This document shows, piece after piece, positions 1-64,000 of a DNA stretch of 64,000 nucleotides. The stretch spans positions 62,001 through 126,000 of the forward strand of contig CAUYUJ010000092.1 in assembly GCA_963575745.1 (NCBI GenBank). Reading direction: 5' to 3'. A model generated the notes under the pieces. It did no database searches. It was given only the letters and a program-made list of their open reading frames with translations, and was not told the origin of the DNA. The translations under genes were made by a program, and so were the position numbers. Source of the DNA: Prorocentrum cordatum. Its lineage: Eukaryota. Numbering within the stretch: position 1 is the stretch's first letter; each line of letters begins with the position of its first letter.

Positions 1-162
1 GAAGAGTTGCCCGCAATAGGCAAACAAAAACAGTCCCCGGGATGGGGACGAGCGCTCCAACCAGGCCCCTGCCGTAAGAAAGTCGCGGACGCTGTAGCTG
101 GAGGCCTGCGAGAGTCGCAAGACTCAGAGACGAAATCGGAAGCCCTGCCCTGCCACGAGCTA

Positions 163-338
163 CAGTGGAGGCCAGTCCACAAGAAACCTTCCACAAGAAA
201 CCGAACCCTGAGACACAAGGGCAACCCTTGATTTTTGGTGTGGGAACGTCACGCCTTCCATAGCAAAAACATCGAAAGCCAAGCAACCCAGGGCACCGTG
301 GAGGCAAGCAGGGTGTTTATTGGCATGGATCCCCACTG
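163..338. mobile_element. 176-bp MITE, Tc1/mariner-like termini (TA|CAGTGG...CCACTG|TA), copy 1
   Basis: CAGTGG/CCACTG ends flanked by TA. A same-length, inverted, diverged copy lies at 43950-44125. Confidence 0.8.
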
Positions 339-574
339 TACTGACAACCTACCAAACCACCCCAACCCAACCTGAAGACCCGAATTTCGGATTGGGGGGA
401 TGCGGGTTCCATATGTGTTGTCTCAGTAATCCCCCATATGTGTTGTCTCAGTGTTCCCCGACACCCCCCCCACTGGAAATGGAGGGCACATTGAGGCCAT
501 CGGGGTGGCCTGGGGTGGTCTGGCGGGTGGCGAAACGCTACCTCCCCACCCTCCCGCCGTCAGTGCGAGGCAGC

Positions 575-760
575 ACACGCACGCCCGCAGCGTGCCGCCC
601 AGCCCGAGGCCCAGCAGCTCCACCAGGGTGAGGCCGCCGTCGACCCGCCTCTGCGCGGCGCGGGCCGCGCGGGCGCCGCCGCGGACCCCGCGCGGGCCGC
701 CTCTGCGCGGCGCGGCGGCGGCGCACCAGGGCCGCGGCGTGGCGCACCGGCACGCCACCG
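575..760 (-). CDS. Possible exon of an amino-acid permease (APC/CAT-like first transmembrane segment)
   Basis: Translates ...RRVDGGLTLVELLGLGLGGTL, resembling the LTLxDLxxLGxGxTxG start of cationic amino-acid transporters. Only this short motif supports it, and the boundaries are approximate. Confidence 0.25.
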
Positions 761-817
761 CGCACCGTCGGCGCGCCCTGGCGCGTCGGCACCGCGAGGT
801 GCGCCAGCGTGCGCAGA

Positions 818-964
818 CGAGCGCGTTCCACGACTCGCAGAGCAACTTTGCTCGCAGAGGACCTGGATACGCCGCGGGGGATCTACGACAAATTACCTCG
901 AAGCAGGCATGTGTTTTGTCAGACGTTTGCGAATAGGCACTCTGCGAGTCGTGGAACGCGCTCG
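818..964. mobile_element. 147-bp MITE-like element with perfect 25-bp TIRs
   Basis: CGAGCGCGTTCCACGACTCGCAGAG at 818-842 and its exact reverse complement at 940-964. No clear TSD. Confidence 0.7.
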
Positions 965-2938
965 GCGAGTGCGTTGAGCAGGGACGGGCCGTCCCGGCAT
1001 TCCTGTGGGCCCACCACGAAGTGTTCTTAGAATCCAAACATGTTGCAATAACAAAATCAATGTTCTTACAACATGTTAGGTGCGCCAGCGTGCGTCGTGC
1101 GCGCGCGGCGCGTGCTCTCTCGGCGCGGGCTGGGCGCCCACCCTTCGGCAACTGGAGACGAGGGCGCTCACGCGCGACCTCTCGCGTTCTGCGGCAACTC
1201 AGGTGAGCCTCCCGTGCCATCTTGTTGGCTCTTGCGAAGCGACGCTTCTCGACGCTAGTCGACGCTAAATCGACGCCGACCGACGCTAAAACGGCGCCAA
1301 CCGACGCTAAATCGGCGCTGACCTGTCGACTACCAGGCGCTGTTCGACGCCAGTGCACTCTCACGACGCATCTGCGAGGGCGCACCAATTCTCCCATGAG
1401 CTGCTGCCGAAGACGCGGGAAGCGCACGGGCGAGCGTCGGCTCCGTCGACCCCGTCTTCGTCCGTCCCTCGCGCGAGTGCAACACGCGGAGGCCGCGCGC
1501 GGAGTGCACGTCTGCCGAGGGCCGGCAGGAGCCTGGCCATCGAGGGGCGAGCGCTGGCGGGACGTGCGGCCACGTGCGTACTTAGCCCTCGCCCAGACCG
1601 GCCGCGCCACGAGTGCCCAGCTGTCTGACACTCGAAGAGGAGATCGACTACAGAATAGATTTACCCCAGAATTGAGCTGTCCGTCGAATCTACCAACAAG
1701 TACAGAGGATGTTCCGCATTCTACGCATTCTCCGAGGTTCGGCGAACAAATATTTGGGGAAAAAGAAATCATGTAGCCGACCTCTCACTCGAGACACGCT
1801 TGGCAATGAAACGTTCTTTCGGGGAGACGTAAGACTCGGGTTCGGGGGACCCGGATTGCCCTGACGGGGATGAAAATGACGAGACCCAATATGAAATCCG
1901 ACGCGAGCTCCCTCTGCAAACATCCCAAGAAAACCGAACAATCAAAATCCAAGATGCGCTCGTCGAAAAGCGTCGGCAAACCCGAGTTCAGGCTTACTCG
2001 AGTCTTGCTTTTCCCCGCTTCTTTTCCCCATCAATCACCGCAGCGCAACCACAATGCGATCCCGCGAGACAACGAAGCGAGGCCGCAGACTGCCAGGGAG
2101 ACCAGGAGTGCGACGTGCACCGACCTGCGATGGGCAAGCAACCGCAGTGGACCTTGGCCTGGATGACAAAACGCAGCAGCACAGCAGCACCAATGCACTG
2201 AAATCTGAAACGTAGTAGCGAGACGGAAGAAAGGGAGAGGGGCAGTTGAGGGGAGGAGAGGAGGAGGGCGCACAGGCATTGCTTCGCGGGACACGCTCGG
2301 CGGCAGCATGGTCCTGGCCTCGAGCCAGCAATCTCGGCGAGGACTAGCCAGCGGGGAACGAAGCATGACGTAAAGATAAAATCTCGGAGGTCCATGCGGA
2401 TTTCTCGGATCCGCGCTGGATCCCCTTGGCGGCGCCTCCGGCGCCGCCCCTGGCGCGCTCCGCGCGCCAGTGAGGGGGGTCCAGCGCCGATCCGAGAAAT
2501 CCGCGCAAACCTCCGAGTTTTTAGATGTTTATGTCATTCTTCACTCCGCTATGGGAGGCCCCCAGGTTATCGACCCCATCTTTCGCAAGGATTTCGCGCC
2601 GTGGAGCGCTCTCTCCTGACCCTCGGGGCCCGAAGCGGGCTTCCCCAGAGCGTGCTCGACGCCTCGACGAGCCCGCGCCGACGTGCTCGCCGAGCCGAGG
2701 CGGCCGGAAGGTTCGCGCCGCCTCGACGTGGTGCACGGATGTACGGCAGGCCCACGTCATTGACTTTTGGCGCTCCGCGCGGACTTCTTGAATCTGCGCT
2801 GGGCCCCCCCCCTGGCGTGCGGAGCGCGCCAGGGGCGGCGTCAGAGGTGTTGCCCGGGGGCGGCCAGCGCGGATCTAAGAAATCCACGCGGAGCTCCAAA
2901 AGTTTATGCTTATGGAATGTGTTCTTCTTCGATACTCG

Positions 2939-3137
2939 GCGGCGAGCGAGGGGGGGAAGTGAGAAGGGGCGTGCCTTCTCAGAAGGCTCGGGAGCCCCTC
3001 GGACTTCTGTGAGAAGATGTTCAAGCGTTCCCCGAAGACAGAAAAGAAAACCTCTCAGAAGGCGCGAGGGCTTCGGAGAAATCCCGCCGCCTTCTGAGGA
3101 GGCATTCTCCTTCCCTCTTCCCCCCCTCGCTCGCCGC
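2939..3137. mobile_element. ~200-bp MITE-like element with ~50-bp imperfect TIRs
   Basis: GCGGCGAGCGAGGGGGGGAAG...TGCCTTCTCAGAAGGC is mirrored by GCCTTCTGAGGAGGCA...CTTCCCCCCCTCGCTCGCCGC. Confidence 0.7.
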
Positions 3138-6100
3138 TATCTGTGGCAGGCCTGCGCCGCGATGCCGTCGGCGCTGGCTCCCGCCTCTGCCCGTGGAGCG
3201 CTCCACCTCGAGCGCTCGCGGCGGTGCGCGGGTCGCTCGACGTGGGCGGATGCTGGGCCACCGGCGGCGCTCTCGACCTCGAGCGCCTGGGCGCCGGGGC
3301 CGTCGCCGCGTCGATGCGGCGCGAAGCTGCCGCACACCTGCGCTCCCACGGTCGGAGCTGCAAGACTCGTCAAAAATAAACTGACGGCTTTTGTCCTCTA
3401 TGCGTGCGTGGTCGGCGCTACTTCAATGCTGGCATGAGGTATTCGGCCCAGACGCAGGGGTGTCCGAAATCCAGCAGTACCCTCACAGAATTGAAGAACG
3501 CGTTTTCTGACAAATGCCCGAAATGTCGAGCGCTTCGATTTTGAACAGCGCTTCAATGTATCTTTGACGAGGCTTGTAGGCCAACAGAATATGCCTTAAG
3601 AATATGAGACCCTCCGTCGGCCAAGACAAACAGGACATCCAAGGGTACCCTCCCTAGGATGCCCAAGAAGGTCCAACAAGCACGGCGAACCTTACGGCAT
3701 CATCCCCGAACCGACCTCGATCTGATACCTCGGTCCGACTGTACCACACTTCTCTGATAGGCCGGGAGGGCGGCACGGATGCGAAAGCGGACTGCAAGAG
3801 CAATACAAAAACTGTCTGATCCGTGCCCTACCCCCCATGCTAAATGTGTCGGAAACAATTCAGCAACTCTCATGCACAACGTATGGTTTGAACTCCCCCT
3901 CCTCCCCCCACATGCACTGTTGGTTTCGGATCTTCCGATGTTGGGCCTCCAAGTGGTCTTCAGGGAACGTGCCAACTTCGAACTGCGGGGGATGGGGGGG
4001 GAGTGTGACTCAATTCCTTCCCTCAACCGTACGGACGCCCTAATCGGGTAAGGAAAACGGCCACGGTGCCCAACAACCTACTCCAAATCCCTCATTCATC
4101 GACCCCCCCTAAAAAACCAGACCCCCCCAAATGCGACCTAATATTCCGGACCCCCCTCTTCGACGGGATGCCTTAATAAACCGGACCCCCTAAGCTCCAA
4201 TCCGAAGAAAGCGCCCTAATAAACCAGACCCCCCAAGTTTCAAACAAGGCGCCTTGCAAAACCGGACACGGGGGACGATGAATAAGGGATTCGGAGCACC
4301 TTGCTCTCAAGATGCACAACGACCTGCTGTCGGCCTTCGCCGGGGGGACGCCGACGGCCGCGGCCGCCGAAGGACCCCCCACGCGCGTGCCGCAGCCGCG
4401 CCGGCGCCGGCGCGAGCCGGCCGCACACTCCTCCCACCCGGGCGGCCGCGAGGGGAGGCCCGGGCGCGGGTCGAGCAGCGGCGGGGCGCGGCGCGGCGCG
4501 CCGATGGGGGGGGGGGGCAATGGGGGGCGGCGCGCCGATGGAGGCGGGTCCCTGCGCGAGGAGGGCACGGCGACCTCCTGCGCGGTGGCCGGCGCGGGCC
4601 GCCGGCGGGGCAGGCCAGGGTGGAGAGGCAGGGGGCGCCGACGCGCGGGCCCACGCGGGGAGCTCACGCGCGAACGTCGGCGCAGACGACCCCGTCTCGT
4701 CGCGCCGCTCACACGGAGGAGGGAGCGCGGGAGGCGAGAGACGGCCGGGGGAGAGGCCCGGGGGGGCGAGGGAGCCGCACGGAGGCCTCGAAAGTCTGCG
4801 TGTGCGTGCCGTCCGGCCGCGCCGGGCGGAAGCCGGCGCGAAGCGGCCGCACGCGGGGGGCGGGCAGGGCCGAACGCCTCGCGAGCGCCACCAGCAGCGC
4901 CGCCGAGCAGGCGCACGAGAGCAGGACGGAGAGGAAGCGGCGCTGGATGGTGCCTGGCTCGTCGCGATTGGCGTCCTGGCCGTGCGCTCGGCGGCCCTCG
5001 GCGGCCCTCGGCGGCCCTCGGAGGCTTCCCTTCGGAGGGCCCTCGGAGGCCCTCGGCGGCCTCCCAGGGCGGCTTCTCAGAAGCCCTACGAAAAGCGCGC
5101 CACGTGTTGTGCTCTCCGAAGACCCGAGATACAAGATGTCACACTTTAGGGCGTCCGTGCTCTCTCGCGCACAGACCACCGAGAAAGCTAGCCTGGCACG
5201 GTGGCGGGACTTGCCGCAGGCAGCTGGACACGTCTGCCAGCGTGGACCCAAAACAACGAGTTTGAGCAAGGCGGATGTACAAGCAAGGTGGCAGAAGCAA
5301 TGAGGTGCAAGCTATGTGGTGGAAGCAATGTGGTGCAATCTACTTGATACGAGCTGCGTGGTGGAAACAATGCGGTGCATTCTATGCGATGCAAGCTATG
5401 TGGTGGATTATACTGGGCGGCCGCGGGCGGCGCCTGGGCGAAAACCCGTAAAACCACTGGCCACCGGTCAAGGCGGCGACAAGGCGGCCGCGAGACGGCG
5501 ACAAGGCGGCCGCGAGCGGTCGCGGGCCCATCACTTCAGAAAACACGCAAGGGGCCATACGTGCCAAAAACCGCTTGAGGGAAAACCTGGCGCCATGCGT
5601 TTTGCAGAGCCGTCTCATACTACTTCTGCACAGGTGCTCCTGTGGGCTTGCCAACGACACAGGCCATGATCACCAACACCAACCACCGCCATCATTAAGA
5701 TACCTTGATATGCTGAATTGCACATGTCGCGAACGGCATGCATCCTCGTAGCCGACCAGCTTCCTTCACCAAACTTGTGCTGGCTGTTCAGATGGTGCAG
5801 ATCCCCAGTAGGCACGGTGACAGCAAGACAACACATAAAAAACAAATACACGGTGACAGCAAGACAAGAGACGTCAACAGACTCACCAGCTGGACAAAAG
5901 GAGAGAGATACAGAAAGAGAGAGAGAGAGAGAACAAAAAAAAATATCATGGGCCAGGAATGTAAAAGAGGGAGTAGCAGTACATATATATATATATATAT
6001 ATATATGTGTATACAAACACTAGAACCACGCGCGCTACGCGCGCTTAGGTTCTAGTCGCAGATGAAGCACGGGTGCCGCTGTAAGCTCCCGTGTGGTCAC

Positions 6101-6399
6101 AACGACGATTTCCAGCGTTCTCGGGCCCATGCCATCGACGCAAACAAACGCGTAGTCAGAACGCTCTCGCTCTGCCGGGGCCACCCTTGAGGGGTGGGAG
6201 GGGGAAAGCAACTTGTGAAATGATAGGGTATAGCGATGCCCCACTCGCTCTGGCGGGGTCTGTCTGGCGCTCTGGCGGGGCCGTCCCAGGAAAGGAGGGA
6301 GGAGCACGAAAGATGAGGGGTGAGGGGAAGAAGAGGAAAGAGGAGGATATGGAGGCAAGGGGAGGGGGCGGGAGGGACGGAGGGGCGGAGGGGGCAGGC

Positions 6400-8820
6400 C
6401 CGGGCCATCTAAGCCGTCTTAGAGCGCTCTGGGGCCTCCCGCTCCCGCTCTGTGGCCCGGCTTGGGCCTGTCCTGGGGTTCTCTTGGGCCGTCTGGGGCT
6501 CCTCCTGGACTATTTTCGGGCTCCCTGGGGCCGTCGGGCTCTTTTGGGTGCCTCTTCGGCGGTCTCGGGGCGGTCTTGGGGGCGTCTGCGGCCGTCTTCG
6601 GGCATTGGAAGCTCGAGAACGCGAAAAAGCAAACAAAAGTCGAACCAACCAATGCAAATCAATGATTTGGGCCTCTTTGGGCTCTCTCGGGACGTCTCTC
6701 GGAGCTCTCTTGGGCCCTCTTGAAGCCTTTTGGGCTGTGTTTGCCGTCTTGAGCTCCTCTTGGGCCACGTTGGAATCATCTCGGCCGTCCTGGAGCGCCC
6801 TGGGGCTTCGCGCTCCCGCTCTGGGGCCCATCTTGTGCCTCCTGGGATTATCTTGGGCAATTTTGGGCTGCTTTTGGGCAGTCTTCAGGCTCTCTGGGGC
6901 CGTCTTGGGGCTCTTTTTGGGGCCTCTTCGGCGGTCTTGGGGCGACCTTCGAGGCGTCTCCGGCCGTATTGGAGCGTTGGAAGCTCGAGAACGCGAAAAA
7001 TCGAAAAACATGTAAAAAACTATACTGGAAATAAAAGATATGGGCCTCTTCGGGCTCTCACGTGACGCCTCTCGGCCTCTTGGAGGGCTCTTGGGCTGTG
7101 TATTGGCCGTGTCGGGCCCATCTGGGGTCACGTTGGGGCCATCAAGGCCGTCTTGGAGCGCCTGGGGGCCTCCCGCTCCCGCTCTGTGGCCCAGCTTGGG
7201 CCTGTCCTGGGGCTCTCTTGGGCCGTCTGAGTCTCGTCCCGGGTGGGGGTATACAGAGGCCGACGGGGCTTACGTGGCGCACGCCTCTATCAGCCCGCAT
7301 CACAAGGACGCACGACAAGGAGGCAAGAGCCTTGGAAGGCCATTTGGTATCTTTTCGAGCGGGGCGCGGTCAACGAAAGTGGCCAAGGATGGACCGAGGA
7401 AGCGACCATCCTGAGTATGCGGGTTGCTTGTACGAAGAACGTGAATACCTGGGGGCCGCCCAAGACGGCCACGGGCGCCTGGCTATCGCCGCCACGAGCA
7501 GGGCAAGGCTGAGACCGAGGGCCGTGCTGCGCCCAACGACAGAGGTAACCCCCCCGCCGATACGGGCGTCACACTGTCCAGCCCCAGACCGAGTGCGGCC
7601 GTCTTTCGAATGCAAGGCCCGGGCTCTCTCGGGAAGCCTCTCGGAGCTTTCCTGGGGCCTCGTGGGACCTCTTGGCCTGTGTGTTTACCGTGGTGGTGGG
7701 GGCCATCTGGGGCGACGTTGGGGCCATCTGAGCCGTCTTGGAGCGCCTTGGGGTCTCCCGCTCCCGCTCTGTGGCCCAGCTTGGGCCGTATGGGAGTCCT
7801 CCTAGGCAATTTTCGGGCTCCCGTGGGCGGTCTTGGGGGTCTTTTGTGTGCCTCTTCGGCTGTCTTGGGGCGTCTTCTGCCGTCTTCGGACATTGGAAGA
7901 TGAGAGCGCGAGAAAGCGGAAAACATCGAACAAACCGGTGCATATCAATGATTTGGGCCTCTTTGGGCTCTCTCGGGGCATCTCTCGGAGCTCTCTTGAG
8001 CCCTCTTGGAGACCTCTTGGCTTCTTCGGCCTCCCGCTCCCGCTCTGTGGCCCAGCTCGGGCCTGTCCTGGGGCTCTCTTGGGCAGTCTTGGGCTGCTCT
8101 TCGGCAGTCTTCAGGCTCTCCTGGGCCGTCTTGGTGCTCTTTTGGGGGCCTCTTCGGCGGTCTTAGGGCGTCTTCGGCCGTCGAGAACGCGAGAAAGCGA
8201 AAAACGTGTAAAAAAACTATACCGGAAATAAAGGATATAGGCCTCTTCGGGCTCTCTCGGGACGCCTCTCGGAGCTCTCTTGGGGCCTCATGTAGGGCTC
8301 TTGGGCTGTGTATTGGCCGTGTTGAGCCCATCTGGGGCCACGTTGGGGCCATCAAGGCCGTCTTGGAGCGCCTGGGGGCCTCCCGATCCCGCTCTGGGGC
8401 CCAGATTGGACCTGTCCTGGGGCTCTCTTGGGCTCCCTGGGGCAGTCTTGGGACTCTGTTGGGGGCCTCTTCGGCGGTCTTGGGGCGGTCTTAGGGGGCG
8501 TCGGCTGTCGTGGACCGTCGGAATGTCGAAAACGCGAGACACCGAAAAACATAGAAAAAACAAATGAAAATCAAGGATGTGGGCCAATTCGGGCTCTCTC
8601 GGGACGCCTCTCGGAGGTCTTTGGAGGCCTATTGAAGCCTCTTGGGCTGTGTAGTTGCGGTCTAGAACCCATCTGGGGCCACGTTGGGGCTATCTGGGCT
8701 GTCTTGGAGTGGCTTGTCGAAATCCCCAGGGGGCTTCTGGGAGCGTCTTGGAGCTCTCTGGGGCAATCTGGGGGTTCCACGGCCCCTCTGGGGTGCTCTG
8801 GGAGCCGTCTCGGAGACCCT
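6400..8820 (+). repeat. Degenerate higher-order repeat built from GGGCTCTCTTGGGCCGTCTTGG-type subunits
   Basis: Recurring blocks CCTCCCGCTCCCGCTCTGTGGCCC and A-rich GAGAACGCGAAAA...AAAAC segments every few hundred bp. Related sequence at 13830-14460. Confidence 0.75.
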
Positions 8821-9098
8821 GATCCCGCCATGCCCCCTCCAGGTCGCCGTCCTGGGCGCCCGGGCCCTGTGAGCGGGTATATATAAGTGTGTATATGTGT
8901 ATCTATATATGCAAATATATTATACATAAAGAGGGAGAAAGGGAGGCATGGAGGAGGCAGAGAGCCGCAGAGGAGAGAAAGACAGAAGCAGGCAGACGGA
9001 GAGGCAGCGGGAAAGCCAAACAGGGTAAGCATTGAAAATTACATGGTGGGCATCCTCGACAACATCCGCCCCCGCGCTTGCAGCGGTAGGTCTTTGTA

Positions 9099-10308
9099 CG
9101 TGTGGTGTGTGGTGTGTGCGTGCGTGTGTGCGTGTGTGCGTGTGTGCGTGTGTGCGTGTGTACGTGTGTGCGTGTGCGTGTGTGCGTGTGTGACGTGTGC
9201 GCGTGTGTGCGTGTGTGCGTGTGTGCGTGTGTGCGTGTGCGTGTGTGCGTGTGTGCGTGTGTGCGCGTGTGCGTGTGTGCGTGCGTGCGTGCGTGCGTGT
9301 GTGCGTGTGTGCGTGTGTGCGTGTGTGCGTGTGTGCGTGTGCGAATGTGCGTGTGTGCGTGTGTGGGTGTGGTGCGTGAGCGCGTGTGCGCGTGTGCGGG
9401 TTTCGCCTTCGTGTGCACGTCGTGCGTGCGTGCGTGCGTGCGCATGCGTGTGTGCGTGTGTGCGGTGAGTGCGTGTGTGCGTGTGCCGCGGTGCGTGTTC
9501 GTGTGTGCTGTGTGCTGTGTGCAGCGTGTGCGTGCGTGCGTGCTTGCGTGTGTGCGTGTGGCGTTTGGTCGTGTGGCGTGTGTTGCGTGTGCGAAAGTGC
9601 GTGTGTGCGTGTGTGCGTTGTGCGTGTGCGCGTGTGCGCGTGTGCCGCGTGTGGCGCGTGTGCGCGTGTGCGCGTGTGCGCGTGTGTGTGTGTGTGCGTG
9701 TGTGCGTGTGTGCTGTGTGCGTGTGTGCCTGTGTGCCTGTGTGCCTGTGTGCCTGTGTGCCTGTGTGCCTGTGTGAGTGTGCGTGTGCGTGTATGCGTGT
9801 GTGTGCGTGTGTGCGTGTGTGCGTGTGTGCGTGTGTGCGTGTGCGCGTGGGTGCGTGTGTGCGTGTGTGCGTGTGTGCGTGCGTGCGTGTGCGCGTGTGT
9901 GCGTGTGTGCGTGTGTGCGTGTGTGCGCGTGTGCGTGTGTGCGTGTGTGACGTGGCGTGTGTGTGTGTGTGCGTGTGTGCGTGTGCGTGCGTGCGTGTGT
10001 GCGTGTGTGCGTGTGTGCGTGTGTGCGTGCGTGTGTGCGTGTGCGTGTGTGCGTGTGTGCGTGTGTGCGTGTGTGCGTGTGTGCGTGTGTGCGTGTGTGC
10101 GTGTGTGCGTGTGTGCGTGTGTGCGTGTGTGCGTGTGTGCGTGTGTGCGTGTGTGCGTGTGTGCGTGTGTGCGTGTGTGCGTGTGTGCGTGTGTGCGTGT
10201 GTGCGTGTGTGCGTGTGTGCGTGTGTGCGTGTGTGCGTGTGTGCGTGTGTGCGTGTGTGCGTGTGTGTGTGTGTGCGTGTGTGTGTGTGTGCGTGTGTGT
10301 GTGTGTGC
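9099..10308 (+). repeat. (GT)n/(GTGTGCGT)n microsatellite
   Basis: Seen directly. Source of spurious CV/HT-repeat ORFs. Confidence 0.97.
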
Positions 10309-11478
10309 CTATCGCGCCTGCCGAAGGAAGCGAAACCGTTCGGTGCGTCATGCGCGCGCTGGCTTGCAGCGCAGGTCGGGAGGAGGGGGGGAGGAGGGAG
10401 GGACGAGCGGAGGGAGCAAGGTGTGGAGGGTGATGGGGAGGGGGGGTATGTTTCGACGGGCGCACAATTGAGAACTAGACTGCTGAACGCCATGCCTACG
10501 AGAGGGAGCTCCGCAGACACGCGTTCGCGTGGCACGGCTGTTGCGACGCATGGTTGTTGTGATTTTTCTGGAGGGCATGTAGTTGGGGCGTGCGGGGCTG
10601 TGGCGGGATGTCCGAAGTTGCATGAGGTGTCAGTGGGGGTCTTGGACCGTTTTCGGGCCTCTTTGCCAGGCGCCGCCCTGGGTGGCCTGAATGCCGTCAG
10701 GTGCCAGCCTGGGCAGTGTGAGGCTTCTCGGGGTGGTACGGCGGAAGTACTGAATTCTTTCCACCCGAACGCACCCACACATTCGACGAGTCAGACACGG
10801 ATTCGACATGTATTCGACGCAGATAGGGGCGCGACGGGACAGAGAAGGTCCCCCGAATGTGCAACATAAGAGGGGGGAGTAAAGGATATGTTGGTGGGCC
10901 ATCGGTGCGAAGAAGCATCCGGAACACACGATGAGTGAGATCACCTTCCTGGTGAAGGGCGGCTCGGATGCGAGACGCCCCTGCGACAAGTGAGGCCATC
11001 TCGCGCTAACCCTCCCAGACTGGGCAAATCGTCAGGGAGCGTCAGGCGCAAGCCACCAGGACGACGAGTGAGACCACCTTTCGCGCTGCACTCCATCGAG
11101 AAAGCGCACACATGGATTCAGGCGCGTAGCTTCTCGAAGGGCCCCGCTTCCCATGCAGAATCGGCGCGCTCCGCCACCACATCGGGCGGCACAAGCGCCA
11201 TTTCTCCCCGGGACCTTGCCCAAGGAGGAGGAGGAGGAGGAGGAGGAGAAAAAGGAGGAGGAGGAGGAGGAGGAGAAAAAGGAGGAGGAGGAGGAGGAGA
11301 GATCCACGCATCCCTAATCCATTTTAGCGGGCGCCCGGTTCCGGAGTGGGTAATCTGAAGGAAACCTCAGGCGGGAGCCACCAGTCGCAAGCGAATTTCC
11401 CCCCCCCTCCCCCCCCCGACTCGTCGACGAAAAAAAGAGCCGGTCAGAGAGGGAAACCCTGCGATACACCTCAAGGGA

Positions 11479-11691
11479 TCTGGACGCCCGAAATGGGTAC
11501 TGAAAGAATGGGTACTATGCCCAACAGCAGTTCCTGTTCATTCTGAACAGGACTCGCTGTCCGCGCCGCCGCGGCCTGTGTCCATTCGAGACAGGAGGCC
11601 GCCCGCCCAACAGCGGCCGCTGTTGGTTTGGGACAACATTTGTTGTTGGGCATAATACCCATTCTTTCGGTACCCATTTCGGGCGTCCAAA
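11479..11691 (+). mobile_element. 213-bp MITE with ~50-bp TIRs, copy 1
   Basis: TCTGGACGCCCGAAATGGGTAC...GTACCCATTTCGGGCGTCCAAA with 5-bp TSD AGGGA (11474-11478 and 11692-11696). Second copy at 55150-55362. Confidence 0.9.
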
Positions 11692-12049
11692 AGGGAGGCT
11701 ATTCGGACGCACCCCTGTCGAGGCTGGGCGCCCTCCCCTCGTACGTCCCAGGTCTGGGCTCCAAGGTGTTGGTCCGTTCGAACACCCCACGAATCAGGAG
11801 GGGAAAAAACACAGACACAATTAATCCTCGATTCCCCCAAAAATATGGAAAAATATGGGAAGTGGGGAGGAAGACAGAAACCAAGAAAATATGAAAAATA
11901 TGGGGAATCCTGTCATTTGTGTGTATTTATTTGTGTGATTGTGGGCCCCTTCAAATGTGTTGGTCCGTTCGAACACCCCACGAAGCCTGGGATAGGGGTC
12001 GGCATATCCCCTGGTAGCCATAAAACGACGCGAAGATCGGGACAAAATC

Positions 12050-12180
12050 GGATCGGGATAACTCGAAATCTCTGAGAATCGGCGGGTTTGGAGGATGTAT
12101 TGGGCGCCGCGGCCGCTCCAGAGCGTTCCGGAACGCTCTGAGAGCGCTCCGGAACGCTCTGGATCGATTTATCCCGATCC
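12050..12180. mobile_element. Small TIR element with internal palindromes
   Basis: GGATCGGGATAACTCGA versus TCGATTTATCCCGATCC (16/17 inverted match). Internal palindrome AGAGCGTTCCGGAACGCTCT plus a near copy. Confidence 0.55.
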
Positions 12181-12558
12181 TAGCTCTGTTTTAAACCAGG
12201 GTGACGGGTGAGACTGGCCTCCGTGCTGCCTCTCGTGTGGGCAGGTTGCAGGCTGGAGCCACCCAGGCGACGAGGGGAACCTTTTTGCCCGCGCTGCCCC
12301 GCACCGTCCCCCCCCCCCCCCACACCGCTCACCCGTCTCCTCCGCAATGTTCCCGTGGCAAGGGGAGGGTGCTGGACGTCTCGGACACGGGGCCTTGCTT
12401 CGGCCGGTAGGTCCGCGGTTGGCGCAAGTAGCCTCCCGTCTCGCCTGCCACCGCCCCCGCCAGCGACCTGCCCAACGTCATGTCTTTTTTGCTGCGGAGC
12501 CTCTGGAATTGAGTTCTTCCACATACCCATACCTATACGACCACCCTGCGGGTGATAA

Positions 12559-13327
12559 GGAGGTGAGGGGGGAGGGGGAACCAACGTCTCACTCAATCGA
12601 TCTCGCTATCGATCTCACAATCGATCTCACAATCGATCTCACATTCGATCTCACTATCGATATCACTATCGATCTCGCTATCGATCTCACTATGGATCTC
12701 ACAATCGATCTCACAATCGATCTCACATTCGGTCTCACATTCGGTCTCACTGTCGATCTCACAATCGATCTCACAATCGATCTCACAGTCGATCTCACAT
12801 TCGGTCTCACATTCGGTCTCACTATCCATCTCACTATCGATCTCACAATCGATCTCACTATCGATCTCACATTCGGTTTCACATTCGGTCTCACTATCGA
12901 TCTCACAATCGATCTCATTTTCGATTTCACAGCCGATCTCACTATCGATATCACAATCGATCTCGCAATCGATCTCACATTCGGTCTCACAGTCGAACTC
13001 TCATTCGGTCTAGGTTGGGGGGGCGGGACACCGGCGGGACACCGCGCGCCACCGGCCGCCCGGAAGAGACACATTTGGTGCGGCCGCGCCTCAGCCACAG
13101 GGACACCGACGGGACACCAGCGGGACACCGGCGGGACACCGCGCGCCACCGGCCGCCGGGAAGAGACACATTTGGTCCGGCCGCGCCTCAGCCACAGGAG
13201 ACTTTCCTCTCGCCCGCCCACGCAGCTTCGCCTCGCCCGCGCGCACGGCACGCACGAACACGAAACCGAAATCGATTTCCCTGTAGGGGGGCTCTCCGTT
13301 CTACTTCGATCTCACCCCCTCACCTCC
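12559..13327. mobile_element. TIR element carrying a 12-bp tandem array
   Basis: 13-bp TIR GGAGGTGAGGGGG / CCCCCTCACCTCC, with flanks GATAA / GATAT. Confidence 0.55.
12593..13010 (+). repeat. 12-bp tandem repeat (ATCGATCTCACW, variant TTCGGTCTCACA), ~35 units
   Basis: Seen directly. Produces the IDLT/VRSI/CEID pseudo-ORFs. Confidence 0.95.
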
Positions 13328-14532
13328 GATATCGCATGTTCCCGACAACGGTGACGTATTCTTTCGCTTGCGTCCCCAGTGTGGCATTGGCGGCTTCTTG
13401 CGTTTTATGTGTAGCGGTATTGTAGTGCCGCTTGCACGTTGCGTTTAAGTCGGGCCCCGACTCTCTCCGTGTTCCTCCGATGACGGTCCCGTATCGAGAG
13501 TTAGGTTGCCATGTGCTTCTCCTCCCCTTCCCCCCTTCCTCTCCCAACCCTCCTCGTCCGGCTGCCCCGCCTCGAGACTCGAGGCGGGGCGGCGTCGCGG
13601 GCAGTCTTCGCGCGGGGAAGAGGAATTCGAGCCCGGCGCCGCCCTCCTCACGGTTTTGTCCTTTGTTTCGGGGCGGCCCGCCCTAGCTTTGCACGGGTTT
13701 CGATTTGCCTCGCGAGCCCGCGAACCAAAACAAGATCCCCACAAACCCATCCAGAAACGATGCCCAGGGGGGCTCTTGAGGCCGAGGGGCAAGTATTGAC
13801 GCAGTGAAGCAACGAGGCCGACAATGGCGAAGCGAGAGACCTTGGGGAGCCTCTGGGAGCCATCTTGGGGTCATGTTGGAAGCTTTTGAGATTCTCTGGG
13901 GGCGCTTTGGGGGCTCTTCGGGGTCGCTCTCGGGGGCCTTTGGGCTCTCTTGGCGACATCTTCGCGGCTGTTTGTCGAAGAAGCGGGAGTATTCAGTTGC
14001 TTGCACCCCCCCGTCGGAGGCCCAGGAATCGCGTCTGGAGGCCCTCTTGGGGGCGCTCCTGGAGCGTTCGAGGGCGTTCCTAGGGTCTTTGGGGCGCCCT
14101 CTTGGGCTCGTCTGGGGGCTCGCTTGAGACATCTTGCAGCCATCTTGAGGCCTCAGGGCCCCACTCACTACGGCTCGAAGAGGGAGGGCCCTGTTGCAAG
14201 ATACACGGGAGCCTTCCGTGTATCGTGCTTCGTGTATCTTGTTTTGGGGGCAAATTCGGGGCTCTCCTCGGGCCCTCTTTGTTCTTCTCAGCACCCTCTT
14301 GGGCCCATCTTGGGTCCTTCTCAGGGCCTCTCGAGGCGTTCGTGAACCTATTTTGAGGCCCTTCAGGTGCCCTCTTTGGGCTCCTCGGGGCCTCTCTTGG
14401 TCCCCCTTCTCGGGGCTCTCTTGGGCCCTCCTGGGGCCCCTCGTGGACGTCCCACACCCTCTCTCTTTCTCCTCCTCCTCCTCCTCCTCCTCATCCTCCT
14501 CCTCCTCTTCCTCCTCCTCATCCTCCTCGCGT

Positions 14533-14556
14533 TCCGTAACCAGTTTGTTCACAATG
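14533..14556 (+). other. Degenerate dinoflagellate spliced leader at the 5' end of the decayed LINE
   Basis: TCCGTAACCAGTTTGTTCACAATG versus TCCGTAGCCATTTTGGCTCAAG. Lies just after a (TCC)n tract (14470-14527) and ~170 nt before the ORF1 zinc finger. Confidence 0.55.
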
Positions 14557-17500
14557 CTTGCACCGTGGGGGCTCCACGCCTCCATGCGTGAAAGGATCCC
14601 GCTGGTCCGCCGGAGTCTCCCATTCGCTTTCGGGGTCCCACGGCGCCCGAGGGTGACCGTGCGGATTGGCTAGCACCAGTCTCTCCCTGTGCCGTTCGAT
14701 GGGACAGGGGGCGCCCCAGAAGTGACACTGCAAATCCTGCGATCATCCCAAGTCGGGCAAGCCTTTTTCTCAATTTCGTGGAGAATAAGAAGTGTTTCTG
14801 CTGCGGCCTGGCGAAGTCGGTTTGTTTCGGTGGACACATCACGCCCGCTGTGCCGTGCAAGACGCTGGCCTGGGTCTTGCAGCCGGCGTGGGGCAAGGGC
14901 CCTCTCTCCAGCAGCGACGGCCAGCTGGCCAAGTGCCAGGCGCAGATCAAGCTTCTGGCGGGTGAACTCAAGAAGGCACGGCAGCAGCATGCCCTTCCTG
15001 ACAAGGCAACTGCATGCTGGGATGCCGATGGCGAGCGCGAGGCCCCGTATGATCGAGACCGCTTGGCTGCACCATCGCGTCACTGGACGGAGTCTTGGCG
15101 AAGGTCAAGGCTGACCTCCGCACCGAGCGCCAGGAGATCGAGCAGCGCCTTCTGGACGCGCACCATCCTGCACATGATCGACGAAGCCGAGAAGCAGTTG
15201 CCCAGGACCAAGAAGCAGCAGGATGGTTGCCGCAAGCGCGCGGTGGACGCTGAGCAGGCGTTTTCCGCGTCCGGCGCCCGCGCCTCGGAGCGGGAGCAGG
15301 CGCTGGCGCGGCTCCAGTCCCAGCAAGCGGCCTTGGCCGCTCAGGGCGCGGCGTTCGCACAGCCGCTGCAGGTCGCGGGGGTTCCGTCGGCCCCCATCTT
15401 TCAGCTCGACTCCGGCAAGTTTCGACGGCTTTGGGAGCAGGGCTTCGACGAATTCGGCGTCCACGTGCCCGACCTCTCGGGCTTCGCGGTCCAGCTGTGC
15501 GAGAATGTGCCGCAGTGCTCGCGCCGGGCCTTGGCGCGGCTGGAGGCGCTTGTGGGTCAGGAGCTTGCGGGGGCGGCGGCCGCGCCTGCGGCGCCTTCGG
15601 CGCCGGCTGCCGAGGCAATCGGCGCGGCCCCTGCCGCGGCGGACCCGGGGCCCGACTTGGCGCAGATGCGCGCTGAGATCGCCTCAGGAGGAGTCGACCC
15701 TCCGCAGGATGACGACGAAGTTCGAGCGCCCCGCAGCCAGTTGCGGCTCGCCTGTGGCAGGCGGAGTGGAGGTCGCGCCCCGCTGGGGCCCTCGCCCTGC
15801 TAGGGGATTTGCGCTCGTCGTCGCGGCCCTGATGACCTTCAATCTCATCGCGATGAGCGACTGGCAGCGGTTGGACACGTCAGCTGTTGGCGTTGCCGAC
15901 ACCGAGCCTCTGGACATGGGGCCGCGCCCTCCTGGGGCCCCTGCGCCTTCTCAGCGCGACGCTGACCGCGAGGTGCTGAACATGGACGAGGACTTCGGAT
16001 CGCGGTCTGCGCGCTGGATTTGGAACGTGAATCGGGAGCGCCAGGAACCATTGACTCTTGGCAAGACTGGCACGAGGAATGGCTCACGATTGTGCTGAAT
16101 TTGGGCGACCAGCGAGAGCCTGGTGAAGCTTTCACGCGTCGCCGCGCGCCTGCGGGCGGCACCCGAAATGACGCGGTCGCTGAGGTATGCGATGCTGGCT
16201 GGCGGCGTGGAGCTCGACGCCGACATCGGTTCATCAGATTCTTGCGTCTGCTCACCCAGGATGCGTGGAACGAGCCGGTCAGTCATCACTGGACCGAGCT
16301 TGACAACCTGGTGGCGATGTTCCGCGCGCTGGTCGAGGCAGTGCAGGAGCCCTCTCCTCGCATTCGTGGTTCCTCTGTATCGATGTGGCCCTCTACGTCG
16401 CCGGCAGCTATTCCGTCGACTTCGACTCCACCGACGTCTTCGACATCTGCGACTAGTTAGATTTCTCTCGGGAGTACGGCGTCTTCGGCGACGGGTGCCA
16501 TTCATGCTGTCTCTCTTGGGAAGATAACGTCGTCGTCGACTGGCCGCGGTGTGTCTCGGGCGCTGCACGGCGGCAGCACTGCGTCGTCGCCAGGCCCCGC
16601 CTCTTCTTGGTCAGTGCGCGTCTGGGATTTGATGTTCCCTGGTGGGAACGTGTCTCCTCTGGGTCATGGGAGCCCTGGGCCTCCCTCGCCCGTGCCCGAG
16701 GGTCTCGGCGCGCTGCCGCTGCTCGACGCGGTTCGCAGGGGCTTTCGGTCAGAAGCATGAGGGATCGCGCCCCGCGCCGCTGGGAACGGAGTTGCGGCGA
16801 GCAGGGCGCCCATCTCCGTCGCTGGAGGACTCGTCGCGGCGCCCGTGGATCTCGAGTTGGATCTACTTCACCCGGCGCCTCAGGGCCGCTGCGCGGCGCC
16901 GCTGCACCTTGCCGCCATCAGCGGGGGCGCTTGGAGTGGAGCGCGCACGGTGCTGGAGTGGAACTCAGCAGCTGGGCGTCGCCCCGACGTTGCTTTCTTT
17001 CAGGAGACGAGGTTCCCCGACTCCGAGTCAGTTGGAGGCGTTCGTCAGCGGTGCCTGGGCCAGGGCTGCTGCCTCGCCCTGGGCCCTCGTCGCACTGGCC
17101 CTGAGCGCCTAGCTGTCAGCGGAGGCGTCGGATTGCACTGGCGCGCACAATGGCGTCTCTAGTTGCGCGTCGGTCCCTTCTGAGCGGGGTCGCCGTGTCG
17201 TGGCCAGGAAGAATCCCCTTGGCGAAGGATCAGTGCTGCTGGTTGCCTCTCTCTACGCGATCACCTCCACTGGTTTGACGGGCGACAATTTGGCTTGGAT
17301 CTCGGAGCTTGCTACCATCATGGGGCAGTTCCCAGTGCCTTTTATCATTGGAGCTGATTGGGACTTGGACACCCGCGCCCTTGCAGCCGGCGTCTGGCGC
17401 CAGAAGGTAGAGGGCATCATCGCCAATCTTAGTGCCCCTACGTGCGGGGAGAACGAATGCGACTACTTCGTCGCGTCTTGCTTGCTGGCTGACCACGCTG

Positions 17501-20500
17501 CTTCACCTCGGGCGTTTGCCGGCACGCCCGCTGGTTCCCATGGCCAGGCCAATTGCGTTTTGAGCGACGCCCGGGAGTGCCCGGCGGTCTTGGGCGAGGA
17601 TCCTCGGCGGTTTTCTCGCATCGGCAAGAAGGCCGATGAGCCGGATGATTCGGCCAAGCCCCAGGGGGGGCCCACGCGGGAGCCGCAGCGAGATATCGGA
17701 CGGCTTGCGCCAGGCGGCTCGACTTGGCGGAGATTTCTTTCATTTGGCCCCAGCTGATCGGCGCGGCGGCTGCCTTTCATCATCGCGGGCGCGGCAGGGG
17801 CGTTCCAATGGTAGAACAGCTTTTGTTTGGAAGCGCATAAGCGGAGGCAGCGCCCCCGCGATTCCACCGACGCTCTGGCGCAGATTTCCTCGCATCTGGA
17901 GGGCCATGCCTCGCTGGGGGCGGGCTGGCCGCGGATCTCGTGGCAAGAGGCAGGTGGTGCGATATCGCCCCATGCATGCAGGCTCGCGCTCCGGTCATTC
18001 GCGCCGCTGTCTCTGGCGCCGAAGCCCTCCGCACTGCGGCGATCGACAAGTGGCTTGGACTTGCTGAAAGGGACAGTCCTTCATCGGCGCGGTTCGAGGA
18101 TCGAGAACGAGCTGGCCATGCGTTGGTGAGGCGACGCTGCGGCTGAGGCTAAGTTGCGGCGCGATTTCTGTAGATCGGCCAGGTCGGCTTCTGGCAGGGT
18201 CGCGCGCGAGCTGGTTCAGCCCAAGATCGTTGCGCCTCCGCCTGTGACCCTGCCTGGTGACGTTGATCAGTTGCCGCAGGTGGGCTCCTTGGCTGCCGAA
18301 GGCGTCCTGCATGAATGGGTTCCGCTTTGGATCAAGGAGTCGCGGATGGGTGAACTGCCCGCTTATGAATGGCATGTGCAGGTGGTTTGGGAACATCAGC
18401 GTGGCGCAAGGTAGCTCGACCATCCTCGTCTTCGGCAGGCGGAGAAGCTTGGTCTGGGACAAGTTTCATGTTCGGTTGATTGGTGAGCTCTCCGACGCTA
18501 TGCTCTCTCTCGTTCCGCTGTCATGTTGAATCAGTTCGAACGCTCAGATGTTGCCCCTGATCTTTGGACGACCATGTTTGTCTTTATATCTAAGCGGCGT
18601 ACTGATGTTGGGCATCGGCCGATGGGCCTTCTGGGCCTTCTGGCCCCGCGCGTGGTCCGGGATTCGACGGCGCCTGGTTCGTGCTTGGTTGGGGGGTCAG
18701 ATTGGGCGCCAGCTTATTTTGGGGCCAGCCAGGCGACGCGGCGGCCGACCGAGCGGCGTACATCCACGACCACATGGCGGCGCATGCTAAGCACCACGGT
18801 TTCGTTTGTGGCACGCTGTACGACGACATTCGGACGTCTTTGAGAACCTCGTTCACCGTGCGACGCGCTCGGGTGGCAAGCGCGTCGGTCTCGACTAGCA
18901 GCTGCCGCGGTTCCTGCGCGCCGTCTACCGTGGGCCGATGGGGGCACAATGGCTCGGCGCGACCTCGCGCGTGGCGATGCCCAGCGGCGTCGTGATAGCT
19001 GGCGGTATTTGCGCGACGGGCATGGTGAAGCTCATGCCAATTTGTGTTTTTTCTGGGCCATTGCCGTCGAGGCGCCCGTTTGTCGGCCATTGAACAGGGC
19101 GGCGACCCCAAGGTACACGCAGCGGGATCTCTACGGACTGTGGTGGCTCGGCAGTTGGTCAAGGCAGCCACTACCATGTCGTCCCACATGGAGGAGGTGG
19201 ATCCCCCGCTCAACTTGGCGAAGACATGCTTCCTCTGCTCGTGCACTGAGCTGGTCGAGGCCTTGCTGGAGAACCCCGACTGGCCTCTCGAGTTCTTCCT
19301 CGCCAGCAACCATCGCGATCTGGGCGGAGCCGCTGGCGGCAGGGCCCGCCGCTGCAAAACAAGCGCCTCCTAGCATCGTCGGCCGCAGCGACTCTGCTCT
19401 CGAAGATAGGGGGGGGGGGGGGGGCGCCCCGGGCGCGCGGGGCGGGGCCAGTCGCCAAGGCCACGCGGGATGCGCACGTCAGCGGTCTCGGGAACTCTGC
19501 CCTGAGGTCTCTGAGGAGTGCCTCTGCCAGGTCCTTCGGCCCCCATCCAGCCCGGCCTCCCCTCGGCCTCGCCTTCCTCCACTGCGGGGCCCCATCGGCG
19601 AGGCCCGCCCGTCTCGGCCGCGGTGGACACCGCCAGATATGTTGCTTCAGTTCGGCACCGCCGCGCCACGATGCAGGGGCTCCTCCCGGCGTTTGAAGAG
19701 GCGCTCCTGTCCGCGAGCGCAACGGAGCCATGGGGCCCTGCCGAGCAGCCCGTTGCCGCTCTGGCGTGGGCGCTTGGTCGGGTTGGCTGGGGGCTGGGTG
19801 TCCCAAGCGAGGTTTTGCTTAACCGGCCTGGCCGTTCCTGGCGTTGGTCTGCGTTTTCGCCCGTTTTCTTTGCCCTTCGTGCGCGCGAAGCGCGTGGGGG
19901 AGTCATTGCCCCTGAAGAGAGCAGCTTCGGCAGTCGGATTTCGGCGCCGAGTGGCGCGGCACCACGCGTCTCAAGCCTGCCCTAGATGTGATATCTCCTG
20001 CTCTGTCAGGCCCCCTCGGGCACGATGTTTCATCGCATCGTCGGTTCGATTGCCCAGCTCACGAGGTTTGGCGTCGAGATGCGATATGCCCCGACTTGCG
20101 TTGGCCGGCGGATAGGATTCGTCTCTTTTCGACCGTGGCCCAAGAGTTGTTTGCCAGGCGCGTCCTCCCTGATCCCACCCGTTGGTTCGCTCGCCCCTCT
20201 GGGCCCCCCGGCGCCACGGCTTTTCGGCACGCTTGGCCTGCCGAGGGATTGGTGGTGGGGGAGGGGGCGCATATCTTCCGTGATGGCTCGTGCTACGAGC
20301 CAGCTCTGCTTAGCATTCGATTGGCGGGATGGGCGGTGATTGTGTCGGATGCGCGGGGGAACGTTGATCGCGCGATCTGGGGGCGAGTGCCCCCCTGCGG
20401 TGCCCCTGCCCAGGATGCCCGCGACGGCGAAGACTACGTTGTGGTCTCTCTTGTGCGTCATGCCACGCATTCCCTGGGGCCGACTTGCATGTGGATTGCT

Positions 20501-21600
20501 CTGGGGCTCTCGGGCATGTTTCGGACCCCGTGGGCGCGGCCAGCCCTGGACATGCTCGGTCCCATGTGTGGAAGCATGTGTGCGATAAGCTCCACGGCGC
20601 GCGGTGGCACAGAGTGCCCACCCACTGCACCCTTCGGGATGTTGAGAATGGCAATCTCAACCGTCTCGAGTACCTCGGCAACACGGCTACCGATGATTAT
20701 GCGAAGCGAGGTGCCTTCCTGGGGTGAATGCCCGATGCCGATCGCTCCGTCGTCGCAGGTTGCTTCGAGCTGGCTCGTTTGTTGTGCAGGTATTCGGCCG
20801 AGCAAGAGGCTCGGATCGGGGATGGCCAGCAGTTCGATCATGTCGGCATCGGTTGGCTGGGGCACATCTCCTTCGAAGCCCCTCCTCGTCCTGAGGAGTT
20901 GGTCTCTTCCTCCACCTCCTCCTCCTGTGGGCGGCGGGGCGGGGCGGGACTGCTTGGGGGGGTGATGGGGGACGCGCGTGACGAGGGCAGGGCCGAGCGG
21001 CCCGACCTCCGTGTCTGGCCAGGACTGGGACATGCCATCCATGTGGCGAGGACCACGGACCTCGAGGGGAGGGCCCAAGGCCCCCTCGTCTGTTGCGCCT
21101 CGTGCGGTTCGACGTGTGCTGCCTGGGGCCACGGTGGCAAAACAGCTCTCGCGCCCGATTGCTTGCGTTTCCGCCCCTCGGGGCGGGAACGACAGCTGAC
21201 TTTGATTTCGCAAGGCCGCCATCCGTCGAAGCAAGATCTTCGGGTTGCTCAGGCATCCGTGCTATCTGACACGGGCCGTGACTTCCTTGCGGCTAAGATG
21301 GGTCTGGACGACCTCCCCTCTCTCATGCCGCCTCGGTCCAGGAATTCCCCGGCTGCTTCGTCGGGAGGGGTGGGAGGGTCTTGGCGGGCACTGGGGTCGA
21401 CATTTAGCGTAGCCTTGCACTGTTCGCGTTCAGCTCTCGGGACGAAGCTGAGTCTCCCGGGGGTCTTGCGCGGGAACGCCGACTGCAGATTGTGCCGCCC
21501 CCCGAAGACCCTGACCCCCAATTCGCTCGGAGTTGAGTTTGATGCATATTCAGATGCATATTCAAACGACGTGGAACCTCCATAGCCGCTGCCGAGCTCC
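14533..21600 (+). mobile_element. Decayed full-length non-LTR retrotransposon (ORF1 ZnF; ORF2 APE-RT-RNase H-ZnF) with many stops and frameshifts
   Basis: ORF1 remnant K*HCKSCDHPKSGKPF/LNFVENKKCFCCG (~14720-14810). APE: VAFFQET, VASLY, FIIGADWD, PTC..DYFV (16980-17480). RT: FISKRRTDVGHRPMGLL (~18580). RNase H: IFRDGSCY..AGWAV, VPTH, GNTATDDYAKRGA (20270-20720). C-terminus: H..CCASCG..LISQGRHP. Colinear with the intact element. Confidence 0.9.
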
Positions 21601-24600
21601 TCCTCCTCGCGACGCGCCTCCGCATTCTCCTCCTCCTCCTCCTCCTCCTCCTTCTCCTCCCTCGTCGCAACGCCCGCCGCCGTCGGACTGTCCACCTTCA
21701 GGCGTAAGTGAACGCGCCGTCACTTCCAGGTCGCGCAAGCCTTATGGAATCCAGCGTGTGCCCGTCTAGCTGCAGCGTCCCTGAGCGTGCCCCTCAAATG
21801 TGCCCCGCCCCTTACCTAAGTATGCCCCTGGTTTTTGTGAACGCGTCTTAGGCGTGAGGGCTGACAGATGAGGGGCCCCGTTAAGGCGCGCTCTCCGGCG
21901 CAAGGGTCCTGGGCGCGCTCTGGCGCAACAAGGGGCACACCCCAGAAGTAAGGGGCACATCCAGACAAAATAAGGGGCACACCCCAGAAGAATAAGGGGC
22001 ACGCCCCGGCACTATGAGAGGCACACCGAGGCAAAAGAAGGGGCACACCCTGGCAAAAGAAGGAGCACGCCCCAGCAAAGTAAGGGGTATACGCCCTGGC
22101 AAACTCCGAGAGCTGTTGGCGCCGCCCTGCGCGGCCGGAGTGCTCTCAGCCTGTCGCGCCTGGTTTTGGATAGGAGGAGGAAGAGGAGGAGGAGGAGGAG
22201 GAGGAGGAGGAGGAGGAGGAGGAGTGAGGAGGAGGAGGAGGAGGAGTGAGGAGGAGGAGGAGGAGGAGGAGGAGGAGTGAGGAGGAGGAGGAGGAGGTGA
22301 GGAGGAGGAGGAGGAGGAGGCGAAGGCAGCGGCGGGCAACCACTCGGGCAGGAGGGGCCGCCCGCCCCCTGGTCGCCAGCGGCGCCTCTGGCTGCTGGAA
22401 GAGAGCGTCGCAGTGGCGGTGGCATTCTCGCCTCCTCGCTGGCGGTGGGGCCCTCTCGGGGCCGTCTTGGGACCCGCTCGGGCCCCCAGGGGCCCGAAAA
22501 CGTCGCTTCGGAGAGCGCCAAGAGGGCCCGAACGGGCCCCAAGATTGCCCCTTTCGAGCCTCCCCCAGTACTTCCAGACGGCCTCGTCGTGCGTGCTCGC
22601 TTCTTGTCGGTGACCGCGAGAAGCGCGGGCACGCCGGCGTGCCGGCCGCGCCCAGAGCGCGTTGCACGCCTGCGTTCTCGCGGCTCCCCGCTGATCCCGC
22701 GCGCGCTGCCATGTGCTGAGGTGTGTCGCTCTTTGCCTTCCTCCCTCCTCCGCAGCCGCCCTGTCCGTTGTTCCCCCTCTTCCTGCACGCTGGCCAATTC
22801 GCTTCTCGGTGCCCCCTGTTTAGCTCTCATCGCTGGTGCAGGTGTTTTGGCCCCCCTCGGATCGAGAGCTGGGGGGCTTGAAGCTAGCGCTGTGCCCCGC
22901 CGTCTCATCAGAGACAAATGATCGAATTAAGAGACGACGGAAACGGCCTGCAGAGCGGCCGAGATGACCAAGGCCAGCTCGCCGGGCCGGGGCGCTGCAG
23001 CCCGTACATTTCCGTGCGGACTGGAGCGCCGAGGCGACAGCAAGCTTCCGAGTTGAGGGAAGGGGGAGGGACCCGGAGGGAGAACAGAAGCGGTACAGGT
23101 GGAGAGGAGGAACTGCTTGGTTCGCTTCCCCTCCCGCACCGGGCGACCCCAGCTCTGGCCGGACACAGATATGGACATTCTTGGTGGAAGGAGGGGGATG
23201 GAGAAACAGGAAAGGAGAAGGGAGGAGGAGGAGGAGGAGGGGGGGGGAGGAGGAGGAGAGGGAGGAGGAGGAGTTCGCGACGGGAGGCGGCTGGACTTAC
23301 GTGGCGCGAGCTGCCCCGAGGCCGCAAAGACGGGGGCGGCGTTGCTGCGGGAAGTGCGCTCAGACGCTCGCGCCGGTTCCGCCACGACGAGTCCGCCCGT
23401 GACGCGTGGCGCTGCGGCACGGGCAGGCTCACGCATCCTCCCTCCTCCCTCCTCCCTCCTCCCAGAAGCCCGACGTGCGTGGAAGCCAGATTTTCCCGTG
23501 GCCTCTCCATGGGGAAGTTTGCCACATCATGTGCCCGAGACCTGGCTGCAGCACCTCGGGGGAGGACGGACGCCGCCGCGCCGAGTACTGGATAGAAGAC
23601 GCAGCCGATTCGATCCCCGTCTGATCCGCAAAGCGTGGCCCCTGGCGTTGGCAATTTCGCTGTGCTGCAAGAGATCTGGCCCGCAAGGCTCAGGGCCGAA
23701 CGCATGCGCAGACGAAGAGTGATCATCGTGGGCGGGCAGTTCGCGTCAGAACCATGGTTGGTATCATACGCTCCGCCGCCTCCCCTTTCCCCTTCCCCCG
23801 TCCCTCCCCACCTTCGGCAAAGCCTCAGGTTGGGCGAGAGTTAGGTGCGCGCTTTGTGTTAGGTTCCGCTTGGCGCGGTAGAACCAGAGATGTCGCTGCC
23901 GTCTTGCGGAAGAAGAGAGGCAGAGGATGGCAGAACGAAATGAAGGGAAGGACGCAGCGAGGGAAGGGTTGGAGGGAGGCGAGAGAGAGAGAGACAAATG
24001 AAGTGAGGGATGAAGACACGGGAGGGAGAAATGAAAGGATGGTGGGAGGGAATAGTTATAGGGAACGGTGTCCGTGGCCCGGTTGGCTCGAGCTCGTGAC
24101 TCAGGCTATGTTTTTGCCCGGGCATCCCATTGCATGGATGACATCGTCGTCGTCATCCATCCTGCGCCGTCATCTTGCGGTGGGGTGGTTGGCCCCGTCG
24201 CTGCAGCGCTTGACTGTGCCTCGCTTCTTCGCAGCAGCGTTTGGCTTTAATTATTTCACGCGCTGTCATTCGCAGCAGTTCCACGGGTCCTTTTCGAAGG
24301 GCCAGCGTGCTGAGCACGCTTGTCGCCCGTCTTCGGGCCGCCCCCCCCGGGCGTTGACGGCTTCGACCTTTGACCCTCGATCCCACTGCACGCGAGATAA
24401 CGTTTACCATCTCGTTGTCTTGGCTGCTGTGGCTTGCGTGCCACGCTCTCGATCGTGTGAATCCTCTGCTGCCTATCGTCGCCGCGCAGCCCAGCGGGGC
24501 ATCCCTCCGCGGAGCAAGCTGGGCCACTGCGATGCTGCCGTTTATGTTGCCTTGCGGCGTAACGCGGAGGGCGTCGTCGACAGTCTTTGCCACCAAGCCT

Positions 24601-24654
24601 GGCTGCAGAATTGCAACAGCCACGTTTCGCACTAGTCAGCAGATCTCCTACGCA

Positions 24655-24832
24655 GGTTCGTGCCGTGTCGACCGGCGACGACCCCGCCTCTGGCGTTCAT
24701 CGTTGAACGCCGCTGGCGACCCAGAAGCGGTCGATGTTGAACGATCTGACGTTTCGGACACGGCCGACCGTTCGAGGCTGAACGATCCCCGCGGTGTCAG
24801 GAACCCACGCTGGGGTCGGCACGGCGAGAACC
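24655..24832 (+). mobile_element. ~180-bp MITE (GGTTCG...GTCGACC TIR family), copy 1
   Basis: Homologous along its length to 30818-31169, with imperfect 19-bp TIRs. Confidence 0.7.
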
Positions 24833-25058
24833 GTGGGTCGGCAGGGGCCGCGGCCCCTGCACGCGACCGTGCGAGGTCGAGTGTGGCTCGAGCAGAGGCC
24901 GCGGCCCCCAATGCGAAGCGAGTCGGGGTGAAGCTGTGCGTGTGCACTGCCACGGAGTTCGTGTCCGCCGAGAGGCGCCACCCGCTGCGCGCCCTTCAGG
25001 GGTGACTCCTTCCTGCACGAAGGCGGAAGGTTTCTCCGTGAAGGGCTTAGGCGACCCG

Positions 25059-28080
<3,022 letters not shown>

Positions 28081-28463
28081 GGTCATGGAGGCCTGAGCGC
28101 CGACTCCATTTCCCGACGGGCGAAGCAGAAGAGGAGAGTAGAGCAGATTATGCCCTCTCCATTTCCCCTTGAGGGTGACCTGGGAACGCGAGGGTGCTGG
28201 CGCGTTCGCCTTGCTCGTCCTTCCTCCCCCCCCTCACTCGAATAACAAAGATAGACATACAGGTAAATTCGTGGAGCTCCGAAAATGTGTGTGTACATAT
28301 TTACACACATATATATACATGTATGTGTAAATATATATATATATATACATATACATTTGCAGTTTTGTTGTCCTTTCCTCCTGCTATAGCTGCTTTGGGT
28401 CGGGCCGCTTCTCGGCAGGGCCCCCGCCGCAGCCCGTTGTCGCCCCCCCTGGACTGTGGAGCC

Positions 28464-28591
28464 ATGGCGAGGCTCGCGGTCGCCGCGCTGGGCTGCGGCT
28501 GCCTCGGCGTCGCCGCCACGGTCGTGCGCGAGCCCGTCAGGGTGCCGGGCTGGCCCGAGCTGAAGGGGTTCCCCCTCTCCTTCGCGATCAG
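28464..28591 (+). CDS. Exon 1 of triple-domain RidA/YjgF/YER057c/UK114-family protein (signal peptide plus start of domain 1)
   Basis: GCCATGG start. MARLAVAALGCGCLGVAA hydrophobic leader, then REPVRVPGWPELKGFPLSFAIR, which matches the starts of domains 2 and 3 (VPGWPSMAGKVPLSMVTR; APAHWKSGPVPFSFATK). Joins exon 2 in frame across a GA...AG intron. Confidence 0.85.
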
Positions 28592-28606
28592 GACGGCCCC
28601 CCTCCA

Positions 28607-28826
28607 GTAGATGGACAATATATAGTCGAGCCCTCACACATCCGAGGGAGATTCTAAATCACCCCCGCGCCCCCGACATCAATGTTGATCTCAGTAAAGG
28701 TGGTGCTTTGGGGTTCGAGTATTTCTGTCCACTCACGCCCTCCCCCGTCGCCACGCCATCAATATTAATTTCGGGGGGTCGGGGGGGCATCTTGGGCCAC
28801 AGGGTTCGAATATAATGTCCGTGTAC
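28607..28826. mobile_element. 220-bp foldback MITE inside intron 1 of the RidA gene
   Basis: GTAGATGGACAATATATAGTCGAGCCCT mirrored by AGGGTTCGAATATAATGTCCGTGTAC. Inner pair CCCCCGACATCAATGTTGAT / ATCAATATTAATTTCGGGGG. Imperfect GGCCCC(CC)TCC flanking repeat. Confidence 0.7.
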
Positions 28827-29177
28827 GGCCCCTCCCTGAAATATCAGATGCCGTTCGCCTCAACTGCCAGTCTCTCACTCTTCACCCGATGCTGTCAGTT
28901 ACGATGTCCATCCGAAGCACGATCACGATCAAGAATGAATGCCTGTTCTTGCCTTCTCACCCTGTGTGCGGCGATCAGGGACGTTCTCCTCCCTGCCTCC
29001 CATCTTCCTGTCGCTAATGCACTGTCCGTTAGTTGTTCAGCCTACGGCTCATTTGCACGAGTTTGGCTATTGCAGGTCGGCTTGTCTGGCGTGCCTGGTT
29101 TGCCCTGCGACCTTTTGATTCGCGACGTGGTTGTGTCACCCGTGGGGTCTTGCGTGGAACGAACTCTTCGCGATCAG

Positions 29178-29748
29178 GACGGAAGACATGGTGTACGTCA
29201 GCGGCCTCGGCGGCATGGACATGCGGACCGGGAAGAAGGCGGCGGGCGTAGGCAACGAGACGCGGCAAGCCCTCAGCAGCCTGTCCGAGTTGATGCAGGC
29301 GGCGGGAGGCTCGCTGGAGGACGTGGTGTCTTGCGGCGTGATGCTGGCAGACCTGAAAAGGGACTTCGGGGAGATGAACGCGGCGTACGCGAAGTTCTTC
29401 CCCAAGAGCCCCCCCAGCCGCGTGGCGGTGCAGGCGGGCCTCGCCGGCGGCTCCGTGGAGATCAAGTGCATCGCCTCGCTGCGCGGCGGGAAGGAGGTGG
29501 TGGCGGTGCCCGGCTGGCCGTCGATGGCCGGGAAGGTGCCGCTCTCGATGGTGACCCGGGCGCACGGCACTGTCTATGCCAGCGGCATGCAGGGGCTGAA
29601 CATGTCCACCTTCCGTCCGGTGCCCGGCGGCGTTGCCGCGGAGACCGCGCAGACGCTGGCCAACGTGGGCGAGGCGCTGGAGGCGGCAGGCTCGGGCCTC
29701 GACCTGGCGCTGGGCTGCGAGGTGTCGCTGGCGGACATGGCGGACTTC
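29178..29748 (+). CDS. Exon 2 of triple RidA-family protein (rest of domain 1, first two-thirds of domain 2)
   Basis: MVYVSG...ETRQAL...DVVSCGVMLADL..DFGEMNAAYAKFF..PPSRVAVQ..VEIKCIA, then TVYASG...CEVSLADMADF. Classic Rid motifs and GC3-rich codons. The 3' boundary is inferred. Confidence 0.92.
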
Positions 29749-29910
29749 TGATGGGCCTGTTCCCCACCACCACCACCACCAGAAGTTGGAGTGGGGAAGG
29801 AGGTGGAGGATGAGGAGGAGGAGGAGGAAGAAGAAGAGGAGGAGGAGGAGGAGGAGGACCCCCTCCCCCTCCTACTACTTGTGGTGGTGGCGGTGGAAAC
29901 AAGCCCACCA
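29749..29910. mobile_element. 162-bp TIR element (TG...CA, 5-bp TSD ACTTC) interrupting the RidA coding sequence
   Basis: TGATGGGCCTGTTCCCCACCACCACC.. versus reverse complement of the right end TGGTGGGCTTGTTTCCACCGCCACC.. (~50 bp imperfect). ACTTC at 29744-29748 and 29911-29915, with a GGA-rich core. Confidence 0.85.
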
Positions 29911-29915
29911 ACTTC

Positions 29916-30464
29916 AGCTCCATGACCGAGGCCTACGTCGCCGCCTTCCCCAAGGCGGGCCGCCTGGGCGGCCTCCCCGCGCGCATCGCCGTGCAGGTGG
30001 GCGGCTTGGCGGGCAGCGGCAGGGTCGAGATTCGCTGTACAGGCGCCACCCCGGGGCTCCGCCCGGTCTTGGTTACCGCCCCCGCGCACTGGAAGTCCGG
30101 GCCCGTGCCCTTCTCTTTTGCGACGAAGGCTGGGGGCATGGTCTACGTCAGCGGCATGGCGGGCATCGACATGGCCACGATGAGGATGGCGCCAGGCGGC
30201 GTGGGCAACGAGACCCGCCAGGCCCTCTCCAACATCAAAGAGCTCCTGGAGTCGGCCGGGACCACCATAGAGAACGTGGTCGAGTGCGAGGTGTCCCTCG
30301 CCGACATGGCCGACTTCAAGGAGATGAACGCGGCGTACGCGCCCTTCTGGCCCCAGGCGCCCCCAGCGAGGGCCGCGGTGCAGGTCGGAGGCCTCTTCTC
30401 GGGAAGGGTTGAGATCAAGTGCACGGCGGCCGCAGGGGCCGGCAGCGCCGAGCTGGTGGTATGA
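29916..30464 (+). CDS. Exon 3 of triple RidA-family protein (end of domain 2, full domain 3); reconstructed protein 415 aa
   Basis: SSMTEAYVAAF..LPARIAVQV..VEIRCTG, then MVYVSG...DFKEMNAAYAPFW..PPARAAVQV..VEIKCTA..stop. Exons total 128+571+549=1248 nt. The 5' boundary is inferred. Confidence 0.92.
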   Translation, partial: SSMTEAYVAAFPKAGRLGGLPARIAVQVGGLAGSGRVEIRCTGATPGLRPVLVTAPAHWKSGPVPFSFATKAGGMVYVSGMAGIDMATMRMAPGGVGNETRQALSNIKELLESAGTTIENVVECEVSLADMADFKEMNAAYAPFWPQAPPARAAVQVGGLFSGRVEIKCTAAAGAGSAELVV

Positions 30465-30817
30465 GCCAGGGCGCCGTGCTGAGGGGCTGCAGGGCAGGAG
30501 GGGGAGGAGGGGCTCGAAGAGCCAGCGAGCGGCCAGGGGCTCGCGCTGGAAGGCCGTCTGCGGATGCGGTGATCGCTCGGAGATCCCACCCTTCGTCCTG
30601 GCCCACCGCTTCTTCAGCCTCCGGGAGGCTGGCCCAGCTCCTCAGACCTCTGCCCGTGCACAAGGCTGCTGCTCTCGTAAGGTTTTCCCAGCACCTGCCC
30701 AGGATTTCACCAGGAAGCTGGCTCAGGCTTCCGTGGCAAGCGTGGTGCAAATGTGGTCTTCGTCGTAGCCTCGGCTGTAGATAGGGTGGTGCAACCGCCG
30801 CCGTTCGCTTTACGTCA

Positions 30818-31169
30818 GGTTCGCGTCGTGTCGACCAGCGGCGACCCCGCCACCAGCATTCAACGTTGAACGCCGCCGGCGACCCAGGATCAGCAGCAGC
30901 AGCGGCAGCAGCAGCGACATTTTTTTGAGGGAATGCGAGGAGGATGTAATGCGTTGTTCGTCCGCTGCCGCCCTGGCTAAAGGCGGCTCCGCCCTACCTG
31001 CCTGCGTGGCCGGCTCCGCCTGCTACGTACCATGTGCGGCGGCTCGGGAAAACCCAGGATCGGTCGATGTTGAACGATCTGACGTTTCGGAAACGGCCGA
31101 TCGTTCAAGGTTGAATTTTCCCCGCAGTGTCAGCAGCTAATTAACACCGGGGTCGACACAACGCGAACC
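30818..31169 (+). mobile_element. MITE copy 2 (19-bp TIR GGTTCGCGTYGTGTCGACC) with a nested 160-bp insertion
   Basis: TIRs match 18/19. Aligns with 24655-24832 once 30892-31061 is removed. Confidence 0.8.
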
Positions 31170-31399
31170 CGTCGCACGCGGCTTGCAGCCGCCTGCGCGT
31201 CTGGGAGACCAGAAACAGCCCTCTTCCACCGTCGTTGGGCCCGCCGAGCGAGAGTCAGGGCAGGCCCCCCGGGGGGGCCGCTGCCATGCAGCTTTCGCGA
31301 CCGGCGGGCAGGAAGAGAACGAAGGGACGCGCGACCAGGAGTCACAACCAGAACGAAGGCTGCCCCGATACCCTGATCCTGACGTTGCATTTTTTTCAC

Positions 31400-33190
31400 A
31401 CCGGGCGTCCTCGCCCGTGCTTCCGTGTTCAACACAACACCCAGTACTAAACAGCATTCGTCTCCAACACCAAACCTGGTGCTCAACAGCCTCCGTCTGA
31501 AACACAACTCCCAGTACTCCAGATTCCGTAAGAAAAGGGAGGGGGTCTGGACCCTCCAAGACAATCCATTTCAGACCTCCCCCGTGGGAGAACCCTCCAA
31601 AACATCGTCGCCAGACCCCCCCAGGCCCTCCAAGATAGCCTGGAAGAGACCCCCCCCGAAATGAGGCCCCCCTCCCTTTATTACGAAATCTGGAGTACTC
31701 CACAGCATCCTGCTGCAGGAGAGAACCCTTGGGAGCACGGTTCGCATCCCGACCCGCCCGCCCGCCGCCGGCCTGCCGCCCGCCCACCGTGCTTCCGCGT
31801 TCAACGCAGCACCAGGGACTCGAGAGCATCCGTCGCCAACACAGCACACTGTACCCATCGGTCGTTGAAAGTAGGTATTTTTGGATTCTTAGATTCCAAT
31901 CTACTTTCAGCGCCTTCCTACTTCAAGAGTCGAGTGGTTTTCCCTCTTCCTTCCTCTTCCTTCCTCTTCAGGAGGCGGGCGGAAACCCAATGTATTTCCA
32001 ACGCCTTCCTACTTCATGTTTCTACCTACTTCTTCCGACCGATGGGTACTCAGCAGCCTCCGTCTCCAACACAACACCCTGTACTCAGCAGCATCCCGCT
32101 GCAAGAGAGAATCTTTCGGATTTGCATGATGATCCCGGTCCGCCCGCCCGCCGGCCCGCCGTCCGCCGCCCACCTGCCCGCCGCCCGCCTGCCGCCCGCT
32201 CCCCGCCGCTTGCCCGCCGTGCTTCCGCCTTCAACGCAACACCCAGTACTCAACAGCATCCGTCTCCAACGCAGCCCCAATACTCAACAGCTTCCGTCTC
32301 CCACAGAACATTCAGTACTCAACAGCATCCCGCTGCAGGATGGAATCCTTGGGAAGTCGTATCACAATCCCGATCCGCCCGCTCGCCGCCGGCGGGCCGT
32401 CCGCTGCCCACTGCCCGACCGCCGCCCGCCCCCCGCCGCCCGTTCGCCGTGCTGCCGCGCTCGACACAACACCCAGCACTCGACAGCGTCCGTCTCCAGC
32501 ACAACACGGCGCACTCCACAGCCTCCGCCTCCAACGCAACCTTCGCGAGCATCCCGCTGCGAGAGAGAGTCCTCAGGAGGTAAACGAAAGTCTTGATCCG
32601 CCCGCTCGCCGCCCGCACGCCGTCCGCCGCCCGCCGCGCGCCCGCCGCGTTCCCGTCTTCAGCACAACACCCTCTACTCAACAGCCTCCTTACACAGCAC
32701 CCAGTATTCAGCAGCCTTTGTCTGCAGCACAACGCCCAGTACTCAACAACATCCCGCTGCAAGAGAGAATCCGTAGGCGTTCTTTTCGAATCGCGATCCG
32801 CCCGCCCGCTGCCAGCCCGCCGTTCGCCGCCCGCCCGCCGTGCTACCGTGTTCGCAACACCCGATACTCAACAGCATCCGTCTCCAACACATCATTCGGT
32901 ACTCAACAGCCTCCGCCTCCAACGCAACACCCGATATTCAACAGCATCCCGCTGCAAGAGAGAATCCTCAGGGGTTGTAGTACAATCCCGACCCGCTAGC
33001 CCGCCGCCCGCCGCCCGCCCGCCGCCCGCTCCCCGCCGCCCGCCCGCTGTGATTACGTGTTCAACCGAAAACCCAGCACTCAGCAGCATCCGTGTCCAGC
33101 ACAGCACCAAGTACTCAACAGCCTCCGTCTCCAACATAACACCCCGTGTTCAACAGCATCCCGCTGCAAGAGAGAATCCTTAGGAGCTCG
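31400..33190 (+). repeat. Degenerate composite tandem repeat (~30-bp CTCAACAGCATCCGTCTCCAACACAACACCCAGTA subunits alternating with CCGCCCG-rich blocks)
   Basis: Recurring CAGCATCCCGCTGCAAGAGAGAATC roughly every 180-240 bp. Confidence 0.85.
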
Positions 33191-34199
33191 AGTCAAAGGC
33201 CGGAGAATTTCGAAAACAGAAGCCGAGTTCGGTGTTTGTTTTTGTTGTTGTTGTTGTTTTTTTCGAGTCGGTCTTGGGGGGGTCAAATCAGATTTGTTTT
33301 TGAATGTGGCCCCCCCCCCCCCGAACAAAAACGGAAAACACGAGTTGGGTTGTTGTTTTCCGTTTTTTGCCAGCGGGGGTTTGGGGGGTGTTTCCAGAAA
33401 TTATATTGTCTGTAATTGTTGGGCCCTGGACCCCCCCGAAGAATCAATGAAAACCTCGCGCTTTCCCGAATTATGGGAAACGTGGAATCACCACAGCAAA
33501 AATAAGCTGTTCGTGGTGATTACAGGTTTCCCGTAATCCGACCCCCCAGGAGCGATTCTCCCCAGGTTTCCCGGAACTCGGAGTTCGAATAATGGGACGC
33601 TTGGAACCACCACGAAGTCGGACGACTCCTGAGTGATGATTCCAGGTTCCCTATTATTCCAAATTATGGAAAACTTGGAACCACCACAAAGGATTGTGTT
33701 TTCGTTGTGCTCCTAGGTTTCCCGTAATTAATCCCCCTCTTCTTTTTCCTCCTCCTCTTCCTCTTCCTCTTCCTCCTTCTCTTCCTCTCCCTCATCCTCC
33801 TCCTCTGGCTTGGCTACACCTCCTCCTCCTCATCATCATCCTCCTCGTGTTTTTCCTTCTAACGGCCGCATTCCGCTCAGTGGGAGGAGGGGGAAAAGGA
33901 GGAAGAGGAGGGAAAGGAGGCCGAGGATTAGCAGCCGGAAGAGAATGAGCAGCAGCAAAAGGAGAAGGAGAAGGAGGAGGCAGGGATAAAGGAAGGAAGA
34001 GGAGTAGGATTACAAATCTCGCTACAGGCTTAAAGGGTACCGAAACCCATTTTTAGGGATGAAGCGGCCACCGGTGAAATATTTGTCTCCGTTGACCAGC
34101 TTACGGCAGAGTCCGTTACCCCAGAAATCGGTAGTTGGACGACAACGTAAGTAGGATGACCGAAACCAAATGCCAACGGCCGCGTTGGAGCTAGCGCAT

Positions 34200-34760
34200 A
34201 AATGGTGTCACTGGCCGTGGTGGAGCAAGTTCACGGGGAGCACGTATATTTAGATGCCCCACTATGAGGTTTCGGCTACGCCTTGAAAGCCCCAGGACGA
34301 TGGGCGTTCCTGAGTGCCCGAATAGGCGCCCTGGCTTCTCGCTCCTGCGGGTAACCTGGTCCGAGGAGGGCTCAACCCAATGCCCCCCCTCTCCCCCCGT
34401 GGCTGTCGCGCTCCCCGTCATGCGTGGACGTCGGGGTCGTCCCCACGAGTGCGTCCATGCCTCGTGAGAGGGTGGCCTTATGAGGGCGGCGTTTTGGCTC
34501 GGGGCTCGAATTTGCCTAGATGGTAAGGAGAGGACTCGTGAGGAGAATGGTTCTGGAGGAGGCGGATGGGATCCAGGGAGCGGTGGCACTCCTATTTATA
34601 TCGTTCGCCTGCTTGACCAAGATGGCAACTCCCCCAATGGGTCTGTTGCCTTCTGACCGAACGGCGGATGTGAACATGGGGCGCCAACCGATGCGAAGGC
34701 AGGCCTCGGATAGTGTAAAGGCTGGTAGTCTGGGCCCATCTGACACTGGCCAGAGACCCC
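34200..34760 (-). pseudogene. Highly decayed LINE APE-endonuclease remnant
   Basis: IGWRPMFTSAVRSEGNRPIGGVAILVK parallels TGWRGLWGPAVP..GATGGVAVLVR of the intact ORF2. Downstream LIVGHLN weakly resembles VIGADFN. Confidence 0.45.
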
Positions 34761-35503
34761 GTTTCTCTTCAGGACGCGCACGTTGGCTGCGCAGCGCGCA
34801 CCCCCGTGGTCGGCTTGCCGGTCCCCGGTGTCTTTTGAGGTTTCATGGATCCCGTGAGAGGCTTTCGGCGGAACCCTGGGGGAAAGGGGCACCCGAGGGT
34901 CCTTAGGCTACCAACCTGGCGGGCTATTGGGGGCACTTATGGCCGCTTTGAGTGCCAACCCCGCCAGTCGCTTACGCTCCTGCAGCCGCCCCTGGACGCC
35001 GTCCCGACCTCTAGCCCTGGGGGGGGTCCCTAAGATCTTGTCCTTCGGGGGCCCCCGGGGGCTTGTTCTCTTTCGACGCCCGGATCTCGTCCGCCCACCC
35101 CTGCAGCTCCCACTCGGCCGTCCCGCTTTTGCGGCGCCGGCGCTTCGGCTGACGACCCTAATAATCCCCGGGCGGGAGGAAGGGAGGACCAGTGGAAGCC
35201 CAAGAGTCATCAAAGATGTTGGAATGAACCCTCCATCCTTGCTCCCTCATCATAGGCCCCATACAACGGTTCATTTCCATTGAGGGAACTGCCTCGCTGG
35301 AAGGCAACCATTTGAAGATCCTGACCAAAACGTTATTCTCGGGATTTCAACGCTCCGTATCAACCTGACTGCTGCGTCTTGACGATCCAGAACCGTGCCA
35401 GAACGCAATTTGTTGGACTTCAACACAGCGAGTCAACACAACTGCTGCGCTCGCGTAAACCTGAATCGTTCCAAAGCATCATTTCTGGTACGCTGCTCAT
35501 GGG

Positions 35504-36200
35504 AATCCGTGAAACTCTTACAAATGTTTACAACGGATGTGCGCGGCGCTAAGGCGAGAGCCACATGTTTAAAACCACCCGCCCTCAATCCGTGAAATTC
35601 TTGCAAATGTTTAAAACGACTGTGCGCGGCGCTAAGGCGAGAGCCACATTTTGAGAACCACCCGCCCTCAATCCGTGAAGCTCTTGCAAATACTTGAAAT
35701 AAATGTGCGCGGCGCTAAGGCGAGAGTCACATTTTGAAAACCACCCGCCCTCAATCTGTGAAGCTCTTGCAAATGTTTGGAGCAACTGTGCGCGGCGCAA
35801 AGGCGAGAGCCACATTTTGAGAACCACCCGCCCTCAATCCGTGAACCTCTTGCAAATACTTGAAACAAATGTGCGCGGCGATCAGGCGAGAGCCACATTT
35901 TGAAAACCACCCGCCCTCAATCTGTGAAGCTCTTGCAAGTGTTTGGAGCAAATGCGCGCGGCGCTAAGGCGAGAGCCACACTTTGAGAACCAACCCGCCC
36001 TCAATCCGTGAAGCCCTTGGAAATGTTTGAAACAAATATGCGCGTCGGTCAGGCGAGAGCCACAGTTTGAAAACCACCCGCCCTCAATCCGTGAAACTTC
36101 TGCAAATGTTTGGAGCAAGCGTGCGCGGCGCTAAGGCGAGAGCCACATTTTGAAAGCGGCCCGCCTTCCATCTGTGAAACTACTGTCACTGTTTATGCTC
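35504..36200 (+). repeat. 83-bp tandem satellite, ~8 units
   Basis: AATCCGTGAA recurs at 35504, 35587, 35670 and onward. The unit contains GTGCGCGGCGCTAAGGCGAGAGCCACATTTTGAAAACCACCCGCCCTC. Confidence 0.95.
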
Positions 36201-36301
36201 CAGAGTCATAAATGAGTCATACATGGCAAGATAGTCTCAGACGAAACGCTCAGCCCGCCCTACAAACTGGCTTCGGGGTGCGACAGGGAGGAAATACCTA
36301 T

Positions 36302-36503
36302 AAGGAGAAGAAATGAAGGAGGATGAGGAGGAGGAGAAGAAGGAGGAGGAGGGGGAGGCAGAGGAAGGAGAAGAAGAAGACGAGGAGGAGGAGGAGGTGG
36401 AGGAGGAGGAGGAGGGGGAGGAGGAGGGAGGAGGAGGAAGAGGAGGAGGAGGAGGAGGGGGGAGGAGGAGGAGGAGGGGAGGGAGGAGGGGGGGAGGAGG
36501 AGG
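36302..36503 (+). repeat. (GGA)n-rich tract = (TCC)n 3' flank or tail of the LINE
   Basis: Abuts the element's 3' UTR directly. No poly(A). Confidence 0.9.
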
Positions 36504-36744
36504 CGCGCGGACCGCACGCCACCAGCAAGAAGCAAGCCTCGAGCTGGTGGTCCAGTTCAGGCAAGGCCCAGCTCACGCAAGGGCGTGGGCCGAGCGAAAG
36601 GGGGCCGCCCCGCCTGCCTGGCCTCGTCGCACACCAGCCTCCTCAGCGCCGAGAGCACCAGGAAGATGCACACGTGTGCGGCGGGGGAGGGGGGAGGCGA
36701 CGGGCGACAGACGACGGGGGCAGCCCAAGAAAACTAAAACGAGT

Positions 36745-39700
36745 TTAGTCAGAGCCCGAACTCGCTCCATCAGGAGCAGGTTCGGGCCCACGGGCCGCTT
36801 CCAGCAGCCTCAAAGAAATGGAAACTCGGCGGAGCTCCGCGCGGTCATCGTCGCGCTCGGCGGCGTCAAGAGCAATCTTCACGCCCGTCTTGGGGTAACA
36901 CCCACGCTCCAGCCGACGGATGGACATTCTCTGATTAGCAGCCGTGCTCGGGACTTTGGATCTTCCTTGGCATTGCTGCGTGAGGTTTCGCAGCGAGCCG
37001 AGAGAGCCATGAGCCCCGCACAGCTTGCAACAGTACACATGTAGGTGACGAAAAACGTCGTGCCCAAGGTCCCGAAAGGCAGAAAACTCATCCGACGGCT
37101 CGGGCTCAGCCACGGGAGTTGGGGGACCTTGGACCTCATCAGTGCACACACGCTGAACTTCGTCAGCAGCAGCCAGAGCAACCCTCACCGCTTCCAGCTG
37201 CACGGGCCTAAACGCAGCCCCAAACTCACGAAACCACTGGTCGCACACGTGTCGCTGGATCGGTGACGGCATACAGTCACGAGTGTCTCTACTCGTGAGC
37301 AGGCTCTTAAGTGACTCCGACGTGCGAGCAACACGGCCACAGCTCCTGCACTTATAGGTGCTGGTGGCCTCACAGCGAAACAACACATGGCTAGTGACCG
37401 TGACCTTCGGAGGGGCAGGGGCTCTCAAGAGGCGGAGGGAACGATCAGGGTCAACTTGCGTCCATGTGCCAGACTCGAGCAGCCGTTGGGCAGCCCATGC
37501 AATGAATCGCACCGTGGATTTATGATATTTTAAATCCCCTGACACAGCCGCGCAAAAACCCTCAGAAAGCGTGTGAGAGCCGGCCCCTAGTTTGGCGAAA
37601 AAGTCAGCCCACAGATTCCCAGCCCAATTTTTGACACACAGACCACGCTCCAACACGTCATCGAAACTCAGATGGGCTGGGACCCATGAGAACTGGGGGT
37701 GATTTGACTTAAGATCAAATATGGACCTCCAGATCGAGGCATGCTTGGACATGCCTTGGGAGAGATGCTGGCTCCAAGAATTGCCTTCTCGCACAACAGC
37801 CTGGAGGTCCGATACAATACTCTGATGCTGCGGGTGAAAAGCCAGCCCCTGCCGCACAGCCCAGCGTTCTGCACGACCTATGGTCTGACGCTCACCTGGG
37901 AGCGCTCCATATACGGCCCTCAGGGGAAGCAAACAATCAAATAACTGCACAACGCTCCAACCAGCTCTGGAGACCTCTGGGACCCCAGAGTGATAGCAAC
38001 TACCATCAGTGAAAGACTGAGGGCCCCAGGACCCAGAGACGTCCCCAAACTCAAAAACAGGTGGGTTGGCTAGCGGAGCGAGGATGTTGGTAGGCAAGGG
38101 AGGAATGCCATAAGTTAAATAATTAGAGTGCACATCGGGCTCCCCAGTTATAGAGGCCCGAGACTGGATCAACACGCGCCTATGCCTGGCCAGGGCCTCA
38201 GGAACCTCGTCACCCAAAGCGTCAACCCCGTCGTCGGTGATGAACTTAGAGCAGGCATACCACACGTGTCCGTGCGTGCCTTGAGGAGCGGAGCAGGCAA
38301 GGCACTCAGGTAGCCCATCATATTGCAGAGCAGACAGTGCAGCAGGTAGCGGAACCACATTCCCCCAGACGGCAGCAAGGGCCCCAAGAGCACGCGGGTC
38401 TTTTACGGCACGTATACCATGACGAAGTGCACGAAACCAAGGCTCCCCTTCTGGAGGGTCAGTGTTATAGAGGTGCTGCTGCAACCGACGTATCTGCCAC
38501 CGCTGCACCCCTTCGATAATCGCAATTCGCACATCACTGGGACACACCACCAGCAGCGAAATATCTGTACCAAGATCGCTGCGAAAAGTGTGGGCATTGA
38601 CCATCGTCCAGCCTATGCGAAGCAGGCTGAGCCACACCGCCGACAGCGGACCACGAGCCTGCTGCCAAGTAGGGTTGTCGGACATGATATCTCTCAAACA
38701 GGTCCACGCACGTTGAAGCCTCGATATCTGAACCCTTCCGTCCCAGACGAACGTGGCGAACTTGACACACACGCAAATAGTGGAGTCGTAGATCGGGTCG
38801 TATAGCGGATCGGCCTGCGTCAGCAGATACGACGTGATGCCACCGTGCTGCTTGGCACCTGCGATCGTAGCCGCAAGCTGCCTCAAATACTTCAGCGCCG
38901 TGTCTGAAATGCCCGACACGGAACCACCGTGCCCAGCCGCTGGGAAAGCTCCAGTCCTCCAAAGTCGGGTTGCACGCTTGCCAGTTGCATGTTTCAGTGC
39001 AATGAATTTGTCACGGCGACGTTTAAGAGCATGTAGCCTTTTCTTCTCCTGAGTGCGAACAACCCGACCAGCAGCTAATTCATGCCCGAGATTTCTCATC
39101 CATTTACGAACAGGTAGATGCAGCCGAATAGCCATCTTCGAGAAAACCTTCCGAGCAACCTTGTTCCCTGCTATGAGCCCCGACTTTTTGACCTGGGAGT
39201 ACTTGGCATCTTCGGTGAACACTTTCACGGCACGCTCCAGGAAACGCACATCACGAGGATCCGAGGTGACGAGCTGAATCGAGATGTCGTCGACGAGGGC
39301 TCTCGGTGTTATACAGGGCGAAATGTCATTGAGTCTACGCACAGCACGCAGCGTGAGAAGGAAAAGCATGCCTGTCGCATGATTGCACCCAGCAAGGATG
39401 CCTTGATGCGAACAGAACTGCAGCGACAAGCTGCCGAAAGCTCGAAGACGCCGTGGCTGCCTGTACAGATCCACCAGCATCCAAGCTAGCCGCATTGGAA
39501 AGTGTAACGCTTCAGCCTCTTTCAACAGCTGCTCCGAGTGAACCATTTCGAAGCATTTGATCATGTCTAAGAGGACAGATATTGAAATATCACCGACTAG
39601 CGCTGCCATTTCGGCAGCAATGTTGTGGGCAAACGCACTGTCTGAGGAACTGTGCCCACGACGAGTACCCCAAACAGCGTAGCAGTCATTGCGCTCTTGC

Positions 39701-42015
39701 CAGTCGAAGGTGATGGGCTTACGAACTTTGCCCCAGACACGGCACAGCAGCGAAACGAGAGCGATCAGACGAGTCCCACCATCAGGTTTGGCAAGACGGC
39801 ACATCTCATTACAGACACGCTCTCTAGGCCAGGCTAAGTGCAGCTCGCACAGGTTAAAGAGTTCAGCAATCGCCGAAAAGGCCGGCCTAGGCAAATGGAT
39901 TAAAGCTCTCGGATGAATACCCATCATGCCTCCAGCAGTGCGAGTGGGGTAAGTGTGAACAGCATCCTCCACCTGAGCGGCCGTGATGGGCGGCAGCATG
40001 GGCCAGCTGGTGGACCCTCGGGGAGACTCAAGAGCGGAGCAGCCGTGGGTCAACCAAACCTCCTTCCAGGGTTCAAGTTCAGCATCGGCCTGCTGGTGGG
40101 GTGCCTCTCGCGCCTGGTTGCTTAAAACCTCTTGGATGGCCTTCACTTTTGAGAACCTGTGAGCCATCGAAGCACCAGCAGAAAAGGCGTCCCTAGCCCA
40201 TTGCCTCCAAGCCTGGGACGCCGCATTCTCCGCGCGAGTGACAGCTGCCTTCGCACGAGTGTAAATAGTAGTGAGCATGCTGGCCACATCAGGACGTGCG
40301 AGGACGGCGAAGCCGCCATTGAAGAAATCTCGCGCATCCGAGTCGAGGCAACCCGAGACTTTTTTGCAGCGGGCGATGTTGGCCATAAAACGATCGAACT
40401 CATCAAATGCAGTGAGAAGCTTGCGATATTGCAGGGGCGCATGCGAACACAGAGCATCGTTTTCTTGCATTAGCCTAATTTGCTCACTAAGATGTTCTCT
40501 GGCCTTGCCTAAGTGTTTGGCCCAACCAAGAGCGACAGCCCAGGCACGTGCCTGCGGATCCTTATAAGTCCTCCTTCTGGGGGGAGTCCAGACAAGCTTT
40601 TTGAAGTGGACCTCCAGAGGCCCGCTGCGGCCAACATAGGCCTCGGCGGCTAAGCCAACACGGTCCCACCTGGCAGCCAACTCTCTTTCCACCCCTTCGA
40701 GGACGAGGTCCCAAAAATCTGCGACCTTGGCTACAGAATCAACTTGCGGGGCGGCGGTCGACAAAACCGCGTGCCACGGGTAGATAGGAGGTCTAGCACA
40801 GCCTATGGGAGGGGTAGACGGGAACGCTTTCGGGACCTTGGCCACCCGAGCCCAAACCGGGGCCTCCCGAGCCCTCAAAGTAAGCTGGACGGGGAGGTGA
40901 GGGTAGGTGGTAGCAGCCTCCAACACACACGTGCGGGGGTTAAGCTTTGGCGCAAGCCAACTGCTACAAATAAAATAATCGATGTGCGTGCCAGGTGAAA
41001 CCTGCCTGCAGGTGGGCGCCTCAGAAACGAAAGCCAGTCCGCCAGCAGCCGCGATCCAGTCGGACTGGTCCAGGGCAGCGAGCGGCATGTTGAAATCGGC
41101 GCCGATGACCCACGGGATCTGCATGCCGTTGAGCACTGAGAGGTACTCGATAATCTCCCACACCAACTCGGCGTTGCACGGTCCATATCCTTCGCCGTCC
41201 TTGAGATAAGCCGACAGGAAGACGACACCGCCAGGCAGAAAAGACATGACGTGTGCAGCCACAAGCCTGCCAGGGACAAGGACGTGACTAGCGCAGCCAG
41301 GGGGCGCCTTGATAGGAATATGTGACCTGACCAAAACTGCAACGCCGCCTGTGGCGCCAGGCCCTCCATCCTGATTGGGCACGGCGGGGCCCCAGAGCCC
41401 TCTCCAGCCAGTATCTTCAACTTGCGACTGTCGCTCGCCAAGCTTGGTATCAGGAACATGGTGCTCTTGCGCAAGCACCACATGAGCAGTGCTGTCCACA
41501 AGGTAGTCGCACAGTGGACCCAGCGAGCTGGAGTTGAGCGTCGCGATATACGAGTCGCTTTTGCCCTTCGCCTGGCCAGCAACCTTGACATCAGGTCGAC
41601 GAACCCCTGGGCAGTCGGTACCCTCTGCCACGCGTTGCCCATCGGGCGAGCAGGGTGAGCAGTGCGTGCTGCCAGGGCCTAAAAGATTCATGCCATCGGA
41701 ACAACCAGCAGTAGAGCCAGCCACCCTCGTCGAGCAAGAGGCCGATATCGTCAAAGCAATAGGCGCACATGTGGCGCTCTCTGCCTGCCACCTGGTGACA
41801 GGTGAGTGTAGCGACCGAGACGATGACGTAGCACCCGCAGTCGCAGTGGCCGCCCTTGCAGAAGACGCAGAAGGGGCAACCTGGTCGCATGTGACTGGCA
41901 GATATGGCAGACTGTCAGATGCTTCATCAAATTCAAAAGGATCAACATCAGGATCGTCCATGAGAGAACGTCTGGGAGCTGAGGTCAGCTCATCTTGGGC
42001 AGTAGGCGTCGTCAT
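36745..42015 (-). CDS. LINE ORF2 polyprotein, ~1756 aa: APE endonuclease, reverse transcriptase, Cys/His knuckle, RNase H, two C-terminal Cys/His fingers
   Basis: APE: IATLN, LAQEH, GGVAVLV, SAY, IGADFN, PTC..IDYF, YPHLPV. RT: KPDGGTRLIAL, LLDMIKCFEMV, GILAG, LVDD. Knuckle: CLAC..GTHGHVWYAC. RNase H: FTDGS, RAE, IVSD, WVPAH, GNLWADFFAK. Fingers: H..YKCRSCG..C and GH..YCCKLCG..C. Start taken as the first ATG after the ORF1 stop (uncertain). Confidence 0.95.
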   Translation of the reverse strand: MTTPTAQDELTSAPRRSLMDDPDVDPFEFDEASDSLPYLPVTCDQVAPSASSARAATATAGATSSSRSLHSPVTRWQAESATCAPIALTISASCSTRVAGSTAGCSDGMNLLGPGSTHCSPCSPDGQRVAEGTDCPGVRRPDVKVAGQAKGKSDSYIATLNSSSLGPLCDYLVDSTAHVVLAQEHHVPDTKLGERQSQVEDTGWRGLWGPAVPNQDGGPGATGGVAVLVRSHIPIKAPPGCASHVLVPGRLVAAHVMSFLPGGVVFLSAYLKDGEGYGPCNAELVWEIIEYLSVLNGMQIPWVIGADFNMPLAALDQSDWIAAAGGLAFVSEAPTCRQVSPGTHIDYFICSSWLAPKLNPRTCVLEAATTYPHLPVQLTLRAREAPVWARVAKVPKAFPSTPPIGCARPPIYPWHAVLSTAAPQVDSVAKVADFWDLVLEGVERELAARWDRVGLAAEAYVGRSGPLEVHFKKLVWTPPRRRTYKDPQARAWAVALGWAKHLGKAREHLSEQIRLMQENDALCSHAPLQYRKLLTAFDEFDRFMANIARCKKVSGCLDSDARDFFNGGFAVLARPDVASMLTTIYTRAKAAVTRAENAASQAWRQWARDAFSAGASMAHRFSKVKAIQEVLSNQAREAPHQQADAELEPWKEVWLTHGCSALESPRGSTSWPMLPPITAAQVEDAVHTYPTRTAGGMMGIHPRALIHLPRPAFSAIAELFNLCELHLAWPRERVCNEMCRLAKPDGGTRLIALVSLLCRVWGKVRKPITFDWQERNDCYAVWGTRRGHSSSDSAFAHNIAAEMAALVGDISISVLLDMIKCFEMVHSEQLLKEAEALHFPMRLAWMLVDLYRQPRRLRAFGSLSLQFCSHQGILAGCNHATGMLFLLTLRAVRRLNDISPCITPRALVDDISIQLVTSDPRDVRFLERAVKVFTEDAKYSQVKKSGLIAGNKVARKVFSKMAIRLHLPVRKWMRNLGHELAAGRVVRTQEKKRLHALKRRRDKFIALKHATGKRATRLWRTGAFPAAGHGGSVSGISDTALKYLRQLAATIAGAKQHGGITSYLLTQADPLYDPIYDSTICVCVKFATFVWDGRVQISRLQRAWTCLRDIMSDNPTWQQARGPLSAVWLSLLRIGWTMVNAHTFRSDLGTDISLLVVCPSDVRIAIIEGVQRWQIRRLQQHLYNTDPPEGEPWFRALRHGIRAVKDPRALGALAAVWGNVVPLPAALSALQYDGLPECLACSAPQGTHGHVWYACSKFITDDGVDALGDEVPEALARHRRVLIQSRASITGEPDVHSNYLTYGIPPLPTNILAPLANPPVFEFGDVSGSWGPQSFTDGSCYHSGVPEVSRAGWSVVQLFDCLLPLRAVYGALPGERQTIGRAERWAVRQGLAFHPQHQSIVSDLQAVVREGNSWSQHLSQGMSKHASIWRSIFDLKSNHPQFSWVPAHLSFDDVLERGLCVKNWAGNLWADFFAKLGAGSHTLSEGFCAAVSGDLKYHKSTVRFIAWAAQRLLESGTWTQVDPDRSLRLLRAPAPPKVTVTSHVLFRCEATSTYKCRSCGRVARTSESLKSLLTSRDTRDCMPSPIQRHVCDQWFREFGAAFRPVQLEAVRVALAAADEVQRVCTDEVQGPPTPVAEPEPSDEFSAFRDLGHDVFRHLHVYCCKLCGAHGSLGSLRNLTQQCQGRSKVPSTAANQRMSIRRLERGCYPKTGVKIALDAAERDDDRAELRRVSISLRLLEAARGPEPAPDGASSGSD

Positions 42016-42070
42016 TGCACTAGGGCAATGGCATAGACAGAACAAAACCACAGCGAACCACCCAATCACT

Positions 42071-43216
42071 TTACGCAGCGGTCTTGCCACTGGTCTTGAA
42101 CTTCTTCGTAAGCGATTGAACTTGTGCCAAGTGACGCTTGAGCTTATCACGAAGCTCTCGCACCTTGGGCTCATCAAGCTCGTCGTCTTCACCGCCCACG
42201 TCGACATCAATGCCACATTCTTTGAGATGTTCACGGCATGTGCGACCACCCAGGCCATCAACGTGAGCATTAGCACGAGCCTGATCCTCAGCATCGTCGA
42301 CGTCCATGGGTGCTCGAGCCTCAGGAGGAGCGGTGTGAGCCTCAGGCTGTGGAGCAGACGGTTCGGGTGCAGCAGTGGCCTCTGGGGCTTCCTTGAGCTT
42401 CTGAACCAGCGCGCGCATGGCGATGAGGTCGGTGCTGAACCGCTCCGACCCGCCCAACGCACGGACAACGGCGTCGAACTGCTCGACCGTGGCCTCCATG
42501 CCTGGCAGGAAGGTGGACAGGGAAGGTGCCTTGTCATCAAACTGCACGGCAGGGACGACCACATGGCGCAACCGCTCCTCAAGTTCCACGATGTGCTTGT
42601 TAGCGTCCTGCTCGTCCTGCTCGACCTGCGCAAGGGCCTGCTTGGCCTTCTCCAGGGTAGAGCGAGCAGCCTCCTTTTTGACAGCCAGATTGGACAGCTT
42701 CGTGCGAGCAGTCTTGAGCTGGCTGGTGAGCCCCTGCAAGTTGGCCTCCAGCGGTTTGTCGGCCTGCAACTCAGCCTGCAGGCGCTGCTTCTCGGCCTCG
42801 AACACCGCACGCTGCTCGGCGTCCTCAGGCCCCGACAGGAGCTTGAGCAGACTTCCAAGCTTGGTGAGGCGCTCACGTTTGACAGCAGCGTCAGTGCCTT
42901 TAGCCCAGGGAGGGATCGCAGGCTCCTTGGGCTCCACAACCGTACCATTTTGACTGACAACCATCTTCTGCATGCGCTGCTGCAATTCTTCCAACTGCTT
43001 CGTGAGAAGCTTTTCACGCTTCGTGGCCATGTCGTGAGACCGCTGGACGGGGACCTTGGGCGGAGGGACACCTTGGAAAGCTGAGCCTTTCGGGATGCCA
43101 CACTTGCCACACCACTTCTGATCGCCACGATTGATCCAGCTCGTGCCAGTGGGCTCATGCTTGCACCATTTACAATACCATGGGCCTGCCTCCGCACTGC
43201 GCGACCTGGGAGCCAT
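42071..43216 (-). CDS. LINE ORF1, 381 aa: N-terminal RanBP2-like C4 zinc finger plus long coiled coil
   Basis: MAPRS..WYCKWC-x10-N-x6-CGKCG and an E/K/Q/L/A heptad-rich middle region. The same finger pattern occurs in the decayed copy at ~14720. Confidence 0.9.
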   Translation of the reverse strand: MAPRSRSAEAGPWYCKWCKHEPTGTSWINRGDQKWCGKCGIPKGSAFQGVPPPKVPVQRSHDMATKREKLLTKQLEELQQRMQKMVVSQNGTVVEPKEPAIPPWAKGTDAAVKRERLTKLGSLLKLLSGPEDAEQRAVFEAEKQRLQAELQADKPLEANLQGLTSQLKTARTKLSNLAVKKEAARSTLEKAKQALAQVEQDEQDANKHIVELEERLRHVVVPAVQFDDKAPSLSTFLPGMEATVEQFDAVVRALGGSERFSTDLIAMRALVQKLKEAPEATAAPEPSAPQPEAHTAPPEARAPMDVDDAEDQARANAHVDGLGGRTCREHLKECGIDVDVGGEDDELDEPKVRELRDKLKRHLAQVQSLTKKFKTSGKTAA

Positions 43217-43418
43217 GCCGACGGGCGGATGAGCAGACCGAGCGCGCACACGAGACACCACGCGAGGCCTGACAGGCGGGCCGTGGCGGGGCTGGGCCGT
43301 GCGGGGCGGACCGCACAGCGCTCTGCCTGGGGCGAACCAGGCGAAAACGTTGAAGACTGCCGCGGTAACAGCGGTATCCAGTTTGGCACAAGGGCGCGGA
43401 GCCCTTCAGTGCAGAAGT

Positions 43419-43470
43419 CTTGAGCCAAAATGGCTTGAGCCAAAATGGCTTGAGCCAAAATGGCTACGGA
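43419..43470 (-). other. Dinoflagellate spliced leader (22 nt, 43470-43449) followed by two perfect 15-nt relic SLs
   Basis: Minus strand reads TCCGTAGCCATTTTGGCTCAAG CCATTTTGGCTCAAG CCATTTTGGCTCAAG, an exact match to DCCGTAGCCATTTTGGCTCAAG. Confidence 0.98.
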
Positions 43471-43800
43471 GAGGGGGAGGAGGAGGAGGAGGAGGAGGAA
43501 GAGGAGAGGAGGAGGAGGAGGGGGAGGAGGAGGGGGAGGAGGAGGAGGAGTTAAAGAAGAAGAGAAGAAGATGAAGAGGAGGAGGAGGAGGAGGAGGACG
43601 AGGTGGACGAGGAGGAGGAGGAGGAGGAGGAGGAGAGAAGAGGAAGAGGAGGAGGAGGTGGTGGAGGAGGAGGAGGACGGGGAGGAGGAGGAGGAGAAGG
43701 AGGAGGAGAAGGAGAAGGAGAGGAAGAGGAAGAGGAGGAGGAGGGGGAGGAGGAGGAGGAGGAGGAGGAGGAGGAGGAGGAGGAGGAGGAGGGGGAGGGA
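43471..43800 (+). repeat. (GGA)n-rich tract = ~330-nt polypyrimidine (TCC)n immediately upstream of the SL on the minus strand
   Basis: Seen directly. Confidence 0.95.
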
Positions 43801-43949
43801 AGGAAGGGTGACGGACTGCAAGGGCGCAAGAGGAGAGGGAACGGAGTGTCGGCGCTTCACAGCACGCCAGCCTCCATAGGAGCGGCCGGGGAGCCGCCCC
43901 TCCTCCGTACGAGCTCGGCTACCCCTCATCACTAGCAGGGGAGGGCGTA

Positions 43950-44125
43950 CAGTGGGGACCCATGTTAAGAAACACCCTGCTTGCCTCCAGGGTGCCCTGG
44001 GTTTCTTGGGTTTCGGCGGTTTTGCCGTGGAAAGGGTGATGCCCCCACGCCAAAGATCAAGGGACGTCCTGGGGTCTCAGGATTGGGTTTCTTGTGGAAG
44101 GTTTCTCGTGGTCGGGCCCCTACTG
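43950..44125. mobile_element. 176-bp Tc1/mariner-like MITE, copy 2 (inverted relative to 163-338)
   Basis: TA|CAGTGGGG...CCCTACTG|TA. Internal AAACACCCTGCTTGCCTCCA matches the reverse complement of copy 1. Confidence 0.8.
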
Positions 44126-45999
44126 TATCCCCACCTTGCGCCATTGTGGGGTTCCCTCTAGTGCAGAGGAGTCCGGGGACCTTCTGTGAGCCCCTCCAGG
44201 GACCTCCATCGGGTCTCGAGAGTCCTCGTCCGCAGAAGCTTCGGGAGACTCCGGAACCCTGGGTGGAAATGGTTGTGACTATTCCTGCCTGCTGGGCGGA
44301 AATGGCTTTGGCTTGGCTCGTTGGGCCACCCAGCCAGCAGCAGCCGACTGACTCAAATGGCTGCGGCATTTGCCAGGGGGACAACGCCCCTGGTGCAGAG
44401 AAGCCTCGGCGGCGCCAGGAGCCATTGTAAGCCCTCGTACGGGGCGGTGAGCCCCTTACGGGGGGTCTCGTCGGGCCAAGGGGAACAGCTCGAAAGACCC
44501 CTTGGCAAAACAAGCAACAAGCTGAGTACCAGACAATCAGCGTACCCCCGAGTGAGCCATCAGACTGGGGCCACAGGCTGGTGTCGACCTTCCTCGGGAA
44601 GGCCATGCCTGGCCTGTGCGTAAGGGTTCTTCAGGGTACTGGGCAAGTCGACTCGAGGTGGGCCTCGTCTGTCGAAGGAACGTGGGGGAAGTTGGGGAGG
44701 GGGTTGGAGTGAAACAGAGCAAGGTTGGAGCCGCCTTCAGGAGGGAGGAAAAGGAATGAGCCGGGCAGAGTGCGCCGAGGGCAAAGGGGAAGGAGATGGT
44801 CCCATCGGGGAGCGAAGACCGCCGCTCTCCAAAGTGTCGCCATTGAGACGCAGTGGCGGTGCAGTGCAGCTTGGCGTGCTAGCCAGAGCTAGCTGGGCCC
44901 AGCGAGGAGAGCGGAGTGTCTCGGATGGGACGCGGTGGTGGTGCAGGGTACCGAGCCGGACAGATATCACTGCGCACCAACGTGTCCCCGCTGACGTCTT
45001 GGCGGCGCAGTGAGTGGTGTGCTAGTCCAAACCACATGAGTACGGGCTACCTGCGTATCCTTGTGTGCGCCCCCTCTCAGACTGTGGCCGCAGGCTGGTT
45101 TCAGCCTCCCTCGGGGGGCAGTGCCTGACGTGTTTGTGAAGTCGAGAGAGGCGCTGCGCCTCGCTGCGAAACGACTGCCCGCCTGCCGTCGGAGGTTGGC
45201 GGGTCGCAACTTCGTGCGGGAAGCTTGTGCTGGTGTCGCCTCGGCACCCTGGCCTGCGGGGTGTTTGCGAGAGTGCTCATCGAGAGCGCGACTCTCGAGC
45301 AGGAGGAGGGGAAGGATGAGGATCTGGGGGAGGCAGTGGGGGAGGGGGGGGCCGAGGGTATGGAGAAGGAGGAGGAGAAGGAGCGGCAGGAGGATGACGA
45401 CGAGTAGGCGGAGAAGTAGGAGGGGGAGGGGCCAATGGAAATTGGAAGGTGGATGGCGGCCTCCTGAGAGGCAGGTCCTCGAAGAAAGAGGTGGGATGCA
45501 GAGGGCGAGGGTGCACCTGTGGGGAGCTCACGGAGGCAGCGGCTGCCGCGGTGGACAGGACGCAGAAAAACCAGGCAAGAGGTGGGATCCCAAATTTGAT
45601 ACGTGTCTAGCCCCACCGGCCCCCCAATCGCAGAGGACCAGATAGCGAGGGAGAGGCAGAGGGGGAGGAGCGGATCAAAAGGGGCTCAGGACGTGGTAGA
45701 GCAGGAGGGCCTCAACCGTCTCTTGCACGAATTTCAGAATTCTGTATATTAGTCCTCCTGTTCCTGGTGTCATCCTCCTTGACCTGATGCTTTTCTTCCT
45801 TCTACTGGACATCTTCTCCTCCCTCTCCACGCACCACATCCGAGTACGGTGTGATAATTGGAGCGTGGCTCCCCCCAGCTCGGCATCTCAGGTACTCGAC
45901 GGGACAGGTAGATACGAGTTGACGAACACAGTGCGGAACTGCATGGGATGATGCGCCGAGAACGACGAGGAGGATAAGCCAAGAACAGACGGTGAGGAT

Positions 46000-46604
46000 A
46001 ATTGTAATAATGGTGTTGGTAACATTGGTGTTGATAATGGTGATGGTGCTGATAATGATGATGCTCACGATGCGGCTAATAATTACCAAGTAAGAATGAA
46101 CTAATGATCATGATTAGTCGTATGCTGCTGCTGCTGATGATGATTATGTTGATTGTGGTGATGATGATGCTGATGGCTATGATGGTGATGGCTATGCTAA
46201 TGATGGCCAAAATGATGAAGACGATGACGAAGGAAATGATGTCGATGCTGGTGGTGGTGGTGGTGACGGTGGTGATGTTGATGGTGGTGGTGATGGTGAT
46301 GATTATGATGATCCTGATGGTGTTGGTGGTGGTGGTGACGTCGATGATGCTGATGATGATGATGATGTTGATGATGATGGTGGTGATGATGGTGGTGATG
46401 CTGCGCCTGATGATGATGCTGATGATGAATCTGGTGATGATGAGGATGATGATGTTGATGATGATGAGGATACTATTGCTGATGATGCTGATGATGATGC
46501 TGATGCTGATGTTGGTGGTGCTGATGATGTTGGTGGTGATGATGGTGGTGATGATGATGCTGCTTACGCTGATGATGATGCTGATGCTGTTGCTGATGAT
46601 GCTG

Positions 46605-46668
<64 letters not shown>

Positions 46669-46700
46669 GCAGCATCATCATGGTTATGCTGGATATTGTG
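46000..46700 (+). repeat. Degenerate (ATG/GTG/CTG)n microsatellite flipping to (CAT)n(CAG)n
   Basis: Seen directly. Confidence 0.92.
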
Positions 46701-48334
46701 GTGGTTGGTGCTGAGGAAAGCTGCAGATGGTAATGGTGGTGATGATGGGAGTGGAAGAGGAAAAAGAGCCAGAGGTAGATGGGGAGGAAGACGGATGCAG
46801 ACGGGGAGTAATAATGATCTGATTCACAGCCACAGCGACGGTCTCTAGGATGAGATTTTGAATGGTGTTCAGCAGCAGCAGCTGTGAAGCATCGGGAACG
46901 TAACTTCCGAAGCGATTAATCACAATCGGGAAGCGTCGAGCAGCGCAAACAAACAACTCATTACCCACCGTTCCGCAGCATGATGGCTCAACGATTTAAC
47001 CAACAACGCACAACATGAATTTAGCCCGGACGCAGACGAAGTGTTTCGCCTCGGAAAACCACACACAGACATACATGCGAAACCATCCTCCGACCCCTCC
47101 TCATCCTCCTGCCCCTCATCCTCCTGCTGAGGCCCTGCCGGTCAGCTCGAAGCCCTCGCCAGGGTCCGCAGGCGCTTCGGTTCGGGAACAGGCCAGAGGG
47201 CCCTCCCATCTCCTCGATCCTCGTCCTGCCTTTCGCCCTCCCCCCCCTTCTCTCTTTCTCTTCCTTCTGCCCCTTCCAACCTTCCAATCCCTTCCGTCCC
47301 TCCCCCTCCTTCCCCCCCCCCGTCTTTCCCTCCCCACCCGCTTGTGTGTGTGTGTGTGGGGGGGGGGCGCACGGTGACGAGGAGGAGGAGGAGGAGGACG
47401 AGGAGGAGGAGGACGACGACGACGAAGGGGGGAGGGACAGGAATGGGAAGGGGGAAGAGGGACGAGGAGGAGGAGGAGGAGGAGGAGGAGGAGATAAAGA
47501 AGTGCGAGGACGGAGAGAAGGATGAGGAGCAGCCTTGAGGAAGCGGAGGAGGAGCAGCAGCAGCAGGAGAAGGAGTGAGGAGAAGAACATGTCCAGAGCT
47601 TTGAGGGCGGAGCGAGGAGGAGGAGCAGGAGGAGGCAAAAGAGGAGGAGGAGGAGGAGGAGGAGGACGGAGGACGGAGGAAGGAGGAGGAAGGAGGAGGA
47701 GGGGGACAGAGGAGGACCTTCCCCCCCCTCCCCTTCCCCCCTCGAGCCGCGAGCCCCATGCCGCCCCGCGCGCCCCCGGCGGCCTGCGCGTCCTGCTGGG
47801 GCGCCGCCGCGGAGCTCCTGGCGGCGCGGCCCGCCGCCGCCAGGGCGGAGGCGTTGCGGAGGAGCGCGAGGCGGGCGCTCGCCGAGGCCCGGAGGGGCGC
47901 AAAGGCGGGTCTAGGATTGGCAGGGGGGAGGGGAAGGGGGAGAAGGAGGAGGAAGAAGACGTGGTGGTGGAGGAGGAGTAGGAGGGGGAGAGGACGTGGA
48001 GGAGGAGGAGGAGGAGGAGGAGGAGGAGGAGGAGGAGGAGGAGAAGGAGGAGAGGAGGAGGAGGAGGAGGAGGAGGAGGAGGAGGAGGACGTGGAGGAGG
48101 AGGAGGAGGAGGAGGAGGAGGACTGTGTGTACGTGTAGGAGGAGAAGGAGGGCGAGGAGGAGGAGGAGGAGAAGGAGGAGGAGGAGGAGGAGGAGGACGA
48201 GGAGGAGACGGAGGGAGGAGGAGTGAGGAGTAGGAGGGAGGGAGGGAGGGAGGGAGGAAGGGGGAGGAGGAGGAGGAGAAGGAGGGAGGAGGAGGGAGAA
48301 GGAGGGAGAAGGAGGGAGAAGGAGGAGGAAAACT

Positions 48335-48990
48335 GCCCGCTATGGGTCGACCTCTCGCAGTTTAAGGAGGCGGAGGATGACGTCCTGGCCTTCTCCATCT
48401 GCCAGGCCCTTTTCCAGGTGCCCAGCGAAGCGTTGAGAGAGCTGCGTTGCCTGCGTGCAGAGCATGATGCAGCGGCTTCTCCCCCTGTTAAGCCAGGCCT
48501 CGTGCGTTCCGCAAGGCCGCCTCCCTCGTCTTCGGCAGGTGAGCCCGCTCTGGCGCCCACCTCCAAAGCCCCAGGGAGAGTCTCCATTCCCAGAGTGGCG
48601 GGACCTCCTATTCCTTTTCCTCCCTCGCCCCCCCGCAGAGCAGGAGGCGTGAAACACGGCTATAAAAAGGGAAAGCCCAGGGCCAAGGCGCTTGTCCAGG
48701 GAGGCCACGAGGCACCTGTCCAGGGAGGGCCCGGCGGCAGCCCGCACCCTGAGGCCCCGCGAGAAGCACTTCGGAGAGCGGGCGGCCTTCGCCTGGAGGG
48801 AGGCGCGCTGGGTCCACGGCCATGTGCAGGGGCGGAAGGAGAGGCGTGCCAAGGGGCAGCGCTCTTCGACCGACTCAGATCTGGACTGAACAGCTGCTGG
48901 GGGGGTGGGGTGGTTCTGCGTGCTGGGAGATCCTTACGCGTGGATGCGCAGCAGCAGCTACCTCCGCCACCTCTGGCGAGAGCACAGGGC
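48335..48990 (+). CDS. Candidate short exons of an unidentified host gene
   Basis: GC3-rich, protein-like segments WVDLSQFKEAEDDVLAFSICQ (ending CAG|GC), RLSREATR/PREKHFGERAAFAWREARWVHGHVQ and DPYAWMRSSSYLRHLW. No family recognised and splicing unresolved. Confidence 0.3.
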
Positions 48991-49089
48991 CTCATGCGTG
49001 CGGCGGGGAAAATTATCCTGGCGAAGGACCCAACCATATGCAATTGTGAGTACCGCAATTGTGAATATCTTCTTCGGTGGCGCTCCCTA

Positions 49090-50392
49090 TAAGGCCACGA
49101 TGGGTGTGCGGGACGCATGCGGGCACACCCACTGGGACCTTCGGTGGAGCTCCCTATGGGGCTACGAAGCGTGTGAGGGGTGTGCCGAAATGGGTGTGCG
49201 GGACGCATGCGGGCACACCCACTGGGACCTTCGGTGGAGCTCCCTATGAAACCACGAAGCGTGTGAGGGGTGTGCCGAATTGGGTGTGCGGGACGCATGC
49301 GGGCACACCCACTGGGACCTTCGGTGGAGCTCCCTATGGGGCAACGAAGCGTGTGAGGGGTGTGCCGAAATGGGTGTGCGGGACGCATGCGGGCACACCT
49401 ATCGGGACCTTCGGTGGAGCTCCCTATGGGGCCACGAAACGTGTGAGGCGTGTGCCGAAATGGGTGTGCGGGACGCATGCGGCCACATCCACTGGGGCCT
49501 TCGGTGGAGCTCCCTATGGGGCCACGAAACGTGTGAGGGGTCACAAAACGCGTGAGGAGTGTGCCGAAATGGGTGTGCGGGACGCATGCGGGCACATCCG
49601 CTGGGGCCTTCGGTGCAGCTCCCTATGGGGCTACGAAACGTGTGAGGTGCGTGCCGGAAATGGGCGGGGAACCGCATGCGGACCCTGCCACTGGGGCCTT
49701 CGCTGGAGCTCCCTATGGGGCTACGAAGCGTGTGAGGTGTGTGCCCGAAATGGGCGGGGAACCGCATGCGGACCTTGCCTGTGGGGCTTTCGGTGGAGCT
49801 CTTTATGGGGCCACGAAGCGTGGAAACGTGTGAGAGGTGTGCCGAAATGGGCGGGGAACCGCATGCGGACCCTGCCACTGGGGCCTTCGGTGGACCTCCC
49901 TATGGGGCCACGAAACGTGTGAGGGGTGTGCCGAAATGGGTGTGCGGGACGCATGCGGGCACACCCACCGGGACCTTCGGTGGAGCTCCCTATGGGGCCA
50001 CGAAACGCGTGAGAGGTGTGCAGAAATGAGTGTGCGGGACGCATGCGGGCGGCAGCACTGGGGCCTTCGGCGGAGCTCCCTATAGGGCCACGAAACGTGT
50101 GAGGGGTGTGCCGAATTGGGTGTGCGGGACGCATGCGGGCGGCAGCACTGGAGCCTTCGCTGGAGCTCCCTATGGGGCCACGAAGCGCGTGAGGGGTGTG
50201 CCGAATGAGTGTGCGGAAAGCATGCGGGCGGCAGCACTGAGGCCTTCGGTGGAGCTCCCTATGGGGCCACGAAACGCATGAGGGGTGTGCCGAATTGAGT
50301 GTGCGTGACGCATGCGGGCGGCAGCACTGGGGCCTTCGGCGGAGCTCCTTACAGGGCCACGAAACGCGTGAGGGGTGTGCCGAACTGGGTGT
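49090..50392 (+). repeat. 90-bp tandem satellite, ~14 units, three sequence subtypes, hairpin-forming
   Basis: TGGGTGTGCG recurs at 49101, 49191, 49281, 49371 and 49461. Conserved core CCTTCGGTGGAGCTCCCTATGGGGCCACGAA. Confidence 0.96.
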
Positions 50393-50393
50393 C

Positions 50394-50745
<352 letters not shown>

Positions 50746-51375
50746 GGGAGGAGGGAGGGGGCAGCGGGAAGGAACGCGGGGCGACGTCTCTTCAAAACGA
50801 GGACCCAACACCACAGGATATTTGGGAAAAACGACGATGGCGGGGGCGTCGACGTGCCGATCGGCGTTCGGCAGAGACCCCGCCATCCATCGTGCAGGCC
50901 CAGCTTTTTGCGACAGCATCCCCCCGGTCCCATATTTCCCGAGCTCCCGTTAAAGCAGGCCGAGTGGGCAGGGCGGGAAAACCTGAGTAGGGGACATGGC
51001 GCCTTCTTATCCGCAACCCCCCCCACCCCGAGCCTCCAGAGGCCGAGCTGTCGGCCAAGAGGCTGGGGCTCGGGTTGGGGCTGGGGTTTCGGCGGCGCCG
51101 AGTCTCCTCCTTCGTGTTTTCCCTCCTCTCGGTTGTCCCTCTTCTACATCGGCGCCGCCTCAACCCTTCTGGGCACCGCGCCCTTTTTTTGGATTAATTT
51201 TCTGCTCTTAGAGTGGACTTGGAACTCGGCCGTGAAACGGTGAAACGGAGGAGGAGGAGGAGGAGGAGCAGGAGGAGGAGGAGGAGGAGGAGGAGGGAAG
51301 AGGAGGAGGTGACGCCATGCCGACGACGACGACAGCGACGACGACGGAGAGGATGATGATGACGAGGAGGAGGTG

Positions 51376-51418
<43 letters not shown>

Positions 51419-54400
51419 ACCAGGCCAAGGCCATCCCCCAGACCAGCAACCCCCCCAGCGCCCGACCATCCCCCCCAGCCCCACCCCCAAGGAGCTGGAG
51501 TTAGGTCACCCCCAGGGACGCGAAGAGAATCGCGCTTCGCGTCGCGGCCTCGATCGGAAAGCTGGCCGTCTCTTAAGCGAGGAGAGCTGCACATCGCAAG
51601 GCGTGGTGCGCGAGGTGAGGTGACCCAGAGGAGGTTCTTCGCCGCATTCTGTATCGCGGAGGCCTTGCTTCGGGCACCAGGGCCGTGGGGGATCGATCCT
51701 GGATTGAGGCCGGGCCAGGATGTACCCTAGGAGGGGGTCAGGGGGGCGATGTTGAGCGAATCTTGATCCGGGGGTGATGAACTGGTGAACCACACTCATG
51801 CGGGCACAACTGGTCCTCCTCCTCCTCCTCCTCCTCGTCCTTGTCCTCCTCCTCGTCCTTCTCCTCCTCCTTCGTACTCTCCTCCTTCTCCTCCTCCTGA
51901 TTATCCTCCTCCTCCTCCTCCTCCTTCTCCTCCTCCTCCACTTCCTCCTACTCCTCCTCCTCCTCCTCCTCCTCCTCCTCCTCCTCCTCCTCCTCCTCTT
52001 CCTCCTCCTCCTCATTCTCCTCCTCCTCCCCAGCCTCCACCCGAGCGCGCGAATTGGGAGGTGAGGCGGAGGGGGAAGCACCCAAGGATTACCCCAAGCC
52101 GACTGCCTCGGGAACGCTACCCCGTGTTTTTTTTTTTTTTTTACTTAGGTTGCCGCACTTCAGTAAGACGCTGGAGGATCCAGTGACCCATCTTAATGGG
52201 GTGTTCGCCCTACTCACACTTGTGCTTTTTGCCGTGGTCCCACTATGGCAATATCCCTCCTTAGCCCTGCAGCCGCATCTCGCACAAACCCGACGGGGCT
52301 CATAAACCGCAAGCGCATGGGTCCAATGAGCGATGCGAGAGCCTATGGCTACAAGAACGCTTTGCTGGGGCTGGGGCGTAGGGGGGCCAGGGCACTCGGG
52401 GAGGTGGAGGAGGAGGAAGAAGAGGAGGAGGAGGAGCGAGGAGGAGTTGGAGTGAGGAGGTGGAGGGAAGAGGTGGAGGAGGTTGGGAGGAGGAGGAGGA
52501 GGAGGAGGAGGAGGAGGAGGAGCGGGGGAGGAGGAGGACGATGCGGAGGAATACGTCAGTACTCTGAGCAGGGAGAATGGGGAAAAGAGGAGGAGCAGGA
52601 GCAGACGAAGGGCAAGTAAGAGTAGGCGGTGAAGCAGGAACAGGCGCAGGAGCAGGAGGTGAGCTTTTTATTCAAATGTTTTGCCGGTCGGCGCGGGCGC
52701 TCGCACCCTCCACTCACCCCCCTCCCCTCCCGTGAAGTGGGTCTTGGCTGTTTTTGGCGCCTTTCGAGCATGGGAGTCTCCCCCAGGGGAAGCACGGTTT
52801 CAAACAGTCGCACTAAGCAGAGGTCCGGGAGCCAGACCGCCCCCCCCCCTCCGCCCCCCCTTCCGCCCAATGTCGAAACGCCGAATAACAAAACGCTCAC
52901 GAGCAGGAACAGGAGGTCATGGGTCGGAGGCAGCAGGTGAGGGAGGAAGAGCAGCAGCAGGATGCGGATGAGGACGAGGATGCCTCACAACCCTCCCCCG
53001 TCCATATCTCTTTCATGTCCATGACAGTCGGCCCTGAGCCGAAGTGGGGGCCTGAAGCCCTGCGTGGGTAGGGGTTTTCCCACAGGCGTGTTGCCACGCC
53101 CCTTCTGAAGCATACCCCAGCAGCCATGCCTGTGCCATTGCGGACCCCCCGGCTGCCCAAGGATCGAGTCGAGCCGAGAGCGAGAGGAGCAGGAGGAGCA
53201 GGGGGAGGCTGGGCATGTGGCACCAGGGGAAGGCCGAGGCAGGAGGAGGCGGAGGAGGAGGAGGAGGAGCACCAGGAGAAGCCCGGAGCAGGAGGAGACG
53301 GGTGAGGCTGGGCATGTGGCTTCTCTCCCCCGTCGGCGAAAAGGCTGAGGCGATCGCAAACATGGATCAAGGGGGGGTGGATTAGCTACGGGTCCCGCTT
53401 CCACGGGAAATCGCGGATTTCCGCCGCCGAGCGAGGCGGCACCGGCCGCATTTTGGGGAGGGCACCTCCCCCGATCCATGGATTTGGCGACCGCGCGCTA
53501 AATCCATGGATCGCTAACCTATGTTTGCGCGCCCTCGAGAGTAGCACCAGGAGAAGCCCGAAGCAGGAGGAGACGGGGGAGGCTGGGCATTCGGAGGTTG
53601 ATGGACCTCCTACCCTGACACGTCGATTAGCGAATTGGCCGTTTTCGGTTCGCGAGACGGCGTCGCGGCCGTCATTTTTGCGGGTCCAAATCCCACTACA
53701 GGGAGGTTTGCTAAAGGGAGGTTTGTCCTCCGTTGAGGTATGTGGCGTCTCTCCCCCCTGTCGGCGAAAAGGCCGCGCGCGCTCCTGGCAGGATCCGTGA
53801 GGGCTTGGGGGGTGACCCAGAGGGCCCCACGGCTTAGAGGAGATCGTTGATTGGCCAGTCGATAGAGATATGGCCGGCCGATCGGCCCCTCAACCACGGT
53901 CACACTTCAACTATCCCCATTATCTTGTTCTCCTGCTGCTGCTCTTCCTCTTCCTCCAATCCTCGTCCTTGTACGGACATCCGCCGTTAATCATGATGGT
54001 AGGGCGGCCCGCGCGCGTCTTTCCTGATCCTCCTTCACGTTGTGTGATCCTGCGGCTAAGAGTTCCAAGGATCAGAGTTATGCAGGGCAGGTCGTTCGCA
54101 AGACACGGTTCTGGCCTCCTGGGGCCCTGGGGCGTTCCTGCGTTCTACGGCTCCGATGTTGGACATCCCCGTCAGTTTCACGGATGCATGGTGGGTAGTT
54201 TCCAAAGTTTGTTCGGGTTTGAGACGTTCTTACGTTCCCTTGCGGTAGAGCTTCAAGGTTACAACGCAAAACATGACCACGAGTGGAATGACGGAGGGCT
54301 GATTTTTTTTTCACTGGGGCGTTGCGAGCAAGTTTCTTAAACGGCTCTCTCGTCTAGTCTCCGCACCCTCGTCGTTCCCCCTCACTCGCCCCCTCGCCTC

Positions 54401-54709
54401 ATTCTCACTCCTCTCTCCTCGTCATCCTCCACCCTGCTCTTCAATCCATCCTCCTCCCTCCATCCCTCGGCGTCCTTCTCCCACGGTGTCCCCCTCCTCG
54501 TTGCCGTTTTTCCCTCCCTCCTCTTCCCTTCGCGGCGACAGGACCAGTTGCAGCTGGCCGATATACGTGTGCTAACGCCTTGGCTTGGGTGGGATTGCTT
54601 CCGATGTCGTGCCCTTGCAGCAAGGACTACAGTCGGGCCGCTGAAGAAGGAACCCTTTGCGTTTGGGAGGGGCTCCGTGCTCCTTAGTTGTTTTACAGTG
54701 CTCCCTGGG

Positions 54710-55052
54710 TTTTCCGAAGGTTCTCCATGGAAAATCGGAGTTTAACTCCTGCGAAAAGGGGGCCTCGTTCCTTATTGATCGTTCCTTAGGTCAACGCCCC
54801 GACTGTATCTGGGCGATCCCCCTCTCCCGGGCAACTTCCACTCCCCCATGGGAGACAGCCCATGCCGGAAGGTCGGCCTCAGGTTTTCCTCATGTTTTCG
54901 ATGGGAATTCGAAGTTAAATTTATGGAAAAAGGAGCTTCGTTCCTTATTTAGGGTTCCTTAGGTCAACGCCCCGACTGTATTTGGACGATCCCCCCTCTT
55001 CCGGGCAACCTCCGCTCCCCATGGGAGACGGCCCATGCCGCAAGGTCGGCCC
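54710..55052 (+). repeat. Tandem duplication, ~175-bp period
   Basis: GTTCCTTAGGTCAACGCCCCGACTGTAT...CCCATGGGAGAC..CCCATGCCG..AAGGTCGGCC occurs twice. Confidence 0.8.
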
Positions 55053-55149
55053 GCCGGTGCCCTGCCAGGCGCCCCAGCGCCGGGCACGGCAGAAGAGAAG
55101 ATGCATTCCTCGTCCGCTGGCGGACAGCATCTCCCGAGTGCTACGCAGG

Positions 55150-55362
55150 TCTGGACGCCCGAAATGGGTACGGAAAGAATGGGTACAATGCCCAACAGCA
55201 GTTCCTGTTCGTTTTGAACCGGACTCGCTGTCGGTGTCGCCGCGGCCTGTCTCCATTCGAGACAGGAGGCCGCCGGCCCAACAGCGGCCGCTGTAGGTTT
55301 GGGACAACATTTGTTGTTGGGCATTGTACCCATTCTTTCGGTACCCATTTCGGGTGTCCAAA
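55150..55362 (+). mobile_element. 213-bp MITE, copy 2
   Basis: Same length and highly similar to 11479-11691. Flanks GCAGG / GCAGA. Confidence 0.9.
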
Positions 55363-56583
55363 GCAGAGCGCATGTTAAGTCGTGCCTGTCTCCTTCCCCA
55401 GGAGGATTGTTTAAAAAATAGTGAAACATACTCGGGGAACGATTGGTGGACTACGTTTGGCCATTTGGGAGCAGCGTTTGACTAGTTATTTCTTGTCTTT
55501 CGTCCAAAATCCGCCTGTAGGAGGACATTCCCGACCTAATGGTAGCCTCTCTTCTCACCCCCTGCTCTGGCACAGGTGCCCTCCAGCGTCTTGCACATGG
55601 CGGCAGCCAACAGCACGTTTCTCAGTGCAGCGTTCTCGCGCACAGAACTCTCCCAGGCGTCCACAGAGTTGTGGATGCCATTTGGCCCTCAATTCTGCCG
55701 AGTGCGAAATCATGCTCTGCGCAGCTGGGAAACATGGCCGCGGACCGTTGCGCAATGGGCAACTTTCCATCGTGCTTTCCTTCGACTGGCCCGACGATGG
55801 CCCAAATGCTTGGTTCTAGCAAGAGCGCGCCTGATTTGGCCCCCCTGATCTCCACGATCGACATGCACACTTGAATATTCATTTTGGCAGACACATTTGG
55901 AGTTGTCAGGTCAGTGCGCTGCGCCGCGTTTGCCAGATGCGTCGCCCTCGAGCAGGCCCATGCGGTCATGAGGCACAGCCGCAAGATCAAAGAAACCGCT
56001 TTACGCAGGCAGAAGGCCACCGTGCCATATGGTGGCTGGGCAGCAGGTCCGCGGCATGAAATGCAGCCCTGACCGTAGGGAAACGCCAGTGTTTTTGGCC
56101 ACGCTGCACCGTCAGTTGATGAAGCCATCTCCATGCTTGGTGCAGACTGCCACGCGGGGCACGGCACACACCTGTAAGTTGCACGGCGCGGATTGCAGTT
56201 GTTTGCAGCATTCGGTTTGTTTATGACGAGGCAAATTTCGGCTAGGCTGCCCCATGTCGCACGCCACGATATGCGTTGGTACCAGTAACCACGCACGATA
56301 CAGACTTGCCATGGACCAGCGCCAACGTTTGCCAAAGACACGCTTTCCTCCATTTGCGATACTGTTCTGTCCGTCCATTGCCAGCAAGGCCCAGGCAACC
56401 ACATCCGAAAGCATGCGCTGTATTCACGAAAGGGCTTCGCCTTCGAGGACTGGCGGAGTTGCCACCTCTTCCTCGGCGGAAGCGGCGAAAGGTTGGCGGA
56501 AGGTGGCACAGGCAAAACGAGGCCGCTTCCGCCGGCGCATGCTCGGCGGAAGCCGTCGGGAGTAAACATCTGTTTCCCAAGTT

Positions 56584-56601
56584 GTGTTTTGTGTTTTTTT
56601 C

Positions 56602-56636
<35 letters not shown>

Positions 56637-56850
56637 CGTGCGTGTGTGTGCGTGCGTGCGTGCGTGCGTGCGTGTGCGTGTGTGCGTGTGTTTGTGTGTG
56701 TGTGTGTTGTGTGTTGTGTGTGTTGTGTGTGTGTGTTTGTGTGTTTGTGTGTTTGTGTGTTTGTGTGTGTATGTGTGTGTATGTGTGTGTGTTTGCGTGT
56801 GTGTTGTTTCCCACAGTGTGTTTTTTCCCCACAGTGTGTGTGTGTTTTTC
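56584..56850 (+). repeat. (GT)n-rich microsatellite
   Basis: Seen directly. Confidence 0.9.
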
Positions 56851-57429
56851 CCACGGTGCGTTTTTTTTCCCAGGAAAGGTCCAAGTTTGTGTTGGTTCAG
56901 TGTTTCTTGAAGCCGCCACGTGTGTGCCATCACCGGGCGGCTCTGCGTCGCAACCCTCTAAGCAGCATGCCGTGGCGAGCTCCTCGCTGCGGCCGCTCCC
57001 ATAATCGGTTCGCTTCCCCGTCCAGGGCCAGCGCCAGTGACTTCTGCAGAACCGAGCGTGCTACGATACTCGTTTTCCTTGTTCGAACTCCTCTACACAC
57101 ACCCACACACAGCCACTTTTCGGCGTCGCTTCCTCGCGCACAGCGTCGAGGCGTAGAAGGTCGAAAGGCGAAGAACGCGCGCGCGCAGGCCGAGAACGCG
57201 AGCTAGGCGGCGACGAGGAGTGCGCCCACCACGGCACGCAGACATTCAACGACAAGGGAGACCACGTGGCGAGCACGGGCGGCATTGCGGGCAGGATTTG
57301 CAACGTGGTGCGGGCGTTCGACAGTATTCTGGGCATGATCGACGCAGAGAGCAAGCACCAGTGCACAAGCGACAATATCAGACGGACGTGATCAAGTTTC
57401 AGGGTTCGCTACACCACTGGCCCTCATGG

Positions 57430-60400
57430 ACGGCATGGGTCACCCGATCAAGGGCCTCCTGATGCGGGTGCTGGATGCGCCCCTCACCATCGACACCGTT
57501 AGGGCCCCAGACACTAAGACTGCGGCCAGCGCCCGCGCGGATGAGTGGGAGCAGGCCCTCATGAGCGAGCGGAGCCGCAAGTCCAAGTTCAAACTGGGAG
57601 TGAAGTACCCACGCTCGGCGTGCCTGCTGCACAAGGCGTGCGCCTGGAGGGCCGCGTGGGGCCCCCCGGGGGTTCGGTCAGCAAGCAGCCCTTGGCCACC
57701 CACCCGCAGCAGGCGGTGGAGCAGGAGGCTGCCGCACTGGCGGGTGCATGGTAAGCTGAGCAGGGCCCGCACGGCAAGCTTTGGACGGCAGCAGGGCAGA
57801 CCATGGGCAAGATCGAGGCCGACGGGCCGAGGGCAGGCTGCAAGGCCTACCAAGAGCGCGCCAGGGTCATAGGCGGGCGTCCTCGACACTGGAGCTGGTT
57901 AAGCAACGACCTTCTGGACTATTTGGGCGTCCTCTTGGAGCGGTGCGAGAGTGGCCAGACGACGTCCACCACCTGGTCATTTTCATCCTGGGCAAGCGCG
58001 ACGGAGGTGGCAGGCCGATCTGTCAGCTCCCTACGCCCGCGCGTGTTTGGGAGGGCGTTCGGGCCGCCCATATGGAGCGTTGGGAAGCCCAGCGCTGCAG
58101 GAGCTACGACTGGGCAGCTCCAGGCCGAAGCAGCGAGCAGGCAGGCTGGCGGGTTCTGCTGGACGGCGAGTCCTGGGAAGACAACGGCTTCAGCTCTGTC
58201 AGCGCCTGCCCTGCTGGACATCACCATGCGAGACGGTCCCTCTCAACCTCCTGTGGGTCTTCGCGGAGGTCATGGAGTGCCCCATGGACGTGGCCAGGCT
58301 GGCCTTGGAGGCCTTCGCGGCCCCCCGCTACATCAGACGGGAAGGGGCGGTCGCCGAGCCCATCGCCGCGCTCGTGGGGTTGCCAGCGGGCAAGTACTCG
58401 AACAAGTTGCTGAAGGTCTTTCTCGATTAGGCCTTGGACCTTGTGCACAAAGGGTTCCCCGCTCTCGTGCATCGCGAAGTACGTGGGCGACGTCGCCCTG
58501 ATGATGGTCCACTCAGCCAAGCAACTCATGACGGAGTTTCTGGGAGCGCCTTAGTTCCTGGCGATGGCGCTGGAGGAGGTGATTGGGCTTCCCTTGGTGA
58601 GGAGGCCAGGCCCAGGCGGAAAGTGCGAGTCCGTGACGAGCGCCGCGAAGGCCATGGAGGTGCCGCGCGAGCCCGCGAGGCGGCTCGGCATCCTCGAGGG
58701 CAGCGCGGAGGCGCGGCTGGGCATCGACTACATCCCGTAGCCAGCTCGCCGTCGGCGCGCCCGCCGCCAGCGGCGCCTCGCGACCGCCCGTTCGAACTGG
58801 CGCAGGGCAGCCTGGCTCAGAAAGCGCGGGGTGAAGGTGAGGTGTTTCGCGGGCCAGGGCGCGGCCCCCCCCCTCGCCCACGGCGCCGCTCGCGAGAACG
58901 CGCCGCTCCGCGTCCAGAAGTTCCTGTGCGACAAGCTCGGGGCAGCTCGGACGGGGGCGGGGCCGTTCCGCCCGGCGACGCTCAACGCGGCGATTGAAGG
59001 GGGCCAGGTGGCGGAGCGCGCGGGGCTGGCGCCGCGTCCGGCGCGGGCGCGCTCGCGCTGGGAACGCCCCGGCACGGGCGAAAGCACGAAGAGAGTCCGG
59101 GCCAAGCAGCGTCGCACCGTCGGCCCCCTTTCGCGCAGCGACATCTCGCCCATGGAGCGGTGGTCTGAGGTGGGGGGCCCAGCGGGGGCCACCCTGGTCG
59201 CGCGTCGCGACAGAGGTTGGCGCATGAGCGACCACCGTCAGCTCGCGATCGGCAACGAGCGGCTCAACCAGAGCGAGAAAGCCCCCCCCCGGGCGCTGTC
59301 AGCGAGGCCAAGGGGGCGATCGGGGAAGCCGCGCTGGAGGCCCGGCCCAGCGCTCCCACTCGGGAGGCGTGGCGGCCGCGCCCTTGGGTCGCACCACTGC
59401 GGCAGGTCACGCGCAATTAGCTGTCGCAGAGCTGGGGCGCCCGCCACCGCGGCGCCGCGAACGCGGCCGCCCTCGGCGGCCCCCTTGAGCAGCGCGCCCT
59501 TTTCGCCGAGGGCAGGGCCGACAGCGCAATTCCCCCGTTTTGCGGCGCCGAGGGAGGCGCCGACGCGCGCCTGCACTGGCGGCGCCGCGACCCCGAGCGC
59601 CAGGGGATCCGCGAGAAGCTACCGATCCGGGGCCCGACGCGAACTTCCGTGACATCTCCGCGCGGGGCGAGCCGGCGCAGGACTCGCGGTTGTGGTCGCG
59701 CGGCCTGGCGGCGGGCCCCGCGGTGGAAGCGCGCCGGCGGCTGCTCGAGGCCGAGCTCCACCGGGTCAAGTTCAAGCCTGGCGGCCCCGCGCACTTCAGC
59801 TGGAGCATCGCCTCCGACGGCTCGGCGGCCAACCCCAGCTGGCCGAGGCTGCGCGCGGGGGGCCGGGCGGCCGTGGCGCACGACAACAATGGGCTGGGGC
59901 AGGGCCTGCGGGGCCCGCTACCTGCCCCCGCGACGCGCAGCCTGACCCCCGAGATCTGGGCGATGATCATGGCAGTCCAGCGCGCGAGTTTCCTCCCGGA
60001 GGTGATCATTGGTGGTGGTCGACGGCTTGCTGGCCAGGCGAGCTCGCCGCTGCGGCGGTGGCTCAGTGGCCACCCACTTGTGGCGCCACCTTTGGGGCCT
60101 GCTGGAGGACAGGCAGCTCGCGCCCGGCGGGGACCTTGCGGTCACAAAGATCCAAGCCCACGCCTCGAGGGCGCAGCGGGAGGGGATGTCGGCCGGGCAG
60201 CAGGCGAGACGCGTTCAACGATGTGGCCGACAAGTACGCGAAGATGGGAGTTGCCGCTTGCCCCGTGCCCGCCTCGGCAGCGGCGCACGCGGGGGCGCGC
60301 AGCGAGCGCGTCAGGCGCGTGCTGGAGTACGTGGCCAGCTTCCGCGCACCCCTGGCGGGGTCGGGGGCCGCCGCGGCCGCGGCCAGGTGCCCGAGGAGCG

Positions 60401-60950
60401 GGGCCCAGCCGAGGCGCAGGCAGCCGCCGTCCAGGGGCCACTCCCCGGTGGGCGCGCGGGCACCTCGTGGCGGCGCAGCGCTGCAAGGCCCACTGCAAGT
60501 CCGCAGCGGGGCTGAAGAGTCTGCATGACGAGCGGCGCCGCCCAGGCGCGGAGGCGGCGAAGGCGAAGTTGCAGCAGCAGCAGCAGCAGCGCCCCAGGCG
60601 TGCGGGCGCCCATCGCAGTCAGAAGGCGGGCCCAGGCGATGGGGGAGCCGCCGCAGCTGGAACGCCCACCAGCCTCAGCGGCGCCGCCGCCGCCGCCACC
60701 AGCATCGCCACGGAAGCACACGCGGGCGCGCCGCGCGGACTACACCGTGCGCCGCGTGCGCGGCGCCTTCTACCGTCGCCAGCTCCGCCGTGCCAAGAGA
60801 GCATGCGTGAGCTGGGCAGCACCAGGAGGGACAACGAGAGGCGCCGTCGGCGTGATCGGATCCTGAGCGGGCACGACCCATCCACGAACGCGAAACCAGG
60901 GGATCTGCTCGGTGATGGACATGCCGCAACAGCGGGAGGCGCCCCAAGGT
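57430..60950 (+). mobile_element. Decayed, 5'-truncated or deleted non-LTR retrotransposon (RT-RNase H-C-terminus)
   Basis: RT: LGKRDGGGRPICQLPTPARVW..WAAPGRSS, CETV, GLPAG, KYVGDVAL. RNase H: IASDGSA..PEIWA, KIQAH, FNDVADKYAKMG. C-terminus: RDRILSGHDP. Many frameshifts and no APE motifs seen. Confidence 0.85.
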
Positions 60951-61999
60951 GAGTGAAGGTTGGATGGTGTGCTTGGGTTCATATCTTTCCGTTTCCGGGG
61001 GCTGCGCCCATTCCGCACGGCCCCCGTCTTTGGCACCGTCCGCGGTGTTTTGGCGAGAGCTTGAGTCGTTTGCACATTCGTTCGGCGCGTGAGCTTGCGG
61101 CATTCTGCACGAGCGTCTGCACTTGATCGTGCGACACTGCGCGCGTGCGTGCAGTGAGCAGCGGGACTGATGGTTCTTGCTGCGAAAGGGCCGAGGCGCG
61201 GCGTGGACGCCCGTCGGGTGAAAGGGGGCACACACACACACACACGCCCAAACTACACCAGGGAAAGCAGCAATATCCGAACGTACGGTGCGTTTTTTGT
61301 ACGCTTCCCATCGCCACATAGACCAGCTTCACCGAGTCTATCAGACATCCCCGACTCTCAATTGAAAGCCACTTGGGCCTGGTATTGCCGCGGCGTGCAG
61401 CCAATTGCTTCAAGATAGCGCTTATGTTCCTCGCGTCCGGAGGCATCCGGCAGCATAGGTCGCCATGTACTGATGTGTCCAGCCCCCCCTCAGCAAGACA
61501 AAAAATCCCTGGCCCACTCTTCCTCACTTTCTCCCTTCATCCCCCGCCCCATCCACCTCCTCATGCCCCCCTTTTGCTCGATGCCGCGGATCAGGTCGTC
61601 GTGATGGCGGGGGTCCTCGACCCCATCCTTCGTCCTCCCCTTCCCCGTCCCCCCTTCCCCCTACCTTCCTCCCCACCCTCCCTAGACCTCGTGCTCATCC
61701 GTGAGCGCGAGCGAGGGCAACCTAGAATCCTAGAGTCCCTCCGCTCCCGAACCTTTTCCCGGGCATGCTGTGTGGCCCTCACGCCCACAGCGTCAGACTC
61801 CCTGGCCTCTTCCACTTCCATCTCCTCGACCGCGTCGCCCTCCGCCCCATGCATCTCCCCATCCCTCCCTCTTCCTTCTTTTCCTCCTCCTCCTCCTCCT
61901 TCCCCTATTTCACTTGCCGCTCCATCCTCCCAGGGTGTATTATGTAGGGCCTAGTGTAGGCCACCCTGGTTCGAGGGCCGACGCTTGCCTGTTTCTGGA

Positions 62000-63596
62000 C
62001 CCCCCGCTCCTGTTGACAGTGGGTTCTCTCGTGCGTGGGCTGAGGCGGTGGTGTTAGTTTCTCGTATTGCCGTTCTCAAGTATCTTTCTTTCGCTCCCCC
62101 TCCCGTGAGGACCATCGCAGGCCTTACCAGTGAGGACCGCCATGAGGTCTCACACCCTCCACAGCTTCCATCGGGGCGACGGGGGCAAATCCCCACGACC
62201 CTGGCACTGTACGTGCAGTGATGGGTGTGGCGGCCGGTCTTCCCATCCCACCATATAGGAAGCGTGAAGTCCTTGAAGACGGGACGGGGTTGGCACGAGT
62301 GGGCATCATAGCCGGTTCAAAATCGAAAAAGGCATCATAGCCTCATCAGTTACCGTTCTCATTGGCAGTAATTTCTCCCCTAACATCAAGCCCTCCCCGA
62401 ATGGACCGTGAACGGGACTCAATCCCCGGCTGGTCGTCTTGTGCCGCTAGCATAGGCAACCAAATAGCCATCATATGCCTTGCCAGTGGTGATCGTTCTT
62501 TTATTATTATTTTTTGCTTTCGGCGGAACCCCCCGCCCCCCCCCCCCCCGTAGAGAAGTTATGGGCTGATTTTGGCACCTGCTTCAGTCGATCGGACGAA
62601 CTACGGGGGCCGGCGCCCCCCCCCCCCCGTAGAAACTCGAATCGCTGATGTGTGCAACTGTGCGATATTTTTCCTGCTATTCTTCTGGAACCATAACGAA
62701 AGGGCTCAGGGGCGCCGGACCCGATCGCCAAAAAGCATGCCTCCGGTTGGGCCCTCCCCTGTTATGCCACCGACGGCCTTGTGGAATCATGAATATGTGA
62801 TCCATAGTAATCCTGGCACAGCCCCGCACAATCACGCATAGCCTTGGCGCAGCCCCGCGCAGCCTCTGCGCGATTCCCCCATGGGGGGTCCCCCAAAGGA
62901 TTCCCTCATCGGCATCTCCCACAGGATTCCCCCATAGGCTTCCCCCATGGGCTTCCCCCATCGGATTCCCTCATAGGCTTCCCCCATCGTATTGTAATTG
63001 TTAGAACGAGTTTGTTTACCAGTTTCACGCCTCATGAGGCTCAAATGTTGAATTTTAAGCTATGTTGAAAATTTCAAGATGATTCAATCGGAGGTATTGA
63101 CTACGGGACGAGAGCCGGACCCCCCCCCCCCCCTCCCCCCCTTGCGCCAAATGACGAAACCCAGAATACATAAACGCTCACGTGACGACCACCATAAGGC
63201 CTCACGCCCTCCGCAACTCCCATCATCACAGGGGCCGAGGGAGCAAATCCCCACGAAGACGTCACCAGAGGACGTTTTCGGCGACGACGACCACGATTGG
63301 GAACAACAATACGAGTGGGCGCAGCAACACGGATACGGGGGGGTGCGTCAGTGGGTTTCGTGCCGCCCCTTGAAGGCCTTTCCAGGGGGGCTAGGAGCGA
63401 GACGTTCTACGGGAGCGTGACGCCGCGAGGTTGCGGCGAGTGCGGCGTGAATCCCCGCCTGTAGAACCCCCGCTCCTGTTGATAGTGGGTTTTCTCGTGC
63501 ATGGGTCGGGGCAGTGGTAATATTTTTAGTCAACCCTTTTTCTGGTAGTTTTCTCCCCCCCTGTTGAAGACCATCGCAGGCCTTACCAGTGAGGAC
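62000..63596 (+). repeat. Pair of diverged ~135-bp direct repeats (~62000-62137 and ~63466-63596), plus a second shared block (~62140-62205 and ~63193-63265)
   Basis: CCCCCGCTCCTGTTGAYAGTGGGTT...GACCATCGCAGGCCTTACCAGTGAGGAC occurs in both. Confidence 0.7.
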
Positions 63597-64000
63597 TTTC
63601 CCCTGGACCGCGCACGTGCCGCCGGCCATGATTAGCACACACCCCTCTTGGACGCCCCCCTCTTGGCCGCCCTCGCCTCTCCTCCTCGAACCTGTCGTGG
63701 AACAGCCCAGAGCGGCGGCCGCGCCCGAGGCCCCCGGCAAGGGCAGCCTGAGCCCTGCCTGCCAGTCTCCCGCGGGGAGGCGGCCCCCCGTCGGCTGGCG
63801 GGCGGAGTCCCAGCGCCCGCGCGCAGGGGCGCATCGGTCTTGCGGGAGGAGGAGGAGGAGGAGGAGGAGGAGGAGGAGGAGGAGGAAGAGGAGGAGGAGG
63901 ACGACGCGATGAGCTGAATGCGGAAAACGGGGAGCATCAGGACGACGAGGAGCACGAGGAGTTTCAGGACGAGGAGGAGGGATGAGGGAGACGGGAAGGA

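What the first reader, a model, noticed from the sequence alone, without database searches (positions are those of the whole stretch)
36302..43800. LINE embedded in (TCC)n on both sides: the microsatellite may be both the target and the polypyrimidine tract for trans-splicing
Seen: in element orientation both flanks are (TCC)n (43471-43800 upstream, 36302-36503 downstream), there is no poly(A), and the 5' junction reads ...CCTCCCCCTC|TCCGTAG. The decayed copy on the opposite strand has the same polarity, with (TCC)n at 14470-14527 and 21595-21660, and both 3' junction regions contain CGCGCCTCC. Inference: orientation-specific insertion into TCC repeats puts a long, nearly AG-free pyrimidine tract right before the SL's internal AG, creating a strong splice acceptor. 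The SL's first bases (TCC) also offer microhomology for 5' joining. Alternatively the element adds TCC tails and seeds the many GGA/TCC tracts in this window.
Basis: partly seen in the sequence, partly recalled or inferred. Interest (0 to 1): 0.75.

Follow-up and report, generated by a model that had tools for sequence, protein, structure and literature searches.

The report
Leader-capped LINE inside a TCC microsatellite
An intact jumping gene of a dinoflagellate carries the host's mRNA leader at its front and sits inside a TCC repeat, and similar leader-tagged copies elsewhere also tend to sit next to simple repeats, which hints at how these algae copy RNA back into their genomes.

Summary
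On the minus strand, 43470-36504 is an intact non-LTR retrotransposon: a full 22-nt dinoflagellate spliced leader, two truncated relics, ORF1, and ORF2 with endonuclease, reverse transcriptase and RNase H. It has no poly(A). Imperfect (TCC)n lies on both sides in element polarity.

The "decayed copy" at 14533-~21600 is a different, distantly related LINE. It also carries a worn leader behind (TCC)n and has a candidate 11-nt target duplication. A third decayed LINE (about 54.3-61.4 kb) lies between pyrimidine-rich tracts of matching polarity.

The window-level chance of two same-polarity insertions in such tracts is about 5e-4 to 3e-3, estimated post hoc. No genome is held, so the family-wide flank test could not be run.

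As a substitute I examined metagenome contigs with leader+relic. In 22 of 90 loci a microsatellite reaches the leader, against 1.35% repeat coverage in their own flanks. The motifs are mostly (TA)n, and the closest relative sits behind (AGAC)n.

The "microsatellite as target" reading is therefore supported and looks general. The polypyrimidine-tract reading is not general: only 1 of 78 flanks is ≥80% pyrimidine. The shared CGCGCCTCC motif is at chance level. Seeding of the other TCC tracts by LINE tails finds no support.

The parts
43471..43798 (-). 5' flank: imperfect (TCC)n in element polarity. Together with the next 20 nt it forms a 350-nt AG-free, 96.6% pyrimidine stretch ending at the leader's AG.
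   Evidence: TRF period 3, 109 copies, 82% matches; sequence; AG-free run
43449..43470 (-). Full 22-nt dinoflagellate spliced leader, TCCGTAGCCATTTTGGCTCAAG, at the element's 5' end.
   Evidence: Sequence; exact pattern hits; DinoSL consensus DCCGTAGCCATTTTGGCTCAAG as quoted in PMC7245778 (passage)
43419..43448 (-). Two relic leaders (CCATTTTGGCTCAAG x2), each cut after the leader's internal AG. They record earlier rounds of trans-splicing and retrotransposition.
   Evidence: 3 exact hits against 0.22 expected (at the search's tolerance of up to 2 mismatches); TRF 15-nt unit, 3.1 copies, 100% matches
43217..43418 (-). 5' UTR, homologous to the 5' UTR of the second LINE (E2).
   Evidence: Alignment A1; local score 34, 0 of 500 shuffles reach it
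42071..43216 (-). ORF1, 381 aa, intact. It has an N-terminal Cys-rich motif (WYCKWC...CGKC) and a long charged helical-looking region, and matches no Pfam family.
   Evidence: the N-terminus matches the ORF of L019 at 35% identity
36745..42015 (-). ORF2, 1756 aa, intact. Endonuclease is at about 41514-40960, reverse transcriptase at about 39792-39283, RNase H at about 38013-37585, followed by a Cys-rich C-terminus.
   Evidence: Pfam Exo_endo_phos E 7.8e-6 (26.2 bits, cut-off 24.5) and RVT_1 E 1.3e-5 (25.5 bits, below cut-off 29.6); RNase_H E 5.8e-6 (27 bits, cut-off 25.8); relatives P0003 and P0004; PDB profile hits to ExoIII and human L1 ORF2p RT
36504..36744 (-). 3' UTR without poly(A). Its last 97 nt can form hairpins, including an 8-bp stem CCACCAGC/GCUGGUGG. 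The last unambiguous base is G at 36504; the following CC could belong to the UTR or to the repeat.
   Evidence: Sequence; fold z -2.96 for 97 nt but -0.53 for 147 nt; not alignable with E2's 3' end
36317..36503 (-). 3' flank: imperfect (TCC)n in element polarity. It could be target DNA, an RNA-derived tail, or both.
   Evidence: TRF period 3, 63 copies, 82% matches; sequence
14469..14532 (+). 5' flank of the second LINE (E2): (TCC)n ending in ...TCCTCCTCGCGT. The candidate target-site duplication TCCTCCTCGCG lies at 14521-14531.
14533..21600 (+). E2: a decayed, distantly related LINE with one worn leader (TCCGTAACCAGTTTG, 13 of 15 matching) at its 5' end. Collinear remnants: APE 17179-17505, RT 18902-19874, RNase H 20264-20715, C-terminus 21085-21258.
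   Evidence: none of 9 ORF pieces has a Pfam hit
21601..21660 (+). 3' flank of E2: the second copy of TCCTCCTCGCG (21601-21611), then ACGCGCCTCCGCATT and (TCC)n.
57949..59244 (+). E3: reverse-transcriptase remnants of a third decayed LINE. By scaling to E1 its ends are predicted near 54250 and 61350. Plus-strand pyrimidine-rich tracts lie at 54340-54535 (below threshold) and at 61513-61562, 61613-61690 and 61835-61932.
   Evidence: tblastn with P0003, E 1e-9; profile hits; tracts; no recognisable 5' UTR homology

Best explanation
E1 (43470-36504, minus strand) is a young, probably active APE-type non-LTR retrotransposon of a dinoflagellate. It integrated by target-primed reverse transcription into a pre-existing (TCC)n/(GGA)n microsatellite.

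Its mRNA is trans-spliced like a host mRNA. Full-length cDNA therefore carries the 22-nt leader into each new copy. The new copy is transcribed from somewhere upstream, and a fresh leader is spliced onto the old leader's internal AG. Three such rounds are written in the leader+relic+relic array (shown).

The element has no poly(A) and ends directly in the repeat. I infer that its RNA reads into the downstream repeat, and that this (UCC)n end pairs with the nicked (GGA)n strand to prime reverse transcription. That would fix the orientation and keep the lineage in like repeats (inferred).

Landing in simple repeats is not special to TCC or to this element. It appears to be a general habit of leader-tagged retrocopies in dinoflagellate DNA, with the repeat type differing between lineages (shown for 5' junctions in metagenome contigs).
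For: Element anatomy and intactness.

Copy number and age: in run X1, 603 contigs were laid on the element at 88% likeness or more, and 170 of them are at least 99% alike. Summed contig depth is 48-270 across ORF1-ORF2.

TCC association inside the window:
- E1 and E2 descend from different insertion events (no nucleotide similarity in the body), yet both start with a leader directly behind (TCC)n and end in (TCC)n of the same polarity.
- E3's predicted ends fall within about 100-300 nt of plus-strand pyrimidine tracts. Such tracts cover only 2.4% of that strand.
- Chance of two same-polarity hits: 5.5e-4 to 2.6e-3.

Pre-existing target rather than fresh tail:
- Both E1 flanks are 82% pure, while the leader repeats are 100% identical.
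- E2 has the 11-nt repeat TCCTCCTCGCG at both ends.
- The window's other TCC/GGA tracts have no LINE remnant beside them.

Generality, from 116 unique metagenome loci with leader+relic:
- 22 of the 90 with at least 30 nt upstream have a perfect repeat of 12 nt or more within 8 nt of the leader. Repeat coverage of their own flanks is 1.35% (p 1.6e-21), and of this window 5.96% (p 1e-8).
- The same (AT)n occurs downstream in 2 of 9 loci with upstream (AT)n, against 0 of 38 without it (p 0.033).
- At least five of these loci are LINEs with an endonuclease behind the leader: L019, L027, L016, L032 and L055.
- In L024 a retrocopy's leader starts exactly at the end of another LINE's tandem-repeat tail.
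Against: - Only three elements could be examined for TCC, one of them with approximate ends. The flanks of the many other family copies could not be seen: no genome is held, read laying masked the repeats, and metagenome and viral scans with the ORF2 C-terminus found nothing.
- TCC/GGA tracts are unusually dense in this window, and the probability is post hoc.
- The closest relative with a visible 5' flank (L019) sits behind (AGAC)n, so TCC is not a clade-wide target.
- Among metagenome loci with at least 300 nt upstream, only 3 of 23 touch a repeat. That is significant against 1.35% (p 0.004) but not against 6% (p 0.16).
- Short-read contigs break at repeats, which may distort that sample.
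- E1's own target duplication cannot be read in low-complexity DNA.
- Whether the RNA carries (UCC)n is unknown, because no RNA run was listed.
- The 3' hairpin is weakly supported and is not conserved in E2.
Confidence: 0.55

Rival explanations
1. Tail-seeding. The (TCC)n on the 3' side is made or carried by the element itself, as an RNA-encoded or slippage-made repeat tail like those of many poly(A)-less LINEs. The 5' tract is the leftover tail of an earlier insertion, so elements pile into each other's tails and the repeats spread with them.
For: There is no poly(A), and the 3' UTR runs straight into the repeat. L024 shows a LINE 3' end with a 12-13-nt tandem-repeat tail and another retrocopy's leader starting exactly at that tail's end. 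RTE-type retroposons are reported to have microsatellite-like 3' ends that correlate with their target duplications (PMC6007223, abstract).
Against: No LINE coding or UTR remnant lies upstream of E1's 328-nt 5' tract, or beside the window's other TCC/GGA tracts. E1's 3' tract is as impure (82%) as the 5' tract although the element looks young. E2's candidate duplication includes a non-repeat CGCG interruption.
Confidence: 0.2
2. The family is kept in (TCC)n because the long AG-free pyrimidine tract just upstream makes the leader's internal AG a strong trans-splice acceptor. Copies in TCC are the ones that propagate.
For: The leader's AG is the first AG after 350 nt of 96.6% pyrimidine. The two relics prove that ancestors were transcribed from upstream and re-spliced at that AG. 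Song et al. make the same point for multi-relic retrogenes (PMC5585692, passage). From memory, poly-pyrimidine tracts define trans-splice sites in trypanosomatids.
Against: Among 78 unique leader+relic loci with at least 60 nt upstream, the median pyrimidine content is 0.48 and only 1 reaches 0.8. Four are 70% or more purine, including the closest LINE relative L019, which sits behind AG-rich (AGAC)n. The median distance to the previous AG is 20 nt. Bachvaroff and Place found no consensus at dinoflagellate acceptors beyond AG (PMC2488372, passage).
Confidence: 0.15
3. Coincidence. TCC/GGA tracts are so dense here that LINEs end up next to them by chance, or both simply accumulate in the same gene-poor, repeat-rich DNA.
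For: There are 29 strict and 38 loose tracts in 64 kb. No Pfam-recognisable host gene is in the window, so it is a repeat dump.
Against: The junctions are exact to the base at four ends, and the polarity matches in all three elements. p is 5.5e-4 to 2.6e-3. There is an independent excess of microsatellites at leader junctions elsewhere.
Confidence: 0.08
4. Break capture. Microsatellites that form unusual DNA structures (triplex-prone TCC/GGA, cruciform-prone TA) break often, and reverse-transcribed RNAs are captured at these breaks without sequence-specific nicking by the element's endonuclease.
For: Many different motifs occur at leader junctions, and ordinary gene retrocopies also show repeat-like sequence at or close to the leader: imperfect TG- or TA-type runs at the junction for the Kelch genes, and (TA)n about 25-35 nt upstream for tubulin and RPL23. 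None of these reaches the strict repeat criterion.
Against: All three window LINEs have the same polarity relative to the TCC strand, although that alone is only a 1-in-4 chance. The endonuclease domain is intact. E2 has a candidate target duplication, which is typical of staggered nicking.
Confidence: 0.07

Closest known systems
DinoSL-tagged retrogenes ('mRNA recycling', Slamovits & Keeling 2008, as described in PMC3229502 and PMC7245778; Song et al. 2017, PMC5585692)
   Same: A full leader at the 5' end is followed by relics cut after the internal AG. Repeated rounds of transcription, trans-splicing, reverse transcription and re-insertion are recorded in the DNA.
   Different: Here the tagged unit is the autonomous retrotransposon itself, not a host gene. 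Those papers say the source of the reverse transcriptase is unknown or guess at Ty1/copia or LINEs (for PMC3942190). None of the passages I saw mentions microsatellites at the insertion sites.
Microsatellite-specific non-LTR retrotransposons (Kojima & Fujiwara 2004, cited in PMC4640811; Togen (TG)n-specific and some HERO families, PMC4640811 passages; Waldo, Mino, Kibi, Koshi and Dong recalled from memory)
   Same: A LINE lies inside a simple repeat in a fixed orientation, with the same repeat on both sides.
   Different: The families in the PMC4640811 passages that I read (Togen, some HERO) carry a restriction-like endonuclease; that animal R1-clade APE elements also target microsatellites is my recollection. 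This element is a very divergent APE-RT-RNase H LINE of a protist. Its specificity rests on 2-3 elements, and a close relative sits behind a different repeat. It also carries a spliced leader.
Spliced-leader-associated LINEs (CRE/SLACS/CZAR of trypanosomatids, NeSL-1 of C. elegans; 'spliced leader exons' listed as LINE targets in PMC4640811, names recalled)
   Same: A LINE is physically joined to a spliced-leader sequence.
   Different: Those elements insert into SL RNA genes using a restriction-like endonuclease. Here the leader is a complete copy at the element's own 5' end, followed by relics and preceded by (TCC)n, so it came from trans-splicing of the element's RNA. The endonuclease is APE-type.
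Poly(A)-less LINEs with a 3' stem-loop and short tandem-repeat tails (eel UnaL2 / zebrafish L2 type, recalled; RTE-related retroposons with microsatellite-like 3' ends, PMC6007223 abstract)
   Same: There is no poly(A), the 3' UTR ends in a possible hairpin and is followed at once by a short-unit repeat. In those systems the repeat in the RNA is thought to set the priming site (abstract).
   Different: The repeat here is also present upstream of the element. Its presence in the RNA is untested. The hairpin is weakly supported (z -2.96 for 97 nt, -0.53 for 147 nt) and is not conserved in E2.
Trypanosomatid L1Tc/ingi with the Pr77 internal promoter (abstracts in the listing)
   Same: A LINE living in a genome where mRNAs are trans-spliced.
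   Different: By those abstracts, L1Tc makes its own unspliced transcripts from an internal promoter. This element instead shows the mark of host trans-splicing on its 5' end.

Membership tests
APE-type non-LTR retrotransposon (LINE) | Apurinic/apyrimidinic-type endonuclease domain at the N-terminus of ORF2 | tested here: met
   Pfam Exo_endo_phos, aa 168-352, 26.2 bits against cut-off 24.5; PDB profile hit to exodeoxyribonuclease III, E 3.6e-5
APE-type non-LTR retrotransposon (LINE) | Reverse transcriptase domain | tested here: met
   RVT_1, aa 742-911, E 1.3e-5 but 25.5 bits, below the 29.6 cut-off. Supported by a 578-aa alignment to P0003, which passes RVT_1 at 42.1 bits, and by a profile hit to human L1 ORF2p RT, E 0.005
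APE-type non-LTR retrotransposon (LINE) | Many dispersed copies in the genome | tested here: met
   603 contigs of run X1 were laid on it, 170 of them at least 99% alike. Parts are held in 10 runs from 7 studies. Dispersal itself was not seen.
APE-type non-LTR retrotransposon (LINE) | Target-site duplication flanking the insert | tested here: inconclusive
   E2 has the 11-nt TCCTCCTCGCG at both ends. E1 is unreadable in the repeat
Microsatellite-specific LINE | Most copies of the family lie in one repeat motif, in one orientation | tested here: inconclusive
   3 of 3 LINE remnants in the window fit (one with approximate ends). No genome is held. Relative L019 lies behind (AGAC)n
Microsatellite-specific LINE | The endonuclease nicks the repeat at a defined position | not testable with these tools
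   Needs an in-vitro nicking assay
DinoSL-tagged retrocopy | Complete 22-nt leader in genomic DNA at the unit's 5' end | tested here: met
   TCCGTAGCCATTTTGGCTCAAG at 43470-43449
DinoSL-tagged retrocopy | Downstream relics truncated after the leader's AG | tested here: met
   Two exact CCATTTTGGCTCAAG units at 43448-43419
SL-gene-targeting LINEs (CRE/SLACS/CZAR, NeSL) | Restriction-like endonuclease downstream of the RT | tested here: not met
   The endonuclease is N-terminal and APE-type. RNase H follows the RT
SL-gene-targeting LINEs (CRE/SLACS/CZAR, NeSL) | Insertion interrupts an SL RNA gene | tested here: not met
   The leader is complete from its first base, preceded by (TCC)n and followed by relics and the element's own UTR. 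No SL RNA gene remainder lies at either end
Stringent-type LINE with 3' stem-loop plus repeat tail | Conserved 3' stem-loop recognised by the RT | tested here: inconclusive
   97-nt fold z -2.96 (3 of 200 shuffles as good), 147-nt fold z -0.53. The 3' ends of E1 and E2 do not align
Stringent-type LINE with 3' stem-loop plus repeat tail | Repeat units present at the 3' end of the RNA | not testable with these tools
   No RNA run holds the element

The most novel reading that the evidence does not exclude
Dinoflagellate LINEs may carry neither a promoter nor an end signal of their own. The host's trans-splicing rebuilds a capped, full-length 5' end at the old leader's AG. The 3' end is a read-through copy of whatever microsatellite the parent copy sits in. 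That inherited repeat tail then guides reverse transcription to like microsatellites elsewhere ('inherited-flank homing'). Lineages would therefore stay in one repeat type, and switch type after a stray insertion: TCC here, AGAC in L019, TA in others. The same machinery, acting on host mRNAs, would be the long-sought engine of dinoflagellate 'mRNA recycling', and it would explain why leader-tagged retrocopies sit at microsatellites.
Probability: 0.25. Interest if true: 0.85.

Novelty: new variant of a known kind. Interest (0 to 1): 0.62.

Why it matters
Dinoflagellate genomes are full of genes copied back from mRNA. The papers I read say that the enzyme source and the rules of insertion are unknown (PMC5585692 and PMC12014239 passages).

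This window shows an intact, multi-copy LINE that carries the same leader+relic signature as those retrogenes. That makes it a concrete candidate for the machinery.

It also gives a simple, checkable rule: leader-tagged copies, both LINEs and genes, tend to sit at microsatellites. If the rule holds genome-wide, it would help to annotate retrocopies, to explain part of the repeat landscape, and to understand how an element without its own promoter stays full-length.

My five successful literature searches found no paper describing leader-capped LINEs or microsatellite-linked retroposition in dinoflagellates. The library lacks most subscription journals, and I opened no supplements.

Tried and rejected
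- Whole-genome search of the source: no genome is held for this window.
- Notes of earlier scans: nothing on this genome or sequence. The one DinoSL note concerns giant viruses and does not bear on this finding.
- Protein search with ORF2: only 2 distant relatives (25% and 23% identity), without names or context.
- Sequencing runs: no RNA holder listed.
- Read laying on X1, X2, X3 and X6: the tool skipped the repeat flanks (36436-36508 and 43460-43540), so it gave no information on other copies' flanks and found no joints. The loose ends at 43419 are other leader-bearing genes.
- The search for related loci with the last 449 aa of ORF2: in metagenome contigs 600 pattern matches, in viral contigs 15, none confirmed by tblastn in either.
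- Pfam on 9 ORF pieces of E2: none hit.
- Pfam on 80 of the 112 long ORFs found outside E1 and E2: only low-complexity chance hits, so no neighbouring host gene and no statement about read-through from a gene.
- phmmer of ORF2 against PDB: none.
- Alignment of E1 and E2 3' ends: not alignable.
- Alignment of E3's candidate 5' end to E1, E2 and L019: no convincing homology.
- Same-motif search downstream of non-AT upstream repeats in metagenome loci: none found. Most contigs end before the retrocopy does, and my first motif caller was sloppy.
- Papers on Alexandrium, Polarella, Amoebophrya, Oxyrrhis and Symbiodiniaceae genomes (passages only): no description of leader-bearing LINEs.
- First blastn of the element with its flanks: the output was swamped by repeat hits and was redone without flanks.

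Full report
**What is there**

The window is dinoflagellate nuclear DNA. The 22-nt dinoflagellate spliced leader occurs in it exactly. The consensus DCCGTAGCCATTTTGGCTCAAG is quoted in PMC7245778 (passage).

On the minus strand, from 43470 down to 36504, lies an intact non-LTR retrotransposon that I call E1. It consists of:
- the full leader at 43470-43449;
- two exact relics, CCATTTTGGCTCAAG, at 43448-43419 (3 exact hits of the 15-mer, against 0.22 hits expected at the search's tolerance of up to 2 mismatches);
- a 202-nt 5' UTR;
- ORF1 of 381 aa, with no Pfam family;
- a 55-nt spacer;
- ORF2 of 1756 aa with Exo_endo_phos (26.2 bits, cut-off 24.5), RVT_1 (25.5 bits, below the 29.6 cut-off) and RNase_H (27 bits, cut-off 25.8);
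- a 241-nt 3' UTR with no A-run.

A profile of ORF2 with its two database relatives weakly hits exonuclease III (E 3.6e-5) and the RT of human L1 ORF2p (E 0.005) in the PDB. A single-sequence search finds nothing. E1 is therefore a very divergent APE-type LINE.

**The flanks**

In element polarity, imperfect (TCC)n lies on both sides, at 43471-43798 and 36317-36503. TRF gives 82% matches for both. The leader's internal AG is the first AG after 350 nt that are 96.6% pyrimidine.

**The other elements**

- blastn finds no similarity, and tblastn finds only the endonuclease region at 32% identity.
- A profile built from ORF2, P0003 and P0004 shows collinear remnants of endonuclease, RT, RNase H and C-terminus.
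- Its 5' end is a worn leader, TCCGTAACCAGTTTG, with 13 of 15 bases matching.
- The UTR behind it is homologous to E1's (local score 34; 0 of 500 shuffles reach it).

E2 is thus a separate, older member of the same broad lineage, and an independent insertion. It starts 4 nt behind (TCC)n (14469-14528) and ends in (TCC)n (21597-21660).

The 11-mer TCCTCCTCGCG stands directly before its 5' end (14521-14531) and directly after its coding remnant (21601-21611). This is a candidate target-site duplication that includes a non-repeat CGCG interruption. I rate this as suggestive only.

The two 3' ends do not align.

I also found a third decayed LINE (E3, plus strand), with RT remnants at 57949-58391 and 59146-59244. 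Scaling to E1 predicts its ends near 54250 and 61350. Plus-strand pyrimidine-rich tracts lie at 54340-54535 (too decayed to pass my threshold) and at 61513-61932. Its exact ends and any leader could not be recognised.

**Is it more than chance?**

TCC/GGA tracts are dense in this window.
- Strict definition: 29 tracts, 2,339 nt.
- Loose definition (at least 88% pyrimidine over 50 nt): 38 tracts, 5,123 nt. Only 12 of these, covering 1,550 nt, are on the plus strand.

If two insertions fell at random into the non-LINE part of the window with random orientation, both landing in a tract of matching polarity has p = 5.5e-4 (strict) to 2.6e-3 (loose). E3 adds a little. These figures are post hoc and use only this window.

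**Other copies of the family**

No genome is held. The element is multi-copy. In run X1, 603 contigs were laid at 88% likeness or more, 170 of them at least 99% alike, and the summed contig depth is 48-270 across the ORFs. The depth is only 17-23 over the 3' UTR. Parts of the element occur in 10 runs from 7 studies, among them marine metagenomes.

The tool masked the repeat flanks, so it said nothing about other copies' flanks. Searches of metagenome and viral contigs with the ORF2 C-terminus found no relative.

**A substitute test: leader junctions elsewhere**

I scanned metagenome contigs for the leader plus one relic. This signature marks retrocopies that have been through at least two rounds.

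*Microsatellites at the 5' junction.* Of the 90 unique loci with at least 30 nt upstream, 22 have a perfect microsatellite (period 1-6, at least 12 nt) reaching within 8 nt of the leader.
- Such repeats cover 1.35% (436 of 32,302 nt) of the same loci's upstream flanks more than 60 nt away (binomial p 1.6e-21).
- They cover 5.96% of this window (p 1e-8).
- An earlier, looser caller gave 25 of 93 junctions, against 11 of 2,340 random positions.
- The motifs are mostly (TA)n, with (CAT)n, (CAA)n, (AGAC)n, (ACAT)n, (TG)n and (TC)n also seen.
- The excess is weaker in loci with at least 300 nt upstream: 3 of 23, p 0.004 against 1.35% but p 0.16 against 6%.
- Short-read contigs break at repeats, so this sample is imperfect.

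*Same repeat at both ends.* Where contigs reach far enough, the same repeat can appear at the 3' side. 2 of 9 loci with upstream (AT)n also have (AT)n downstream (L022, L076), against 0 of 38 loci without upstream (AT)n (Fisher p 0.033).

*LINEs among the loci.* Some of these loci are LINEs.
- L019 has an ORF whose N-terminus resembles E1's ORF1 (35% identity) and whose endonuclease is 43% identical to E1's (E 2.4e-49).
- L027, L016, L032 and L055 also have an endonuclease behind the leader.
- L019 sits behind (AGAC)n.
- In L024 a LINE's ORF2 C-terminus is followed by a 12-13-nt tandem-repeat tail, and another retrocopy's leader starts exactly where that tail ends.
- Ordinary genes (RPL23, tubulin, Kelch, radical SAM and others) are also among the loci.

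**The polypyrimidine idea**

In 78 unique loci with at least 60 nt upstream, the median pyrimidine content of those 60 nt is 0.48. Only one locus (L025) reaches 0.8, and four are 70% or more purine, including L019. The median distance from the leader's AG back to the previous AG is 20 nt.

A long AG-free pyrimidine tract is therefore not a general requirement for re-splicing at the leader's AG. Bachvaroff and Place likewise report no consensus beyond AG at dinoflagellate acceptors (PMC2488372, passage).

It remains true that multi-relic units must have been transcribed from upstream of the leader (Song et al., PMC5585692, passage). For E1 that means through or from the TCC tract. Whether the tract helps is open, because no RNA data were available.

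**Tails seeding the tracts**

Apart from the tracts that flank the three LINEs, none of the window's other TCC/GGA tracts has LINE sequence beside it by blastn, tblastn or profile search. E1's 3' tract is as impure as its 5' tract, while the element looks young: perfect leader repeats, intact ORFs and many near-identical contigs. This favours a pre-existing, aged repeat as the target. It does not exclude that part of the 3' tract came with the RNA.

**Most likely mechanism**

Shown:
- The element's RNA is trans-spliced.
- Full-length cDNA carries the leader into new copies.
- The old leader's AG is reused, at least three rounds in E1's ancestry.
- Insertions of this lineage in the window lie in TCC repeats in one polarity.
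- Leader-tagged retrocopies elsewhere are enriched at microsatellites.

Inferred:
- The element has no end signal of its own, so transcripts run into the downstream repeat.
- The (UCC)n end pairs with the 3' end of the nicked (GGA)n strand and primes reverse transcription.
- This fixes the orientation and keeps the lineage in like repeats.
- The repeat type can change between lineages (AGAC behind L019, TA behind others).

I put about 0.55 on the core statement, that E1 is a leader-capped LINE inserted into a pre-existing microsatellite that the machinery prefers. I put much less on the pairing step.

**Comparison with what is known**

- Leader+relic retrogenes are well known.
- Microsatellite-specific LINEs are known in other organisms (PMC4640811 passages; further family names are recalled from memory).
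- LINEs with repeat tails are known (PMC6007223 abstract; the eel and zebrafish L2 elements are recalled from memory).
- LINEs that insert into SL RNA genes are a different thing. They use a restriction-like endonuclease and interrupt the SL gene, neither of which applies here.

What I did not find in five successful literature searches, or in the passages read, is an autonomous LINE that itself bears the dinoflagellate leader and relics, or any link between dinoflagellate retroposition and microsatellites. The library lacks most subscription journals, and I read passages and abstracts only, no supplements.

I therefore file this as a new variant of known kinds, with moderate to high interest. 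The specific polypyrimidine reading is weak. The target reading, and its apparent generality, are worth a proper genome-wide test.

Noticed in passing
RT remnants match P0003 (E 1e-9), and pyrimidine-rich tracts of matching polarity lie near both predicted ends.
   Followed up: partly
window about 52330-52050 (-): A possible processed retrocopy of about 280 nt. A decayed leader-like GTAGCCATAGGCTC lies 47 nt behind the TCC tract 52400-52550, and the unit ends in a run of 16 A. The sequence after the A-run is not TCC.
   Followed up: no
window 36745-43929 (-): ORF2's reading frame stays free of stops for 1.9 kb upstream of its ATG, through ORF1, the leaders and part of the TCC tract (2394-aa 'ORF'). 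Its translation looks like off-frame Ser/Arg/Leu/Pro-rich junk. In relative L019 the ORF1-like zinc-finger N-terminus and the endonuclease are in one ORF.
   Followed up: partly
L024 (metagenome locus), 1014-1136 in leader orientation: A LINE 3' end with a 12-13-nt tandem repeat tail, (GGATATATCCRTG)n. Another retrocopy's full leader starts exactly at the end of that tail.
   Followed up: partly
window 36436-36909 compared with 36910-43308: In run X1 the summed contig depth is 17-23 over the 3' UTR and the end of ORF2, but 48-270 over the rest. It is roughly flat from ORF1 to ORF2, with no obvious 3' bias such as 5'-truncated LINE copies would give. The tool warns that contig depth cannot rank parts of a gene.
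   Followed up: no
window 35504-36178; 49100-50392; 9095-10308; 26318-27109: Large tandem arrays: an 83-nt unit x8 just beyond (about 140 nt from) E1's 3' TCC tract, a 90-nt unit x14, (TGTGCGTG)n of 1.2 kb, and (ATC)n of 0.8 kb. No Pfam-recognisable host gene was found among 80 of the 112 long ORFs tested in the window.
   Followed up: no
metagenome loci L038, L049, L050, L056, L064 and L023, L036: Two clusters of long ORFs that start right behind leader+relic, have no Pfam family and are related to each other. They may be ORF1s of further leader-capped LINE families.
   Followed up: no

What the first reader, a model, noticed from the sequence alone, without database searches (positions are those of the whole stretch)
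36504..43470. Autonomous LINE whose 5' end is a full spliced leader plus two relic leaders: a trans-splicing-dependent retrotransposon with a built-in generation counter
Seen: the first 52 nt of an intact ORF1/ORF2 element are an exact 22-nt dinoflagellate SL and two exact 15-nt CCATTTTGGCTCAAG units, joined directly to flanking microsatellite. Established: dinoflagellate mRNAs receive this SL by trans-splicing. In recycled retrogenes, the AG inside an integrated SL (CCGTAG) acts as the next acceptor and leaves exactly this 15-nt relic each cycle. Inference: this element's RNA was trans-spliced and fully reverse-transcribed in at least three successive rounds, recently enough that no leader has mutated. 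LINEs normally preserve their 5' end with an internal promoter or a ribozyme. Here host trans-splicing could cut the element out of read-through transcripts, cap it, and install a new acceptor for the next generation. It would also be an obvious engine for SL-bearing retrogenes. I cannot verify from here whether this has been described for this family.
Basis: partly seen in the sequence, partly recalled or inferred. Interest (0 to 1): 0.92.

Follow-up and report, generated by a model that had tools for sequence, protein, structure and literature searches.

The report
Dinoflagellate LINE capped by spliced leaders
An intact jumping gene (LINE) in a dinoflagellate genome starts with the host's spliced-leader tag plus two leftover copies of it, and unrelated metagenome contigs show the same for other LINEs, so these elements appear to get their RNA 5' ends from the host's trans-splicing machinery.

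Summary
On the minus strand, 43470-43419 is an exact 22-nt dinoflagellate spliced leader (SL) followed by two exact 15-nt relics. It is joined directly to a 6,967-bp non-LTR retrotransposon with an intact ORF1 and an intact ORF2 (endonuclease, reverse transcriptase, RNase H). The element has no poly(A) and sits inside a (CCT)n microsatellite.

The strongest new evidence comes from a metagenome scan for "SL + relic". Of the 119 loci returned, 8 begin LINEs, and they fall into three protein lineages. One of them (L019) is a distant relative of this element. An SL-headed 5' end is therefore recurrent and not an assembly accident.

Relic number varies between near-identical copies, but tandem slippage cannot be excluded, so the "generation counter" gives at best a lower bound. 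Dependence on trans-splicing is inferred, not shown, because I obtained no RNA data and no other copies from the source genome.

Two further points are worth follow-up:
- The ORF2 frame carries no stop codon across all of ORF1, in this element and in L019.
- Microsatellites abut genomic SLs far more often than control positions.

None of the 15 papers I consulted describes SL-headed LINEs. I rate this a new variant of a known kind.

The parts
43471..43930 (-). 5' flank: (CCT)n-type microsatellite on the element's sense strand. The 300 nt next to the SL are 97% pyrimidine, and there is no AG dinucleotide in the last 339 nt.
43449..43470 (-). Complete 22-nt dinoflagellate spliced leader (TCCGTAG...CTCAAG) encoded in DNA. 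Its internal AG (element positions 6-7) is the presumed next trans-splice acceptor.
   Evidence: consensus quoted in PMC7245778
43419..43448 (-). Two exact 15-nt SL relics (CCATTTTGGCTCAAG x2).
43217..43418 (-). 5' UTR (202 nt). No Rfam family, including ribozymes, matches at E<=1.
42071..43216 (-). ORF1, 381 aa. It has an N-terminal Cys4 zinc-finger-like motif (WYCKWC...CGKC) followed by a coiled-coil-like region. No Pfam family matches. The zinc-finger part is 35% identical to L019.
36745..42015 (-). ORF2, 1756 aa counted from the first ATG after the ORF1 stop. The same frame stays open upstream through all of ORF1 and up to the SL.
40960..41514 (-). AP-type endonuclease domain (Pfam Exo_endo_phos, 26.2 bits, cut-off 24.5).
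39283..39792 (-). Reverse transcriptase domain (RVT_1, 25.4 bits, below the 29.6 cut-off). The LVDD active-site motif starts at 39297 and is conserved in the homologue alignment.
37585..38013 (-). RNase H domain (PF00075, 28.0 bits, cut-off 25.8). It begins at the FTDGSC motif.
36504..36744 (-). 3' UTR (241 nt) without poly(A). It is predicted to be strongly structured: the fold was run on 36504-36760 (257 nt, including the last 16 nt of ORF2) and gave -133.6 kcal/mol against -110.1 for shuffles, z = -4.86. Two hairpins lie at the very 3' end.
36300..36503 (-). 3' flank: the same (CCT)n-type microsatellite, 97.5-100% pyrimidine over 200 nt. Its first 16-18 nt resemble the last 16 nt of the 5' flank, which could be a target-site duplication but cannot be judged inside a repeat.

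Best explanation
This is a full-length, probably active non-LTR retrotransposon (ORF1; ORF2 = AP endonuclease, reverse transcriptase, RNase H) of a high-GC dinoflagellate. Its RNA 5' end is made by the host's spliced-leader trans-splicing. A transcript that enters the element from upstream is cut at the AG inside the DNA-encoded SL (CCGTAG|CC) and receives a new capped SL. The old SL is thereby reduced to a 15-nt relic. Full-length target-primed reverse transcription then writes SL plus relics back into DNA, so each new copy again carries an acceptor. The present copy records three SL additions. The element ends in a structured 3' UTR without poly(A) and lies within a (CCT)n microsatellite. 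What is shown: the anatomy, the intactness of the ORFs, and the recurrence of SL-plus-relic heads on LINEs of three lineages in independent assemblies. What is inferred: that trans-splicing is the regular (perhaps obligate) way these elements define their 5' end; that transcription comes from upstream or from the TTT(T/G) motif within the SL; and that each relic stands for one retrotransposition cycle.
For: 1. The SL plus two relics are exact and adjacent.
2. The SL is followed by relics and not by an SL-RNA intron, and the units have exactly the 15-nt length that re-splicing at the SL's AG produces (model as quoted in PMC3229502, and PMC7245778).
3. Both ORFs are intact and the APE, RT and RNase H domains are present. 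The alignment with 9 homologues lists E213, N310 and D375 among its invariant columns and D938 among its nearly invariant ones.
4. Recurrence: of the 119 metagenome loci with SL plus one or more exact relics, 8 head LINEs.
   - L019: tblastn 1e-48 to this ORF2, 3e-5 to ORF1, profile HMM 1e-72.
   - L027: APE 27.7 bits and RVT_1 47.6 bits.
   - L059: APE 42 bits.
   - L016, L055, L054, L065 and L014: joined to L027 or L055 by phmmer at 2.7e-52 to 6.8e-13.
   - Six of these 8 have 62-156 nt of non-SL DNA upstream, so they are genomic copies or precursors and not mature mRNAs.
5. Of the 20 distinct loci with at least 2 kb downstream of the array, 6 are LINE-related and 3 more possibly so.
6. Relic number differs between near-identical copies: L023/L036 are 99.8% identical and differ by one 16-nt unit; L053/L097 are 99.3% identical, have different upstream flanks, and carry 2 and 1 relics.
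7. Here the SL's AG is the first AG after 339 nt, and the 300 nt next to the SL are 97% pyrimidine.
8. No Rfam ribozyme or other RNA family matches at the 5' end.
Against: I obtained no RNA evidence. I could not examine any other copy from the source genome, because no genome is held, so I cannot say whether sister copies carry SLs or how many. The UTR-SL junction in this window rests on the assembly alone, since the Logan contigs did not bridge it. Polypyrimidine upstream sequence is not general: L019 has (GACA)n, which contains AG dinucleotides, and L027 and L059 have (TA)n. Identical tandem units can expand or contract by slippage, so three units need not mean three cycles. An ungapped test for decayed relics deeper in LINE 5' UTRs was negative (3 of 2,046 positions against 12 of 10,789 in controls, p = 0.72). 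Long histories of relic accretion are therefore not visible, which implies resets or loss. The metagenome scan was conditioned on SL plus relic, so it cannot show what fraction of LINE copies lack an SL. RVT_1 for this element alone is below Pfam's cut-off.
Confidence: 0.72

Rival explanations
1. Incidental tagging. The LINE has its own way of starting transcription. Because nearly every nuclear transcript in dinoflagellates can be trans-spliced, some LINE RNAs pick up an SL by chance and are then copied. On this view the SL is a passive scar with no role in the life cycle.
For: SL relics are common on ordinary genes. In the same scan, tubulin, Kelch, Mg-chelatase, radical-SAM, L23 and PLD genes carry them. 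Song et al. report relics upstream of more than 20% of genes (passages of PMC5585692). No experiment here shows dependence on trans-splicing.
Against: The head is recurrent in 8 loci of three LINE lineages, all with at least two SL additions. It is also present in a relative that shares only 43% identity over the endonuclease region matched by tblastn (ORF2 residues 171-404). An occasional accident would not be expected to be seen so often or to be repeated serially on the same lineage. The scan's conditioning on SL plus relic weakens this argument.
Confidence: 0.2
2. The integrated SL works mainly as a portable promoter. The TTT(T/G) motif inside each SL or relic serves as the dinoflagellate core promoter element, so SL-headed copies are transcribed autonomously. 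The array is then kept for transcription and not as a splice acceptor.
For: Song et al. propose exactly this for retrogenes and report that TTTT/TTTG is the best-retained part of relics (passages of PMC5585692). Three tandem TTTTGG motifs lie at the element's head.
Against: A transcript that starts at or after the array could not produce the observed relic series, which requires RNA that includes the SL's AG. The idea is compatible with the best explanation if start sites lie upstream of the AG.
Confidence: 0.15
3. The array grew by replication slippage or unequal exchange of a 15-nt tandem repeat after a single SL-tagged insertion. On this view relic number says nothing about the number of cycles.
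For: The units are 100% identical and tandem. L023 and L036 are 99.8% identical over 584 nt yet differ by one internal 16-nt unit, and L036 has no upstream flank to show that it is a different locus.
Against: L053 and L097 have different upstream flanks and 2 versus 1 relics, as expected if a new insertion adds a unit. Relic series that decay towards the 3' side are reported in ESTs (passages of PMC3229502).
Confidence: 0.3
4. Artefact or template switch. Either the junction is an assembly chimera between an SL-relic locus and a LINE, or the reverse transcriptase jumped from the LINE RNA's 5' end onto an SL-bearing RNA, as in U6/L1 chimeras.
For: SL-relic words are extremely abundant in the DNA run that best holds the element. 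Depth over 43407-43447 is 7,701 against 22-184 over the rest of the stretch, and dozens of different sequences adjoin the array, so mis-joins are conceivable. U6/L1 chimeras are known (search listing of 10.1101/2025.02.02.635956).
Against: The same kind of junction appears in 8 independent contigs. The junctions are in exact register (…CTCAAG followed by UTR), with no SL-RNA intron and no foreign UTR sequence.
Confidence: 0.05

Closest known systems
Dinoflagellate mRNA recycling (retrogenes tagged by DinoSL relics; Slamovits & Keeling 2008, known to me only as cited in passages of PMC3229502, PMC7245778 and PMC5585692)
   Same: The signature is identical: a full SL followed by 15-nt relics cut at the SL's internal AG, an intronless body, and serial additions.
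   Different: Here the recycled RNA encodes its own endonuclease and reverse transcriptase, so the cycle is self-propagating. There is no poly(A) at the 3' end. The papers I consulted treat retrotransposons as the presumed helper and not as the tagged cargo. [quoted passage not shown] Song et al. note only that the GO term 'RNA-dependent DNA replication' is enriched among relic-bearing genes.
L1Tc/ingi LINEs of trypanosomatids (Pr77 internal promoter plus HDV-like ribozyme)
   Same: These are LINEs living in a host where mRNAs are SL trans-spliced, and they face the same problem of regenerating a defined 5' end.
   Different: L1Tc solves the problem with an internal promoter and a self-cleaving ribozyme, and its transcripts are described as unspliced (titles and abstract starts in the search listing: PMC1874656, PMC3383444, PMC3185411). 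Here no ribozyme family matches and the 5' end is the host SL itself.
R2-type elements that are co-transcribed with a host gene and cut out by a 5' ribozyme (recalled from general knowledge; not checked in a call)
   Same: The logic is the same: rely on read-through transcription and then process the 5' end out of the precursor.
   Different: In this element the processing would be done by the host spliceosome through trans-splicing, which also supplies the cap, and it leaves a heritable and growing tag.
SL-gene-targeting LINEs (SLACS/CZAR/CRE, NeSL-1; recalled from general knowledge; not checked in a call)
   Same: They show an association between LINEs and spliced-leader sequence.
   Different: Those elements insert into SL RNA genes, with the SL as a DNA target. 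Here the SL is added to the element's RNA, and the DNA target is a microsatellite.
Microsatellite-targeting LINEs (for example R1-clade Waldo and Mino; recalled; PMC4640811 seen only in the search listing)
   Same: The element lies inside a microsatellite, with the same repeat on both sides, and it lacks poly(A).
   Different: Target specificity is not shown, because only one copy was seen with both flanks. Related SL-headed LINE loci have different repeats upstream.
DinoSL on transcripts of a Symbiodinium +ssRNA virus (Levin et al. 2017, known to me only as cited in passages of PMC9651163)
   Same: A genetic parasite carrying the host SL at its 5' end.
   Different: That case is an RNA virus and was interpreted as mimicry. 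It is not a chromosomal element with serial relics.

Membership tests
Non-LTR retrotransposon (APE-type LINE) | AP-like endonuclease domain N-terminal to the RT | tested here: met
   Exo_endo_phos scores 26.2 bits against a 24.5 cut-off. Seven of 10 aligned homologues match it. A profile of the alignment hits exodeoxyribonuclease III 6lpm at E = 1.1e-6.
Non-LTR retrotransposon (APE-type LINE) | Reverse transcriptase domain with the catalytic xxDD motif | tested here: met
   RVT_1 has E = 1.3e-5 but scores 25.4 bits, below the 29.6 cut-off. Four of 10 homologues match it, best 1.1e-7. The LVDD motif is present, and D938 is nearly invariant in the alignment. The domain is met by motif plus family context but is weak by Pfam score alone.
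Non-LTR retrotransposon (APE-type LINE) | No long terminal repeats | tested here: met
   A blastn of the element against the window returns only the self match.
Non-LTR retrotransposon (APE-type LINE) | Target-site duplication and a 3' tail (poly(A) or simple repeat) | tested here: inconclusive
   There is no poly(A). Both flanks are (CCT)n, and similar 16-18-nt stretches lie at the two junctions, but this cannot be told apart from the repeat itself.
Non-LTR retrotransposon (APE-type LINE) | Multiple dispersed copies | tested here: inconclusive
   There is only one copy in the window, and no genome is held. Logan contigs of run X1 lay on the 5' 1.2 kb in several variants: 87 at 99% or more, 53 at 95-99% and 61 at 90-95%. 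This suggests a multi-copy family, but many of those contigs are SL-array words.
A named LINE clade (L1, I, R1, Tad, Ingi, CR1 and so on) | Placement of the RT in a clade phylogeny | not tested
   No reference LINE set was on hand. phmmer against the PDB finds nothing. I state only the domain order APE-RT-RNase H.
DinoSL-relic retrocopy (mRNA recycling) | Full or partial DinoSL in DNA directly 5' of the transcribed body, with relics truncated at the internal AG | tested here: met
   A 22/22 SL plus two 15/15 relics.
DinoSL-relic retrocopy (mRNA recycling) | Intronless body | tested here: met
   Both ORFs are uninterrupted.
DinoSL-relic retrocopy (mRNA recycling) | Poly(A) remnant at the 3' end of the copy | tested here: not met
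   The element ends ...GGTCCGCGCG and runs directly into (CCT)n. This is consistent with an RT that starts on its own structured 3' UTR rather than on a poly(A) tail (inference; fold z = -4.86).
SL RNA donor gene | SL exon followed by a GT intron with an Sm site, often in SL/5S arrays | tested here: not met
   The SL is followed by relics and the LINE UTR. No Rfam family matches in 36300-43700.

The most novel reading that the evidence does not exclude
Several dinoflagellate LINE lineages have handed the definition of their 5' end to the host. They are transcribed as part of longer precursors, released and capped by SL trans-splicing at the AG of their own DNA-encoded SL, and reverse-transcribed in full. 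The acceptor (and perhaps a TTTT promoter motif) is thus renewed at every generation. The same machinery would produce the SL-tagged retrogenes that fill dinoflagellate genomes. This is hinted at by a shared junction signature: a microsatellite abuts the SL in 15 of 94 loci, LINE and non-LINE alike, against 3 of 431 controls. A further twist would be that ORF2 is expressed from the frame that stays open across all of ORF1, for example from a second trans-splice acceptor just upstream of the ATG at 43158.
Probability: 0.35. Interest if true: 0.9.

Novelty: new variant of a known kind. Interest (0 to 1): 0.77.

Why it matters
Which enzyme drives the massive "mRNA recycling" of dinoflagellates is an open question. 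[quoted passage not shown] This locus and the eight related metagenome loci supply concrete, intact candidates. These are LINEs that carry the recycling signature themselves, and several of them share with ordinary SL-tagged retrogene loci a microsatellite directly upstream of the SL.

For the biology of mobile elements, this would be a third solution to the LINE 5'-end problem, beside internal promoters and self-cleaving ribozymes. Here the host's trans-splicing would cut, cap and re-arm the element. The relic array also gives a readable, though imperfect, record of recent activity that could be used to find active copies in very large genomes.

Tried and rejected
- **Whole-genome census of copies:** not possible, because no genome is held for this window.
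- **RNA evidence:** no RNA holder is listed among the 12 runs returned.
- **Laying Logan contigs** of X1, X2, X3 and X6 on 42300-43500: the contigs are short. The SL array attracts thousands-fold depth from other loci, and no listed piece bridges the UTR-SL junction. This neither supports nor contradicts the junction.
- **JGI metagenome scan with ORF1:** 600 pattern matches, none confirmed.
- **Viral-contig scans** with the SL+relic pattern and with the ORF2 alignment: nothing found.
- **Earlier findings of this scan:** nothing found in three look-ups.
- **Clade assignment through solved structures:** the single sequence gives no hit. The profile hits only generic exonuclease III and weak nuclease folds.
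- **Profile comparison of ORF2 homologues with the long ORFs of L023, L025, L012 and L016:** no similarity (probabilities 0.1-0.2). L016 was later tied to L027 by phmmer. L023/L036 remain only "possible", with RVT_1 at 24.4 bits, below the cut-off.
- **Idea that LINE 5' UTRs are built from decayed relics:** the first 15 nt of this UTR match the relic at 8 of 15 positions in register (background for 8 or more is 1.9%). The pooled ungapped test over 11 sequences was negative, however: 3 of 2,046 positions against 12 of 10,789, p = 0.72. I rejected the idea as unsupported.
- **Same microsatellite downstream of the other loci:** found in none of the 24 loci with an upstream repeat, but most of those contigs end too early to show a 3' end.
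- **Gene neighbourhood:** 27 flanking ORFs of at least 200 aa gave one weak membrane-protein hit and nothing else. Host transcription direction is therefore unknown.
- **Leaky scanning to the ORF2-frame ATG at 43158:** this ATG is the fourth ATG of the RNA, which I judge, from general knowledge of scanning, to make leaky scanning unlikely.
Full report
**1.
Read on the minus strand, 43470-43449 is TCCGTAGCCATTTTGGCTCAAG. It is followed by CCATTTTGGCTCAAG at 43448-43434 and again at 43433-43419, and then by unrelated sequence. The 22-mer fits the published leader consensus DCCGTAGCCATTTTGGCTCAAG, quoted in passages of PMC7245778. The 15-mer occurs three times in the 64-kb window, all here. Dinucleotide-preserving shuffles expect 0.02, and 0 of 100 shuffles reached 3. 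The base before the leader ends a (CCT)n-type tract.

**2. Anatomy of the element.**
- ORF1 runs from the ATG at 43216 to a TAA at 42073-42071 (381 aa). It has a Cys4 zinc-finger-like motif and then a coiled-coil-like region, and it matches no Pfam family.
- ORF2, counted from the first ATG after that stop (42015), runs to a TAA at 36747-36745 (1756 aa).
- Pfam finds an AP-type endonuclease (26.2 bits, cut-off 24.5), a reverse transcriptase (25.4 bits, below the 29.6 cut-off) and RNase H (28.0 bits, cut-off 25.8). The RT motif LVDD is present.
- The alignment with nine homologues lists E213, N310 and D375 among its invariant columns and D938 among its nearly invariant ones.
- The nearest proteins in the large collection are 31-38% identical, and most are named Prorocentrum cordatum by their source.
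- The window's G+C is 61.5%, close to the 59.7% reported for that genome (passage of PMC10666404). That hints at the source but does not identify it.
- There are no terminal repeats and no Rfam match anywhere in 36300-43700.
- The 241-nt 3' UTR has no poly(A). Folded as 36504-36760, it is far more stable than shuffles (z = -4.86).

**3. The flanks.**
Both sides are the same (CCT)n-type microsatellite in the same orientation. Upstream of the leader, the nearest 300 nt are 97% pyrimidine, and there is no AG for 339 nt. The AG inside the leader is therefore the first AG after a very long pyrimidine tract. Downstream, 200 nt are 97.5% pyrimidine. The last 16 nt of the 5' flank resemble the first 16-18 nt of the 3' flank. 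Inside a repeat this cannot be told apart from chance.

**4. Independent loci show the same head.**
No genome is held for the window, and a metagenome scan with ORF1 found nothing. I therefore scanned the metagenome collection for the exact 36-mer "leader without its first base plus one relic". Eighty of them have up to 8 kb of flank and the rest have 300 nt.
- **L019.** It has (GACA)n upstream, then leader plus relic, then a homologue of ORF1's zinc finger (35% identity, E = 3e-5), then the endonuclease of ORF2 (43% identity, E = 1e-48). A profile HMM of the ORF2 family gives 1e-72.
- **Pfam scan.** I scanned 118 ORFs from 66 loci at E <= 1e-5. APE and/or RT lie downstream of the array in L019, L027 (both domains, above cut-offs), L059 and L044 = L046 (the same sequence twice; the RT is 5 kb away, so the link is uncertain). 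Eight loci carry ordinary host-gene domains.
- **phmmer links.** L016, L055, L054, L065 and L014 tie to L027 or L055 at 2.7e-52 to 6.8e-13. Weak cross-hits of segments that overlap the array itself were ignored, because they are translations of the shared leader.
- **Count.** Eight of the 119 loci, in three lineages that my searches did not connect, are LINEs that begin with leader plus relic. L023 and L036 are possible further cases (RVT_1 at 24.4 bits, below cut-off).
- **Among long loci.** Of the 20 distinct loci with at least 2 kb after the array, six are LINE-related and three more possibly so.
- **Genomic or not.** Six of the eight have 62-156 nt of other DNA before the leader, so they are not mature mRNAs. 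L054 and L055 have only 7 and 11 nt upstream and could be transcripts.
- **Limit.** The scan was conditioned on the leader, so it shows recurrence. It does not show the share of LINE copies that have a leader.

**5. Is the array a counter?**
Under the recycling model, leader plus two relics means three leader additions. The model is given in passages of PMC3229502 and PMC7245778.
- Relic number does vary between close copies. L053 and L097 are 99.3% identical downstream, have different upstream flanks, and carry 2 and 1 relics. L023 and L036 are 99.8% identical and differ by one 16-nt unit, but L036 has no upstream flank, so it may be the same locus.
- Identical tandem units can also slip.
- Trans-splice sites are flexible among nearby AGs (passages of PMC2488372), so splicing at a later AG would reset the array.
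- A pooled test for decayed relics deeper in LINE 5' UTRs was negative.

I therefore read the array as a lower bound on recent cycles, and not as a clock.

**6. Mechanism, and what is shown versus inferred.**
- Shown: the DNA anatomy, the intact ORFs, and the recurrence of the head on different LINEs.
- Follows from the established recycling model: RNAs of these elements were trans-spliced, re-spliced at the AG of a DNA-encoded leader, and reverse-transcribed to their very 5' end.
- Inferred: that this is the regular way the family makes its 5' end; that transcription enters from upstream; and that the reverse transcriptase starts on the structured 3' UTR rather than on poly(A).

The pyrimidine tract fits a strong acceptor in this copy. 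It is not general, because L019 has (GACA)n and L027 and L059 have (TA)n upstream.

**7. Rival explanations.**
- Incidental tagging of a self-sufficient element.
- The leader acting as a portable TTT(T/G) promoter, as Song et al. propose for retrogenes (passages of PMC5585692).
- Array growth by slippage.
- An assembly chimera or a template switch.

The last is unlikely, given eight independent contigs with in-register junctions. The other three cannot be excluded without RNA data and a copy census, and the promoter and slippage readings are compatible with parts of the main explanation.

**8. Comparison with the literature.**
I ran six searches and used term searches that returned passages in 15 papers. 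I opened no supplement.
- None of these passages describes a LINE whose 5' end is a spliced leader.
- Song et al. note that the GO term "RNA-dependent DNA replication" is enriched among relic-bearing genes, and they take retrotransposons as the likely driver. Their supplementary lists may hold such elements.
- De Mendoza et al. describe Symbiodinium LINEs without mentioning leaders.
- In trypanosomatids, L1Tc uses an internal promoter and a ribozyme and yields unspliced transcripts (listing only).

I therefore rate this a new variant of known kinds (LINE plus leader recycling), with the caveat about unseen supplements and papers outside the library.

**9. Side observations.**
- **Open ORF2 frame across ORF1.** The ORF2 frame has no stop across all 381 ORF1 codons. 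Synonymous shuffles expect 6.5 stops, and 1 of 20,000 shuffles reached zero. L019 shows the same, 0 against 4.1 expected, P = 0.0036. Inside ORF2 the +1 frame has 48 stops against 51.6 expected, so the depletion is specific to the ORF1 region. The first ATG in that frame (43158) is the fourth ATG of the RNA, and it follows ...GCAAG. Four P. cordatum gene models (P0004, P0005, P0007, P0008) have an ORF1-like N-terminus on proteins that match ORF2; in P0004 and P0008 the endonuclease region follows it in the same model.
- **Microsatellites next to genomic leaders.** A microsatellite fills the 24 nt before the leader in 15 of 94 distinct loci, against 3 of 431 control windows (Fisher p = 1e-9). 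This holds for LINE and non-LINE loci alike.

**10. Limits.**
One copy was seen with both ends. There are no RNA data. The source genome was not available. The LINE clade was not assigned. The junction in this window is supported only by the assembly and by analogy with other contigs.

Noticed in passing
window 42074-43216 (minus strand); L019 376-1578: The ORF2 reading frame (+1 relative to ORF1) has no stop codon across the whole of ORF1. Synonymous shuffles expect 6.5 stops in the window element (P = 5e-5) and 4.1 in L019 (P = 0.0036). Inside ORF2 the +1 frame has the expected number of stops (48 against 51.6). This suggests an overlapping coding frame, a frameshift fusion, or a second trans-splice acceptor just before the ATG at 43158.
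   Followed up: partly
L001-L119, the 24 nt upstream of each genomic SL: Microsatellites directly abut the SL in 15 of 94 distinct loci, against 3 of 431 control windows (Fisher p = 1e-9). The motifs include TA, CAT, CAA, GACA, ACAT, CT, GT and TGTAA. Both LINE loci (L019, L027, L059, L014) and non-LINE loci show it. With a looser rule (at least 12 nt of repeat ending within 8 nt of the SL), 24 loci show it.
   Followed up: partly
L023 versus L036; L053 versus L097: Near-identical copies differ in relic number. L023 and L036 are 99.8% identical over 584 nt and differ by one 16-nt unit (GCCATTTTGGCTCAAG). L053 and L097 are 99.3% identical, have different upstream flanks, and carry 2 and 1 relics.
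   Followed up: partly
L012, L062, L015: A family of SL-headed loci (phmmer 9e-74 and 1e-14) has two long overlapping ORFs right after the array (in L012, 714 aa and 971 aa). They match no Pfam family and show no similarity to the ORF2 profile. They could be another mobile element or an unknown gene family.
   Followed up: partly
L019 about 500-560: ORF1 of L019 changes frame within a (GGA)n / poly-Gly run. As assembled, the zinc finger is therefore in frame with the endonuclease, and the coiled-coil part is in another frame. This may be a real indel, an assembly error in a simple repeat, or a slippage site.
   Followed up: no
window 17164-17490 (+): A short endonuclease-like stretch is 32% identical to ORF2 residues 270-384 (tblastn E = 1.6e-6). 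It is probably a decayed fragment of another LINE.
   Followed up: no
window 9.1-10.4 kb, 12.5-13.1 kb, 26.3-27.1 kb, 35.4-36.2 kb, 46.1-46.7 kb, 49.0-50.5 kb: The window is dense in tandem repeats (periods of 8, 12, 9-15, 83 and 90 nt) and in (CCT)n/(GGA)n tracts on both strands. The 83-nt array ends just beyond the element's 3' flank. No flanking ORF of at least 200 aa has a clear Pfam family.
   Followed up: no
window 43303-43346 (5' UTR): Logan contigs of two runs (X1 and X2) share this 44-nt block and then diverge on both sides into sequence that looks like an indel-bearing homologue of the UTR. This suggests diverged subfamilies with a conserved 5' UTR core.
   Followed up: no
P0004, P0005, P0007, P0008 (named Prorocentrum cordatum by their source): These predicted proteins begin with an ORF1-like zinc finger and coiled coil, and all four match ORF2. 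In P0004 and P0008 the endonuclease region is seen following it in the same gene model. Either single-ORF relatives exist, or gene models bridged the frame change with a predicted intron.
   Followed up: no
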